Shown here piece by piece: positions 1 through 64,000 of a stretch of DNA of 64,000 nucleotides. The position numbers and the translations under genes were made by a program. The notes under the pieces were generated by a model that worked only from the letters and a program-made list of their open reading frames with translations, did not search any database and was not told the origin of the DNA. The stretch's first letter is position 1. Each line of letters begins with the position of its first letter. Source of the stretch: Cyanophora paradoxa CCMP329 (taxonomy: Eukaryota > Plantae > Glaucophyta); the NCBI GenBank assembly GCA_004431415.1, contig QPMI01000262.1, positions 1 through 64,000 on the forward strand. The letters run 5' to 3'.

Positions 1-2211
1 GATGAGCTGAAGGCCACCGCCAACGCGCTCGTCGCTGCGGGCAAGGGGTGCGCTTCTGTATCTCCCTGGAATGCCGCCCGCGCGAAGCGGCGCGACCTGT
101 GCCGGCCGAGAATGCCGTCTGACGTGCTTGCAGCATCCTTGCCGCTGACGAAAGCACCGGGACCATCGGCAAGGTTGCATTTGAATTTGATGTTTCTCGA
201 TCCGCGCTCTCTTATAGTTTATATGATGATTCGAATTCGCCGCGCTCGAGCTCTCTGAGTCTGATTTCGCGCATATGCATGCGCAGCGGTTCGACAGCAT
301 TAAGGTCCGCGTCATCGCCTCGCATGGGCAGTGAAGAAGCCAGCGCACTATCAGGCATTTTTAACTCATCTTCCCAACAGGTCGAGAACAGCGAGCCGAA
401 CCGGTTAGTTATCGAGTGTGCACGTGGGTCTCGCTGCACTGCGGCTGACGCGCCGCGGCCGGCCGCAGGGCGGCATACCGCCACCTGCTCTTCTCGACTC
501 CGGGCCTGAACCAGCACATCTCTGGCGTGATCCTCTATGAGGTGCGGATGACGTATGAGGCTATTTCGATCTCACTGACGTGTGTGGGGTTGGGGGCCTG
601 CTGCAGGAGACGCTGTACCAGAAGGGCCCGGACGGGGCGCCGGTGGTGGAGCACCTGAAGAAGCAGGGCATCTACCTTGGCATCAAGGTCGACAAGGTGC
701 GACGCGGAGCCCCCCTGCGGCGCCCCGCCGAGCCCCGCTCGCTTCCCGTCCGACGCCGCGCCCCGCCGTTGCGCGGCGCAGGGCACGGTCGTTGTGGCCG
801 GCACGAGCGGGGAGACGGCGACGCAGGGGCTGGACGACCTCGACAAGCGCTGCGCGAAGGTTTGCGCTCTTCGATTTAGAGAGCGAGCCGTGCGGGCGCT
901 GAGGCGTGGAGGCGCGGCAGTACTACGCCGACGGCTGCCGCTTCGCCAAGGTTCTCCCGCCACGCCCCCGGGGCCCCCTCGTGCCCTCGCCCCGTCTCAA
1001 ATCCCCCGCAGTGGCGCGCCGTCCTCAAGATCGACACCGCCACCGGCTGCCCCTCGGACCTCGGTTCGCCACCTCGTTCGCGGGGCGCCCTGCGCCGCCC
1101 GCCCCCCGCCAACTGCGGCGCCGGCAGCCATCGCGGAGAACGCGCACGGCCTCGCGCGCTACGCCTCCATCTGCCAAGTGCGCCGTCCCCGCGCCGCCGG
1201 ACGCGCTTCGAGGCGGGCCGACGGGGCCGCCGCAGGCGAACGGCCTCGTGCCGATCGTGGAGCCCGAGGTAAGGGGCATGCGGCGCTGGCGGGGCGCAAC
1301 GAGGCCTCGTGCGCTGGCTGAGGGGTGCGGGGCTGGTGCGCGCTGCAGGTGCTGATGGACGGGCCGCACAGCATCGAGGCGGCGGCGGCGGCCACGGAGC
1401 GCGTGCAGGCCGCCGTCTTCGCCGAGCTCCAGCGCCACAAGGTGCCGCCCTCCCCTTCCCCCGCAGAGGCGAGCCCGGGGGAGCCCCGCGCGCCCCGCAG
1501 GTCCTCCTCGAGGGCATCCTCCTCAAGCCTGTCCGCCGCCCCGCCCCCGCCTCCTCGCTCGCCGCCCCGCCCCGCCTCACGCCCCGCCTCCAGAATATGG
1601 TCTGCCCGGGCTCCGACAGCAAGACCCCGTTCGACGCCAAGGCCATCGGCGAGGCGCGCGCCCCACCGCGCCCCGTCCCCCCCCCCCCCCCCCCCCCCCC
1701 CCCCGCCCCCTTCTGCGTCTCCGCTGAGGGAGGGGGCGGCAGGCGACGGTGCGGGTGCTGCGGCGGACGGTGCCGCCGGCGGTCCCCGGCATCGTCTTCC
1801 TCTCGGGGGGCCAGTCGGAGGAGGAGGCGTCGCTCGCCCTCAACGCGATGAACGCGGCGGCGCCCAACGCGCCCTGGCAGCTCTCCTTCTCCTACGGGCG
1901 CGCCCTCCAGCAGAGCTGCCTCAAGGCCTGGCGCGGTCCGCTCCCACCGGCGCCGGCCCGCCTCGCCCTCGCCCTCCCCGAGCCGCCCCGCAGGCGCCAA
2001 GGAGAACGTGGCGGCGGGGCAGGAGGCGCTCATGGGCCGCGCCAAGGCCAACGGCCTCGCCCGCTTCGGTGCGGGCCCCCCCCCCCCTTCCCCCCCCCCC
2101 CTCCCCCCCCTCTCATGCCTCTCACGGGCCGAGGGGACAGGCAAGTACGGCGGGTCGGGGGCCAACGGCGCCGGCAACGAGTCGCTCCACGTCAGCAACT
2201 ACACTTACTGA
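1..2211 (+). CDS. FBA: Class I fructose-1,6-bisphosphate aldolase (multi-exon, 5' end outside window)
   Basis: Spliced exons give [88 protein letters not shown] and the C-terminal [11 protein letters not shown] (stop ends 2211). Confidence 0.97.
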
Positions 2212-2476
2212 TCATGAGCCGCCCCGCCCGGGGCCCCCCGCTCCCCACGTCCCCCGCCGCTGCACGAGCTAGATCTAGGAACTTGGGACGCTCGTCGTAC
2301 TTGACTCGCAAAGTGTAGTGTCGCAGCATGCACAGGAGACTAGCGCCCGCGGCCTGCTGCAGTGCGCATGCGCTCAGCGGCTTGCATCTGTACTACGGTA
2401 CACATGACATGTACATGTGTGTGAAGCGCATGTAGATCATGATCATCAACTTGGCAATATTATTGAATCCATATCA

Positions 2477-4176
2477 TTGGGGAAGGACCCCCTTCCCCTT
2501 CCCCCACTTGCAATTGGGGGTGTTCGGGTGCCCAACCTAGGCCAAAATGAAATGTCCCGACCTCCCAAAACCCAAGTTTTCTCGCCGGATCCTAGCAAGG
2601 CATGTCCCTAGAAGTCCGGAAACATGTTCCGGGAGATCCGGGTCCCGTCAGGTCGACCAGGAATGGGCAATAACACATTTTCAAAAAATGCGATCTAGCG
2701 CCTCACCAAATGGCGATATATCTGCCGGACCGAGTGCGCCTGAATGCGCTTGATGCGCCCGACGAGTAATGTCATACATGCCGAAACCGGAGGGGCACAG
2801 GGTGGCCCGCTAGGCCGCCTCAAGTACCTGTTGTACCGGACGCCGAAAAAAAGTGCTCCTGAGAGTTTCGGCCGATATCGTGTTGCAGTACCCGTGCTTA
2901 GACGGCAAGCTAGCCGACAGGCTCGCTAGCTGGCCGACTAGCTGAGCTCCGGCTATAGCTAGCGGCTTGCTGGACTGGACCGCCTGCATGGGCAGGCGTT
3001 GCCAGCAGGCCGGGCAGACTGCAGCTGTGCGCATGCAGGCACCCGACGCCGCGCGCGGGCCCGCGCGCGCCCCTCGCTTTACCTACCCCGTTTCAAACCA
3101 GCGGCGGGCCCAGTCAGCTGCACAACGGTGGTGGACGAGGTTGCGGGGCCGAGCTGCCTTGCAACACAGCAGCAAGCGAAGTTCAGCTCTGCCCACACAC
3201 GCTGCTGGAAGCACTTGCACACGCTGCTGGAAGCACTTCACGCGCCCGCGACGCCACGTTCCGGTGCGCGCCCGGCTGTGGCCATGGCCTCTCGAGCGCT
3301 AGCTCGGTTTCTGATGGACTCCGGCTCAAGCAGATCTAGACTCCTGCTCGGCGTTGTCTAGCCCTTCAAGCGCCTCGAGCACGCACGCACGCGCACGCAC
3401 GCGTGTCTTGACCCGCGCGCGCGCGCGGCCAGCGACCCGCGCCGTAGCAGATGGAGGCGGCGTCGCAGTATTCGCAGCTGCTCCTAGCACGCCGCGCCGG
3501 GCTGGGCCTCGACCCCGCGCCGCGCGCCGCTCTCCAGGGCGCGCCCCGCCGCTGCTGGGCATGCTACGCATCTCACCCGGCTGCTGCCGCTGGGCCTCGC
3601 CCCCGCGCCGCCGCTGTACAGCATGTCTGGCGCGAGCTATGTGCGCAGGCTATGTGCAGGGCCCGGCGCCACCTGCCGCCCCGCCCGCTTCCTCGCCCGC
3701 CGCCCCGCCTGCTACTTCAGCTTCGAATTCAGCTTCGGATGCTTCAGCTTCGCCGACTCCAGTTTCGCCCCGCCGCTGCTGCTGCGCACGTGACCCGGCC
3801 GTCCCCGCTGGGCCCCGCCCCCGCTGGCCTCTGTCCGGGGCGAGCTGACGCCTCGGCTCTGCGTACGTGCAGGCTATGCGCAGGGCCCGGCGCCGGCGCC
3901 ACCTGTCTCTCCTCCCGCCGCCCGCCTCGCCACCCCACGTGCACCCGCCCGCCTCGCCACCCCGCCCGCCTCGCCCGCCCGCCCGCCTCGCCTTTCTGCC
4001 CCCCCCCCCCCCCCCCCCCCAGTACCCTGCAATGTGTACAAGTACCCCCACTTGCACCCCCACTTGGCGCACTTGCACATCAGGAAATAGCTAAACCTGC
4101 CCGTTCCTGCTCGGAACTTAGAGGTCCTTCCCCTCCAACAGGGCCACTGCGACAGCAGTGTCCCTGTTCCGTTCAT
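2477..4176 (+). mobile_element. Non-autonomous Helentron/HLE2 (DINE-1-like) element, copy A (divergent interior)
   Basis: 5' TTGGGGAAGGACC with an adjacent partial inverted repeat. 3' GGTCCTTCCCC, then hairpin AACAGGGCCACTGC-GACA-GCAGTGTCCCTGTT, then CCGTTCAT. The first ~400 bp and last ~90 bp are homologous to the copies at 21.5-24.8 kb. Confidence 0.7.
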
Positions 4177-4818
4177 AGTATGTGGCCCAGTGGATATGAT
4201 CATGAGCGCTAGCCTAGCCTTGAACTTCGGGAATTCGGAATTAAATATTCGAAACCTTGAAGGCGCCGGGCGCTCTCATGCCATGATGATCAGAGTCTAG
4301 ATCTAGATCTGCACTCCACTGGGCCATGTGAATCGATATGCATGCATATGATCGATCAATTGCAAGTTTACTGCAGCCGCTAGCGCTGAGCTGCGCATGC
4401 AGTACTAGTGCCGCGTGTGCGCATGCCAGTCATCGCCAGGCTGCCAGGCTTAGTGCACGCGTACGGATACGTGCCAGTCACTGAGTCCTGACTCAGTGCA
4501 CGTGAGTCACTGATCATGAGTCCGCCGCGGCCGAGTCCGACGGTCACCGTGGCACTACCGCAGTGCGGCATGCGCATGGCGTACGTGTGCGTGTGTGCGT
4601 TCTACAGTTACCAAGTTGATCATACAGGAAGCCGCGGCCGCGGGCAGCGATGCGAAGCTGAAATTAGATTGCAATACAACGATACTCTCGCACATGCACA
4701 TGCATGTGGAGTAAATTAAAACGCGCGGGAAAATGTATAAATGTATACGTAACTAGTCAAATAGATGCTACTCAGCTGCCCTCTTACTGCTGCATCTCTA
4801 CACCGCTCCTACCTATAG

Positions 4819-7800
4819 CTAGCCCCCCATGAGGGTGGAAATGGGGATGGAAAGGGGCGTCAGAGCGGGGCGGCGGGGGCGGCGTCGGGCTCTGGGCGGC
4901 GGTGCCGGTGGGGTCGGTGGTGCCGCCGCGTCCCGCTGTGTTGCCGCTCGCCGCGCGGCTCGCCGTCCCCGTCCTGCGCGGCGCGCTCCTCTCAGCTCGG
5001 GGAGCTCGTGGGGTGCGGCGAGGGATGATAGGGGAGGGCGCACGTGCTTGGAGGAGCGGCTGTGGTGGCGGCGGTGGCGGCGCGACGCCTCGGGGGAGGC
5101 CTCGGGGGAGGCGCCGGGCCCCCCCGCCCCCGCCTCCTCCTGCTCGAGGTGCGGCCCCGGGTGCACGAGCCCCGCGAGGCTCCCCGGGGGCTCGGGGGGC
5201 GGCCCGCGCGAGAAGGAGGCGGCGCGGGGCACGAGGGCGACCGTCGCCCCGTCCGCCGACGCCGGCACGACCTTCACCGCAGTCGACCCGAGGCCGGCCG
5301 GCGAGCGCGCCCCGGCGACCGCCGAGCTGGGGGCCCGGGCGCGGGGGCCGGCGCGAGGGGAGGAGGCGGGGGAGCGGGGAGAGGGCCCGGCGGAGCCGGC
5401 CTCGAGGGGGACGACCCCCGTGAGGGGGAGGAAGTCGGGGTCCGCCCCGGGAACCTCGGGGCGCGCCCCGAGGGCCCGCCGCCCCGCCAGCAGCTCCCCC
5501 TTGGAGCCGCCCCCCGCCTCCTCCTCCTCCTCCTCCTCCTCCTCCTCGCTCGCGAGGGCGCCGAGCACGGCGCGGTGCGTGCGGTGCGTAGGCGAGGGGG
5601 GGCGGTTCTCGCGGAACCAGCGCGCGTCGAGGGCCAACTGGCTCGCCCCGCCCTCCTCGAACGCCGAGCGGTCGACTGCGGGTGGGGGAGTGGATGAGGG
5701 GCGGGGCGCGGGGCGGGGGTGGGAGGGGTGCGCGGGCGGGGCGGACGGGGCAGGGGCCTGTGGGAGGAGGAGGTGAGGGCGGCGTCGCCGGCGAGGGCGA
5801 AGGCCTCGCGGGGGGCCAGCCCCGCCTCCAGGCCCCCGCGCTCCAGCGCCAGCGCCCCCTCCAGCGCCCTCACCGCCACCCCGCCCCCGCCCCCGCCCCC
5901 GTCCCTGCCCTTCTCCCCGCGCCCCGAGGCCCCCGACGCCCCCGGCTCCTCCTCCTCCTCCTCGGCCGCCTCGTCGTCGGGGCGGAGGGCGGCCTCGGTG
6001 CCCCGGGCCACCATCTCCTGCACCACGTGCACGGGGGTCGGCCAGAAGGTGCGCTTGAGGCTGCGGGGGCCGGTGAGCGGGGCGGGGCGGGGGGCGGGGG
6101 GCAGGGCGGATGCGCGCTAGCTGAGGAGCAGGTCCGGGAGGGCGGCGACGAAGAGGGTGAGGAGGAGGGTGACGTAGAAGGGCCCGCTGGCGAGGAGGCG
6201 GAGGAAGACCCAGTGGACGTTGCCCATCATGCCGAAGACGAGGTAGGCGAGGGAGAAGGCGACGGCGAAGAGGAACCAGACGGCGATGGAGCCCCAGATG
6301 GTCACGTGCGCCAGCGGCGTCCACAGGCTCGTCTCCACCGCCACCTTGAGCGTCACCGTCAGGATGATGCACGTGTAGACCACCATCCCGTGCTCCCAGA
6401 TCCCGTCGTGGTTGACCCCGTCCGCCCCCGCCGCCGGCTTGCAGAGGGACCAGAGGGGCACGTAGAAGCAGACGGCGGAGTGGAAGATGCCGAGGGCGAA
6501 CCACTGGGCGAAGACGCGGGGGTTGAAGACCTGGTTGCGGAGGCCGAGCTCGTAGAGGCGGGGCCGGCGGAGGACGCAGCGCGCCGGCACGTCCTGGTCG
6601 AGCGCCGCGAAGACCAGGATGGGGAGCGAGGTGAAGATCACGTTGTACGTCGCGTACGGGCCCGAGTCGAAGATCGTCTGCCCCGAGAAGCCGCTCTGGA
6701 TCGCGAACCAGAACTGGCAGAGCGCGAAGCAGACGTTCTTGTAGAAGCAGTAGAGGATGAGCTTGGAGACGCGGTGGTAGGCCCAGCGCCCGTGCACGAG
6801 CAGGAGGCGCTGCAGGAAGCGGAACTGGGCGATCGCGTAGTCCGAGGACATGACGGCCTGCATGCCCTCGCGCCCCGAGATGCCGATGCCGATGTGGGCG
6901 GCCTGGATCATGGAGACGTCGTTGGCGCCGTCGCCGATGGCGAGGGTGATCGCCCGCGAGTTCTCCCGCACGAGCCGCACGACGAGGGCCTTCTGGATGG
7001 GGGAGACGCGGCAGCAGATGACCGCGCGGCACATGCTGGCGAGGTGCAGGAGGCGCAGCGCGAGGGCCCCGTCCTGCTCCAGGGCCTGCCGCAGGGGCCC
7101 CCCCTCGATGACGAGGCCCAGCTGCGCCCCCGTCTTCTCCAGCGCCCGCGCCCCCTCGCCCCCCTCGCCGTAGTACTCGATGGCCCGCTCGAGCTGCGCC
7201 CGCGTCTCCTCGAGCTCGGGCGAGTCGAGGAGGACGAGGGGCCAGGCGGCCTGGACGAGCTGGCAGGAGAGGCCGATGTTCACAGCCGTCTCCTGCTTGT
7301 CGCCCGTCAGCATCCAGACCTTGCAGCCGGCGCGCTGGAGCTGGCGGATGGTCTCGGGGACGCCCTCCTGGAGCTTGTCCTCGATGGCGGTTGCGCCGAC
7401 GAGGGCGAGGTCGCGCTCGATGAGCTCGGCGGCCTCCTCGAGCTTGGCCTCGCGCCCCTCGAGGGCGACCGAGGCGGCGTAGAAGGCCTTGTTCCACTCG
7501 TGGTACTCGTCGTGCCCGAGCTCCGCCTCCGCGAGCACCAGCGTCCGCAGGCCCTCGCCCGCGAAGCCCCGCAGCTGCGCCACCGTCGCCTCTACCTCCC
7601 CCGCCCCCTTGCGCAGCCGCGCGAGCACGACGTTGTCGGCGCCCTTGCAGAGGAGGCGGATGCGGCCGTCGGGGGCGCGGACGATGACGGACATGCGCTT
7701 GCGGGCCGAGGTGAACTCGAGGACGTTGAGGAGCTCGTAGCGGACCTCGCGCCCCTGCTCCCGCACCGTGATCGAGTCCGGCGTCCGCCCCACGAACTCG

Positions 7801-10122
7801 AACCGCACGTCCCGCGCCGCGCTGACGAGCGCCCCGTCGTCGGGCGAGGCCGCCTGGTAGATCGCCCGCCCGGGGTTCTTCGGGTCCTCCTCGGGGATCA
7901 CGGTGTGGCAGAGGGCGAGCAGGGCGAAGAAGGCGCGCAGGCGCTCCGAGGCGTGGCCCTTGCCCTCCAGGGCGCCCCGCAGGCGGGCGTCGGCCTCGCG
8001 GCGGGCGTCCTCCGCCGGCACCGTCGCGTCGTCGCTGGCGACGAACTCGTAGGGGAGGCCGGCGACGCAGCACTTGCGAAACTCCATGACGTTGCACGTG
8101 AGCGTCCCCGTCTTGTCCGAGAAGACGTACTCGACCTGCCCGAGCTCCTCGTTGAGGTTGGAGGTGCGGGCGAGGGCCGGCTGGTCGCTCTCCCCGTGGT
8201 ACATCGCCTCGTCCTGCTGGATGAAGTAGGCCTGGGCGAGCTTCACCAGCTCCGCCGACACGTACAGCGAGATCGGGATCATCACGTTGAAGAGGATCAC
8301 GAACCTGCCCCGGCGCGTCAGCGCGGCGGGGCGGGCCGGGGCGGGCGGGGCGGGGGCGGGGGCGGGACGCGCGTGGGGAACTGCATGAAGCCGACGGAGA
8401 CGGCGTCCTCCCAGCGGAGCTCGGGCCGCAGGTACCACGCCCCGGGCACGTAGCCTCGGATCCACAGCCCGCTCATCAGGCAGCAGAAGGCGCACAGCGT
8501 CATCTGGAACCCGAAGATCATCATCACCAGCTTGTTCATGATCCGCTCCAGGTGCGAGCGCTTCGCCACCGCCCGCCTGGCGCGCCCCCGTCAGCGGCGG
8601 GGCCGGCGGCGGCTGCCGGGGGCGGGGCGGGGCGGGGCGGGGCGGGCGGACGTCGAGTTGCGCATGAGCTTGGTGTCGACGCCGGTGAAGATCGCGAGGC
8701 CGTGCACGAAGTGCGTGTTCCGCAGGCGCGCCCCCTGCCCCCGCCCCGCCCCGCGTCAGGCCGCGCTCGCCCTCCTCCGAGGCCGCCGGGCGGTGCGGGG
8801 CGGGGCGGGGCAGGGTGCGGACGCGGAGGAGGATCTGGGTGGGGTTGAGGGGGATCTTGGTGCCTGGGACGAGCTCGATGGCGCCCTCGAAGGTGTACAG
8901 GCTGTTGTTCGGCTGCTCGCACTCCACCACCCCTGCAACCCGCCCCGCCCCTCAGCGCCCCGCCCCGCCCCGCCCCCCCCGCCCCTGCCGCCCGCACCGC
9001 GGAGGACGGAGAGCTCGCCCTCCGAGCGGATCTTCGACGTCGCCTGCAGTCCCTGCCTGATCTTTAAGTTCGTCTCCCTGCGCCACGCCCCCGCGCTCAG
9101 AGCTTGCCGCGCCGCGCCGCGCCCGCCCCGCCCACGGCAGCAGGCAGACCCGTCGAGGTTGGATGTCTCGATGTAGCACATGCCTGCACGCATACAAACG
9201 GGTGAGCGTAGGGCCGGGGAGGCGGGCGCGGGGCGGGGCGGGCCGGAGGGCTCGGAGGAGGAGACGAGGACGAGGTCGGCGGGGAAGGGCTGCTCGGCGC
9301 TGACGCGCACGAGATCTCCCACGACGATCTCCCGCCACGACACCGTCTGAAACGCTCCGCCACGCAGCACCTCCGCCGCCCGGCTGTTCGTCTCCCGGTC
9401 CGACCGGTGCCGCCGCTGCTTCCTTCTCAGGCCCCGCGCGCCCCGCCCCCGGCGCGCTGCGGCGCACCACATCCTCCACTGCTTCTTTCACCGCTGTCAC
9501 AGAGAGGACGAAAAGAAGCGGCATGATGCTCGTCCACGGGCTGATCGGCGAAAGCTTCGGCACGAGCTGTATGCACGCGATGACCAGGAAGTCTGCGGCG
9601 GGCGGGCGCCAGCCGTTAGCTGCGCCCAAGCACGCCGCAAGGCGCCCTCGCTAAGCCAGCGACGCACAGAAGTTGGCGATGCGCATGAACTGCGCAGCGA
9701 AGTCAGCGGGGCGGCACACGGTGGGGCTAGAGAGCTGGAGGCGCTTGGCGGGGCGGTGCTAACCTGCAGGAACAGGTTCTTCGGCAGGAAGTTGTACCAG
9801 GTGTACTTGGACGCTAGCGGCCACGAATCGTTAGAAAGTTGCCGGTCGTGGGCTCGGACGGGGCACGGGTCGCACTTGTGATGGAATTGTGCACAAAGCG
9901 GTGCTTAGCGTTCTCCTCCCCATTGTTGCAGCACACAACCCGCGGGACAAAGGTCTGACGAATAGGGGTTGCGGTCAGCAGCGAAGCGAAAGGGGCGCCA
10001 CAGGGCTCTCTGGCACGAGCTAGCTGCTGTGCGATGTGCTGCAAGCTCTCGCAGGCGCGGACCTTGGCCGGGTTCACTGCCTGGCCCGGCTGCGCGGCAG
10101 CCGGCGGCTTTGGTTCTGTCAT
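4819..10122 (-). CDS. P4-type ATPase (phospholipid flippase, ALA/DRS2/ATP8 family), multi-exon
   Basis: FVHNSIT, FLPKNL, ETSNLDG/ETNLK, IPISLYVS, YVFSDKTGTLT (phosphorylation site), ATAIEDKLQ, WMLTGDK, AIGDGANDVSMIQ, RLLLVHGRW. The low-complexity C-terminal tail makes the 3' end approximate. Confidence 0.96.
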
Positions 10123-10228
10123 GGCCGCGTGTCCGCGGCGTCTGGGCTCTAGACCATCAGCCTCTGCCTAACCCTATGCTCGGCCACTTGCTTCAGCTAA
10201 CTGTACCCCTTGCTGCTTGGAAAAAAAG

Positions 10229-11923
10229 ATGGCATTCGCCTCTCATGGCCCCGTAGCGCTCGGCGCTCGCGGATCGGCGTTCCTTGGAACAGCTGGCGGT
10301 CCACATCAGCCAGCGTGCGGCGCAGCACATGGCCGCCACACGGCGCGGCAGCGGCGGCGGAGGCCGGTGCCTTGCAGCACCTGCGTGTGCCGATTCGAAT
10401 CGAGCGCACCGGCGCCGAGCTCGTCGGCTGAGGGACACACGTCGCCGCACGCGCTGAACGAGCCAGCACCTTCGACACGGCGGAGAGCTCTCGTCTCAGC
10501 CGTCGCTTACGCAGGCCTGGGATTGCTGCTCGCACCAGGACAGGCGCGCGCCGCGGGGAGCCTGGAGCAGCGTTTTGCGCAGAACATCCTCGCAAACCCG
10601 GGGACGGCGCGGTGCGCTTGCTCCGCGGCTGGCTCTCGTCGGTGACACGTCGTCGACTCGCGCAGCTTCCCGTCCGAGCTTTACTACCCCGACTGGTTCG
10701 AGGTGCGCATGGTCCGGTGGCAGGGGCAGGGGGTGCAGGTTGGGCGGCGGCACCGCGGTTCCGCGCCCCGGCGCGCCGACAAAGGGGAGCACAGGGGGAG
10801 TGGGAGGTCTCGGCTACCTGCACGGGCTTCGAGGCGCCGCAGGCGCGGCCCCCGCCCAAGCCGCCGCCCCGCGGGGGCCGACGGAGCGCAGGGGGAGGGG
10901 TACGTGGATGAGGAGACGCTGCGTACGGGGCGGCTGGACGTCGAGCGGGGTCCCGTGCGCTACCTGCTCAGCTTCTACACCCTCGCCCAGGCCCCCTTTG
11001 GCTCCCCCGCGTACGGCCCGGCCCCCTCCCCCCCTCCCCCCCTCCCCCTCAACCCCCCCCCCCCCCCGGGGATCGAACGTGAGGGGTGCAGGAGCATCGG
11101 GGGGGTTCTGGGGCGGCGCGGGGCCGGGGGCCGGGTGGTGGGGGACCGGGCGGCGAACATGGAGGCGATCACGAACGCGTACGCGGGGCGGCGCATCGTC
11201 CGCAAGGCCGGCCCCCGCCCCCCTTGGCCTTCGCAGGGCGCGCCGTGAGCGGGGCGGGCAGGTGACATACGACCCCGGCCAGCCGACGCGCCTCTCCGTC
11301 CAGCTCCTCGGCTCCAACCGCTGCGAGGCGGCCGCCCCGCCCCCTCCGGCGGCCAACTCCTCATCCTCCCCGCTCACATGCGCCCCTCAGATCTACCTGA
11401 ACAAGCGGGCCGGGGAGGAGGCGGCGGGTGAGGCGGGCAGTTACTACACGAGCGAGTCGCTGCGGCAGATCCTCCTCCGCGCCGAGAACGACCCGCGCGT
11501 CACCGTGCGCCCCGCCAGCGCCGTGCCGTGCCGGGGCGGTGCGCGAGGGGGAGGCGGGGCAGGACTACGAGCTGCTCACGCGCTGGCGGCGGGACGCCGA
11601 CGACCCCGCCTTCGTCTCCGCCACGCAGAAGATTGCCGTGCGCGCCGGCCCCCCGCCCCCGCGCCCCCGCGCCCGGCGGCCGCCCTCACGCGGCTCCCCC
11701 AGGTCTACATGACGCCCCTCGACGGGCGCTTCTTCGAGACGGGGGGGAAGAACGTGCGCGGGCAGCGCCGGGCGGCCCCACGAGGCGCGGCGGCAAGCGC
11801 GGGGCGGCTGACGCGCGACGCGCACAGGTCGGCCTCTTCACCTACGAGCTCGCCATGCGTCGCAGGGGCGACTACGATTACGCCGCCCGCGGCAAGCGCG
11901 CCCCCGCACCCGCACCCCGCTAG
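10229..11923 (+). CDS. DUF6816-like plastid (thylakoid lumen) protein, multi-exon
   Basis: MAF transit peptide, then twin-arginine signal TRRRALV...ARA. Mature motifs LYYPDWF(E)GEWEV and DRAANMEAITNAYAG resemble the cyanobacterial/plant DUF6816 family. Confidence 0.7.
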
Positions 11924-12018
11924 GCCCCCTCCCCGCACCGCCTCTGCTTCACGATTTCGGCGGTCGTTCTTTCGGGGCTGGAGGGGGGCGGGGCGGGGGG
12001 GTGTGGGGCGGGGCCCGC

Positions 12019-14672
12019 TCACTCCTCTTCGAGGATGAAGCGCGGCTTGGCGTCTGTGATGTCGCCCCCGAGGCCCGGGGTGCCCGCGGGGAGGGCCCGC
12101 CCGGGGCCCCCCGGGCGCGGTGCCGGCGGGGCCTGGGAGGCGGGGCGGGAGCCGAAGGGGGAGGCGAAGGGGCGGGCGGGGCGCTCCGCCTCCGCCGCCT
12201 CGGCCGCCTCGAGCTCCGCCGCAATCGCGTCCTCCTCCGCCGGCGTCCCCGCCCGCGGCCCGAGCCCCGCCCCGTGCACGTCGTACGTGTAGAGCGGCGG
12301 GGCGGAGCGCGGGCGGGCGGGGGGCGGAGGGGCGGGGGCGCCGGGGCCCGGGAGGATGCGGAGGGCGAGGAGGGCGGCGGCGAGGGAGGCGAGGGCGCCG
12401 AGGAGCAGGGCCGGGGCGAAGCGGCCGCCGAAGAGGGCCGCCAGCACGGGGCCCGCGAAGAGCGCCACCAGCAGCTGCGCCCCGCGTAGGCGTCAGGGGC
12501 CCCGGCCGAGCTCTCTAGGCAGGCGAAGGGCGCCTGCGGGGCGACGATGAAGATGTTCAGAACGCCCATGGCGAGGCCGCGCTGGCGCGGGGCCGCGAGG
12601 GCCCCCACCAGCGCGAACGGGACCGTCAGGGTGACGGCCCAGGGAACACCGGTGGCGGCGATGAGGGCGACGGCGACGGGCACGGAGCGGACGGCGGGGG
12701 CGGGGAGGAGGAGGGCGGCGAGGAGGAGGCAGGAGGCGCCCCAGACGGCGCGGGGGCCGAGGCGGGCGACGAGGGCGGGGAGGAAGAGGGAGACGAGGAG
12801 GGCGACGGCGGACTGGAGGGTGAGGCCGAGGGCCCCGCTGCGCACGCCGTCGTCGAAGGCGTGGCGCGCCGCCTCCTCGCCGGGGGCCCCCGACGGGCTG
12901 CCCCCGGCGACGTCCTCCCCGACCCACGCCGTCGCGTAGAGGATGAACGCGAACCAGGCCACCCACGAGGCGAACTGCCGCCCCCGTCGCTGCGGCCCCC
13001 CCGGGCGGGGCCGGCGGGCGGGGCGCGCCTGGACGGCGACGACGCGGCGGAGGGCGTCGGGCATGCGGAAGACGGCGACGAGGACGCTCCGCAGCGCCCC
13101 CAGCGCCCCTGCCGCCCACCCCCAGCCCCCCGCGTCACCCCCACGCCACCCCCGCCTCGCATCCCGGCCCGCACCGCCCGCCTCCTGCACGTGTGGCGCG
13201 CTCCGGCCGCGGGCCGCCGAGGCCGCCGCCGCCGCCTCAGCCGCATCCCCGCCCTCGGTGGCGCCGGCGGCCTCGGCGGCCTCGCCCGGCCGTGCACCGG
13301 CGAGGCCTGGGGTGCGTGAGGCGGTGCGCGGGTGGAGCGGGGCGGGGCGGGGTACAGTGCGTTGGAGGGGAGGTGGGCTGGGGCGCGGGGCGGGCGGGGC
13401 GGGGCGGGGCCTCGCGGACGCCGAGAGCGGTGACGGCGAGGGGCCCCGCGAGGGCCGCCAGCCCGAGCAGGAACGAGGCCCGCGCGTTCGCGCACAGGTC
13501 TGTGCACGCCGCCGTCTCCACCGGCACCCGCCTGCCCGCCCCCCGCCTCCCCTCAGCACGCCCCCGGGGCGGGCGGGGGCGGCGGGAGGGGTGGCGCGGG
13601 CCGGTGCCAGGGGACGGTGGCGGCCCAGGAGCCGAGGAGGTTGCCGGCGCTGGAGAGCCAGGAGAAGATGGCGTTCCCGGCGTGCAGCGCCTCGCTCCCC
13701 GCCCCCGCCTCCCACTGCGCCCGCGCCACGTCCGTCAGCAGCGACCGGCTGCCCCCGCCCCCTCCGACGGTCAGCCGAGCCTCGCCGAGGCGGCGCCGCG
13801 GCGCAGGGCCGGGCGGCGGCGACCTGCAGATGATGACGGCGTTGTTGGAGAGGTCGAGGAGCCAGAGGCCGAGGAGGGCGATGGCGACGGCCCCGCCGCG
13901 GTGGTGGCGCGAGTCGACGGTCGCCCACCCGACGTCCGCCGCCATTGCGATGAGCAGGATCGCCACCGCCGCCCCCGCGCACCCGCCCACGATGAACGGC
14001 TTCCGCCTGCCCCACCGGTGCGTGCACCGGTCCGAGAGCAGGCCCACGACCGGCTAATGGGGCCGTCAGCCGCAAAAGAGGAGACCTGTGACCTGGAGCC
14101 GCCGCGATGCACATGCAGTGCACCTGGCACTGCGCGGGGCAGCTGTCAGCGGCGGCGCGACCGTCGGACGAGCCGGGCGCTGAAGGAAGCGCACGAGGAG
14201 GCCAGTGATCGGCCCGCAGAGCCAAATTAGAGAGATCGACGCCTGCCGGGGCGGGCGTTATTTGCAGGATAGAGAGTTCGATGCACATGGAATTCGACGC
14301 CCGCTACGGGGCGGGCCTTCGACATCCCGAGCCAGAGGAAGAGCGGCGTCGAAAGCGCCATCTGCAAAGACCCTGCACGGACACGTCCACGGCGGGCGGC
14401 CCCGATTAAAAGGCAGGGCAGGGCAATTAAAAAAAGCAATCGCGCGGAGCGCAGCTCGGGTCAATGCGCGGAGCGAGAGCGCACACTCAAATTGAATGCC
14501 GACTGCAAGGTGCGGCAAGTGAGAGCAAGTGGCAATTCGGACGGCCGCGGCGCTCACCGACAACTGTGCACGCAAGAACCAACCGCGCGTACGCCTTGAG
14601 CTTGCTGGGTTTTGCCGCGCCCGCTTGCGGGGGAGAAGGAAGGTCCTCATCTAGATCCACGTGCGCGTGCAT
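12019..14672 (-). CDS. MFS sucrose/H+ symporter-like transporter (SUT/SUC-SLC45 family), multi-exon
   Basis: GIQF, QMALSTPLF, WLCGPITGLLV, GLLSDRCTHRWGRRKPFI, LGLWLLDLSNN, QFASWVAWFAF, FDDGVRSGALGL, GLAMGVLNIFIVAPQ. Confidence 0.92.
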
Positions 14673-15037
14673 GTGCGCCGCGCGCTCAGCGCTTGTAATG
14701 TCGTCGCTTCTGTTTGCAGAATCGCCGATCGCCGATCGCCGATCGGCTTGGGGGGATACTGATTATCTGCTTGACAGCCAGAACCGTCGCGCTCAAACGC
14801 GGAGGAGCGCGCAGCTCGCCACTGGGTGCGAGTAAAGGTACGCGGAAAGTCTGGGGGCGCTGGTGACGCTCGTGTTAACCGCAAGCGATCAGCGCGGGCA
14901 CAGGAGGACGCGCACAGCACGCGCTGCACGCGAGCAGTCGCTCGCATCCAAGTACACAGTCGCGCGCGGTTTCAAAGGACGAGGAGCGTCCCTTGTTAAA
15001 ACACGGCGTCTTCCGCGCGACACAACATACGTGCGGG

Positions 15038-17505
15038 ATGGCCGCGCTATGGCGAAACATCCAGAACGATGAGAATCTCATGTGCGTTGTTGCCGATCAG
15101 CCGGGTAAGGCAGCTAACCTCGCGCTCGACGGGAAAGGCTTGTGGCGAACAGCATGAAGCTGCTGCTCAGCGATCTGAAAGAGTGGAATATCGCCGACCT
15201 GACGCTCGGCTTGCACTACCTTGCGAGGTCCAACCAGAGCGCTGCCGACCGCGAACCCTACAAGGCGCGCGCGCCCGGGCGGCGCCCGCGCGCCTCGCCT
15301 CCTCCTCCGCTGAGAGCTGAGCGCAGGGGGAGGCGGTGACGCTGACGCGGGAGGAGCAGCGGCGGCTGCACCGCTTCGCGCAGCTTGCGCTGGCGGTGCC
15401 TCGCTTGCGCAGAGCCCAACGCGCGCGCGCCGGAACGCTGAGGCGGGGCTCGGGCAGGCGTACTGCGGGAGCGACGGGGAGCTGCTGCGGACGACGTCGA
15501 TGCGGCGGGAGGACCTGCTCTGGGCCTCCTGGCGCAGCTCCACTCACCGCCCCGCCTTCTACATCGCCCTCGACCCCCAAACCAAGTCCCTCCTCCTCTG
15601 CATACGCGGCACCAAGCAGATCAAGGTGCACCAGCGCTTCCCCCGCCCGCCCCGCCCCGCCATGGGCCGAAGGGGCGGCAGGACGCGCTGACGGATCTGA
15701 CGACCTCGGTGCACGCGTTTCAAGGCGGGCACGTGCACATGGGGATGCTCATGGCCGCGCTCTGGTTCCGCCAGCACGTCGTCAAGCTCCTCCACTCCCA
15801 CCTCAAGCTCCACCGCGACTCCTCCCTCCGCATTCTCGGCCACTCCCGTCCGCCCCCTCTCGGCCCCGCCGCACCTCCCCCGCGCGGGGCTCTGGGTGAC
15901 GGGGAGGACAGTGGGGGCGGGGACGGCGGCGCTCCTAGCGATCATGCTCCAGCACGGTCCGCGCAATGCGCGCCCTCCCCTCGAGCCGCCCTCCCGCCGC
16001 CCCGCCCCCTCCCCCCACCGCACTCTGCTGACGCCACGCCGCCCTCCCAGAGTTCCCGGGGCTCGAGTGCTACGCCTTCGCCCCGCCGGCCTGCGTCAGC
16101 GAGGGCGTCCTGCCCCTCACCGTGGCCCCCCGCCCCGCCCCGGCCTCGGCCGCCCTGCCCCAGCCACCCAGGCCCCTCGTCACTTCCGTCGTGCTTGGGG
16201 TGCGTGCCGCGCTGGCGGGACGGGGCGGGTGTGGGGCGGGGGCGTGCCGCGCTGGCGGGGCGGGGCGGGGCGGGGCGGGGGCGACGGGAAGGCGGGGCGG
16301 GGGCGCAGGACGACGTGGTGCCGCGCTTCTGCACGGCGTCGGTGGCGGCGCTGCGGCGCGAGGTGCTCGACTACGAGTGGGGCCGCGCCCTCCTCGAGGA
16401 CCTCGTGCGCGCCGCGCCGCCCCGCCGCGGGGCCCCGGGGGCGGGGCTCAGCGGGGGCGGGGCAGGAGCGGAGCCGGCTGGGGCAGCTGGCGCGGCGCTC
16501 GCAGGAGTTCCTCAAGGCGAAGGCGACGGCCGCCGAGCGCGAGTCGCCCACCCTCGTCGCCGCCCTCCTCTCCACCCTCCGCACCGTCGGCCCGCCCCGC
16601 CCCGCCCGCCCCGCCCCGCCCCGCGCCCCGAGGCCCCCTCGAGCGGTGCGCCGCAGCCACGGGCGCCGAGAACCTCAAGAACCTTCTCGTCGACTCGGCG
16701 CAGGCCGCCGACGCCCGCCTCAAGCTTTCCGCCTCCGCCGCCCGGGCCCGCCCTTGCCCCCGCCGCGCACCGTCCGGCCCGGCCGCGCGCGAGCGGGGCG
16801 CAGCTGTGGGAGGAGGCGCGGGAGTGGCGGGAGAGGCGGGCGGCGGCGGCGGCGGGCGGGGCCCTCGGGCCCTCGGCTCCCCTGGCCCAGCCCCTTCGAC
16901 GAGGCGCCCCGGCCGCCCCGCCCGTGCCGGCCCCGCCCCGCTGACCCCGCGGCAGGCGCCCCTCGCGGCGTGCGGGGCAGGGGACGAGTGCGCGCGCACG
17001 TCACCGCGCGAGGGGGAGACACGGGGCGGGGGCGTGACGCGCGGGGGGGCAGCGAGTCGGAGTGGACGGACGTGGCGGCGGAGGAGGACCCGTACGCGAT
17101 ACCCCTGCAGGAGCTCGACCCCGGCCGCGAGGAGGTGGTCCGCCGGCCCCGCCCCCGCCCCTCGGCGCGAGGCAGCGGGAGGCGACGGGGGGCGGGGGCA
17201 GCGGGAGGCGGCGGGGGCTGTGATCTCGGCGGAGGCGCAGGCGCGGCGGGAGGTGCACCTGTTCCCGCCGGGGGCGCTGCTGCACCTCGTGCGGGGCCCC
17301 TCGGGCGGCGAGCGCGACGTCCGCGCCTTCCGCGTCGAGGTGCCCGCGCCGCGCTCGCGGGGCGCGGGGCGGGGCGAGCGGGGGGCGCGGGGCGGGGCAG
17401 GCGGGGGCGTTCGGGGCGATCAAGCTGAGCGGGGCGATGCTGCGGGACCACGCCCTCGAGGCCTACGTCGCCGCCCTCGACGCCCTCCCCTTCCGCGTCG
17501 CCTAG
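15038..17505 (+). CDS. Lipase class 3 (DAG-lipase-like alpha/beta hydrolase), multi-exon
   Basis: RPAFYIALDPQTKSLLLCIRGT, DALTDL, GHVHMGML, nucleophile elbow ILGHS|VGAGTAALL, CYAFAPPAC, DDVVPRF, HLFPPG, MLRDHALEAY. Confidence 0.9.
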
Positions 17506-17585
17506 CCGTCCCCGCGCCCCCGCCCCGCCCGCCCCCGCGCCCCGCCCCGCCCCTCCCTCCCATCCTCACGTATATTTACGAACTT

Positions 17586-20500
17586 ATGCCACTCGCGATC
17601 ACGAGCTGCGCGTCTTTGTCTTCAACGTGCACTCGGGGGACGCCCTCCCGCGGCGCGCCGACGTCGAGTGCCGCGGGCCCGGCGCCGGCGGGGCGCCCCT
17701 CCTGGCGGGGCGCGCCGCCGTGCGCTTCTCGGGGCGGCTGTGCCTCTTCGCAGAGGCGATCGCGAGCCCGACGGGGGAGGCGCACGTGTTCGGGTGCGGG
17801 GCGGGGTCCGGGGCCTTCGCGGGGGCCTTCACCGGCGTCCTCCCCCGCCTCCTCGTCGCCGAGGTCGCCTTCGCCGGCCTGCCCCCCGCCGCCCCCTTCG
17901 CCTGCACCGCCAACATCACCAGCCCCGCCGGCACCTCCCCGCCCTCCGCCCCCGCCTCCGCCTCCACCCTCTCTGACGAGGCAGGTGGGGCGCTGGGGCC
18001 GGCCCCCGCCCCATTCCTCGTGCGCAACCTCCCCGAGGCCGCCCTCCGCTTCTACAACTCCTGGCTGCGGCCCTGGCCGCCCCCGGGGACCCTGCACGCC
18101 CCCGCCGCCGGCCCCTGGCTCCCCCTCGGCGACTCCGCCCCGGCGCACGCGGAGGAGCTCGACCGCTCCTGGTGCCCCCCGCCGGCGCGCGGGGCACGCA
18201 GGGCAGGCGCGAGTCGGGCGCGCAGGCTGCTCCAGGCCCCGCCGGGGCTGCGTCTCCTCCTCGAGTGGACGGGCGTCTCGCTGCTGCCGCAGGGCGAGAG
18301 CGTGGTCGTCGACGACTGGTTCGCCCTGGAGGGCGCCCCGCTCCTCGACGCCGACTGGGACCTCTTCGTGCGCCATGGCCAGCTGCAGCCGCCCCCGCCG
18401 CGAGCCGCTCACAGTTGGGCGCAGCTCAACCCGCCGCGCATGCCGGCGACGAGGCTGAGCGGCTCGTTCAGCTCCGCGCTGCTCAACGGGACGTACCTTG
18501 TGAGCACCGGCCCCCTGCTTCACGTTCGCTTCCGTTCGGAGGTGCCCCCGCGCGCGCCCGCGGCCGCCTCCCGACCTCCTTCGGTCGTGATGAGAGCGGT
18601 TCGCACGCGCAGGTCCCCTTCAGCGGCTCCTCCTGGGGGGCCCGGCTCCGGGCGGTGGACTGCGCGCTGGAGGCGGGGGCGTGCGGCACGAGCACGGGCC
18701 TCATCAGTGCTTCGCCTCTCAACTACCGGCACTTCACCTCCCACGTGCCGCCCGCGGGGCCCGTCCCCAGCGGCCCCGACCCCCACATCGACCGCCGCTG
18801 GTCCCCTGCCCTGCACACCCCTGCACCCCCCGCCCCCCCCCCCTCCCCCTCCCCGCCCCGGCCCCCCTTCCCTCCCCCTGCCCTCGAGCTCGTGCTCTGA
18901 CGGTGCCGGCCGCATGTGCAGGCTCTTCAGCGCGCCGCCGGGCTACGTATACCGCGTGCGGCTCGAGAACTTCGGGTACATGTGGACGGACCGGGGAGTC
19001 TCCACCCAGACGGTCCGCGCCAGTCTCCGTCCGGGCCGCTCTAGAGAGATCTCGGGTGCTGATCATGAGGCCCGGCCCGAGGGGCGGGGGGCGGGGTGCA
19101 GTGGTACGACGTCGAGCGGCTTCCAGGTGGAGATCGCGTACGACGGCTTCGTCTCCTCGGGCGCCTACGCCCTCGCCCGCCTCACCTCGCCGGCGGCCAA
19201 CACGAGCGGATCCCTCGTGAGCCTCATGTTCCGCGCCGTCCGCCTCGTAGAGCTCCGCGCCGGCCCCGCCCCCCGCACCTTCGACGACGGCAGCGGCGAC
19301 GCCTTCTACCCCCTCATGTTCGTCGCCTTCTGGTGCGCCATCGGGAGCTCGAGGGCCCCTCCGGATCCGCGCGCCCCCTCCGCCCCCCGGCGACCGAGCG
19401 CGGGGCGCGGGCGCAGGCGGATCGAGGCGCCGGCGGGGCAGCGCGTGCTGCTGGAGCTCACGGGTATGAGCATGCGGCGCGACGAGAACCTCGTCGTGCG
19501 CCCATGTCCCGATAACCGGGCCGCGCCCGCCCCCGTCCTTAAGCTTCCCGCTGACACCGCCGCTCGCCGGGCCCCTCGCTGCAAAGACCTACGACGGGAG
19601 CAGCAACCTCGCCCGCATGCTCAACTAGTGCTCCCCCGCGCCCGCGGCCGCACCCCCCCGCGAGGGCGAGCGGCCCGAGACGCCGTCCTGACTGCCTTTG
19701 CGATTGCGCGCGGCGATCGCGGTCGCGCGCAGCTACAACGGGGTCGGGGAGCTGGAGGAGTTGCCGCCGCCGGCGCGGCGGGGCGTGACGAGCAACAGCG
19801 TCGCGTACGTCTCCTTCGACTCGAACCAGGACGAGATCGGGGACGGGTTCGAGATGAGCTACCGGGCGGTGGACTGCGCGGCCGAGCCCGCCCTCTGCCT
19901 CCTCCGCGCCTCCAACTACGAGCGCCTCCTCGACGATGGCAGCGGCCCCGTCGACTACGCCAACGGCCTCGCCCTTGACTGGTGCCCGGCCCCCGCGCAC
20001 GCTCGGCGGCGGCGGCTGCAGCGGGGGTGGGCGCAGGAGCATCGAGGCGGCGGCGGGGCAGCGCGTCTTCCTCCGCTCTAAGGCCCTCGGCACGCAGCCC
20101 GGCCGCGACCTCGTTCGCGTGCGCCCCCGCCCCAACTTGCAATCCCCGCCCGCGGCCGCCCCCCGGCTCGGGCTCGCGACACAATGGACATGTGTCGTCA
20201 ATTTCTGCGACGAGGCCCATGAACGCGGCAGGTCTACGAGGGGGCGAGCGCTGGCGGCCGCCTGCTCGCGAACGTGAGCGGGAGCCTGCCGGCGGGGGCC
20301 TCGTGGGAGTACCTCACGGAGGGGCCCGCCATGTTCGTCACCTTCACGACGGACGGTGAGCGCCGGCGGCGGCCCGCTCTCAGTGGAGGCCGGTGCGGCG
20401 GGGCTCAGGGGCGGAGCACGCGGACGCAGGGAACGTGACGGGGGAGGGCTTCTCGGCCGGCTACCAGGCGGCGGAGTGGGCGGAGGTGCCCCTCGCCGCC

Positions 20501-21006
20501 CCGGGCGCCTGCGTCGACATCGACGACGGCAGCGGCCCCGACGCGTACGCCATGGGCGTCCTCAAGTTCTGGTGCCCCGCTCATGCATTTGTGGGGCGGG
20601 CCCCGCCCGGGATCCGGTGCGACGGAGGGCGGGGCGGGGGCAGGTGGATCACGGCGGCCGCGGGGCAACGGGTGCACATCGCCTTCACCGAATTCTCTAC
20701 GGAGAAGGGCTGGGACATCGTGACGGTGCGCCTAGGCCTCCCGGCCCGCGGGCCGCCGCCCCTGCTCGGGGCCGGGGAGCCGATGGGGGGCGGGGGCGGG
20801 GGCCTGGGCGCGGGCAGATCAACGACGGGCCGATGACGGCGCCGCGGCTGGCGGAGCTGAGCGGGAGCATCGCGGACGGGGATGTCCCCGTGACGACCTT
20901 CGTCACCTCCTCGGGCACCGCCCTCCTCCGGGATCCGCTTCTTCAGCGACCTCGGCACCACCTACTCCGGCTGGGCCGCCCGCCTCTGCTCCGTCCCAGC
21001 CCCTTG
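17586..21006 (+). CDS. Multi-CUB-domain protein (5' end unclear; one apparent frameshift near 20931)
   Basis: Repeated modules DDGSG...Y, W(R/S)IEA(P/A)AGQRVxL, FTEFSTEKGWDIVT, VxFxSD/TD...GF. The last module reads ALLRIRFFSDLGTTYSGWAARL only if one G is removed near 20931. Confidence 0.7.
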
Positions 21007-21482
21007 AGCCTCTTGATCGGACTCTAGATTTAGTTCTTGTCAAGTTGCACGATTTCACTTAGCATGAGTCATGATCATGTGCATACTACTATAGGCAGGA
21101 GTTGGAGAGCCAATGAACTCGAAAGCTTAAGGGTCACCGGGTTGCAATTGGAAGAGATTTGGAATTTTCGAAGGCCCGGCCGCCGCCGAGACGCACTGAG
21201 TGATCCATGAAGGGGAACAATCGCGACGCACGACTCGGCGAACTAAGCTTGCACACTTAGGTTCCAAGTTCTACGGAATTCGAAGGGCTGCCATCATGGC
21301 ATGGGCCAAGAAGCTTTCATGAGCATAATTAAGCATGTCCTGAACGAGCCGCTGGGCAATTAATTAAGCTTAAGCTCTCATGAGCATGCATAGTTAGGTT
21401 CCAAGTTCTACGCGCGTACGGAAGGGCTGCCATCATGCATGATCTACGGAAACAGGCATATGCATGCATTATAATATATATA

Positions 21483-23177
21483 ATGAACGGAACAGGGACA
21501 CTGCAGTTGCACTGCCCCTGTTGGAGGGGAAGGACCTCTAACGGTTGGGCAGGAAAGCTCAGGTTAGCCGCTGACTCTGCAGCCGCTGATCATGAGCCGC
21601 TGAGCTGCCCGAATGCCTGTAATTGCAACTGGGACGGTCGGCCGGGCTCGCAATCGAGCTCGTGGGACCGGAAGAGGACAAGCAGGTCAATCAGTCTTCG
21701 ACTCGCCCCGCCCCCTGCTCGTGCAAGGTGGCCATGTGGTCTTATTCAACAAAGACAGCATCTCAGAGTCTGCAGGCTGCAGCAAATGCTCACTAGGCGT
21801 ATACCTGGAACAAGAAGCCGTGCGGGAATGGGACAATTTGCCCTGCGCGCCGCGCCGCCGCCCGCCGTGCCTCCCGGATCCGCCCCGATCGGCGAGCCGC
21901 GCCGCCGCCCGCCGCGCCTCAGGAGGGCCTCCGCCCCGCACGGCGAGCCGCGCCGCCGCCCGCCGCGCCTCCGCCCCGCCCGGCGAGCCGCGCCGCCGCC
22001 CGCCGCGCCACCGTCCCGCACGGAGAGCCGCGCCGCCGCCCGCCGCGCCTCAGGAGGGCCTCCGCCCCGCACGGCGAGCCGCGCCGCCGCCCGCCGCGCC
22101 TCCGCCCCGCCCGGCGAGCCGCGCCGCCGCCCGCCGCGCCACCGTCCCGCACGGAGAGCCGCGCCGCCGCCCGCCGCGCCTCCGCCCCGCCCGGCGAGCC
22201 GCGCCGCCGCCCGCCGCGCCTCCGCCCCGATCGGCGAGCCGCGCCGCCGCCCGCCGCGCCTCCGCCCGCCCGGCGAGCCGCGCCGCCGCCCGCCACGCCT
22301 CCGCCCCGCCCGACGAGCCGCGCCGCCGCCCGCCGCGCCTCCGCCCCGCCCGGCGAGCCGCGCCGCCGGCCGCGCCTGCTCCCCGTGCGGCGCGCCGGCG
22401 CCGCGCCGCCGCCCGCAGCGCCTCCGCCCCGCCCGGCGACCGCGCCGCGGCCCGCCGTCTGCTGCGGAGCGCGGCACAAATCGAATCTAGCTGTGCACCT
22501 TGCGCAAGAGGAGCTTTTCGACGACACGCGTCGGCTTCTGTGCGCGCCCGGCGCGAGATTGCCGGGCGGCGCGCGAGCGCACCTTTCGGCGCAAAAGTGT
22601 CGCATCTGCGGACGGCGGGCGCGGGGCAGTCAGAACCATCGGCGACGCGCACCGGAACGCGGCGGAGGCGTAGCGGGCGTCTTCTTCCTGCACTCTTTCA
22701 CGTTCCGGTACAAGATCGGCCCCGCGTTCCGGTGCAAGGCATGCGCAACTCGGCCCCGCGACCGCGACATCGTGTACCCAGCAATCGCCTGAAACTCTCA
22801 GGAGCGCTTTTTTTCGGCGCTCAGTACAACAGGTACTTGAGGCGGCCTAGCGGGCCACCCTGTGCCTCTCCGGTCTCGGCATGTATGACATGAATCGTCG
22901 GGCGTATCAGGCGCATTCAGGCGCACTTGGTCCGGTATATATACCGCCACTTGGTGAGGCGCTAGATCGCATTTTTCAAACATGTGTTATTGCTCATTCC
23001 TGGTCGACCCGACAGGACCCGGATCTCCCGGAACACGTCTCCGGACTCGTAGGGACATGCCTGGCTAGGATCCGGCGAGAAAACCCGGGTTTTGGGAGGT
23101 CGGGACATTTCATTTTGGCCTAGGGTGGACACCCGAACACCCCCAAGTGGTGGAAGGGGAAGGGGGTCCTTCCCCAA
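21483..23177 (-). mobile_element. Non-autonomous Helentron/HLE2 (DINE-1-like) element, copy B
   Basis: Same termini as copy A in reverse orientation, with a central ~40-bp GC-rich tandem array. Near-identical to copy C. Confidence 0.8.
21845..22450. repeat. ~40-bp GC-rich minisatellite inside element copy B
   Basis: Unit GGCGAGCCGCGCCGCCGCCCGCCGCGCCTCCGCCCCGCCC, with 50-bp variants carrying CAGGAGGGCC. Confidence 0.9.
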
Positions 23178-23188
23178 TTATGCATACT

Positions 23189-24753
23189 ATGAACGGAACA
23201 GGGACACTGCAGTTGCACTGCCCCTGTTGGAGGGGAAGGACCTCTAACGGTTGGGCAGGAAAGCTCAGGTTAGCCGCTGACTCTGCAGCCGCTGATCATG
23301 AGCCGCTGAGCTGCCCGAATGCCTGTAATTGCAACTGGGACGGTCGGCCGGGCTCGCAATCGAGCTCGTGGGACCGGAAGAGGACAAGCAGGTCAATCAG
23401 TCTTCGACTCGCCCCCGCCCCCTGCTCGTGCAAGGTGGCCATGTGGTCTTATTCAACAAAGACAGCATCTCAGAGTCTGCAGGCTGCAGCAAATGCTCAC
23501 TAGGCGTATACCTGGAACAAGAAGCCGTGCGGGAATGGGACAATTTGCCCTGCGCGCCGCGCCGCCGCCCGCCGTGCCTCCCGGATCCGCCCCGATCGGC
23601 GAGCCGCGCCGCCGCCCGCCGCGCCTCAGGAGGGCCTCCGCCCCGCACGGCGAGCCGCGCCGCCGCCCGCCGCGCCTCCGCCCCGCCCGGCGAGCCGCGC
23701 CGCCGCCCGCCGCGCCACCGCCCCGCACGGAGAGCCGCGCCGCCGCCCGCCGCGCCTCCGCCCCGCCCGGCGAGCCGCGCCGCCGCCCGCCGCGCCTCCG
23801 CCCCGATCGGCGAGCCGCGCCGCCGCCCGCCGCGCCTCCGCCCCGCCCGGCGAGCCGCGCCGCCGCCCGCCACGCCTCCGCCCCGCCCGACGAGCCGCGC
23901 CGCCGCCCGCCGCGCCTCCGCCCGCCCGGCGAGCCGCGCCGCCGGCCGCGCCTGCTCCCCGTGCGGCGCGCCGGCGCCGCGCCGCCGCCCGCAGCGCCTC
24001 CGCCCCGCCCGGCGACCGCGCCGCGGCCCGCCGTCTGCTGCGGAGCGCGGCACAAATCGAATCTAGCTGTGCACCTTGCGCAAGAGGAGCTTTTCGACGA
24101 CACGCGTCGGCTTCTGTGCGCGCCCGGCGCGAGATTGCCGGGCGGCGCGCGAGCGCACCTTTCGGCGCAAAAGTGTCGCATCTGCGGACGGCGGGCGCGG
24201 GGCAGTCAGAACCATCGGCGACGCGCACCGGAACGCGGCGGAGGCGTAGCGGGCGTCTTCTTCCTGCACTCTTTCACGTTCCGGTACAAGATCGGCCCCG
24301 CGTTCCGGTGCAAGGCATGCGCAACTCGGCCCCGCGACCGCGACATCGTGTACCCAGCAATCGCCTGAAACTCTCAGGAGCGCTTTTTTTCGGCGCTCAG
24401 TACAACAGGTACTTGAGGCGGCCTAGCGGGCCACCCTGTGCCTCTCCGGTCTCGGCATGTATGACATGAATCGTCGGGCGTATCAGGCGCATTCAGGCGC
24501 ACTTGGTCCGGTATATATACCGCCACTTGGTGAGGCGCTAGATCGCATTTTTCAAACATGTGTTATTGCTCATTCCTGGTCGACCCGACAGGACCCGGAT
24601 CTCCCGGAACACGTCTCCGGACTCGTAGGGACATGCCTGGCTAGGATCCGGCGAGAAAACCCGGGTTTTGGGAGGTCGGGACATTTCATTTTGGCCTAGG
24701 GTGGACACCCGAACACCCCCAAGTGGTGGAAGGGGAAGGGGGTCCTTCCCCAA
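23189..24753 (-). mobile_element. Non-autonomous Helentron/HLE2 element, copy C (head-to-tail with copy B)
   Basis: Near-identical to copy B, separated from it by 11 bp. It is 130 bp shorter, matching fewer minisatellite units. Confidence 0.8.
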
Positions 24754-25521
24754 TGATATAATGATGATATATGCCCTGATCGAGTCGCTCGGCCAAGAAG
24801 CTCGGCCGAGATCATGGGCAGCTGCAGCCTGCAGATTCCAGGCTCTCATGATCATGGATCATGAGCAGCTGCAGATCTAGAGATCTAGAGGGACTGCACG
24901 CATGGCAGGCTGCCGTCACGGCGTCCGGTCGGACCTCAATTCCTGCTTCTCATAACTCATAACGTTAACACTAAGTGAACAATGATCATCTAGCTATAGA
25001 AAAAGTGATTCGCTACGGCAATAAATAATGTAATTCTGAGTTCTGCATCTGTAGCTGTGACACTCAAATACAATAACAGCAATATACGCATGCCAGCTGC
25101 ACATGCAGGCTGATTCTAAGATAGCATTAGCTACAGCGATCCTCATGGCGCAGTGATCGTGATACTAATATATCATACATAAATATGAACAGCGACATCG
25201 ACGACACTTGATGAGTGAACGTCACGTGCACTATTTGAATTCTGATATGTCCGCAGAAATAGTCCTTTCTAGAAAGAGCGAAATGATGGGCCAAAAAGCA
25301 AAACGATATCGATCAGATAATGATCATGATCAGCGGCCGCGGCCGCGGTCGGCGCGGCCGGACCTCTCCTTTGCGGGTTGCCGGGGGGGGGGGGGGGGGG
25401 GGGGGGGGGAGGGGGGACCGACGGATCCGGAGGCCGCGGCCGGAGCTCGAGCCTCGGAGGGAATAAAAAGAGAAGTGCGGCGCGGGCCCGGGGCCGGCGG
25501 GGGAATACGTAGGATGGATAT

Positions 25522-27080
25522 CTAGAGGGCGGGGGTGCGGGGCGCGGGGGCGGCGCCCGCGGGGATGTCGAAGCGGGGACCCGGAGGGGCTCGCAATCGA
25601 GGCGGCGGGCGAGGCGTGGGGAGCTCGAGGCCGATGTCGCCCTCCGCGCGCCCCCGCCGGGGCCCCGCCGCGGGGGCCGGGGCGGGGGCTGGGGCGGGGC
25701 TGGGGCGGGGCGGGAGGAGGGCGCGGAGGCGGTTGTGGAGGGCGAAGCGGCGCAGGCCGCGGGGGTCGCCGTCCCCCGCGAGGAGCCCCGCGAGCCCCGC
25801 CCCGCCCCGCCGCCTCGCGCTCGGCCTCGGGGCCTCGGGCACGGGCTCGAGGCGGCGCGGCGGCGGCCGCCGCGCGGGGCCGGGCAGCTGGTGCGCGGCG
25901 AGCAGGCGCAGGAGGCCGCGGGCGCCGCAGCAGCCGGGGACGACCTCGGGCGCGGCGCGCATGCGGGGCGCCTCGCGGTCGGGCGAGGGGGCGGAGGGCG
26001 GCGGCGGGCCAGGGGGTCCCCGCCGTGGTGAGGGCGGCGCTGAGGCCGAAGAGGAAGAGGGTGGGGAGGTCGTCGGGGAGGCCGGCGCCGGCGGCCAGGA
26101 GGCGCAGGGGCACGGCCGCCGGCTCGCGGGCGGCGGCGGCGGCCCAGCCGGCCGCCAGCGCCTCCAGGCTCCCCTCGAACGCCTCCCGCGTCATCGCCCC
26201 CAGACCCCGCGAGTCCACCGCCCCTGCACCCCGGCCCCATCCCCGTCAGCGCGGATCGGGGAGATCGATCGCGAGGGGGTGGGGCCCTCGCACAGTTGGC
26301 GCAGGCGAGGGAGGCGGAGTGGTGGGGGTCGGGGGGCGGCGGGGCTGGAGATGGCGCGGTGGAGGCCGCTGTGGAAGGCGAGGTAGCGCGGGAAGTCCAT
26401 TGAGCGCGCCCCCAGCGCCGCCGCCACCGCCCGCCCCGCCCCCGCGCCGCCCCGGCCCCCGCCCCCGAGGCCGCGAGGTCGCCGGGGCCGCGGGCTGAGG
26501 CCTCCCAGATGTTGAGGACGAGGCGGGCGCGGAGGGCCGGGGGTCGAGCTCGGGGCCTCGAGGGGGGGCGGGGCGGGGGTGCGGGGCCGCCGGGCTCGCG
26601 ATCGAGGGCGAGGGAGTTGGAGCGGGAGCTCGCGCGGGAGCTCGCCGCCGACGAGGCGGCGCTCGCCATCGACCCCGCGCTCTTCGGGGAGAGCAGCTGC
26701 GCCCCGCGGCCGGGGCCCCGGTGAGGCCTAGGCCTCCTTGCGGCAGGGCCGCGCGCGGGCGGGACGGTGCGGGGGCGCACCTCGGGGAGCTCCGAGTCGG
26801 ACTCGCTGCTCACGCACAGCGCCGCCTCCGGCTCCGGCGACTCCTCCCCCGGCGACCGGCGCGCTCGAGCTCGGCGCCCGCGCCCCGACTCCGCGCCCTT
26901 GCAATTGACAGTGCAATTGATCCGCGGCAAGGCGGTCATGCATATGGCCATGGGCGCGGCTGCAGCTGCGGTCTCGGCCGCGGCACCGGTACCAAGCGCC
27001 GGCCCGGAGCCAGCGGCCGCGGGCGCTTTCCGGGCGGGAGCGAGGCCCAGGGACAGCTTCTTGATCCTCCCGAGATCCAT
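25522..27080 (-). CDS. Hypothetical protein, multi-exon
   Basis: Host-like exon/intron pattern. Segments MDLGRIKKLSLGL, ASSAASSRASSRSNSLALDRE, RARLVLNIWE, MDFPRYLAFHSGLHRAI, DSRGLGAMTREAFEGSLEALA, LRRFALHNRLRAL. No family recognised. Confidence 0.55.
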
Positions 27081-27657
27081 TAATATATCACAGCAACCGT
27101 CTTCGGCCGCGCGCAAGAGAACGAGGGTCGAAATTTTCCTGCGCAAATCGAACGTGGCTGTAAGCTTAAGGAGCGCGCCTGCAATGCGGCAGGGCGCGCG
27201 CTCGGATCACGGCGCGTGCGCGCGCCCTGGGCGCTCCGGCGCGGCGCACCAGTTTCGCAGAGCTCGAGTCTTTGACAGCCTGGGAGTTTGATCCGTCTAC
27301 CGCAGTACCTTTCGAAGCTAAAACCGTCGGAAGACGAGCTCGAGTATGTGTCCGCGTGCGCGGTGCTGGCGCTATGCGCTCCGGCTCCTCTAGATCTAGA
27401 TCCGATCTTCAAGGCTTCGAATTCACGAAATTCGAAGTAGTCGCGCGCGCGCTCCAGTCTGCATATCCGAGATCGCGATGATCGATCCGCGCCGCGGACC
27501 GCGAGCAGCGCCGGCGCTCAGCTGCAGGGCCGGCGCCTAGCGCGGCGAGCGCGCATGCGCAAATTCAGCAGCGCAATGCGCATGTGTACCGGACCACTAC
27601 CGGTATATATTATAACTTAGTAAGGCGGTATATATACCGTACCGATATCGATCGATA

Positions 27658-27912
27658 CCGTAATACACAATATTATGTCATGCAAATTTATGTCGTTTTA
27701 AAACCCGAGCCTTCTCTATGCGAAATATGACGTCCCCAAATTATGTCGGCATGAACTTTTCAGGCTTGTATGGGGCGGTAAAAGTGGGGGGATACCTCAT
27801 TGCGCGCCCCATTATCATCGACGTCCCCAAATTATGTCGTTTTGTCAAACTTTAGGCGACATAATTTCGGGACGACATAATAAAGTACAGACCTTAATAT
27901 TGTGCATTACGG
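27658..27912. mobile_element. MITE with TA target-site duplication (Tc1/mariner-pogo type)
   Basis: TA|CCGTAATACACAATATTA ... TAATATTGTGCATTACGG|TA (18-bp TIR, 1 mismatch). Internal repeats GACGTCCCCAAATTATGTCG x2 and inverted GACATAA motifs. Confidence 0.85.
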
Positions 27913-28124
27913 TATACTTAGTGGCGAGTCACTGGCGAGTCAGTGGCGACACTAGTACTAGTACTGGCGAGCGGGATAATGCCGGGATTATCGGGATTCC
28001 CGGGATCGGAATCATTGCAAGCTATAGCTAGTTCGAGTCGGTACTACTCGGTAGCAGGGCCTAAGCAGGCTACTAAAGCTAGCATGCATATGGCGCCGGC
28101 CGGGAGCTGTATACGTACTACAGT

Positions 28125-28833
28125 CAGTGATGGAATTAATAATTAACCCAAAAATGGGACTTTATAAGAATCATTATTAATAGTTAATAATTAGTTATTA
28201 GTTGATTATTAATTACTTTCTCATACAAAACGCGCTCTAAGGCAAACTGAGGGCGCCCCGCTGCGTTCTGTCGATGCCAGACCATGCAAACACACTCCAA
28301 TTAGGCATACAAAGCATGCTAGACTGCCAGGCTATGTGCTCACATGCTATCTTCCTCCTCTTCAAGAGCAGAAGCTAGGAGAGAGGGGCCCTCCCCCACG
28401 TAATCGTCACCGAACTCGACGTCATCGGGCAGGGCGTGGCGGGAATGGAGGCCGACGGGGCGGAGGAGGCTCTGGATGCTCTCCATGGGGTCGCCCGCCT
28501 CGTCGTCGGAGTCGTTCAGAATGAAGTCCAGCATCGACTTGCGCGGCGCGGGCGGCGCCATGGCCGGGGCCGCGGGGGCGACGGCAGCCGAGCTGGAGGC
28601 GGCGACAGGCACGAGGGCGCGCGAACTGGAGCTGGGGCCAGCAAGTCGTTGCACAGCGCGGCGCAGCGTAGGAGCGCGTAGCTGCGAAGAGCAACGCTGC
28701 GAACAAGTGTACCCCCCAAAACTTTTAACAGTTATTAATAAGAATGGCTGTTCGGGGACCTTATTAATAACGCATTATTAATTAGTTATTAATTAACTAA
28801 TAAAAAACGTTATCAATAACATTCCCATCACTG
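28125..28833. mobile_element. Non-autonomous hAT-type element (709 bp)
   Basis: TIRs CAGTGATGG(G)AAT, a perfect 8-bp TSD ACTACAGT (28117-28124 and 28834-28841), and AT-rich subterminal TTATTAA repeats. Confidence 0.88.
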
Positions 28834-29424
28834 ACTACAGTCTACAGTACTATACTGAGTAGCTGGCATTTGCTGCTAATTATATAATAGCCTGCTATAG
28901 GCTATAGCTGCCGCAGTGCGCATGCTAGCTTTAGTAGCCTGTTACCGACTCGAACGGACTCGTACCAATCATATATACGCTTTTGCGCTCGCAAAGGGGG
29001 TACTTTAAAACATTTACTATACGAAAAGAAAACAAGTAAGAAAAAAGCAATGGAGCAAAAAATCCTAAAAAAATGCAATGCGGAGCTAGGTACCGGTGCG
29101 CATGTCCCGGATCCGGCGCGAATTCCGGGACCCGGGTCCGGCTATTCAGCGTCAATTCAATATGTGTTCGATTTCTCCATCATTTATAAATTACAGTGTC
29201 AGACTGCAATTTCTGCAAATTCTGTCTGCAATGTCACTGCATGTCACTGTGACTCACTGAGTCAGCTCAATGGTTTGATTTTCATCATGGATCGCATATG
29301 ATTGAGCCCGAGGCACTCGCGATCGATCAGCCCGTCTATCGGAATTCGAAAACACTTCCGAAGTTCAATATTTAATACTAACATATGCATACAGGCTTTA
29401 TTATTACAGAGCCCGAATATTATT

Positions 29425-30572
29425 TGGCCTGCCCCGACGGCGCTCGGCCTGCCCTCGCGGGGCGCTGTGCATATACCGTCCCGGGCGGCCCGTCGAGCGG
29501 CCAGGAAGAGACATGGCGCTTTTTAGTGTTGCTGCACTGGCAGCGTGCCTGCGCCACCGTTTCTCGCTTTTCCGCCTGCGCCGGGCCGCCATGGCGCGCG
29601 CCCGCCTCACTCTCCTCGCCCCAGGCCTCAGGTTCTTGCTCCATCGATCCACCCCCGCCCCCGCCCCGCCCCCGCCCCCGGCCCCCGTCGCCCGGCCCTC
29701 CCTGCCAGGCGGCGACCCGGGCTCTGGTCCACCTCCTCTCTGGCCCTGCAAATGCGGCGACCCCACCCCCCCCCCCCCCCCCCCCGCCGGCATGGCCGTG
29801 GCCACGGCCGCGGCCCCCGCCATCCTGACCCTCCCGATCCCCGCGCCAGCGGTGTGCGGCAGCGCGACCCGTGGCCGCGTCGGCGGCGGCCACGGGGTGG
29901 GCCTCCCACCTTGACGACGGCGAACACTAGCAGAGACGGCCCCTGCGGCCGGGCGTCCTCATTTCCTTTTTGTATTCGGGCCTTCCCCTCCCTTCCTCCG
30001 TTCCGCTCCGTTCCTCGGCCTCAGCCAGCTATAGCGCCGCTAGCAGTACCTATTATGTAGAGCCCCATCGAATTTTTAGATGATTACGTCGACTACAAAC
30101 TCATGTACATAGCCGTAGGGACCAGCCAGTGCTTATTTTCAGTCGATGTCCCACTTCGCCTCACCGCCCACTAGTCTCTCCCGACGCCGACAGCATTCCG
30201 GAGACGAGCACCTGGCGCCCGTTAGGGGGCGTCAGCTCTACTCGCCGCGTGGCGGACTAGGTTCGCGGGGCGGCCCCTGGCTGCCCTGACGCACCAGCCC
30301 TCTAGAGGGCGTCCCCATGCCCCGACGGGTCCGGTCCGGCACGCTTTTATATATGCATACCTCGTAGATCTACGACATCGCCTCAGTTCATCGATATCTG
30401 TGCGATCGGTTTTCCACCTCGGCTTCTAGCACTATCACCTGTACATATACCTCTTCATAGTGGCCCCGCGCCCCCGCTGTCTGGGGCGGGCGCCAGTAGA
30501 GTAGCACGCCTCGGTCACGTAGATAGAGGTGTGCTTGAATAACGCAAACGACCCCGGCGGGGTCCCCTCCTG
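29425..30572. mobile_element. Unclassified 1.15-kb insertion flanked by 16-bp direct repeats
   Basis: GAGCCCGAATATTATT at 29409-29424 and 30573-30588. GC-richer interior with no recognisable ORF. Confidence 0.45.
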
Positions 30573-31417
30573 GAGCCCGAATATTATTACAGCGCAGGCC
30601 TATTAAAATATTAGCTAGTAGACTGCAGTCTGCAGGCTGCAGCTGCCTAGTAAGTGGCTACTAGTAGCCTGCTCAGCGCCATAGAGCAAATTAAAATACT
30701 GCGGTACCAAGTTAATATTACCGCGTTTTATATTTTGAGTCTTGTATACGTAATGGGCGGTGATTTGGCCGATTTGGGGGCCTCGCCGCGGCGATTCCTC
30801 GCGATCGATACATATATCGATATCGCGCCGTCGGAGACTCCGGATCCGAGGCTCCTCCGACTCCTCCGAGTCTCGGCGACCTGAGCAGAGGCTGCTCGAC
30901 TCGGCGATCGAATTGCTCGACTCGGCGATCGAATTCGGACTCTCGATCGCGAATTTCGGAGGCTGCCTTAAATTGGGCCCTTCAATTCCCGCCGCAATTT
31001 CCCGGGCCTTAATGCGAGCCTCGGAGCTTTACATAATTACATTCAGCCTTCATGTTCAATTCAGCCCTTTTTTCCTGAAGCCGAAGTCTAGGCCCGAAGA
31101 GATATATCGAGTCAATAATCGACAAGGTTTTGTTCGCGGCAAGCCATTGGACGCAAATACTTTTTTAGGTGGTTTTAATGGCGCCCGACGAATCGGCGAC
31201 GATCTGAGTCATCTGAAGATTCTGAACCCCCTCGAAATTATAAGCCATGGCCAAATCAGAATTCGAATTCGAAGTCCAAAAACGCCATTGGTCGCAGTTT
31301 CGTTTCCAAGCGCGCCGTTGGTTCCTGGAAAATTGCAGTTGCAAACATTTGCATACATGTGTACATGTGAATCACTGTGAAATTGTGAATGAGTGCGCAT
31401 CCACGCAGCTGCCATCA

Positions 31418-31925
31418 TTGGGGAAGGACCCGATCGGGGCGGAGGCGCGGCGGGCGGCGGCGCGGCTCGCCGTGCGGGGCGGAGGCCCTCCTGAGGCGCG
31501 GCGGGCGGCGGCGCGGCTCGCCGATCGGGGCGGATCCGGGAGGCACGGCGGGTGGCGGCGCGGCGCGCAGGGCAAATTGTCCCATTCCCGCACGGCTTCT
31601 TGTTCCAGGTATACGCCTAGTGAGCATTTGCTGCAGCCTGCAGACTCTGAGATGCTGTCTTTGTTGAATAAGACCACATGGCCACCTTGCACGAGCAGGG
31701 GGCGGGGGCGAGTCGAAGACTGATTGACCTGCTTGTCCTCTTCCGGTCCCACGAGCTCGATTGCGAGCCCGGCCGACCGTCCCAGTTGCAATTACAGGCG
31801 TTCGGGCAGCTCAGCGGCCGCAGAGTCAGCGGCTAATTTTATAACCTGACCTTTCCTGCTCAACCGTTAGAGGTCCTTCCCCTCCAACAGGGGCAGTGCA
31901 ACTGCAGTGTCCCTGTTCCGTTCAT
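31418..31925 (+). mobile_element. Internally deleted Helentron/HLE2 element, copy D
   Basis: The 5' terminus TTGGGGAAGGACC joins directly to the minisatellite. The 3' part, subterminal IR and hairpin match copies B and C. Confidence 0.8.
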
Positions 31926-32274
31926 ATTGCACTGCGGCATGCGCAACTTGCAATCCGATCCGATATCGATCCGATATCGATGACCTGTACATGTTAAATA
32001 TGATTTGGGACTCTGATATATAGACATATATATTTCGTCAAAGGGAGGGCAAGATCTAGATTTTATAACCCACCAATTAACGGGCTGCAGCTGTTCAACT
32101 GTGAAGTCAAGATGATTTAGTGTTACACGTGCACGGTATCGATCGCGATCGCTGGACTCAGTGGATTCGCTGCACTTATCACAGTGTGTCATTTCGCAAT
32201 CTCATCGGATCATGATTCATGATCCGATGATCACCGGGATGTTTGTTTCAAGTTTGCAATGCCAATGACATGGC

Positions 32275-32449
32275 AAAAAAATGTAAATTGGGCATACTGC
32301 CCCACGAAATTATATATGGTAATAAAATCGAATAAACTTTAAACTTTTCGATATTCCACAAACGTTTCGACAAAACCAAATCAAAAACAAACCATTCACA
32401 GTAACCACACAAAACAAAACGTAAAATCTCAGTAAGCCTCAGTAACAAC
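32275..32449 (+). repeat. Left terminal inverted repeat of the virus
   Basis: AAAAAAATGTAAATTGGGCATACTGCCCC...CAGTAACAAC; reverse complement of 43468-43643. Confidence 0.97.
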
Positions 32450-32818
32450 TTAAAACCTCTCATTTTTTACTGTATTTTTTGAACGCTTTTTTACTGTATT
32501 TTCTACACTAGAAATGACGATAGAAACGACAATAAAAACAATAGAATTTAAATTGTTTTTTAATCGTATATATGTCAATATATCAATGTAGTATATATGA
32601 TATATATCATGTAAAATCGATTTATAGTCAAACCTATAACATATCGATTTGTGTATATGTGATATATATATATATGACGTCATAATGACGATACATATGT
32701 ATATGATATATATGACATACCACGTGACTCGGGAGATCATGACGATCACGGCGATGTGTTCATTATCATATGCATGACTTGGACCAATCAGCTATCGATG
32801 ACTCTTCTGTGGCTCACA

Positions 32819-33070
32819 GGTGGCTCATCGATAGATCAATGGGTCTTATCACATCATCGGTGGCTCATCGATAGATCAATAGGTCTTATCATATCATAGG
32901 TGGCTCATCGATGGATCAATGGGTCATACAACATTATCGATCTCGGATCGATAGATGAATGGTTCAATATTTTTCAATGGTTGAGTTTCGTAGTATATAC
33001 TCGTAGTATAAACTTGTAGTATAATTCCATAGTATAAATCCGTAGTATATACTCGTAGTTGATACTCGTC
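32819..33070. repeat. Tandem repeats in the viral non-coding left arm
   Basis: 40-bp unit GGTGGCTCATCGATAGATCAATGGGTCTTATCACATCATC starting at 32819, 32859 and 32899. It is followed by ~13-bp GTAGTATA-core repeats (32988-33070). Confidence 0.85.
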
Positions 33071-33301
33071 GTAGAAACCCCAGGAATAACTTGAACCGGG
33101 GTATATATTTGTTCGACATTTCGTCGAAATTTCGGTAAATCGATTATCGGCATCTTCAAACGCTTGTATCTCACCACCAGATGGTCAACTCGCAACGTTT
33201 TGCATAGCGTTTTGAAGCGCTTGTTAAGCTCTACACAACTACGTAATCATCGTATTATTTCAAGCTACCTTGTCATACAATATTTCTCACAAATCGTCCT
33301 T

Positions 33302-34060
33302 TCACACACTGATTGTGGTCATTTCTCGTTGGATCCGAGCCATCTGACCCCTTTTAATTGCTTTTCTCTTCACAAACTTCTTAAAGCCCTTCATATCATC
33401 ATCAGTTAGTACTGCTCTATCAGTATAGGTCTTGATATCATAACCTTGCAGGCTCGCTATGACAGTTTGATAATTATAGCCCCATAGTCTATGCAATTCC
33501 TTGTAGGTCTTCTTATCCATTCCACCATTGTACTCATCAAAGGCGCAATTGAACTCTTTTTCGTTCCCAAGAATATTGAAAAAGACTACGAACTCAACAT
33601 TTCGACGAATCGTAGTAGAAATAGAGCATAAACGCTGAACATTAAATATTACCGAGATTGAATAATGTCTTCCACTCGTGACCAATTTAGATAACACAGC
33701 CGAATTGTGCATATCCAAATTTGAACCTATCATGTCATCGAGTATGATGACTAGGTTATTTCGCTTTTCGTTATTCTCGATTCGTTTCTTTTGCATACTG
33801 ATCAATCTCAAAACAATGTTATCATCCCATTCCTCATAGATGTTATCGGGATGGGTGATGTCATTGAATTGCCCAGTAAAAGCTGTGGAACTAAATATTA
33901 CAATCTGATCTATCTTGTCACGAAGCTCGTAAAGTAAGTATTTTGTAAACATTGTCTTACCTGTATTGGAGCGACCAACATTTAAAATTCTCGTTGGGAT
34001 TCGAACTGTCTTACTCGGATCGAACTCCGGAATATCATCTAAGTTTACTGTGTTATCCAT
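33302..34060 (-). CDS. A32-like (FtsK/HerA) genome-packaging ATPase
   Basis: Walker A ILNVGRSNTGKT, Walker B VIILDD, and the A32 motifs SGRHYSIS and NVQ..STTIRRN. Confidence 0.95.
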   Translation of the reverse strand: MDNTVNLDDIPEFDPSKTVRIPTRILNVGRSNTGKTMFTKYLLYELRDKIDQIVIFSSTAFTGQFNDITHPDNIYEEWDDNIVLRLISMQKKRIENNEKRNNLVIILDDMIGSNLDMHNSAVLSKLVTSGRHYSISVIFNVQRLCSISTTIRRNVEFVVFFNILGNEKEFNCAFDEYNGGMDKKTYKELHRLWGYNYQTVIASLQGYDIKTYTDRAVLTDDDMKGFKKFVKRKAIKRGQMARIQREMTTISV

Positions 34061-34138
34061 TACAGTAATAAGATAAAAAACAAAATAAACCCTTACCTAC
34101 TAATTTTGCGCTTCCTACTCTAACGAAAGAAAAGAACT

Positions 34139-35364
34139 TTAGAAGTTCGAGACTTTCAGGGTAGAGATGTTGTAGCCATTTAGGACCATAACATTGTGTC
34201 GTAGGGCATAGATGTCAACCTGAACAGGAGCAGCATCAGTGCATCCCGAAACAGTGAGATCCATGTAACTCGAGCTGCTGTTGAAGAAATCCTGGTAACC
34301 CATAACCGAGTTCCGAAGCGAATCTTTTCCGGACTTGGAAAGAACAATTCCATAAACATTTCCAGACTCGAATCCGTACGTGGTATTGCCCACAGTAACA
34401 CCCTTGTAGTGAGAAGGAATGTGATTGACAGCAGAGAGGAAACCGGAAATGGGTTTGTTAGATATATCCAGGGAGCGATTGTTGTGGAAGATCTGGAACT
34501 GATCAATCTTAACAGCAGATTCATGACCGCAGAAATCCGAGTGAGTGTAGGTGTTAAGTTTGTTCACCTCTCGAACAGTCATCAGAATCGAGTGAACCAG
34601 ACCAGAAACATTAGCGAGTGTAACCTCAACAGATTCACCAGCATCAGCGGTTTTGAGCGCTCGGGTCTTCTTGTGAATGACCTCTGTGATCGGGATGCGA
34701 ATGCCACCTTGTTCGTTTGCCATTTTAAGGAGTGTCTCAGCCTCAGCCGAAGCAATGTTTACGAATTGGCAGATCAGAGAGCAATCCGCAAAGGTTACAG
34801 ATCCACCAGCCGGAACTTGGACAATCGCAGCATCACGGAAATCAACCTCGATTGTTGGCATATCGGCTAGCGTACATAATGGGAAATAAGCTTCTTCCCA
34901 GAAAGCAGCGGGATTCTAACGATGTATTCCATTGCTTCATCTGTGCTTTCACGATCTGTCTCTTTGAAGTAACCGAGAGAAGCATACATGCTGCTCATGG
35001 TAGCGTGATCATTATCGACCAGGGCGTTTACAGTGATCCAATCACCAGGGATAATATACTTGAAACCACCATGAACGAAACGGACCTCATTAATAAAAGA
35101 AGAACCACCATTGGGGAGGGTGCAGGCTACACCACCACCAGTGGCAATCTTGAAATAGAGCGAAACACCAGCAAGGAGTTGCTTGCGAGGTAGATCAAAG
35201 TAAGCCGTATTCTTGAAGCCAAAAGTGTTGCCTCGGGGACGAACTTGCTCGAGGAATGGTTTGTATTTGGGGTTGGTTCCGATTTGGAGACCAGGGGAAA
35301 GATAAATTTGATCGGAACCGGAAGTTACGAGGAGTTCCTTCAGGGTAGTTCCAGTGAGTGCCAT
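34139..35364 (-). CDS. Double jelly-roll major capsid protein (~408 aa; one frameshift near 34905)
   Basis: The two track ORFs join as ...YIVRIPL|FWEEAYFPLCTLADMPTIEVDF... Beta-rich sequence with motifs GSDQIYL, FDLPR, GDWI and IYALRHNV. Lies between the ATPase and the penton. Confidence 0.85.
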
Positions 35365-35416
35365 CTCTTATGTTTAAAATACCAAAAGAAATTTTTAAAA
35401 TGCTTTATTAAACAGA
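35365..35416. promoter_or_regulatory. Putative bidirectional AT-rich promoter between MCP and penton
   Basis: 52-bp AT-rich spacer between divergent ATGs. Function is inferred from the arrangement only. Confidence 0.45.
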
Positions 35417-36304
35417 ATGACGCGTTACTATCTCAATATTGATTCCAGGGACCGATCGGATGGAACCCCAACTAATTTCACATACAGACTCCCTTATGCA
35501 ATCCAAAAGGTCAGAGCCTGTCGAGTAACGAACTTTGAGATGTTTCACAATCTTTACAACCTCTCTGAAGTAGGAACCCTCACCACACAAACACTCGATA
35601 ATGCTGGGAACCCAAAGAATAGAAACAACGAAGTCCTCCGAGGTGCATATACACCGGATTCACTGGTGAATTATCTGATCGCTCGCATTGGATCCCAGCC
35701 CTATAATCAAGCGGGTGGCGGAACTTACACTCGCCATTTCTATGTAACCTATGATCCCACAACATTGCTTCTAAGGTTCATGTGTGAGGTTCCATTCTCA
35801 ATCACTATGAACACTCAACTCTTAGCCAATTTCTGTGGTTTTGAAAATGCTAACACACTGTACCAATCGAGTCCTCTATCATCTAATGTCACAGTTGGAG
35901 CCTTTACTTATGCTCACTACATTGATAGTGAAATGCCATTAGATCTACTATTTAATTCCTATTTGCTTCTTCATGTTGATCCACTGAAAGGAAGATATGT
36001 GAGCAATAACAAACGAGATAACAATGCTATCGCGAAAATTGAGATTGACCAAACGGTTGGCAGTCTATTAAAATATGATTCATCGAATAATTCCATGATC
36101 GTTCACGAGCAGAATGGCTTGGTTGAGGTTGAGACTCTAGATGTGAGACTTTCTTACTGGAATGGAGCCACAGCAGACATTACTACCGACTGGTCGATGA
36201 CTCTTGAACTGATTACTGAAGATGATAAAGATCTGACGAAAAAAGCATTGAAGAATGTCATAAAAGAGTTGGAGGGACTCTACCTGCCGTTCTCACGGTC
36301 ATAG
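35417..36304 (+). CDS. Minor capsid protein (penton, single jelly roll)
   Basis: N-terminal YLNIDSRDR...PTNFTYRLP and C-terminal LDVRLSYWNG...DWSMTLEL, typical of PLV/NCLDV pentons. Confidence 0.88.
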   Translation: MTRYYLNIDSRDRSDGTPTNFTYRLPYAIQKVRACRVTNFEMFHNLYNLSEVGTLTTQTLDNAGNPKNRNNEVLRGAYTPDSLVNYLIARIGSQPYNQAGGGTYTRHFYVTYDPTTLLLRFMCEVPFSITMNTQLLANFCGFENANTLYQSSPLSSNVTVGAFTYAHYIDSEMPLDLLFNSYLLLHVDPLKGRYVSNNKRDNNAIAKIEIDQTVGSLLKYDSSNNSMIVHEQNGLVEVETLDVRLSYWNGATADITTDWSMTLELITEDDKDLTKKALKNVIKELEGLYLPFSRS

Positions 36305-36340
36305 GAAATACTGTAGAATAAATTTGTTTCAATATTACAA

Positions 36341-37101
36341 ATGGCTCGCAAGACTCAACCCAAGAATTTCTTAGCCAAACCAGCCGCTGAAGCGGATGTT
36401 GGCAATGGTGAGAATGGAAGGAACTGGTATAAGAAATCGAAAGGACTCGCTGCATACGGAACTGGTGACCTCGAAAAGGAAGTCCATAAAGAACGAAACC
36501 AATTCACCCAAGCCACTACGAAAAACAGTAATGATGATAATGCCCTTGTTGACCAAGTCCCACTGAACCGCATGCCCGGAGCCAAACGAGGAATCAAGAA
36601 AGGACAGTTCAAATCATCCACAAAGGACAAGGTTGCATCATCATCGACACTGCTGAAACTGCTTGATGGTGGTGAGCGACTCTACTCAACCTATTCGAGA
36701 AAGACCATCGCAACCGCTACTTTATTCGTTCAACCACTGGTGGACTGAAATCTGTAACATATCAGTATGCTAAGAGTCTTGTTGATGGTATTGCAGCAGA
36801 GACCAAAAACGAAAACAAGATCAAGGAACAGCCAATCACAAAGGAAAAGGTTGAGAAGAAACCAGAAGTAACCCATGAAGTTATTCCCGAACCTGTTCAT
36901 GTGGCAAAAGACTCACCTACAGAATTGATTGCAAAGACCATTGAGTATCAAGACTCCAACAAAACGGATTTGCCGGTTCTCAATAAGTCGATCCTTCGGG
37001 TTGCCACTTCACAGGCTGATCCAGTCAACTCGATTCCAAATGCTGCCCCAATGGTCTCTGGATTCGCCAAGCTTGGTATAAGACCCGGTTATCGCCGTTA
37101 A
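36341..37101 (+). CDS. Viral hypothetical protein (~253 aa; frameshift near 36675)
   Basis: ORF 36341 continues in another frame as ATLLNLFEKDHRNRYFIRSTTGGLKSV... into ORF 36901-37101. Basic N-terminus. Confidence 0.65.
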
Positions 37102-37452
37102 GGATCAATCTGAATAATATAATTTCTCAAACATTGTTAGCGCTACGTAACCAATCCTATCCCGTAGGCTCAAAACTTCTTCATTTTTATGGAGGCGTTG
37201 TAGAGCGAAGTGAAATATCCATAGGTAAATCACTTTAATCACCTGTTCTACCGGGTTCAGTGGTAGAAACTTGCAGCCGACAAGTGAACCTTCTGGTATC
37301 GGTAGCTTTATCATTTTTCCAGCATCTTCTTTTGTACTGGATGCTCTGCAATCGGGACCAAAATTGATTGGGTTCTCACAAAGAATATATACACGACATA
37401 AAAACTACTTAAAGATTTCTTAACATATATTAAGAGAGTAGAAAGGACAAGA

Positions 37453-37806
37453 ATGACGATCACAGAAGCCCAAAAGAAAGCAACTTACCGCTACCGTAAA
37501 ACAGAAAAGGGTATGTTAGCGCTTGCTAGGATTAATGAGAAACGCAATGCAAAATGGAACGAACTCTACAACAATGATGAAGAATTCAGACAAGCTCACA
37601 TAATGACTTCATGCAAGGCTCAATATGTAAATAACACCATTCTCTATGTAAAGTATCTATTTGACGTTCCTCGTACCAACCGCGGACGTCCATCAAGTAT
37701 GTTAATGCTTGTTAATCGTTTTCTCAGCGCGATTGCTCTGAGAACCCGCGGAAACCGCGCTGGAAGCAAAACTATAAATCTTTCTGTTATTTTTAGAGTT
37801 CGATGA
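37453..37806 (+). CDS. Small basic viral hypothetical protein
   Basis: MTITEAQKKATYRYRKTEKG; ATG follows an AT-rich spacer. The 3' end is uncertain. Confidence 0.6.
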   Translation: MTITEAQKKATYRYRKTEKGMLALARINEKRNAKWNELYNNDEEFRQAHIMTSCKAQYVNNTILYVKYLFDVPRTNRGRPSSMLMLVNRFLSAIALRTRGNRAGSKTINLSVIFRVR

Positions 37807-37945
37807 TCGAGCCAACCCTTTGTTATTTTTATAAATGCCTCGACTGAATTTATTTTGTTGGAGACTTTTGGTTTTGCCGGTAAAATTTGACGCGAGTATA
37901 AAATGACTTAAGGAAATAAAATATAGAGTATATATAAAAGTGAAA

Positions 37946-40900
37946 ATGCCTCGCGCAGTAAGTATTCAGAATGCTAGAAAGAGACAAGGAATGCTAGCAA
38001 AGCTTGGTTACCTTCTTGGTGCCGGAATCATAAATGAAGAGCAATTTAACGCATTGGGTTACTTTGCCTTCATTAAGAGACTTCGATCTGCTGGTCTGAA
38101 GGACATAAGCGATACAATTGATGGTATTATTGCCAGGGGTGAGGGCAGACTGAATGAGCAGGATGAAATCGAGAGATTTGGTAACATTGAGGTTATTGAA
38201 GGTGGAAATAAGAAGACCAAAGCAGAGCGGATCGCTGAAAAACGAGACAAGAGAGCTGAAAGGAAGCAGCAGAAGAAGCAGAAGAAAGCAGGGAGAACCG
38301 CTAAGAATGTTGAGAAGCAGAAGGTTAGAGAAAGAATAGCAAAGGAGGCAAAACAGCAGAGAGAGGATGAGAAGAAGCAACGAGAGGAGGCAGAGGTGAT
38401 GCAGGCTATGAATAGTCTTGTAAGTGAGGTCACTTGGAGGAACCAGACCAAAGATAACATCGCTTCTGCCCATGAGTTTATTGATAGGGTTGTTCGTTGG
38501 GATCCCTTTTACAATCGTTTTCGAGATGCTCTTCGTAACAGACGAGGTATTAAGTATAACCTCTACAGCATGGCGAGATATGTGAAAGTGGCAACTGGAG
38601 AAATAAGAACCATGCAATGGACCACCCCATTCTACCTTCTTGTCAATGATCAAGAGATTGTTGATACTGTTGATGAATCAATTGATGCATTGCAGGAGGT
38701 TCTCACTTCACCTGATAGTTGGAAGCTAGAAAACATCTTAACAGTTCGCTTGCAGATTCTTACTTATCAGCCACTCGCAGGTAGCTCCTATATTGACCTC
38801 CCACCAGGAATAAAAAAGCGTAAAGCTGTGATTAATCCACAGAACAAAGATAATAAATGTTTCGCATGGGCGGTAACTATTGGACTACATCAACATGAGC
38901 TATCTCATAAACACCGATATGATGTAAAGCGATACAAGAAGTATGAGAATGAGTTCAATTGGAATAAGTTTGAGTTCCCATTCAAGAATGATCCTCGTCA
39001 GTACGAACGAGCATCAAAATGATTGGTCGACCAATCAATGTGTATATGGTCGATCGATCACATATCGTTCCAGTCCATATCTGTAAGGACCCATCCCAAC
39101 AACATCTTACAATTGACATTCTTCTGTGGACTGTCAACGAAAAAACCCACTATGGTTACATTTCTAGCATGTCAAGGTTAATATCGAATTCACACCATGG
39201 AACTCGCCATTTCTGTAAAGCTTGTTTGAGAGGGTTCACCAGTGAAACGGTATTGGAGAGACACATTAAACACAACAAGTGTTACGATCGACCAAATGCA
39301 ACAGTTGACACAATGCCACCAAGCGGATCTAAGACCAAGTGGGACCCAAAGAGACATGTTGACAAGACTGTATGGCATCCAATGTTTGTTGTTGCTGACT
39401 TCGAATGTATATTGCAAAAGGTGGATGAGACACGAGGTGAAAACACTGCAGTCTACCAGAAGCACATTCCAAGTGGATACAAAATCATGGTTATCCACAA
39501 CGAAGAGATTATAAAACAGGTATTGTATCGGAAGGAGAACCCAGAAAATGATGATGAGGTTACACAGCACTTTATGGAGACACTGAAAACGATTGAATCC
39601 GATTTACTTGAGAAGCTTAGACATGTTGCACCAATGGTTATGGAACAATGGCACAAAGAGGATTACAGAGATTCTGTTGCTTGCTACATCTGCGGAGATG
39701 AGTTTGGAGCTACTATAACTGATGACAATGGTAACACATATCAAGTTAAAAAGGTTAGAGACCACGATCACATTACAGGAGATTACCTTGGAGCAGCTTG
39801 CAATACTTGCAATCTGAAACGAAAGATCAATCCAAAGATCCCAGTTGTGTTCCACAATCTAAAAGGTTACGATGGACACTACATTCTGAAGGCTTTGAAT
39901 TTCAATGAACCTGGTAAGGAAATTCGTTGCATTGCCCAGAATTTTGAGAAGTTCATAGCATTCGATATGGGACCATACAAGTTCATGGACTCTTTGAATT
40001 TCATGGCTTCGAGCCTTGATGGTCTGGTAAAGAATCTCAGTAAGAATAATTTCAAATTCACCAATGAGTGGTGTGATTCTGTAAATTACTCACAGGAACA
40101 GCGAGAGCTACTGATGCAAAAGGGACACTTCCTTACGACTACCTGGATAGCTTCGAGAAACTCAGTGAGACCCAATTACCTCCCAAAGAAGCTTTCTACT
40201 CGAAACTCAATGATACTGAATTAAGTGACTCCGACTACAAGCATTGCCAGAGGGTATGGGACGCTTTCAACTGCAAAACTCTCGGAGATTATCACGATAT
40301 CTATCTTTCTACTGATGTTGCTCTGCTTGCTGACGTTTTCAATACATTCCGCAATGTTTGCTACAGTAATTATAAGATCGATCCTATCCATTTCATTTCA
40401 GCTCCTCACCTGTCATGGTTCGCGATGTTGAAATATACAGGTGTGGAGTTGGAGCAATTGAGTGACCCTGAAATGTATAGATTCTTTGAACTTGGAATTC
40501 GTGGAGGTGTTTGCATGGTTCCCAATCGTTATGCAGAGGCTAATAACCCCTACATGAAGTCTTATGATCCATCAAAGTCAACAAAGTATATCACCACTTG
40601 GGATGCCAACAATCTGTATGGGAAAGCGATGAGTTTCAAGCTACCCAGAGGTGGATTTGAGTGGATTGATGACATCGAGAATTTCGATTATATGGGCTTT
40701 GATGTGGAAGGTGATAGAGGTGCAACTTTGGAGGTTGACTTGGAATATCCAGAACACCTACATGATCTTCACAGTGATTTACCTCTTGCTCCCGAATCTC
40801 TAATAATCACCAAGTCAATGATTTCACCAACACAGCTTGAAATGATTGGTGATGAAAAACTACCCCAGACTCGTAAGTTGGTTCCCAATCTGATGAACAA

Positions 40901-41968
40901 GACCAATTACATCCTACACATCAAAAACTTGCAGTACTACATCTCAAAAGGATTGAAGGTAACAAAGGTTCATCGTGGATTATGTATGATCAATCTGAGT
41001 GGCTGAGACCATACATCGATTTCAATACCGGACTGCGGACGCAAGCTCGTAATGATTTCGAGAAAGATTTCTACAAACTCATGAATAACTCAGTTTTCGG
41101 AAAGACCATGGAGAACGTTCGCAAGCGAAGTAACATAAAGCTTTGCAACGATCCAGGGTGCAGCTCAAACACAACGGCAATCCATTGTTGAAGACAGTGA
41201 AGATTATCAATGAGAATCTTACTGCTTTAGAGTTCTATAAGGGTTCTATTATGTTGGATAAACCCATTTATGTTGGTCAGGCTATCTTGGATCTGTCCAA
41301 ACTAATCATGTATCGTTTCCATTACGATTACATCATGGTGAAGTATGGACCTGGATCAGCCAAGCTGCTCATGACTGATACAGATTCCCTGTATTATCTG
41401 ATTGAGACTGACGATATCTACAAAGACATGATTGAGGATTCTCATTGGTTTGATCAGTCTGATTACAGCAAATCCCACATCTGTTACAACCCTAAAAATA
41501 AAAAGGTTCCCGGTTTGTTCAAGGATGATTGTGGTGATTATCTCGTTACAAGGTTTGCTGGTTACAAACCAAAGCATACTCCTACGAGAAGGAGTTGAAT
41601 GTTAAGGCTCTGGGATCAGAAGAAAATGTAAAACAGGTGATTGCTGACAAGTTGAAGGATTTGTTAAGAGTGAAGTCGAATGCTACGGAAGCTGATGTTA
41701 TTGATAGTAAGGTTAAGAAGTTGAAGGGAGTTCAGCGGTCAGTAGTGCAGAATAGGTTAGAGTTCCTACAATTCTACAACACTGTCATGTATCCAATGAA
41801 GGAGCGGAGAAAGTAACAGTTCGAGGTTTCCGATCAAAGAACCACGAGGTAACAACGCAGGAAATGAAGAAAAGGGCATTCAATGCGCTCGATACTAAGA
41901 GGTATCTTTGTGAGGACCTCTATACTACTCTTGCGATTGGACACTATAAAACAAAAACAACACTATAA
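37946..41968 (+). CDS. polB: Protein-primed family B DNA polymerase (Maverick/Polinton type) with vOTU-like, C2H2 and EndoVII-like domains; six frameshifts
   Basis: [35 protein letters not shown], ExoI VADFEC, CYICG..RDHDH..CNTCN, Exo[20 protein letters not shown], Exo[57 protein letters not shown]. Confidence 0.96.
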
Positions 41969-41973
41969 TAAGG

Positions 41974-43032
41974 ATGGACCAGGTTCTGAGTTATACCAAG
42001 TATCGACAGAAATTGATTAAAGAAGGTATCACATTTGATGAGGAAGAACTAAGAAAGCGTTTTAAAAATCAAGAGCTTGAGCAGATCTTTAAGAAGCCCA
42101 AAAAGCAAAAGTCTTTCTTGCGGATCATTGCTCCACCCAATTCCTTTCAGGTTGATGTGATTTATTTCAAAAGCTACAAGACAGCAACACATGGAGTGGA
42201 TAGGATGCTGGGATTTGTCGATATATTGAGTCGGAAAGCATTTGTATACCCTTTCAAGCCAAAGGATTCGAAAATCGATATTTTCAACAGGTTCAAAGTT
42301 GAGGCAGGCAAGGTTAGTGCTATCTCAGGAGACAATGAGTTCTCTGCTGAGATTTATAGGAAATGGTGTGAGGAAAACAATGTTACACTCTACACTGATG
42401 TAGCTAAGAATGACCACATCACAGTAGGTGATAAACTTGGTATTATCGATAGGTTCACCAGAACTTTTAAACAATATTTGAGAAAAGCAATAGTTTCGAG
42501 TGGGAACCCAAAATGGACTGATTATTACAAACAGGTTCTGGCAACTTACAACAACAGTCCACACACTTCCCTAAAGAATGATTCACCCAATGCAGTGTAT
42601 GGGAATAACGAGAAAGAATCGTTCATATATTTGCGTGATGCATTGCATAACAAACGTATTAAAGAAGGTAGCCCAACAGTAAAGGAGGGAGATTATGTTC
42701 GAGCTGTAACTGAAAAGAAGACTTTCGATAAAGAAGGAGCAAGATACAGCAAACAAGTGTATAAAGTAGCAGGCAAGGTAGGTAATCGATTTAGTTTATT
42801 GGAAGAGAATGAGGGAGAGAGTCCAAAGGAAGTAAAACGAAACTTTAAACTGAACGAGTTGCAAAAAGTAGATAAGGCAGCAATTGTTAAGATTCCCACA
42901 CAGAAGCGTGTGGAGCGAGTGAAAAAAACAACGAAGGTAAATAGATTAGTAGCAAAAGAGGGTATCAAGCCCAATAGGAGCAAAGTAGTTAGGAAGAGGT
43001 ATAATTTACGAAGCGGGTTGACTAGACGTTAG
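41974..43032 (+). CDS. Retroviral-like (rve) integrase
   Basis: FQVDVIYF, VDILSRKAFVYP, ISGDNEF, GIIDRFTRTFK, YNNSPHTSL..SP and an SH3-like GDYVR..FDKE..YSKQVY. Consistent with the 6-bp TSD. Confidence 0.94.
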   Translation: MDQVLSYTKYRQKLIKEGITFDEEELRKRFKNQELEQIFKKPKKQKSFLRIIAPPNSFQVDVIYFKSYKTATHGVDRMLGFVDILSRKAFVYPFKPKDSKIDIFNRFKVEAGKVSAISGDNEFSAEIYRKWCEENNVTLYTDVAKNDHITVGDKLGIIDRFTRTFKQYLRKAIVSSGNPKWTDYYKQVLATYNNSPHTSLKNDSPNAVYGNNEKESFIYLRDALHNKRIKEGSPTVKEGDYVRAVTEKKTFDKEGARYSKQVYKVAGKVGNRFSLLEENEGESPKEVKRNFKLNELQKVDKAAIVKIPTQKRVERVKKTTKVNRLVAKEGIKPNRSKVVRKRYNLRSGLTRR

Positions 43033-43310
43033 GCTGTGAGGTATGAACCATCTTTCGATTCAACAATTTTCGTGATAGGTCTGAACACTTTGAAAATTTC
43101 TTTATAATGGATTCCTTTAACATACCAACCCTTATGAATTGGGTCCCATCTGAGACCATAAGATTTCGCTAATTGGATGTCTTTGAAAGCAACTTGACAA
43201 AACATTTTAACATTAATGTATTTGATTTCGTCTTCTGTTAGTTTTCGGAATTCTTTGAAGATCTCACTGTTTTCATCTTCAACAAACCATAGCTTCTTTT
43301 CAAAATCCAT
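43029..43310 (-). CDS. Small viral protein with DUF5710-like domain
   Basis: VAFKDIQLAKSYGLRWDPIHKGWYV fits the AK.GA.WD...K.WY pattern. The N-terminus (MDFEKKLWFV) looks like a partial second copy. Confidence 0.7.
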   Translation of the reverse strand: MDFEKKLWFVEDENSEIFKEFRKLTEDEIKYINVKMFCQVAFKDIQLAKSYGLRWDPIHKGWYVKGIHYKEIFKVFRPITKIVESKDGSYLTA

Positions 43311-43467
43311 TTTGCTCCTTTTGATTTCACGGATTCGCGATCATCATATCGAGAGAAAATGTAAAAGCGTTGTTGTGGCTTGGTTTCCATTTTTATTCAG
43401 ATTATCAGATTATTTTTATATGAAACAATCAATGAGGAATAACCGAGATTATGATATAACATCGATT

Positions 43468-43643
43468 GTTGTTACTGAGGCTTACTGAGATTTTACGTTT
43501 TGTTTTGTGTGGTTACTGTGAATGGTTTGTTTTTGATTTGGTTTTGTCGAAACGTTTGTGGAATATCGAAAAGTTTAAAGTTTATTCGATTTTATTACCA
43601 TATATAATTTCGTGGGGCAGTATGCCCAATTTACATTTTTTTT
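43468..43643 (-). repeat. Right terminal inverted repeat of the virus
   Basis: Matches the left TIR by eye, except terminal T8 versus A7. Confidence 0.97.
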
Positions 43644-43950
43644 CATGGCCCAGTGGCTACGGGAGAAAAAGTTGGCGGGGGCTCTGCATGCAATCTCTAA
43701 CTTCGGACTCCGGGAATGGCCTGGGCGGGGCCGGCGGTCCCAGCACTGCGCATGCGGGCCGGCCGGGCAGGGACCGGGCGACGGGCGGGGGCGCCGTGCG
43801 CCGTGGGCCGTGGCCCCTGGCCATGGGGCCCGGTGGAGGCGACGGAATGCAGATCATCGGATCGCTAGCTGATAAATGAGATCGATCATCATCATGCCAT
43901 GGCATGATGGGAGCCTCGATTGCAAGGCTTGTGATGACGATGCGAGATTG

Positions 43951-46597
43951 CTAGCGGCCAAGGAGGGAGACCTGGGGGCGGGGGCGGGCGTTGGGGGCAG
44001 GAGTCGAGGGGCGCGGGGCGCTGAGAGACGGGGCGGGGAGCTGCGAGGGGGCGCTGCGGACCTTGCCGAGGTCGGCGGCGATGCGCCAGCCGCACGCGAA
44101 GCCGGAGAAGGCGACGGCGTTGAGGCCCTGGCCGGGGAAGGTGCTGCGGTGGGCCCGCGTGAGGCGCGCCCGGCGCGGGGCGGGGCGGGGCGGGGCGGGG
44201 CGGGGCGGGGCGGGCCTGTCTCCGACGCAGTAGAGGTTGGGGATCGGGGTGCGGTTGAAGGGCATCCCCAGGAGGCCCGGCAGCACCTTCGACGGGATCG
44301 GCCCGTACGTCCCGTCCGCCCGCCCCAGGTACCGCCGGTGCGTGCGCGGGGAGCCGACCTGCCGGCGAGGCTCGGGGGCGGGGCGCGGGGCGCGGGGCGC
44401 GGGGCGCGGGGCGCGGGGCGGGCCTCCTTGAACTCGACGGCGGCGCCGAGGCCCGGGAGGACGCGCTCCAGGCGGGCGATCAGCCGCCCGCGAACTCCTC
44501 CTTCGCCCGCTCGTACTCCGCCGGGCCCAGGCCCTGCGCACCCGCCCGCCCCCGGTCACCCCGCCCGCGCCGCGCTGCGCCGGGGTGCGGGGCGGGGCGG
44601 GGCGGGACGGGGCGCGCTGGAAGTCGTCGATGGAGGCGGGGGCGAAGGCGTGGACGATGTGGCGGCCCGGGGGCGCGAGGGAGGGGTCGAGGAGGGTGGG
44701 GATGGAGACGAAGAGCGTGCCGGTGCCGTCCGTGGCCTCCAGGCGCGCCCAGTCCTCCAGGAGGATGTGGTGGCACTCCGTCCCCGCGGGCAGCGCCTCC
44801 GCCCGCACCCCCAGGTGCATCGACAGGAAGCTCGGGCTCTTCTCGTACCGGCCCCGCCACCTGCCCCCCGCGCCCCGCCCCCGAGCCTCGGCATCCGGCG
44901 CCGCACGGCGGGGCCGGGCCGGGCGGGGCGGGGCGGACCACTTCTCGGTGATGGGCGTGCGCTCCTCGGGCAGCAGCTTCCCGAACGTGTCCCACCTGCG
45001 CCGCCCCCGCCCCCGCCTTCACACGCCGCACAGAGGCGCGCCCCGGGCCGCCCCGGCGCACCGCGTGGCGTTCGAGACGATGCGCTTCCCGCGGAACGTC
45101 CGCCCGTCCGCCGTCTCGACGCCTGCGGCCGCCCCCGCCGCGTCGTCGCGCTGAGGCGGGGGCGGGGCGGGGGCGGGGGCGGGGGCGGACCGACGGCGGC
45201 GCCGGCCTCGGTGAGGATGCGGGTGGCGCGGGAGCGGTAGCGGAGGCGGCCGAGGCCGGTCGCCTCGATGCCGCGGGCGAGCTTGGCGGCGATCTGGCCG
45301 ACGCCGCCGCGCGGGTAGTTGATGCCGCCGAAGTGGCGGTCGGAGAAGACCATGCCGGCGTTGATCATGGGGGTGCGCTCGGCGGGGACGACGCTCCAGC
45401 AGTAGCACTCCATGTCGATGAAGCGGAGCAGCTCCTCGTCGCGGATGTGCTTGCGGGCGATGGCGCCGACGTTGAGGGGCAGGTACTTGACGAGGCCGAG
45501 GCAGGCGAGCGGGTGCTCGAAGAAGACCCGCGCCAGGTACCGCGGCTCCTCCAGCGACAGCAGGTCCATCGCGTTCAGGCAGTTGAACACCGCCCAGCAC
45601 TCGTCGTAGAACGCCCGGATCCCCGCCGCTGCCCGACGGTTCGGCGCCGAGGGCGGGGCGGGCGGGGCGGGGCGGGGCGCGCCTTCGTGGGGGAAGCGGG
45701 CGGAGAGCTCCGCGATGAACTTCTCGTAGTCCCGGTGCACCTGCCGCCCCTCACTCAGCGTTGGCGGCCGGCGCTGGGCGCTGGGCGGGGGGCCGGGCGC
45801 CTGGATGTCGAGGTCGTTGGGGAGGTGGTAGTCGATCTGCACGGGGTCCGGGATCGTCTCGATCTTCTCCCCCACCTGTGCACGCCCCGCTCGCTCACGG
45901 CCCGGGCGGCGCGCGGGGCGGGGCCGGGGGCGCACGAGGGCGAGGGCGCGGGTGAGGAGGTTCGTGGTGCCCTTGTCTCCGAACCCGAAGATCATCGAGG
46001 CGCCAACATCGAACGTGTAACCGTCCCGTTCGAAGTACGCCGAGCTCCCCCCGGGCACCACGTAGCTGGCCGATTGGGCGGTGTCGGCGCGCGGCGGGGA
46101 CAGCGGGGGCGGGGGGCATCACCTCTCGAGCACGAGCGTCTTCAGGCCCTTGGCGACGGTTTGGGCCGCTGTCGTGAGCCCGCCGATGCCGGAGCCGATC
46201 ACAATCACGTCCCAGCCGTCGGACTCCACATCCTCAGCAGCGCTCGCGGCGGGGGATTCCGTAGCGAGCGCAGCGGAGGTGAAAGCCGGGCCTGCGGAAG
46301 CGCACGCCGTGCAGGTCAGCCCCGCGCTGTCGGCCCTGAGCACGCGCACGGGCCGCCGAGGAGATTCTTGCACGCGCGCTCACCCTGGAAGGAGCGGGGA
46401 GCCCGCTTCCTGCTGGCAGCCAGCCTATTGGCATGAGCGAGTCCTTCGAACGACCGGAACTGCTGAGCGCGCCGCGCGCCGGGCTGGGCGATGCTCGCCC
46501 TGTGAACGCCGCTCGGGCCTTGAGCGCACCGCGCAGACGTTTCCTGCACCGCCGCGCGTGCGGGGGCCACGACGGGGGGCGCTACTGCGAAGGCCAT
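43951..46597 (-). CDS. CRTISO: Carotenoid (prolycopene) isomerase, plastid-targeted, multi-exon
   Basis: MAF transit peptide. VIVIGSGIGGL, FDVGASMIFGFGDKGTTNLLTRAL, FIDMECYCWS, TPMINAGMVFSDRHFGGINYPRGGVG, GLLGMPFN, STFPGQGLNAVAFSG. Confidence 0.96.
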
Positions 46598-46675
46598 TCG
46601 AACTTTTGTGTAACCCCCCGTGCAGAGTAAACTGAGAGTTGAAGAAGAGCTGTGCTCCCTTTAACGCATCTCAGG

Positions 46676-48344
46676 CGCTGCGGATTACAGTGTTCGACGT
46701 CTGGTTAAGGATATGAGCGCGGGCCCACCGGCATGGCTCGCCGAGGCCCGCAAAGCAGCCGCCAAAGCCGGGCACGCCACCTCGGCCGTAAGCCATTTGG
46801 ACCTGTCGGGGAAAGGCATCACATCCACAGCGGGCATCGAGGGTGATCCCAAGCAGCCGGCCAAGCGGCCGCACTAGCTAACTTGTTAGCTTTCGGCAGA
46901 GTTCCGGAGCGTCGTCGCGCTCTTCCTATTGGACAATCAGCTCGAGACGTGCGTTAGGCAGCCTGCGGCGCAGCTCTCTGCGTCGAGCGCAATCCTAACG
47001 TCCCGAAGGTTGCAAGGATTGCATGTCATGACGCGCCTCAAGCACCTTTACATACAAACGAATCTGATACGCTACCTGCGCGGGCTGGAGAACTGCAGGG
47101 CGCTTGAGAAACTGTATGCGGTGCGCGGTTCACGCGCCGTCCCCTCAAGCTCGCGGCACGGCCGACGCCGGAACCCAGAACAACAACTTCATCTCTAGGC
47201 TGGAGGGGCTGCAGAACTGCAGCAGCTTGGTGGTGCGGGGGCGCGGCGCGCGCGCTGTCCTCCGCCCCCGACGCGGCGGCGGCGCAGGAGCTGCACCTCC
47301 AGTCGCAACAGATCCCCCCCGGCGAGCCCTTCAGCTTCGACCCGCTCAGCATCCAGGCCCTCTCCGTGCGCTCCCTGGCGCCCGCGGCGGGGCGGGGGCG
47401 GGGGCGGGGGCCGAGGCAGGGCGCAGGGGAGCCTGACGGTGTTGAACCTCTCGGGGTGCGGCGTGGCGGAGTGCGCGCCGCTCGGCGCCCTGCGCGCCCT
47501 CGAGCGCCTCAACCTCTCCTCCAACGCTCTCGCCTCCTTCGCCGTGCGCCGCGCCCCGCCGCGCCCCGCCGCGCCGCCGGCCGCGCTTTGCCGAGCGCGC
47601 GGGGCGGCGCAGGACGTCGCGCAGATGCTCGAGGGGGCCCGCTCCCTGCAGGCGCCCCTCGCCCCGCCCGCCCCGCCAGGCCCCGCCCGCCCGCCGGGCC
47701 GCCGACCGAGCGCCGTGCAGGAGCTGGACGCGCGCTTCAACCCGGTGGCGGGGCACCGGCGGTGGCGGCGGGAGGCCCTCGGGCGCGGCGCGGCGCTGCG
47801 CGTGCTCGACGAGAAGGCCGTGACGCCGATGGAGCGGGTGCGTCCCCGCGCACGTGCGGGCTGGCCTTCTGGGTCGAACCGGTGCGCTGCTGCTCCAGGA
47901 CAACGTGGCCGTGACGACTGCCCTTCGGCCGGGCCCCATGGACGATCTCGACGCCCTCGACCTCCGCGGCTCCAAAGCCTCCTTCCGCGCCCCCGCCCCG
48001 CCCCCGCCGCCCCGCCCAGGGCCCCGCGCCTCCTTTGGGCCCCCGGAGCCGCGGGCGCCGCCGGCCGCTGCGCACGGGCACGGGCACCCGCCGCAGCACG
48101 GGCAGGCGGCGGGGCAGGGGCACGCGCCGGGGCACTCGCACGCGCGAGCCGAGGCGGGGCGGCGCTGGCGGTGGAGGCGCGGGCCGCCCCGCTGGACGCC
48201 CTCGGCGGCGTCTTCCCCGCCGACGCCCACTCCAAGGGCGACCGCGCAGCCGCCCTCGCCGCCCGCAGCGCCAGCGGCGGGCCCCGCCCCGCCCCCGCCC
48301 CCTCCAGCCCCCCGCCCCGCCCCTCCCGCTCCCATCCTGCCTGA
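46676..48344 (+). CDS. Leucine-rich-repeat protein, PPP1R42/LRRC67-like (both ends approximate)
   Basis: SDS22-like LRRs (HLDLSGKGI, LFLLDNQL, HLYIQTNLI, NNFISRLEGL) plus ELHLQSQQIPPGEPFSFDPLSIQALS and an LRR cap LRVLDEKAVTPMER. No clear ATG found. Confidence 0.75.
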
Positions 48345-48698
48345 TCGATCGATACCGCCAGCTCAATCGCACAGCCGCGCAGTCCAGTTTCATGATCGAG
48401 AGGCGCGCAGAGCAAGGAGCCAGGAACAACAGCTGTGTGCGGGGTGTTTTCATTGTGGTGCCGGTACTAAGATACACGTCGACGCTCGCGAGGGCTGCCC
48501 ATGCGGCGCCCACGAACTGCCAAACTGATCTGTTGCTTGAAAGAGGTCGCGAAAGATCGAAAGGAGGCCGCCGGCTGGCCGAGGACCCGACACGGCCGAG
48601 CTGCTGTGGCAGGGAGAGCGCGGGGCGCGGGGGCCGCGGGCAGCCGGCACAGGGGGGCGGGGCGGGGCGGGGCGAAGGGACGGGGAGGGGGGGCGGGG

Positions 48699-50076
48699 TC
48701 ACTGGACGAGGTCGCCGGTGTCCTTGCGGGGCTTGGAGCCCGGGACGAGCTCGCGCACCTCGCAGTTCCCCACCCAGTACTCCCTGCCCGGCGCGCGTGT
48801 CGGCGGGTCCGGCGGGGCGGGGCGGGGCGGGGCGGGGCGGGGCGGGCGGGGCGGGGCGGGGCGGGGCGGGTGCGGACAGGAAGTTGCGGAGGTCCTCGCC
48901 GGCGAAGGCGCACTGGAGGATCTTGATGGGGTCGCCGTGCGAGACGAGGGCCACGCAGCTCGGCGCCGGCAGCTCCGCCTCCAGCCGCGCGATCAGCCGC
49001 ATCATCCGCTCCTGCACCTGCCCCGCCCCGCCCCGCCCTCACCTCCCCGCCCGGACACGGCCCGGCGCGGCGCGGCGGGACAGGCGCGCCTCGCAGACGG
49101 ACTCGGCCCCGGCGAACTTGTTCGAGGGGTCCTCCCTGTCGGCATCCCACACGTCCTGCGCCCCGCCGAGTCGGCAAGGGCGGGGCGCAGCGGCGCGGCG
49201 GGCGCGAGGGGCGGGGCGGGGCGCACATCGACGGGGAGGCGCTGGCCGGAGGGCCGCCGCTCGAGCACGCTCTGCTTCGGCAGGCCCGTCCCCGCCTTCC
49301 CCTGCCCCTGCCCCTTCTCCTTCTCCGTCGCGTCCGTCGTCGGCCGCCCCGCGTGCTCCCCGCTCTCTTGCGCCCGGATCAGATTGGAGCCCTCGATGTC
49401 CCCTGCGTGCCGCGCCGCCGCCTGGGTCAGCTGCCGAAGCCACGCGCGCGGGCGGGCGAGAAGGCGCGGCGGGCACCGAAGAAGCGCTCGCGGAGCTCCG
49501 GGGCGATCATGAACGAGGAGGCGCGCAGGGTCCCGTTGAGGCCCTCCGCCGTCTCCCGTGCCCGCGTGAAGTCCGACGTCGCCACCACCCACGGCCGCCC
49601 CTCAGTCGGGACCGCTTTCAGCAGCTCGCCCGCCGCGCGCGCTTGCGCGTGGCCCTTCTCTGCAAGAGGGCGCGGCGTCAGGAAACGAGCCGCCCTCCGC
49701 GCACTCGGCAGCGAGGGACGCGGGGACGGCAGCGAGGGATGCGCTCGGCAGCGAGGGGCGCACCTGTGAGACCATACAGAGGCCCACAGCCCTCTTCAAC
49801 GTTCGAGACGAGGATGCCCGCAACGTTGGCCTTTTTCATGCGCGAGAGCGCGACCACATTACGTCAGCGGCGATTGGTGCGCAGGCCACGAACTCGTGGG
49901 CATGCGCCTAGGTATGCGCGCCATAGCTAGGCATCAATTGCAATGCGCACCTTCGACTGGCCGTGGCGAACTGTAAAGTAGGTGTGGCGCAGCGGCGCGC
50001 GCAGGAGCTCGATCGGGTGCTGGGCGAGGTTCTTGATGATGATCTGCCGCGCTGCAGGAGGCACGATGGGCGCCAT
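48699..50076 (-). CDS. Histidine phosphatase / phosphoglycerate-mutase-like protein, multi-exon
   Basis: YFTVRHGQSK|ANVAGIL, GLT|EKGHAQA, TSDFTRARETA, ELRERFFG, AESV, LVSHGDPIKILQ. Confidence 0.92.
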
Positions 50077-50602
50077 TTTGTCTGCCGCACGTGCTGCGAC
50101 AGCGAACGAGAGAGCGCGTTGCGAACGAAGTAAAGCTCTACCCAAGCGCCAGCAGAGCAATGCGAATTCACATCAGTTACGTTATCGATATCCGGACTCG
50201 GTGATGATCGCCGAGTCTGATCTAGATCTAGATCGCTCTGTGTGGTACTCTAGCTTGTACGTACGCGCGGCTGCGTGCGTACGCGTATTTATTCAGCCTG
50301 CAGCTGGCAGACTTTCGATTCGGCTGCTTGTACGTTTTCGGCTGCGGCTGCTTGTACGTTTTCAAGTTTAATTTTTCAGCGTATGCGCATGCATGCGCAT
50401 GTGCACGTGCACGTGCATGTGCAGCGCAGCCGCGCGCTGATCATGATCGATATCATGATCATGAGCTGACCGGATATCCGACCACGGCCGAACGTTCACT
50501 ACATGTATACATACGCGCGCTCTACATGTACATCTGGATCGCTATAAACCTCTGATAATAAGCGCCATCTATAGCTGAAGAAGTCATCGGATCGGATCGC
50601 GC

Positions 50603-51457
50603 TTAGGCTTTGGGATCGATATCCGGGTCGGAGGAGGGGAGGGGCAGCTCGTCGCGGACCGCCTCGAAGAGGATCTGCCCCAGGTGGTCGTAGCCCGCCG
50701 GCGTGCAGTGCACCCCGTCCTCTGCGCGCGCAATGGACGTCGACCATTACGATCCGGGGCCGGCCGCGGTCGCGGAGGGCGCGCGCGCGTGACGGCGCGC
50801 GGCTGCAGGGACGGGGGAGCTCGAGATGGGCAGACGCACGCTCCCACCAGCGGGCCTGGACGGCGTTCGGCTTGACGACGGGCATGTGTGAGGCGAAGTC
50901 GACGTAGGGCCACCGCTGCCTCGCAGCGAGCTCCCGCAGCCTCCTGTTCGCCTCCTGCCGCTCCTCCCGGAAGCCCCCGTCGGACGCCTCCCAGCTCGCC
51001 TCGGGGATGTTGATGAGAACGGGGCGCGCGCCGTGCGCGGCCGCCGCCGTCGCCATCTGCTCCAGCGACGCGAAGATCTCATCCCCCGGCACTTGGGAGA
51101 ATAGATCGTTCGTTCCTGCCAGCTCCGTCACCTCAGCTGAACTGCGGCAGCTGCCCGGTGGCCACTGGCCAGCTGCAGTGCATGCGCACCGCCCAGCAGG
51201 GAGACCCAGCCGTAGGGCCGCGAAGCCTTGGCGGCATCCTCGAGGATGCGGGTCAGTCGCGGTACCATGGTTTCCGTCGCCATCTCGCCCGGGATGCCCG
51301 CCTCGTCGATGTCGATGGCAGCGCTCTCGCCGAGCCGTTGCCGCAGCAGCATTGAGAGCCGTTTGATGTAAGGGTGAAATCGCATTCCTCCATCGTGAAA
51401 GCCAGCCGTCAACGAATCCCCAAAGGCGAGCCAGCGCAGCGGGCGAGCCGCCGACAT
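50603..51457 (-). CDS. SGNH/GDSL-type hydrolase, multi-exon
   Basis: Block I AFGDSLTAG, block II GIPGE, block III GTNDL, block V DGVH..PAGY. Confidence 0.9.
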
Positions 51458-51671
51458 GGCGCCGACGTGCGACTCGATCGACACCACACCGGCTCAATCA
51501 ACACGGGACTCAACTGGCTTAGCTTGAAATCGGCGCAGCGCCGGGGGCGTTCTTGAGAAACGTACGCGAGACCAGCGGCCAAACACTTACCCCCCTGGGC
51601 CTCGCCGCCGAGTCGCCAAGCCCTCGGTTAACCAGCACGAGCCAGCAGCGCCTGCGATTGCGCGGGATCGC

Positions 51672-53414
51672 ATGGAGCTCGCGCTCGTGGGGCAGAGCGC
51701 TCCCCGGCGCAGCGCCGTGTCTGCACGTCGGCGGGGCTCGAGCGACCCGTTCGCGTGCCAGTGCCCAGCAGAGCCAGTGCGGCCACCTGCGGCGTTCTCG
51801 ATTACGGCTTGGAGCTCGATACGTTGGAATGCGGCCCCGCTGGGCCTCGGTGGAGCGCTGCAGCTGCATTCGGCGCTCCGAACGTCCTCACCAATGCAGC
51901 GGCAGGCGGGGATTGCGTTTCAATGGAAGCTGCTCAGCTCTTCAGGCGTGGGGCGGCCATCGGCGTTCAGGGCGTTGCGAAGAAAGCGGCATACGGGCGC
52001 CGCGGTACAGACGACGCCGGCGCCGACCATGGCGAGCGATGCGCAGCAGAGCAGGCGGCAGACGCGAAAAGAGGTCCCAGAGATCCCCACAGAGCCTCCA
52101 CCGGGCGCGGCAGACGAGGAGGAGCCGCTGCGGTGGGGCCCGGGCGAGGAGATCGAGGACTGGTCCCTCGCGGGCGTGCGGCCCGACCTAATGGCCGAGT
52201 GGGACCACGAGATCAACTCCGCCGCCGATCTTAACCCTCTCCTGCTCTTCCCCGGCAGGTGCGCCCCCCTTCAGCTTCGGGGCCCGTCGAACCGCGGGGC
52301 CGCCGACCGCTCGCGCGCGCGCTCCGCAGCGGCAAGCGGGCGGCCTGGGTGTGCACCGAGAACCCCGAGCACCGCTGGTTCGCACGCATCTGCGACCGGA
52401 ACCGGGGCCGCGGGTGTCCGGAGTGCGCGAAGGAGCGGCGGGCGGCGGCGGCGCGGCGGAAGGGGCGGGGCGTGGTGAGCGTGGCGGAGTTCGCGCCGGA
52501 GCTGCGGGAGGAGTGGGACGCGGGGGCGAACGGGGACCTCCGGCCTGAGGACGTCCCGGCCATGTCCAGCCGCTCCGTCGCCTGGCGCTGCGCGTGCGCC
52601 GGCCCCTCCCCTCCGCGCCCCGCCCCGCGGCGAGCGGGGCGCGCGGGCGGGCGGGGCGCAGGGAGTGCGGGCACCGGTGGAGGCGCGGGTGTCGAACCGG
52701 ACGGCGCTGGGGACGGGGTGCCCGAGCTGCGCGGGGCGCGTGCCCGGGGAGGGCGAGAGCCTCGCCGAGGCCGAGCCGGGCCTTGCCGCCGAGTGGCACC
52801 CCCGCCGCAACGCCCCGCTCCGCCCCGCAGCGCGCCCCGTCCCCTCCCCTCCCGCCCCGCCCCAGAGGGCGCTGCTGATCGCACGGGAGCGCAGGAGGTG
52901 CTGCCGGGGTCGGCGCGGGCTGTGTGGTGGCGGTGCATCGCGTGCGAGCACGAGTGGCGGGCGCGAGTGGCCTCGCGGGCCGGCGAGCAGCGCGCCGGCT
53001 GCCCCGCCTGCGCCGGCGCCCTCCTCACCTCCGACAACTCCCTCGCCGTGCCCGCCCTGCCCCCCCGCCCGGCCCCGCCCCGGGGCCTGCGGCCTGCGAT
53101 GCGAGGCGGGCGGGGCAGGCGCTCTTCCCGCACGTGGCGGCCGAGTGGCACGCCGAGCGCAACGGCGACCTCCGGCCCAACGACGTCTTCCCCATGCGCG
53201 CCCCGCCCCGCCCCGCCGGCCGGCACCGCCGCGGCCGCAGCTGAAGGAGCGGGGCGGGGCCGGCAGGACGAACCGGAGCTTCTGGTGGGCGTGCCCACGG
53301 TGCGGGCACGAGTACCGGGCGCGCGCCTCGAGCCGCACCTACGCCGGCTCCGGCTGCCGCCTCTGCGCCGACAAGCGCAAGCGCCTCGACTCGCGCTACT
53401 GGCTCCCCGCCTAG
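51672..53414 (+). CDS. DUF4379 (zinc-ribbon/treble-clef) repeat protein, four repeats, multi-exon
   Basis: Four modules P.L.AEW....N...P......S.....W.C....H.W.A....R....GCP.CA after a long Ser/Arg/Ala-rich N-terminus. Confidence 0.85.
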
Positions 53415-53595
53415 CCCCCCGCCGCAACGCAACCCCGACCCTTGCCCCGTGCCGCCCATCCTCCCCGTGCCCTGCCCTCGCCGCGCCCCATCCCGCCAGG
53501 AGAGTGAAAGAGACGGCTGAAAGGTGGTATTATGCAGGAGGACCCAAAAAGTCGGGCGCTCGGTCTAGCGCTACCTAGGGGCGAGCCGTGAGAGC

Positions 53596-55325
53596 TCAGT
53601 TCTTCTTCGAGGGGACCTGCGCGCCGGCGGGTCAGGCGGGGCGGCGGCGGGCGGGGCGGGGCGGGCGGACCTTCTTGAGGTAGTCGCCGTCGATCTCGGG
53701 GAGGACGTACCGGAGCTGCTTGATGCTGTAGCCGAGCGACTTGGCGACGGTGATCCACTTGAAGGGCGAGCCCTCCTCCGCCGCCACGCGCGTCGACGCC
53801 GCGCGCTTGGCGATCGCCGTCTCCGCAGCGCTGCCACCCGCCCTTAGTGAACAGGGCCGCCCGACCGCGGCGAAGCGTGGGCGCGGGCGCGCGCACCGGG
53901 GGAAGCCGAGCTTGCGGGCCCAGTCGGTGCCGTAGCGGGGGGTGGCGAGGCGGAAGGGGGTCTGGCCGATGGCGCGGCCCGAGAGGACGCGGTCACGCTG
54001 GAACGGCACGACGAAGTCTGCGGGGCTGGTTGGGAGGCGCGGCGCCGGCGGGGTGGGGCGACGAGGCGCGGGGGCGCCGGGCCGCCGGCGCACCGCCGAA
54101 GTTCTCCATGTACTCCTGCGAGTCCTGGAGGGCCTGGACGAAGCCAGCGACGCCCTCGTTCACTGCGAGCGCGTCAGCGGCGGCGGCGGGCGGGGGAGCG
54201 GGGCGGAGGGGGGCGGACCGATGACGATGGACCAGGCGATGCACTCGAGCTCCGAGTAGACGTCGCGGCCGAGCACGCGCTGGATCACGATCTTCGCGAA
54301 GCTGCGCCGCCAGGCTCGGCGAGGGCGCGGCGCGGCGCGGCGAGGGGCCCGCACCGGTAGTTGTTGTTCGGCTGGAAGTTGAGCTCGAGGAAGGCGTTCG
54401 AAGTCACCTGCGGCGAGCCGTCAGGCTCGGACGAGCGCCAGGAGGGCCGGAGACGACGCACGAGGCCGAAGATGAAGTCCTTCACGGTGATCTCGCCGTT
54501 GCGGAACTGTCGGCGCGTGTCAGGCCGGTCGTCTGAATCTGTGCGCGCGGCTGTGGCGGCTATCACCTGGCTCTCGAGCGCCGGCTGCTTGGTGTACTTG
54601 ATGCTCTGGTGCTACGCGGCGCAAAGGATATGGCGTCAGCTTTCGCGAGCAGATGACCAGACCTGCCAACCTCGGAGAAGATCTGGCGGTACGCGGCGTA
54701 GACGATCTCCTGCAAATGCTCGTCGTAAACAAAATGAAACAGAAAGCAAACAAATTAACTGGATAGCCAGGCACGCACATCGAGGTCGTCCGGGTTGGTG
54801 GTCTTCTCGATGCTGAAGTCCTTGGCCTTCTCATCGCTGATGGCCTGGCCGATCGCCGCCACACGGTTGTTCTGGCAGTTCGGCTTGTAGGCGATGAGCG
54901 GGAGCGCGGCCTTCACCTGCGAATGCGCGCGACCATTAATTGGCAACCGCCGCCATAGACGCCCGCGGCGCCGCCGTCCGACTCCGCAATGCTCTCAGTC
55001 AACCGACTGATGCTATGCTGGATGTAACACCTACGATTCGCCGGAATCCGACGGCCGCGCGAACCTCGAAGGTGCGGGCAGCCTGGAACGAGGCCGCCGG
55101 CTGGGCAACCGCCGCGCCGGAAAGCTCCTTACGGATGCCAGTCGACACAAAGTCGCTCTTCAGGACCCTGCGCGCGGCGCTCCGGCTGGTGAGAGGTCCG
55201 TGCCGATGCGTCGCGCGCAAGTTCCAATCCAGGGCTAAAGCGCTCGGGGGCTGGATTTCGCACTTGGTCGTCGGGGCGACGACGCCGGCCGAGGCGAGAA
55301 CGGGGGCAGCGGTGACGAACGCCAT
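53596..55325 (-). CDS. cpcG: Phycobilisome rod-core linker polypeptide, nuclear-encoded with transit peptide
   Basis: ALPLIAYKPNCQNNRV, ALESQFRNGEITVKDFIFGL, NNNYRF..IQRVLGRDVY, IAWSIVI, EYMENFG, VPFQRDR, TPRY. MAFVTAAP transit peptide. Confidence 0.93.
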
Positions 55326-55891
55326 CTTTTCGGCTGCGAACTGAATCCTAGGGGGGGGTAGGGGGAGGGGTATGGCAGATCTTGGACGGGCATCGGCAGC
55401 GCTGGCGCGTCGCTCTCTGAGGCGTTAGCGACAGTGTCATGGGATTGCGTGAGCGACTTTCAGCCACGACGAGTAACTGCCCGCACTTTGTGTGTAACTG
55501 CCGGCGCGGGGTAACAGCCCACTTCGTTCGCAGCCTGCCCCCCATCCCCTTCCGATCCTGCTTTGCGTCGCGTCACATATCCCGTCAGGCAACCGGCTGA
55601 CCCAGCAAGCACAGCACACATAGGAATAGACTTCGTCAGTCGCCAGCAAGACAGATCGGCGCAGGATCGCTGCGAGAAGAGCCGGTACGGTGACGTACGC
55701 AAGTGATCGGGACCCCTGACCTTCGGGCTCCCGATCGGGCGAGACCGGCTCGGCAGAGGACGCCGGCGGGCCTTGAAGACGTCTTGAAGTGAGGACGCGT
55801 GCTAGCGCACAGCGCCCGGAGGAGTACGCCCTAGGCCTGTGGCCGAACCTCGAACCCTCGTCATCGATATCAAGCGCCTCCTCTGGCAGCC

Positions 55892-58800
55892 ATGGAGGCC
55901 TTCCTGCGGGTTTTCAACATCAACTTGAACTGCTTCGACTGGGGGCGCAGCGATGACTCGGGGCCCCCGACTCCGATCCCGGAGCGCCCCCTGTGCGCGC
56001 CTTCGAAATCGGGGGTGCGGGCGCGCCCTGCCAGGCTGACCCGTCCCGTCCCGCGCAGGACGCCGCGGGAGAAGGAGCCGCCGGCGTCATGCCCGGAGCT
56101 GGCGGGCGCCCCGGGGCTCCCCGCCGAGAGCCCTAGCGCGGCCCCCGCGCCGGCCGAGCTGCCGCACAGCGCCTCGCTCGCCCGTTCCTCCTCGTTCCCC
56201 GTCGCGAGGCCCCACGTGCGCGGGGGCCCCTCCTCCAGGCGGCGGGCGGGGCGGGGCTGACGCGGGGCGGGGGCAGCACGAGGAGGAGAAGGACCGGGTG
56301 CGGCCGGGGTCGGGCTCCAGCGGCGGCGCCTCCTTCCCCGTGCTCGCCCTCACCGAGGAGCCGCCCGCCCCGCCGGCGGCCCCCGCCGCCCCGGCTGCGG
56401 CGAAGGCGGCGCCGGGGGCGACCCTGGCGGCGCCGCCGGCGTCGGCGCCGCGGCTGTCGCCGGTGCCGGAGGAGGCGGCGGGGGGCGGGCACGCGGAGGC
56501 CCACCCGCGCTTCCGCGCCCGCGTCGTCTCCTGCCCCGGCGAGGTCCCCCGCCCCGCGCCCCGGCCCCGCCCGCCCCCGCCGACCCCGCGCAGCCCGAGG
56601 CCGTCGCTGCTGCCGCCGCTGCGGCCGCGGGGCCGGGGTGCTGCCGCGGGCGCCGGAGCTCGGGCTGGCGATCCGGACGGGGAGCCCGCACACGCCGGGG
56701 CCCGAGGCCTCGCCGGCCGGCAGGGAGGCGGCGACGCCCAAGGGCGAGGGCGAGGCCCCGGGCTCGCCGGCCGGCGTCGCGCGCAAGGAGCGCCGCCCGT
56801 CGTCGATCGCGTCGCTCGCGGCGGCGCAGAAGAGCTCGTTCCACTTCGCCTCGCGGTGCGCCCCGCGGGGCCGCCGCCCCGGCGGCGCGGGCTGACGGAG
56901 GGCGGCGGGGCGCAGGGCGTCGAAGGCGCCGGAGGCGGGCAAGCCGCCCGGCGAGGAGCGCATGAAGCGCCTCATCGACGTCGTCATGGCCGGTCCGCCC
57001 CGCCCCCGTCCCCCCCCCCGCCCGGCGCGGCGGGGCCTGGCGGGGGCCGACGGGGCGCGGCAGCGATCCCGAAGGCGATGGCGGAGGGGGCGGGGGACGA
57101 CGAGGCGGCGATCGCGGCTCTGGTGAGCAACATCAAGACGTCGGTGCTGGAGGCGCGCGGGGCGGAGGAGCAGCGGCCGTCGAGCCGCGTCAAGAAGGAC
57201 GCCCAGGTCGTCCTGAAGCGCATCGAAGAGAAGCGCCTCGAGCACAAGGCCCGCCCCCGCCCCCGGCCCCGCCCCCGGGAGCCACCCGCCAGAAGCCCCG
57301 CCTTGGCTGACGCCTGCGGGTGCGGGGGGCCGCGCAGGTGCACTGCGCGCAGATCGCGCCGGCGGTGTTCGTGTCGATCGCGGAGGAGTTCGGGCTCGCC
57401 CCCGGCACCCTCAAGCCCTCGCAGCTCGTCCAGGCCCTCAAGCGCATCGGCTTCGACCACGGTGCGGCCCCCCGCCCCCCGGCCCTCGAGCCGGGCCGAG
57501 GCGGGGCGGGGCGGGCAGTGTTCGACCTGCGGTACGCGGCGGACGTGACGATCATGGAGGAGGGCAGCGAGCTCCTCGCCCGGTGCCCCCGCGCCCCCCC
57601 GGCCCGCCCCCGCTCCCCCGCCCCCCCTCACGCCCCGCCCCGGGCTCGGGCGCGCAGGCTCAAGTCGGGGGGCCCCTTCCCGATGTTCACGTCGTGCTGC
57701 GCCGGCTGGCTGCGCTCCGCGGAGGAGGAGTACCCGTGCGGCGGCCCGTCCCCTCCCCGTCCGCGCAGGGGGCCGAGGGGGCGGGCAGGGACCTGCTCAA
57801 GCACCTCTCCTCCTGCAAGTCGCCCATGACGATGAACACCAGCCTCGTCCGCCCGCCCCGCCCCGCCCCGCCCCGGCCCCCGCCGCCCCGCCCTCCGCGC
57901 CCCGCTGAGGCGGCCCCCGCCAGATCAAGTCCTTCTTCGCGAAGAGCATCGAGGCGGACCCCGCGACCGTCGTCGTCACCTCCATCATGCCCTGGTCCCC
58001 GCCCGAGGCCCCTCGCCGGGGGCGCCCCGGCCCGCCTGACGCTGCGGGGGGCGGGGCAGCACAATCAAGAAGGTGGAGGCGCAGCGGCCGCAGCTGCTGG
58101 AGGCGGTGCACCACACGGACCACGTGATCACGACGCGCGAGCTGGCGGCCATCTTCCGCGCGATGGACCTCAACTGGGACGACCTCGACGGCGCCGGGCC
58201 CTCCTCCGAGTTGTCCGCCACGCTTCCCCACACGTTCCTCCACGTCTGCTCGCCCCGCTCCCGCCTCGCCGACCCGCGCCGGCAGCTCGTCGTGGATGGG
58301 CCCGGGCTCGGGGGCCGGCGGCATCTTCGGCGTGACGGGCGGCGTGATGGAGGCGCTTTAACTCTCTCTTCTTTCGAGCTTGGACGAGCTTGGCCTGACG
58401 CAGCGGCAGGCGGCGCTGCGGACGGCGTACGAGCTGGCGACGGGGAAGCCGCTGGAGAACGTGAAGATCGAGGAGCCGCGCGGGCTCTTCGGCCTCAAGG
58501 AGGGCGCCCTCGAGGTCGCGGGCGTCGGCGAGCTCAAGTTCTGCGTCGTCGACGGCCTCACCAACATCAAGCCCGCCCCGCCCCCCGCCCCCGCCCCGGC
58601 TCCTCGAGGCGCTTCCCGCTGACCCCGCCCCGCCCTGCGGCAGGCGCGTGATGGAGCAGACGCGCGCCGGCGAGTGCCCCTACCACTTCGTTGAGATCAG
58701 TGCGCGCGCCCCGCCGCGTCGAACCCGCCTGCACCGCGTCGGCGTCGGCGTGACGGCCTCCCCTCACTCCCTCGCTCGCGCGCGCAGTGATGTGCACGAA

Positions 58801-61800
58801 CGGGTGCATCAGCGGCCCCGGGCAGCCGCGGAGCAAGGACAAGAGCATCGCGAAGCAGCGTATGAACGCGCTGTACACGGCGGACGAGCGGGCGGTCATC
58901 CGCAAGTCGCACGAGAACCCCGCCGTCAAGCGCCTCTACGACGAGGTCCGGCCCCCGCCCCCGCCCCGCGCCCGCCCCGCCATTGCCCGCCGCCTCCGCT
59001 GAGGCCCTCTCTCTGGGGCAGTTCCTGGGGCAGCCCCTCTCCCACGTCCGCGCCCCCCGCCCCGCCCCTCGGTCGCGCCGGGGCCGACGGTGCGGGGCGC
59101 GCAGCTCTCGCACGAGCTGCTGCACGTGGAGCACTGGCCGCACCACAAGCGGCCCGAGGGCGCCGCCAACGGCCACGGCCACGGCGCCGAGGGGATGGAC
59201 AAGCACCAGCTCCAGGCGGGCACCGCGGGCCGCGCAGCCGTTGCGCCGGCTGACGGGGCGGCAGGCGAGCTTCGGGGCGCTGGAAAAGGGCCTCGAGGCG
59301 GGGGCGGCGGCGGCGGAGCCCGAGGTGGTCTACGGCGAGGGGGAGGCCCCCGAGCCAGTCGCCTGGGCCCTGCCCCCGCCCGCCGCGCGCGTCGTCTACG
59401 GCTCGGAGACGGGCAACGCGGAGACGCTGGCGCGGGTGGTGGCGAAGGAGCTGGCGGGGCGAGGCGTGGCGGTGAAGTGCTCGGAGGCGGACGAGCTGGA
59501 GATGGACGAGCTGCAGGGCGTGACGACGCTGCTCCTCGTCGTCTCGACGGCCGGGCAGGGCGAGCTCCCCGACAACTGCAAGGACTTCTACAGCGGCCTC
59601 AACCCCTCCAAGCACCCCAAGAACTGGCTCCGCAACCTCCACTACTCGGTGATGGGGATCGGGGACTCGAGCTACGCCTTCTTCAACCGGGCGGCGGTGA
59701 TGTTCGATGAGCGGCTCGCGCTGCTCGGGGCGCAGCGCTTCCGCGACCGCGGCGTCGGCGACGACCAGGACGAGGAGCGCTTCGAGACCGGCTTCGAGAA
59801 GTGGGCCCCCGGTGCGCCCGCCCCCGCCCCGGCCCGCTCCGGCGGGCCTCACCGCGGCTGCAGCGGTCTACAAGGCGCTCAAGCTGCCGCCCATGAAGGA
59901 GGACAGCACCGGTGCGCCCCGCCGCCACTCGCCCCGTGCCGCGCACTGACGGGGCGCCGACGGCAGTCGGCCCGCCCTCGCACAAGGTCATCCTCACGAC
60001 GGGCCCCAACGTCACCCGCAAGTTCGAGGCGCGCCCCGCCCCCCCGGCGCCCGCCGGCCGGCCGCCGGCCTGACGTGCGGGCGCGCAGGAGGGGTGGCGG
60101 CCGATCCTGGCGGACGGCTCGGCGCAGCTGATCCGCCTCGACTCGAACGTGCGCATCACGCCCGAGGGCTACGACCGCGACATCCGCCACCTCACCTTGT
60201 CCGCCGCCCGCCGCCCGCCGCCGCCTGCCGGACCCGCCGCGGGCGGGGCTGAGGGTGCGGGGCCCCCGGGGGCACAGCGAGGTGCGGGACGTGCCGGAGC
60301 AGCTGAAGTACACGGTGGGGGACGCCCTCGCCATCTTCCCCCGCAACGACCCGGGGGAGACGGCGGCCTTCCTCAAGTGGTTCGGCCTCGAGCCGACGGA
60401 CCTCGTCTCCTTCAAGGTCAACGAGAACTACAAGGGCGACGCCAAGCCGCGGCCCCCGCTGCCCCCGGGGACCACCCTCCTCGACTACGTCTGCGACTGC
60501 GTCGACCTCTTCGGCCGTCCCAACGCCCGCTTCTTCGCCGCCCTCGTCCGCCCCGCCCCGCCCCGCCCCGCCACCTCGAGGGCGCGCGCGACGCGGGGCG
60601 GGGCAGGCGAAGTTCGCGACGGACGTGCACCAGCGGGAGGAGCTGCTGGCGATGGCGGCCAAGTCGTGGCGCGGCACGGCGGCCTTCGCCGTCCTCCAGA
60701 AGGACGTCGGGCAGGTCACCTACGCCAGCCTCATGTCCAGCTACCCCTCGGCCCGCCCCTCCCTCGCCCAGCTCCTCGACCTCATCCCCCCCATCAAGCC
60801 CCGCTACTACTCGATTGCCTCGTCCCCGCACGTCGTGCCGGGCAAGCTCGAGCTCTCCGTCGTCATCGTCGACTGGGAGAAGCCGGACAAGAGTGTCGGC
60901 TACGGCACCTGCACCGGCTACCTCCGCCAGCTCGTCGACGGCCCGCACTGGGGTCCGCCACCGCCGGCCCCGGGCCCGCCCTGGGCCGACCGGGCCTGAC
61001 GCGGCGCCGCAGTTCCCGTGGCGCTCAAGCCCGGCGTCGGCATCTGCATGCCCCCGCACCCCAGCACGCCCATCGTCATGGCCGGCCTCGGCACCGGCCT
61101 CGCCCCCATGCGCGGTGCGCTCGCCGCTGCGGCGGCCTCCCCCTCGCCTCGCGGGGCGGGGGGCGAGCGGGGCCTGCTCGCTGGCGCAGCGATGGTGCAG
61201 GAGCGGTGGTGGCAGGTGGTGCACGGGAAGCGCGTCGGGCCCTCCGTCCTCTTCTTCGGCTGCCGCCACTCCAAGGCCCGCCCCGCCCCGCACCGCGGCC
61301 CCCCGCCCCCCCGCCCCCGCGCCCCTGAGGCCCCGCCCCGCAGGGCGACTACCTCTACTCCTCCAAGTGGTGCGCCCGCCGGCCGCGCGGGGCAGGGCGC
61401 GGGCGGCTGACGCGGGGGGCAGGGACGAGTACGTGCAGCAGGGCGCCCTCTCGCACCTCCGCGTCGCCTTCTCCCGCGACGGGCCCAAGAAGGCCCGCCC
61501 GCACGCCGCCTCCTCGCCGGCCCCGCTGCCCGCCTCGGGCCCCGCCCCTCACCCTCCCCCGCCCGCGCAGGTGTACATCCAGGACAAGATCGCGGCGGAG
61601 CCGGAGCTGCTGTACGACTGCTTCGTGAAGCGCGGGGGCTACTTCTTCTTCTGCGGGCCCGCGGGGCGCGTGCCGCAGGACATCCGCGCCGCCATCGAGA
61701 CCGCCATGTCCGAGGCGAGCCGCGCCCCGCGGGGCGCGCGCGGCGCCTCGCTGGGCTGACCCCGGGGCCCGGGGCGGGGCGGACGGGCAGGCGGGCAAGG

Positions 61801-61944
61801 AGGAGGGCTTCACCAAGGAGATGGCCTCCCAGTACATCGACAAGATGCGCCTCCAGGTGCGCCCCGCGCCCCGCAGCCCCCGCGGCACCCCGCCGAGGGC
61901 CCCGTCCCCCGCAGGGCCGCTACATCATCGAGGCCTGGTCGTAG
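55892..61944 (+). CDS. hydA: [FeFe]-hydrogenase fused to a diflavin (FMN/FAD/NADPH; CPR/CysJ-like) reductase, multi-exon
   Basis: H-domain: [36 protein letters not shown]|[23 protein letters not shown]|[25 protein letters not shown]. Reductase: [70 protein letters not shown]. Confidence 0.95.
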
Positions 61945-64000
61945 GCCGCGGCCGGCACCGGCCCCCGCCCTGCGGCCTCCAGGCCGCCGCTCGCTCCTTC
62001 GGGCAGCGGGCAGCTGCTCGTCAACGGTCGGCCTTCTCAAACTCTATATCTCTTTCTTTTTGGGATTGGGACAGTGCAGTTTATTTCGACGACTCAGCAC
62101 GCTCTGCTTCTCTATTCCTTTACTAGTTAGGCACATGCATAAGATTGATTTTAACTTGGATTTTGTTCCCTAGATTTTGTTTACTAGGATTGTGAAAATA
62201 GGTATGTCGCCGAGTCAGTCATAAATCAACTTAGTGTGATCATCGGATGTCAAGAGTGTACCGTAGTGCCGTAGTCTCAGAGTTGGGTTGCCGTAGTGCA
62301 TATCATTCGTAGTGCCGTAGTGCATATCATTCGCTAGGCCGGCGCCACCACTAGGCTAGGCCGCGATGTGCGGCGTGTACTGCGGCGGCGAGCGGGGCCA
62401 GCTGCAGATCTAGATGGAGGCGCCAGATATAGCGGCAGCGCCTGGGGAATGCGACGCGCTCGAGCGTTTCGCACACCGGGCGATGTGTGGCTGGATCCGG
62501 AGCAGGTGCCTTGTAACGCTGCCCCCCCCCCGGTTTTGGGCAGCCCCAAAACCGGCGCTGGCGCCGCGGCGGCAGCGCGGAGGACCCGAAGCGGTACACA
62601 GCGCAATCGTTGCTCTGTACCGCGCATGCATAACGCGACCAGAGCGCTAGCACCGCGGACTGCATGACGGAATCGCTGTCCCCCCCCTCCGCAAGCGGGC
62701 GCGCGGGACCTTGGCGCGCGGGCGCGCAGCGGGGATCCGCTAGCAAAAAGGACCTATGCGCGCCGATTCCCTAGCACTCGTGTAGCTGTCTTGCCGATCG
62801 CGCGCCGGGATCCGGAAGCCCGCGCCCGCAGTGGTCGAAAACCGATGGTAACGGGGCTAGACGCCACCACTTGCGAACTGCTCTATGTAAGGGTCTCTTT
62901 ATTTATGCCAGCTATCGTGTAGCGCGCTGCCCCCCTCGCCCCGCCATGCCACAACGTTAACACACACTCCCCAACCGAGTGGTGCAATTATCTTTCTAGT
63001 AGAATGCGCTCTTGTGTCCCTGATAGGTGCCACGGTGTCCGTAAAGTGTCAAGTCGAAAGATGAGCCTACTGGTTGCGCCGGGTAGGGAACCTATCAGCC
63101 ATCGGACGGGGTGGAGCTAATCAAGGAGACGTAAACTAAAGCAAAGCTAACCCAGAGCAGAGAGCTAACTACCTATACATCTAGCCTAGCGTAGGACTAG
63201 TCTCCAGGGAGGACTACCCAGGGGTCTACGAGAGGGAGGTAAATCAAAACACTGCTACTGCTAGTGCTGCCTGCCTAGGGACCGTCGGGACGTCCGGGGC
63301 TCGCGGGCTGTTCTACTGTACGGTAGGAAAGCCAGGACGGACCCGCGGTCTAATCTGCCTACTCTCGACGCGGCCGCGACTACAGCTAGCGCGGCGGGCT
63401 CCGCGTCGAGGGGGCCGCTCGCCCGAGGCGCGGGTGGAAGCACGTCGGCGTAGAGGGGCCGAGGGGAATGAGGCGAGGGGGGATGTTGCGGGAAAGAAGT
63501 GGGGCGGGATGGAGAAGGTCGGCGCCGGCCGGGGCGGGGAGGGGGAGGGTCAGACTTCTCGGTCAGCAGGGCTTCCAGCCTCGAACCAGCCGCCGCACCC
63601 CCGCCGCGGGCAATTGCGAGCCCCCCTCCGCGGCGGTCCTTCAACCCACGGTCCTGGCGCGATGGCCGGGGTATCTGGTGGGTGCAACGACCAGCCGAAG
63701 CCTTCCGCCAAGCCTTCCGGTCCATCGTTCCCTCCCTGTCGAGGCGCGAGGAGCGTGGGCGAGGTCGTGAGTGGGAGGCAGGGCCAAGAGAGCGAGCGGG
63801 AGAGCAGAGCGGGAGAAGGAGGCAAGGCAGGCGCTCGCTTCGGCGGGGGGGCCCAGCGAGTCGGTCGGGGCGGCTATATCTAGTGTGTGCGAGGCTAAGA
63901 GTAGATCAGGGAAGTTTCTCGAGTAGGTAGGTGGTGTCGAGAGTCTCCTCCCGACGTAGGCCCCCCCCCCCCCCTTTCGCGCGACTCGGGGTACCGTTTA

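Follow-up and report, generated by a model that had tools for sequence, protein, structure and literature searches.

Polinton-like viruses have already been catalogued in the glaucophyte alga Cyanophora paradoxa. Tables S2 and S4 of Bellas et al. (2023, PMC10120064) give 366 matches to the major capsid protein (MCP) for this species, in two clusters that stand in the block headed "new" and carry zeros in the Maverick-Polinton-Adintovirus block; the C. paradoxa MCP printed in that study has an HHpred match to an ascovirus MCP at 97%. Table S6 of Bulzu et al. (2025, PMC12220804) lists polinton-like viruses of glaucophytes, 156 in all, of which 139 have an A32 ATPase, 85 an rve integrase and 49 a protein-primed DNA polymerase B (pPolB, PF03175). 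The protease columns of that table stand at 0 of 156, the MCP-POL model was matched in 2 of the 156 elements and the virophage MCP model in none. In the parts of the literature covered here, a protease is absent from most polinton-like groups.

We analysed a 64-kb window of C. paradoxa DNA (the whole stretch, 64,000 nucleotides), in which an element of 11,369 bp occupies positions 32275-43643. Our overall reading, held with good confidence, is that it represents an integrated, compact and protease-less polinton-like virus, likely one of about ten near-identical copies in the larger catalogued C. paradoxa family, whose gene breaks are likely assembly errors. The features of the locus are as follows.

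32269-32274: left copy of the target-site duplication, CATGGC
32275-32449, plus strand: left terminal inverted repeat, 175 nt, starting with A7
32450-33300: AT-rich stretch without coding frames, holding two tandem arrays, 40 nt x 3.6 at 32819-32962 and 13 nt x 6.6 at 32988-33073
33302-34060, minus strand: A32-type genome-packaging ATPase, 252 aa, with Walker A and B (Pox_A32, E=1e-15)
34139-35364, minus strand: MCP, about 408 codons, broken near 34909, assigned from look-alikes and a near-identical published MCP
35417-36304, plus strand: probable penton (minor capsid protein), 295 aa, assigned from Atlas look-alikes
36341-37101, plus strand: unknown basic protein (ORF4), about 253 codons, broken near 36695, no family match
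37105-37404, minus strand, and 37453-37806, plus strand: one or two small frames, with several single-base differences from contigs
37946-41968, plus strand: pPolB, in seven pieces in the window
41974-43032, plus strand: rve-type integrase, 352 aa, acidic triad D61, D120, D159 (D-D-D)
43029-43390, minus strand: small DUF5710 protein, about 120 codons, broken near 43306 (PF18974, E=4.7e-8)
43468-43643, minus strand: right terminal inverted repeat, ending in T8, with two AATAAA motifs (43596, 43586) on the host-mRNA strand
43644-43649: right copy of the target-site duplication, CATGGC
43454-46430, minus strand: host carotenoid isomerase (CRTISO; TIGR02730, E=3e-109 and 1e-58), upstream limit approximate

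Ends and gene content of the element

An earlier note, made from the letters alone, had described an AT-rich 11.4-kb block in GC-rich DNA, bounded by 175-bp inverted repeats that differ only in the terminal homopolymer and by a perfect 6-bp duplication, and this description was borne out. The GC content of the element is 0.40 against 0.70 in the remaining window, the repeats match at 168 of 168 nucleotides inside the terminal A7 (left) and T8 (right), and the identity of the six flanking nucleotides would arise by chance with a probability of about 2.4e-4. The short-read contigs cover the terminal runs without a gap (one contig on the left, six on the right), and the difference in length between A7 and T8 appears to be real. 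A 7-bp duplication as its cause was dismissed because the seventh bases of the two flanks differ. Nothing in positions 27000-44200 reached the gathering score in an Rfam scan.

The capsid module comprises the ATPase, the MCP and the probable penton. In the Pfam profile search the score of the ATPase for Pox_A32 exceeded the curated cut-off, in agreement with the assignment first made from the sequence. The MCP, likewise proposed at that stage, is assigned from its language-model look-alikes in the Atlas (Capsid_NCLDV, 0.96-0.98, a recognition under the reliable level) together with the printed C. paradoxa MCP, to which it is about 97% identical, with 8 of about 299 residues differing when compared by eye. 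No virophage MCP was present among the Atlas rows listed for it. Single-sequence folding of the C-terminal half gave a low-confidence model (pLDDT 34), and a PDB sequence search with the N-terminal half returned one irrelevant match only. Relatives of the MCP were found neither among 249 candidates of a word-based search nor in 133 stretches of a metagenome scan; four matches in a representative library were dismissed as spurious, as they covered about 40-65 residues within long multi-stretch proteins. The penton is retained as probable on the basis of Atlas look-alikes at 0.97, among them clusters annotated as DUF5901 (in 13% of their members) and as Sputnik V18/19 (in 26%); it had zero Pfam, PHROG or NCBIfam matches, and its single-sequence fold was also a low-confidence model (pLDDT 32). 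Scans of viral contigs gave no relative of the ATPase (0/4) or of the penton (0/2).

With respect to replication and integration, one piece of pPolB matched PF03175 (E=1.8e-7) and the core of the protein is 47-57% identical to the best 120 matches listed, which upholds the proposed polymerase; the protein also has vOTU-like and endonuclease-VII-like parts. The integrase encoded in the window had no Pfam match itself, and a PDB sequence search with it returned zero matches. Its identification as an rve integrase came through its homologs (n=24, 28-41% identity), 4 of which matched PF00665, and through the conserved triad: in the alignment of 24 rows D120 and D159 were invariant and D61 was at least 90% conserved, the third acidic residue being D where E is usual. 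A maturation protease had no family match in 35 frames searched against Pfam and 17 against PHROGs, ORF4 and the two small frames being without a family, and the Pfam search of the element frames revealed neither an RNA polymerase gene nor one for a transcription factor.

Placement among described elements

The element carries features of polinton-like viruses in the broad sense (Polisuviricotina), namely an A32-like ATPase, terminal inverted repeats, an integrase and a target-site duplication, as well as two features of the Maverick/Polinton group (Polintoviricetes), a protein-primed PolB and an rve integrase with a 6-bp duplication. It shares with Mavericks/Polintons and alpha-adintoviruses the pPolB with its two additional parts, the integrase, the end repeats and the duplication, and those of the best listed pPolB matches that bear a name are animal proteins. 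In contrast to Mavericks/Polintons, an Ulp1/adenain cysteine protease was not detected in the element frames, the MCP lies outside their block of clusters in the tables cited above, and the length is 11.4 kb versus 15-20 kb. A quick tree built from 37 of 119 protein matches and 18 loci, in which branches are long and from which no donor is named, grouped the pPolB with its Maverick/Polinton-adintovirus best matches, the base being unresolved.

Metagenomic polinton-like viruses (L003-L082) possess integrases of the same D-D-D family, 27-42% identical to that of the element, and a pPolB match adjoins the integrase in 25 of 82 loci. These polymerases are mostly 25-30% identical to that of the element, and 17 of 18 fall in a separate clade; others (L001, L068) have a Pif1/HNH helicase in the pPolB slot. 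Neither the ATPase, nor the MCP, nor the penton of the element had a match at E<=1e-3 in any of the 82 loci, most of which are short. As far as the published descriptions go, mavirus and endogenous mavirus-like elements share with our element the combination of pPolB and rve integrase, the end repeats and the insertion of AT-rich DNA into a GC-rich protist genome; the present element differs from mavirus in its capsid type and in having no protease. Mriyaviruses and NCLDV-dwarf viruses, as described in the available accounts, are larger (35-45 kb) and encode VLTF2/VLTF3 and an HUH endonuclease, whereas the element is 11.4 kb long and no such family was matched. The element is a sibling of the printed C. 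paradoxa copy, and its length falls below the 14-40 kb range quoted for the group.

Given the published C. paradoxa capsid and the 156 glaucophyte elements counted, the element is therefore of an already known kind, a compact member of the catalogued polinton-like family and not a strict Maverick. Of the earlier Maverick/Polinton-type assignment, the polinton-type, integrated, compact and protease-less character stood, and the strict Maverick identity did not, there being no protease and the MCP lying outside that clade. The rarity that this assignment implied finds no support in the tables cited, since the capsid family is catalogued in C. paradoxa and a protease is found in 0 of 156 elements.

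Interrupted frames, copy number and junctions

Four genes are interrupted in the window: MCP (two pieces), pPolB (seven), ORF4 (two) and the DUF5710 gene (two). The earlier note was silent on the single break of the MCP and on the six of pPolB. Short-read contigs hold one extra base at 39015, 40130, 40976, 41152, 41570 and 41805; in DNA run X5 these six bases coincide with the six frame changes of pPolB predicted from homology, five of them at 100% and one at 72% of depth, and five of the six recur in RNA run X15, in contigs that stem from diverged siblings. In the short-read contigs of the family, the pPolB frame is open at all six breaks. One extra base is also found in contigs at the DUF5710 break, and at the MCP break contigs longer by one base occur in all three DNA runs, at 34-46% of summed depth. 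The published C. paradoxa MCP reads through this position and has a break of its own elsewhere.

Compared with the window, the five X5 contigs covering pPolB, integrase and DUF5710 (5,216 nt) showed 14 substitutions and 7 gaps, all seven being bases absent from the window, and between 40309 and 41857 there were no substitutions and 4 gaps in each of the three DNA runs with a spanning contig. Moreover, 14 of 16 tested extra bases extend a run of at least two, against a background of 0.18. Genuine indels, however, also prefer base runs. The presence of the extra base at all six pPolB breaks argues that the family is intact and that the gene breaks of the window are likely errors of the long-read assembly; breaks of this type are described as common artefacts by Bellas et al. 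(2023, PMC10120064). The element, called complete in the earlier note, is likely to be so only if single-base assembly losses are allowed for, its frames being broken as written.

As contigs represent the prevailing sequence and lose variants that are rare, this comparison describes the family and not a single copy, and a variant carried by one copy in ten could go unseen. The family might consequently be intact while this particular copy is truly decayed, with real base losses, and mobilisable only in trans by its siblings. In line with this, the listed DNA runs account for no more than 0.78 of the words in 31300-41200, and the longer form at the MCP break makes up less than half of the depth. 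We nevertheless regard such decay as quite improbable: the six pPolB shifts all go in the same direction and are all base losses, zero substitutions against four losses in 1.55 kb is unlike the established pattern of neutral decay, the end repeats are identical, and CpG shows no relative loss within the element (0.81 versus 0.86 for GpC).

Ratios of contig depth, which are a rough guide only to copy number, were 7.8-14 for pPolB over flank in five of six single-contig comparisons and 31 in the other, and 2.3-2.7 (about 2.6) for penton over pPolB in all four DNA runs. About ten near-identical copies, within about 1% of the element, are therefore likely to be present in the host. The recent insertion proposed at first is weakly favoured by these siblings and by the identical end repeats. 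The greater depth of the penton gene relative to the polymerase module suggests module swapping, and the capsid module is likely common to siblings with other replicases. Among the contigs listed, none links the capsid module with the polymerase module.

On the right, the junction with the host is secured by contigs from three RNA runs, which reach 31, 119 and 190 nt into the element. On the left it is supported only in part, by one DNA contig (X8) that runs from host position 31897 to 32289 with no difference but extends only 15 nt into the element, below the 31 nt set as the threshold for crossing. Six unique host-flank DNA contigs listed showed no difference from the window. An empty-site joint was absent from the 15 of 36 joints listed, from which its absence in general does not follow, the left flank being covered by the first contig comparison only.

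A locus with real junctions could still have a body stitched by the assembly from different family members, in which case the pairing of capsid and polymerase modules would be artificial too. None of the listed contigs reaches from one end of the element to the other, depth drops at about 37900-38000, and loose contig ends lie at 37776, 37916 and 37944. Both flanks, however, carry the same 6-bp duplication, a contig upstream of the step (37417-37810) has polymerase-like depth in X5 (1,271 versus about 1,000), and the published table of 156 glaucophyte elements counts 49 with pPolB and 139 with the ATPase. Together, these data make a chimeric body very improbable.

Host transcript and possible life cycle

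The CRTISO stop codon (43951-43953) lies 307 nt from the element. The contigs that bridge the right junction in runs X15, X22 and X24 are spliced CRTISO RNAs with a 90-nt GT-AG intron joint; none of the listed runs is recorded as RNA, so this joint served to judge these three as RNA, and X16 was so judged from a contig ending at the same intron. It is likely that the CRTISO transcript now terminates within the viral terminal repeat. Deep RNA contigs of diverged siblings occurred in two of four runs, and RNA contigs covered sibling ATPase, MCP and penton genes, their source being diverged siblings and not demonstrably this copy. Our literature search found none of the following in print: CRTISO RNA running into a viral end, the depth imbalance between penton and polymerase, and deep sibling RNA contigs. 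The window also contains a nuclear phycobilisome-linker gene, whose match to PF00427 is weak; together with the MCP match, this gene speaks for a glaucophyte host, likely C. paradoxa.

By analogy with known relatives, replication of a linear genome would fall to pPolB, with protein-primed starts at the terminal repeats. The ATPase would package this genome into a capsid built of double jelly rolls and pentons, no maturation protease taking part, and new copies would enter host DNA through the integrase, flanked by a 6-bp duplication. This copy, which inserted 307 nt behind the CRTISO stop, is probably mostly silenced by host CpG methylation, which is reported for repeats and viral genes of C. 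paradoxa. As triggers of the viral cycle, giant-virus co-infection and nuclear activation without a helper seem equally plausible to us, each falling a little short of an even chance, and the formation of no particles at all seems unlikely.

That no protease was detected, that copies have multiplied in one genome, and that neither the ATPase nor the penton had a close relative in viral contigs, nor the MCP one in metagenome contigs, would fit a self-copying nuclear transposon whose capsid genes are carried along and whose particles are never or rarely made. We consider this doubtful, as the genes of the capsid module have been retained and outnumber the polymerase module, RNA contigs of sibling capsid genes are present, and most polinton-like groups in the cited literature lack a protease. 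Somewhat more credible, albeit tentative, is the role in defence suggested in the earlier note: in the manner of a virophage, the element would be induced and replicate only in cells infected by giant viruses and would lower their yield. This proposal draws on the analogy with Gezel-14T, mavirus and Tetraselmis elements as published accounts present them, on the giant-virus-derived regions reported in the C. paradoxa genome and on the lack of any recognised RNA polymerase or transcription-factor gene. It is at odds with the MCP, which is not of virophage type (0 of 156 in the published table), with the occurrence of sibling RNA contigs in runs labelled only as host organism, and with a literature search for glaucophyte giant viruses that gave only the C. 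paradoxa methylation work.

For the polinton-like viruses as a class, the element changes nothing, as the cited tables already count hundreds of capsid genes and 156 elements in this lineage. In practical terms, however, the family, which databases present as frameshifted, is probably intact and therefore lends itself to induction experiments; its host can be cultured and branches early, and our literature search listed no virus isolated from this alga. The difference in depth between the capsid and polymerase modules suggests that siblings within one genome exchange modules, as previously proposed from cross-species comparisons, and the insertion offers a clean locus for asking whether a polinton end serves as a host 3' UTR. 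A bolder reading, which we think rather improbable, is that of a live minimal 11.4-kb virus family that is helper-free in ordinary culture, swaps its replication modules and has donated a terminal repeat as the 3' end of CRTISO. If true, glaucophytes would offer a virus system open to direct culture, and CRTISO would exemplify the capture of a polinton end by a host gene.

Structure and gene content of the element

The insert at 32275-43643 has a GC content of 40%, against 70% for the remaining window (per stretch, 0.36-0.45 at 32-44 kb vs 0.51-0.83 elsewhere), in agreement with the low-GC block in GC-rich host DNA described in the earlier note. The 175-bp terminal repeats, said to differ in their terminal homopolymer, were also recovered, with 168 identical inner bases flanked by an outer run of seven A on the left and eight T on the right, as was the 6-bp duplication CATGGC directly outside both ends. 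The A7/T8 inequality looks real in the contigs; as a speculation, slide-back priming could be its source. TG...CA, the dinucleotides at which substrates of retroviral-type integrases end, lie just inside the terminal base runs (32275-32283 and 43635-43643), offset 7 and 8 nt from the true ends. No further copy or fragment of the element was found elsewhere within the window.

Features of the element
32275-32449 and 43468-43642, inverted: terminal arms, 175 nt, 100% complementary
34867-35364 and 34139-34915, minus strand: MCP frames, two pieces of one capsid gene
37946-41968, in seven pieces: pPolB; motifs of exonuclease and polymerase present, as are candidate vOTU residues

The ATPase gene gave a clear Pox_A32 match in Pfam. 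A C. paradoxa protein accepted as a double-jelly-roll MCP in the supplement of Bellas et al. 2023 (PMC10120064) matches, as printed there, both MCP halves in a single frame, with 8 differences over ~299 residues (counted by eye); look-alikes of the C-half in Atlas, a language-model search, were NCLDV capsids (0.96-0.98), a recognition under the reliable level. Going by its Atlas leads, the 295-aa frame probably encodes a penton. The pPolB core shared 47-57% identity with the best 120 of 6,535 matches, the named ones among these being animal proteins. The integrase protein had no Pfam match, 4 of its 24 homologs carry PF00665, and the D-D-D triad is kept across the family; the DUF5710 gene is the last of the element. 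No protease was recognised among 35 frames compared with Pfam and 17 with PHROGs, and ORF4, a basic protein, and two small frames received no assignment. The A32 ATPase, pPolB and rve integrase previously proposed stand; the MCP is likely, given its near-identical published counterpart, and the penton stays at probable.

Gene breaks and junctions

In a tblastn comparison with six homologs, the reading frame of pPolB changed six times, always in one direction. Contigs of the DNA run X5 had one additional base at each of 39015, 40130, 40976, 41152, 41570 and 41805 in this gene (100% of depth at five sites, 72% at one), and in the DUF5710 gene another at 43306. Five of the six pPolB additions also occurred in diverged sibling contigs of the RNA run X15. 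Between the window and five X5 contigs (5,216 nt, pPolB to DUF5710) there were 14 substitutions and 7 gaps, the stretch 40309-41857 showed 0 substitutions and 4 gaps in each of X2, X5 and X14, and the DNA contigs of unique host flank listed (6/6) showed zero differences. Among 16 single-base additions tested, 15 lengthened a same-base run, of at least two bases in 14 (background 0.18); behind this set stand 12 of 49 and 12 of 14 difference rows as listed, and excluded from it were rows in which a gain is paired with a loss, a 3-nt addition, a single loss, a duplicate, and a row that only a depth-4 contig supports. The same frame-break artefact is described for such elements in Bellas 2023 (PMC10120064). 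Less probably, the breaks might be genuine base losses in this particular copy: genuine indels also favour base runs, rare variants get dropped from contigs, and at the MCP break the longer form makes up just 34-46% of depth. The virus family is thus intact at the polymerase, and the copy at 32275-43643 probably is too. The earlier note, silent on the gene breaks, described the element as complete, which is likely right once the missing bases are allowed for.

In 14 DNA-like runs from 2012-2024, all labelled organism A, 0.76-0.78 of the words of 31300-41200 were present. Of the two junctions, for which the earlier note proposed long reads as a check, the right is crossed for 29 nt by DNA contigs (X2, X5, X14) and bridged for 31, 119 and 190 nt by RNA contigs (X15, X22, X24); the left is crossed for 15 nt by one listed contig (X8), under the 31-nt rule.

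Siblings, their possible expression and proposed module exchange

The depth of the polymerase module was 7.8-14x that of the flank in five of six ratios and 31x in the sixth, and penton depth was 2.3-2.7x that of the polymerase in 4/4 DNA runs, single-contig values that serve as a rough guide only. In the RNA runs X15 and X16, contigs that partly cover the genes for ATPase, MCP and penton reached depths in the thousands, with the host isomerase contig at ~20; those of X22 and X24 were below 5. The deep capsid-gene contigs stem from diverged siblings, since they carry many differences from the window. One contig of 2.6 kb, which spans 41071-43642 and carries 16 substitutions, is common to X15 and X16, and exact matches to this copy were confined to short, shallow contigs. 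These data hint at expression of the family, contig depth being a poor measure and both deep runs coming from one year.

Depth drops near 37900-38000, and all eight runs held contigs that match only the first ~125 nt of the pPolB gene and then diverge (joint at 37965-38033). Those over 37944-38071, with depth figures of 75-2,577 in the four RNA runs, likely stem from a regularly transcribed replicase gene of a sibling, related at its N-terminus. The simplest reading of the depth step and the diverging contigs is that one capsid module is joined to different replicases in siblings, which is consistent with the replicase counts in Bulzu 2025 (PMC12220804; of 156 glaucophyte elements, pPolB in 49, COG3378 in 38, Pif1-type in 34) and with the mosaicism described across polinton-like viruses in the literature. 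Among 82 metagenomic loci with a related integrase, a pPolB match adjoins in 25 and a Pif1/HNH helicase in others, which at sequence level shows the integrase family likewise beside differing replicase genes; none of the 82 matched the capsid module. In one of them, the element at L068:762-11786, the integrase has beside it a Pif1/HNH helicase as well as a Pox_A32 ATPase, which at E<=1e-3 is unrelated to the ATPase of the element at 32275-43643.

Host setting and place of the element

The genes of the window are intron-rich and include a carotenoid isomerase and a phycobilisome linker; together with the MCP match, this points to a glaucophyte host, likely C. paradoxa.

Other features of the window
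53570-55200, minus strand: phycobilisome linker gene, nuclear, intron-containing; weak Pfam match, one exon
31435-31926: dispersed repeat of ~495 bp, 340 bp left of the virus; copies 96% identical
21483-21978 and 23188-23685, inverted: other copies of this repeat, with a fragment at 4094-4177
28066-28100 / 28907-28941 (35 nt) and 28195-28218 / 28780-28803 (24 nt): nested inverted arms
27655-27915: second set of inverted arms
57900-62100, plus strand: successive exons matching Fe-only hydrogenase large and small subunit, flavodoxin and FAD-binding domains

The summed contig depth of the ~495-bp repeat in X2 was ~31,600 vs ~100 for unique DNA, so that a non-coding mobile element of very high copy number is likely. 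The stretch 28066-28941, whose 143-codon frame had no Pfam match, could represent a short, non-autonomous DNA transposon, and the exons at 57900-62100 suggest a predicted fusion of an [FeFe]-hydrogenase with a diflavin reductase.

The element lies 307 nt downstream of the isomerase stop codon. The isomerase contigs of X15, X22 and X24 skip a 90-nt GT-AG intron and enter the right repeat without difference, that of X24 spanning the entire repeat to 43454; the X16 contig ends at 43666, before the junction. As the element's right half is otherwise nearly uncovered in X22 and X24, read-through of host isomerase mRNA into the viral repeat is the simplest reading, though strand, end and level are beyond what contigs can show. 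Two AATAAA on the mRNA strand of this repeat are putative signals. A keyword search of the literature found no description of a polinton end captured as a host 3' UTR.

By analogy with polintons, replication would start at the repeats, primed by the terminal-protein domain that the polymerase itself carries; the ATPase would load a capsid in which MCP and penton are joined, and linear copies would be inserted by the integrase with a 6-bp duplication. Silencing of the element by CpG methylation is likely, since methylation of repeats and virus-derived genes is reported for C. paradoxa. The literature drawn on for polintons, mosaicism and methylation includes Starrett 2021 (PMC8502044), Sarre 2025 (PMC12344493), PMC11071308 and the preprints 10.64898/2026.06.19.733378 and 10.64898/2026.10.13.758929. 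The boldest reading, in which the virus is activated without a helper and a host mRNA has captured the viral end, seems unlikely to us.

Although the element would work like a polinton, as the earlier Maverick/Polinton-type label implied, two defining features of Polintoviricetes, the protease and an MCP within the capsid clade, were not found, and it is best classed as a polinton-like virus. Published tables record 366 MCP matches in C. paradoxa (Bellas 2023, PMC10120064; Tables S2, S4) and 156 glaucophyte elements, with a protease in none (Bulzu 2025, PMC12220804; Table S6); the very locus at 32275-43643 may already be described in deposited data sets or supplements. The element is genuine and well formed, probably intact and recent, and belongs to a family already catalogued in the host lineage.

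Follow-up and report, generated by a model that had tools for sequence, protein, structure and literature searches.

The low-GC island in the window (about 40% GC, against roughly 60–80% across most of the 64,000-nt stretch of Cyanophora paradoxa DNA that constitutes it) is the site of what is probably an intact and recently integrated endogenous PLV of 11.4 kb, in which a Maverick-type pPolB and an rve integrase are combined with an orphan capsid module of PLV/NCLDV type. For the giant-virus-like motifs of the MCP we prefer an interpretation as ancestral traits kept from a capsid family common to Polintons, PLVs and NCLDV over the capture of a giant-virus module.

The element spans positions 32275–43643 (11,369 nt), and an identical 6-bp CATGGC flanks it on both sides (Table 1). 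With a double-jelly-roll MCP, a minor capsid protein and an A32 ATPase on an element in the 10–45 kb range, it is a PLV in the broad sense; terminal inverted repeats and a 6-bp target duplication alongside rve mark it as integrated, and pPolB and rve integrase, the pair that characterizes Maverick/Polinton group 1, are both present. A 6-bp duplication is expected with rve integration according to the available text of Bulzu et al. (2025; PMC12220804). No second copy of the element was found in the window by tblastn.

Table 1. Features of the endogenous element and its boundaries (window coordinates).
Feature	Position	Strand	Details
Left target-site duplication	32269–32274		CATGGC
Left terminal inverted repeat	32275–32449	+	175 nt; arms 100% complementary
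A32-like packaging ATPase	33302–34060	-	252 aa, intact; Pfam Pox_A32 E 1e-15, above cut-off
Double-jelly-roll MCP	34139–35364	-	about 408 aa; one frame break near 34909
Penton / minor capsid protein	35417–36304	+	295 aa, intact; giant-virus penton profile
Basic lysine-rich ORF	36341–37101	+	split near 36695; extra base in short-read contigs
Small ORF	37105–37404	-	indels relative to short-read contigs
Small ORF	37453–37806	+	indels relative to short-read contigs
pPolB	37946–41968	+	about 1340 aa, in seven frames; Pfam DNA_pol_B_2; motifs
rve-type integrase	41974–43032	+	352 aa, intact, without chromodomain; phmmer to L142 integrase
Small DUF5710 protein	43029–43310	-	Pfam DUF5710 E 4.7e-08
Right terminal inverted repeat	43468–43643	-	one T longer than left arm; 175-nt perfect part 43468–43642
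Right target-site duplication	43644–43649		CATGGC

All ORFs of at least 45 aa in the element were listed, and gene absences were judged by Pfam and PHROG scans of these ORFs. The basic ORF has no match in Pfam or PHROG, and the two small ORFs that follow it have no significant family match in the same scans. Among the element ORFs scanned, Pfam finds no adenain-like cysteine protease, three small ORFs being without assignment, and the Pfam and PHROG scans together find no VLTF2, VLTF3, HUH endonuclease, RuvC-like resolvase or helicase/helicase-primase. At 32700–33100, past the left inverted end and before the ATPase gene, lie short direct repeats beginning GGTGGCTCATCGAT and GTAGTATA; about 370 nt of this region are skipped by contigs in some copies. 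Outside the element, 21300–24900 and 31430–31926 hold members of a repeat family built of 40-nt GC-rich units, in the form of a tandem pair plus an inverted partial copy. The inverted copy (389 nt, 99%) lies shortly before the left end of the element; a match to 2495–2876 is found in another arm, and the whole looks like a non-autonomous transposon family. Beside the right end of the element, an intron-split host gene on the minus strand (43900–46400), without a match in a single-frame Pfam scan, is one that we take, from its motifs, to be a carotenoid isomerase (CRTISO-like).

A preliminary description of this DNA had read the MCP across a single frameshift and likened it to the capsid proteins of giant viruses. 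The frameshift is confirmed: two minus-strand ORFs (35364–34867 and 34915–34139) overlap at the break. So are most of the motifs, as these ORFs contain, in collinear order, LLVTSGSDQIYL, FGFKNTAYFDLPRKQLL, FINEVRFVHGG..IPGDW, YFPL and VDIYALRHNVMVLNG. The remaining motif, IPL.FW, owes part of its form to the break: the in-frame reading with the extra base of the short-read contigs gives IPAAFW, as in a near-identical published protein, and leaves the L out of frame.

The likeness was measured against an NCLDV MCP profile. One motif served to choose 128 IMG/VR loci, whose 66 distinct full-length MCPs make up the profile, so that it is biased to bearers of that motif. The controls were the MCPs of one canonical Maverick (L131) and of one PLV from a metagenome whose replicase is an SF1 helicase (L144), and a giant-virus contig supplied a divergent MCP paralogue (L150) as a third comparison; a search for further Maverick and PLV control MCPs yielded nothing new. 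The PLV, seen also as L145, is 15–19 kb long (MCP, penton, ATPase, SF1 helicase), and one of its copies is binned as a giant-virus MAG in IMG/VR.

Six motif cores at the places given in the preliminary description, which were chosen by eye and hence favourable, were reached by 0, 1, 1, 0, 5 and 0 of 100 shuffles. In an unconstrained ungapped test only the C-terminal motif stands out at its own place (0 of 200 shuffles); the N-terminal motif was reached by 42 of 200 shuffles, and two other motifs did not fall at their places. A chain of 12 cores, half of them from the preliminary description, falls on the same places with a z of 8.4 (3.7 for the Maverick, 1.1 for the PLV and 6.5 for the paralogue), and the six cores that had not been named before sum to 23.4 in the element MCP, 28.2 in the Maverick and 16.1 in the PLV. 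Chains of blocks chosen by conservation gave z values of 3.8, 6.5, 7.3 and 4.5 for the element, reached by none of 100 shuffles in any of the four settings, as against 1.0–2.3 for the Maverick, 1.3–2.6 for the PLV and 0.7–6.6 for the paralogue. The motif chain of the element MCP thus lies above both controls in every setting and equals or exceeds that of the paralogue.

On the whole profile, the element MCP gains no better score than the Maverick MCP does. The element MCP scores 6.5 bits on the whole NCLDV HMM (best of 200 shuffles 1.5; about 1e-4 as a single comparison), against 10.1 bits for the Maverick and 11.6 for the paralogue, the PLV not being listed; local hhalign scores are 30.8 (probability 9.8%), 36.2 for the Maverick, 57.4 for the paralogue and 14.4 for the PLV. 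Neither Pfam Capsid_NCLDV nor Capsid_N matches the element MCP at E 0.1. In the ESM Atlas, the 30 matches of the C-terminal half comprise 20 Capsid_NCLDV clusters (0.96–0.98), the best at 0.98 with 212 shared features, and 10 unnamed ones, and the recognition of this half is 1690, below the 2300 mark; for the PLV control, 13 of 30 matches, counted over named clusters, are Capsid_NCLDV (0.95–0.96), and the same NCLDV cluster is reached at 0.95 with 191 features. A single-sequence fold of the C-terminal half failed, at a pLDDT of 33.8, and one guided by 23 NCLDV segments came to no more than 55.7. Foldseek leads from the guided fold to NCLDV MCPs (best E 3.6e-05 in the PDB and 2.1e-07 in BFVD, TM 0.33–0.45), matches that we do not count as NCLDV affinity because the guiding alignment was made of NCLDV proteins. 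A homologue search with the C-terminal half was blank, the N-terminal half had four matches among 1.84 billion representatives, all of them short repeated stretches in longer proteins, and a sequence search of the PDB gave nothing below E 0.25. On this home-made test with few controls, the parallels between the MCP and those of NCLDV appear real and lean slightly more to NCLDV than do the two controls, the motifs being seemingly somewhat better kept in the element.

NCLDV best hits are common among the MCPs of Polintons and PLVs. The C. paradoxa MCP family is catalogued (gene_49165) in Table S2 of Bellas et al. (2023; PMC10120064), and the element MCP differs from the catalogued protein at 8 of about 299 residues (about 97% identity, by eye). 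This match, together with the GC-rich surroundings, also points to C. paradoxa as the host. In the available parts of that table, the catalogued MCP has an ascovirus MCP as its best HHpred match (97.2%, E 1.8e-6), and all six Cyanophora rows have an NCLDV best hit; so do 29 of the 35 other Polinton/PLV rows with a named hit in three parts of the table, the rest being divided between PRD1 (three) and Sputnik (three). Four of those 29 rows have better E-values than the C. paradoxa MCP, and a Bathycoccus PLV MCP matches PBCV-1 at E 4.4e-15, against 1.8e-6. The accessible text also states that Polinton/PLV MCPs other than those of Gosseviruses are most similar to NCLDV capsids. A special giant-virus nature of the MCP, as first proposed, is therefore not upheld, an NCLDV best hit being usual for such proteins. 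By eye, comparable motifs (YGD, YxPL, IPAxF) recur in endogenous MCPs from Acanthamoeba, Reticulomyxa, Vitrella, Paulinella and Digenea, so that MCP features of this kind may be spread across a broad range of protist elements.

The penton ORF begins MTRYYLNIDSRDRS, the start that had been likened to NCLDV pentons. Against a profile of six giant-virus pentons it scores 23.0 bits in an end-to-end alignment (0 of 200 shuffles) and 14.9 bits with the motif region taken out of the profile, which, to judge from these alignments, makes the protein truly homologous to giant-virus pentons from end to end. The penton of the PLV control scores 39.5 bits on the same profile (29.7 without the motif region), and Maverick PX has no score against it. 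Among seven reference ATPases, that of the element scores 52.0 bits to the PLV, 46.6–50.8 bits to four NCLDV and 32.7 bits to the Maverick type; by eye, it shares with the aligned NCLDV ATPases an FD motif ahead of Walker A as well as GR..TGK. The MCP halves and the penton have no phmmer match under E 1.5 to PY or PX of the Maverick, a single full-length reference. These penton and ATPase score patterns place the capsid module, as far as sequence comparison goes, with the PLV/NCLDV type and not with Mavericks, and give it no special nearness to NCLDV: the PLV penton fits the giant-virus profile better, and the ATPase is, in pairwise scores, equidistant from PLV and NCLDV. Since no MCP, penton or ATPase relatives were found in the collections searched, the module appears to be an orphan PLV lineage. 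Of the chimera that the preliminary description envisaged, what stands is a Maverick-type pPolB and rve integrase beside a non-Maverick capsid module with an MCP that leans to NCLDV beyond the two controls; a special tie to Nucleocytoviricota is possible but unlikely.

An alternative is that the capsid module belongs to the NCLDV-related branch of small viruses (the side of Mriyavirus, Zora, Zephyr, VC40 and GKS2), or forms a further deep offshoot within it, and has been combined with a pPolB–integrase pair of Maverick type. The element would then be the chimera of the preliminary description, and an endogenous member of that branch with a known host link. We consider this possible but unlikely. 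The collinearity of NCLDV motifs from the N- to the C-terminus (z 3.8–8.4, against 1.0–3.7 for the controls), the lean of the ESM Atlas matches to Capsid_NCLDV clusters, the NCLDV best hits in every Cyanophora row, and a penton homologous to those of giant viruses, as Maverick PX is not, would all suit such an origin, and groups of this kind carry rve and, in Zephyr, pPolB, according to the available text of Bellas and Sommaruga (2026; bioRxiv 10.64898/2026.06.19.733378). However, the same text reports NCLDV HMM matches at E 3e-25 for VC40 MCPs, whereas the element MCP reaches about 1e-4 and has no Pfam capsid match; VLTF2/3, HUH, RuvC and helicase were not found in the element ORFs; and neither penton nor ATPase comes closer to NCLDV than its PLV counterpart does. 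By eye, moreover, three sister MCPs from Cyanophora in the published table do not preserve the N-terminal GSDQIYL, and IPAAFW is closer to the IPASFW, IPASFL and IPACFL seen in elements from Reticulomyxa, Digenea and Acanthamoeba than to YIPLxFWF.

A more specific proposal, which we entertain only tentatively and think rather unlikely, is a glaucophyte-specific integrating lineage with an NCLDV-side capsid module, a size of 11.4 kb, a full Maverick-type pPolB–integrase pair, no NCLDV transcription genes and many intact copies. If true, it would be an NCLDV-side lineage smaller than any described NCLDV-related virus, and a living stand-in, in a cultured alga, for the transition from polintons to giant viruses, inducible and with a virion that could be solved. 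More generally, should the capsid module branch with NCLDV, the element would give this branch, for which metagenomes are the main source, a member that is tied to a host and can be cultured (the available text of Bellas and Sommaruga (2026) reports no endogenous Zephyr members), and it would carry exactly the pPolB–integrase pair that origin scenarios assign to the ancestor of giant viruses. Should it branch elsewhere, the element would still represent an orphan PLV lineage and a possible case of one capsid module with several replication modules in one genome.

The replication and integration genes are of Maverick type, and both had been correctly recognized in the preliminary description. 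The pPolB carries a putative vOTU Cys/His, Exo I–III and Pol A–C (the TP-vOTU architecture of pPolB is treated in the accessible part of PMC11071308). Its core is 38–55% identical to most of 14 metagenomic pPolBs, five of which are adjoined by a related integrase, and 48% identical to that of the canonical Maverick, whose gene content includes rve with a chromodomain, PX, PY and an adenain-like ORF; a pPolB search of IMG/VR was blank. The integrase matches that of contig L142, which has Pfam rve, with a phmmer E of 3.5e-20, its own Pfam rve match being at E 0.2 only. At its third catalytic position it has D where four aligned relatives have E (IDRF versus IERF/VERW/AERF), and since the short-read contigs show no alternative letter there, we take the D to be a family trait. 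Three low-GC metagenomic contigs (L136, L139 and L142) have the pPolB-then-integrase order of the element and its closest integrases (28–30%), likewise without a chromodomain; they are too short to reach capsid genes.

It is very improbable that the element is itself a canonical Maverick (Polintoviricetes) whose capsid module evolves fast. The pPolB, the rve integrase, the inverted ends and the 6-bp duplication are classical Polinton hallmarks, and Alpha-adintovirus-like relatives are noted in Cyanophora in the available text of Starrett et al. (2021; PMC8502044), but neither the cysteine protease nor a chromodomain was found, the capsid proteins lack a match to PY or PX under the same E of 1.5, the ATPase is farthest from the Maverick-type ATPase, and the Cyanophora clusters stand outside the Maverick-Polinton columns in the available tables of Bellas et al. 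(2023).

Among the runs listed, 20 contain the element wholly or partly, all under one organism label, and two whose RNA nature is guessed cover parts of it, including an inverted end. We compared the right half of the element with contigs of four short-read runs. The window sequence of the element contains at least 11 frame breaks; the frames of the ATPase, penton and integrase are open, without in-frame stops. Six pPolB breaks are single missing bases, each present at full depth in the contigs of all four runs, and runs X1 and X4 each have a single contig with an extra base at the MCP break, at 42–46% of depth, the other two runs being without cover. Ten of the 11 indel places checked fall at runs of two to four equal bases; indels at short homopolymer runs are the pattern of long-read error. 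The frame breaks are thus likely assembly errors. Because the short-read contigs carry the missing bases, and at homopolymer-type places, the viral family is likely intact, from which we infer the same for this particular copy.

The contigs also bear on copy state. Contig depth, which by the tool's own warning does not equal copy number, is about 8–14 times that of the host flank over pPolB and about 16–21 times over the inverted end; in run X4 it is 2574 and 2876 over the penton and the MCP break, against 855–1084 over pPolB (about 2.5–3-fold). Contigs depart from the window sequence at the start of pPolB (divergence at 37944–38071), and from the same element terminus contigs continue into other flanks. 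Because depth over the capsid module exceeds that over pPolB and contigs diverge at the pPolB start, the contigs hint at a family of several copies in which other genes, too, adjoin the capsid module, and in this genome the module appears to be shared with elements having neighbours other than pPolB. The shared stretch may be 33300–37950, with neighbours different from the pPolB–integrase part at 37950–43400. We give scarcely any credence to the view that the element is a fossil in decay, or that it arose in assembly as a contaminant or collapsed consensus, instead of being an intact integrated copy: the frame breaks, a right-junction contig with 27 letters on the element side, below the 31 required to count as bridging, and the known problem of collapsed consensus in such elements (accessible text of PMC10120064) would favour it, but they are met by perfect inverted ends with an exact target duplication, by three uninterrupted genes, by the restoration of every pPolB break in short-read contigs and by the contigs that enter other flanks from the same terminus.

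Read as an intact integrated PLV, the element would have a life cycle predictable from its protein families. The rve integrase would have joined the ends of the linear genome to host DNA, generating the 6-bp duplication; once the genome is released, protein priming at its inverted ends would let pPolB copy it; and MCP trimers, with pentons at the vertices, would form an icosahedral shell into which the A32 ATPase packages the DNA. For transcription, an RNA polymerase of the host or of a helper virus would be needed, because the element encodes none.

The preliminary description suggested an undescribed lineage, a claim that prior work overtakes, since the MCP family is catalogued and publications already cover PLV-sized viruses that combine NCLDV-related capsids with rve or pPolB, replicase swapping being reportedly common. 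The available tables of Bellas et al. (2023, Tables S2 and S4) count 366 Cyanophora MCP hits in two unnamed clusters of 272 and 94; Cyanophora does not occur in the main text of that paper. The available text of Bellas and Sommaruga (2026) describes groups of PLV size that have NCLDV-related capsid modules and in some cases rve or pPolB, proposes them as links to Nucleocytoviricota and reports frequent replicase switching; Cyanophora is absent from its main text as available. According to the accessible text of Barth et al. (2026; bioRxiv 10.64898/2026.10.13.758929), pPolB keeps with DDE integrases but moves between capsid types, and the available text of Bulzu et al. (2025) includes Cyanophora PLVs without placing them. 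A literature search, with most subscription papers and preprint supplements outside its reach, found no paper describing or placing the Cyanophora elements. The MCP family and the concept of mixed modules are therefore already known.

The known systems closest to the element include the Cyanophora MCP clusters of Bellas et al. (2023), with which it shares the near-identical MCP (about 97% over 299 residues) and apparently many copies per genome; in the available tables, those clusters are unnamed and neither placed nor described as whole elements. Zoravirus VC102/VC134/VC218, Zephyrvirus, VC40 and Alpenseevirus GKS2 are likewise PLV-sized, with NCLDV-related MCP, penton and ATPase, rve integrase being common in Zora and VC218 and pPolB being among the Zephyr replicases; these groups, as the available text of bioRxiv 10.64898/2026.06.19.733378 presents them, are 15–30 kb, often have Mriya48, HUH or VLTF3 and are mostly metagenomic, whereas the element is 11.4 kb and endogenous, with HUH and VLTF3 not detected, and its MCP is weakly detected by NCLDV HMMs where those of VC40 are strongly so. 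Mriyaviruses and NCLDV-like dwarf elements resemble it in a small genome with NCLDV-like morphogenetic genes but, in the available text of PMC11253617, mriyaviruses are 35–45 kb, with HUH endonuclease, VLTF2/3, RuvC and helicase and no integrase. [quoted passage not shown] With Maverick/Polinton group 1 and Alpha adintoviruses, finally, the element has in common a pPolB with a putative vOTU, an adjoining rve integrase, inverted ends and a 6-bp duplication; it differs from group 1 in its smaller size, in that adenain protease and chromodomain were not found, and in capsid proteins that are not of PY/PX type.
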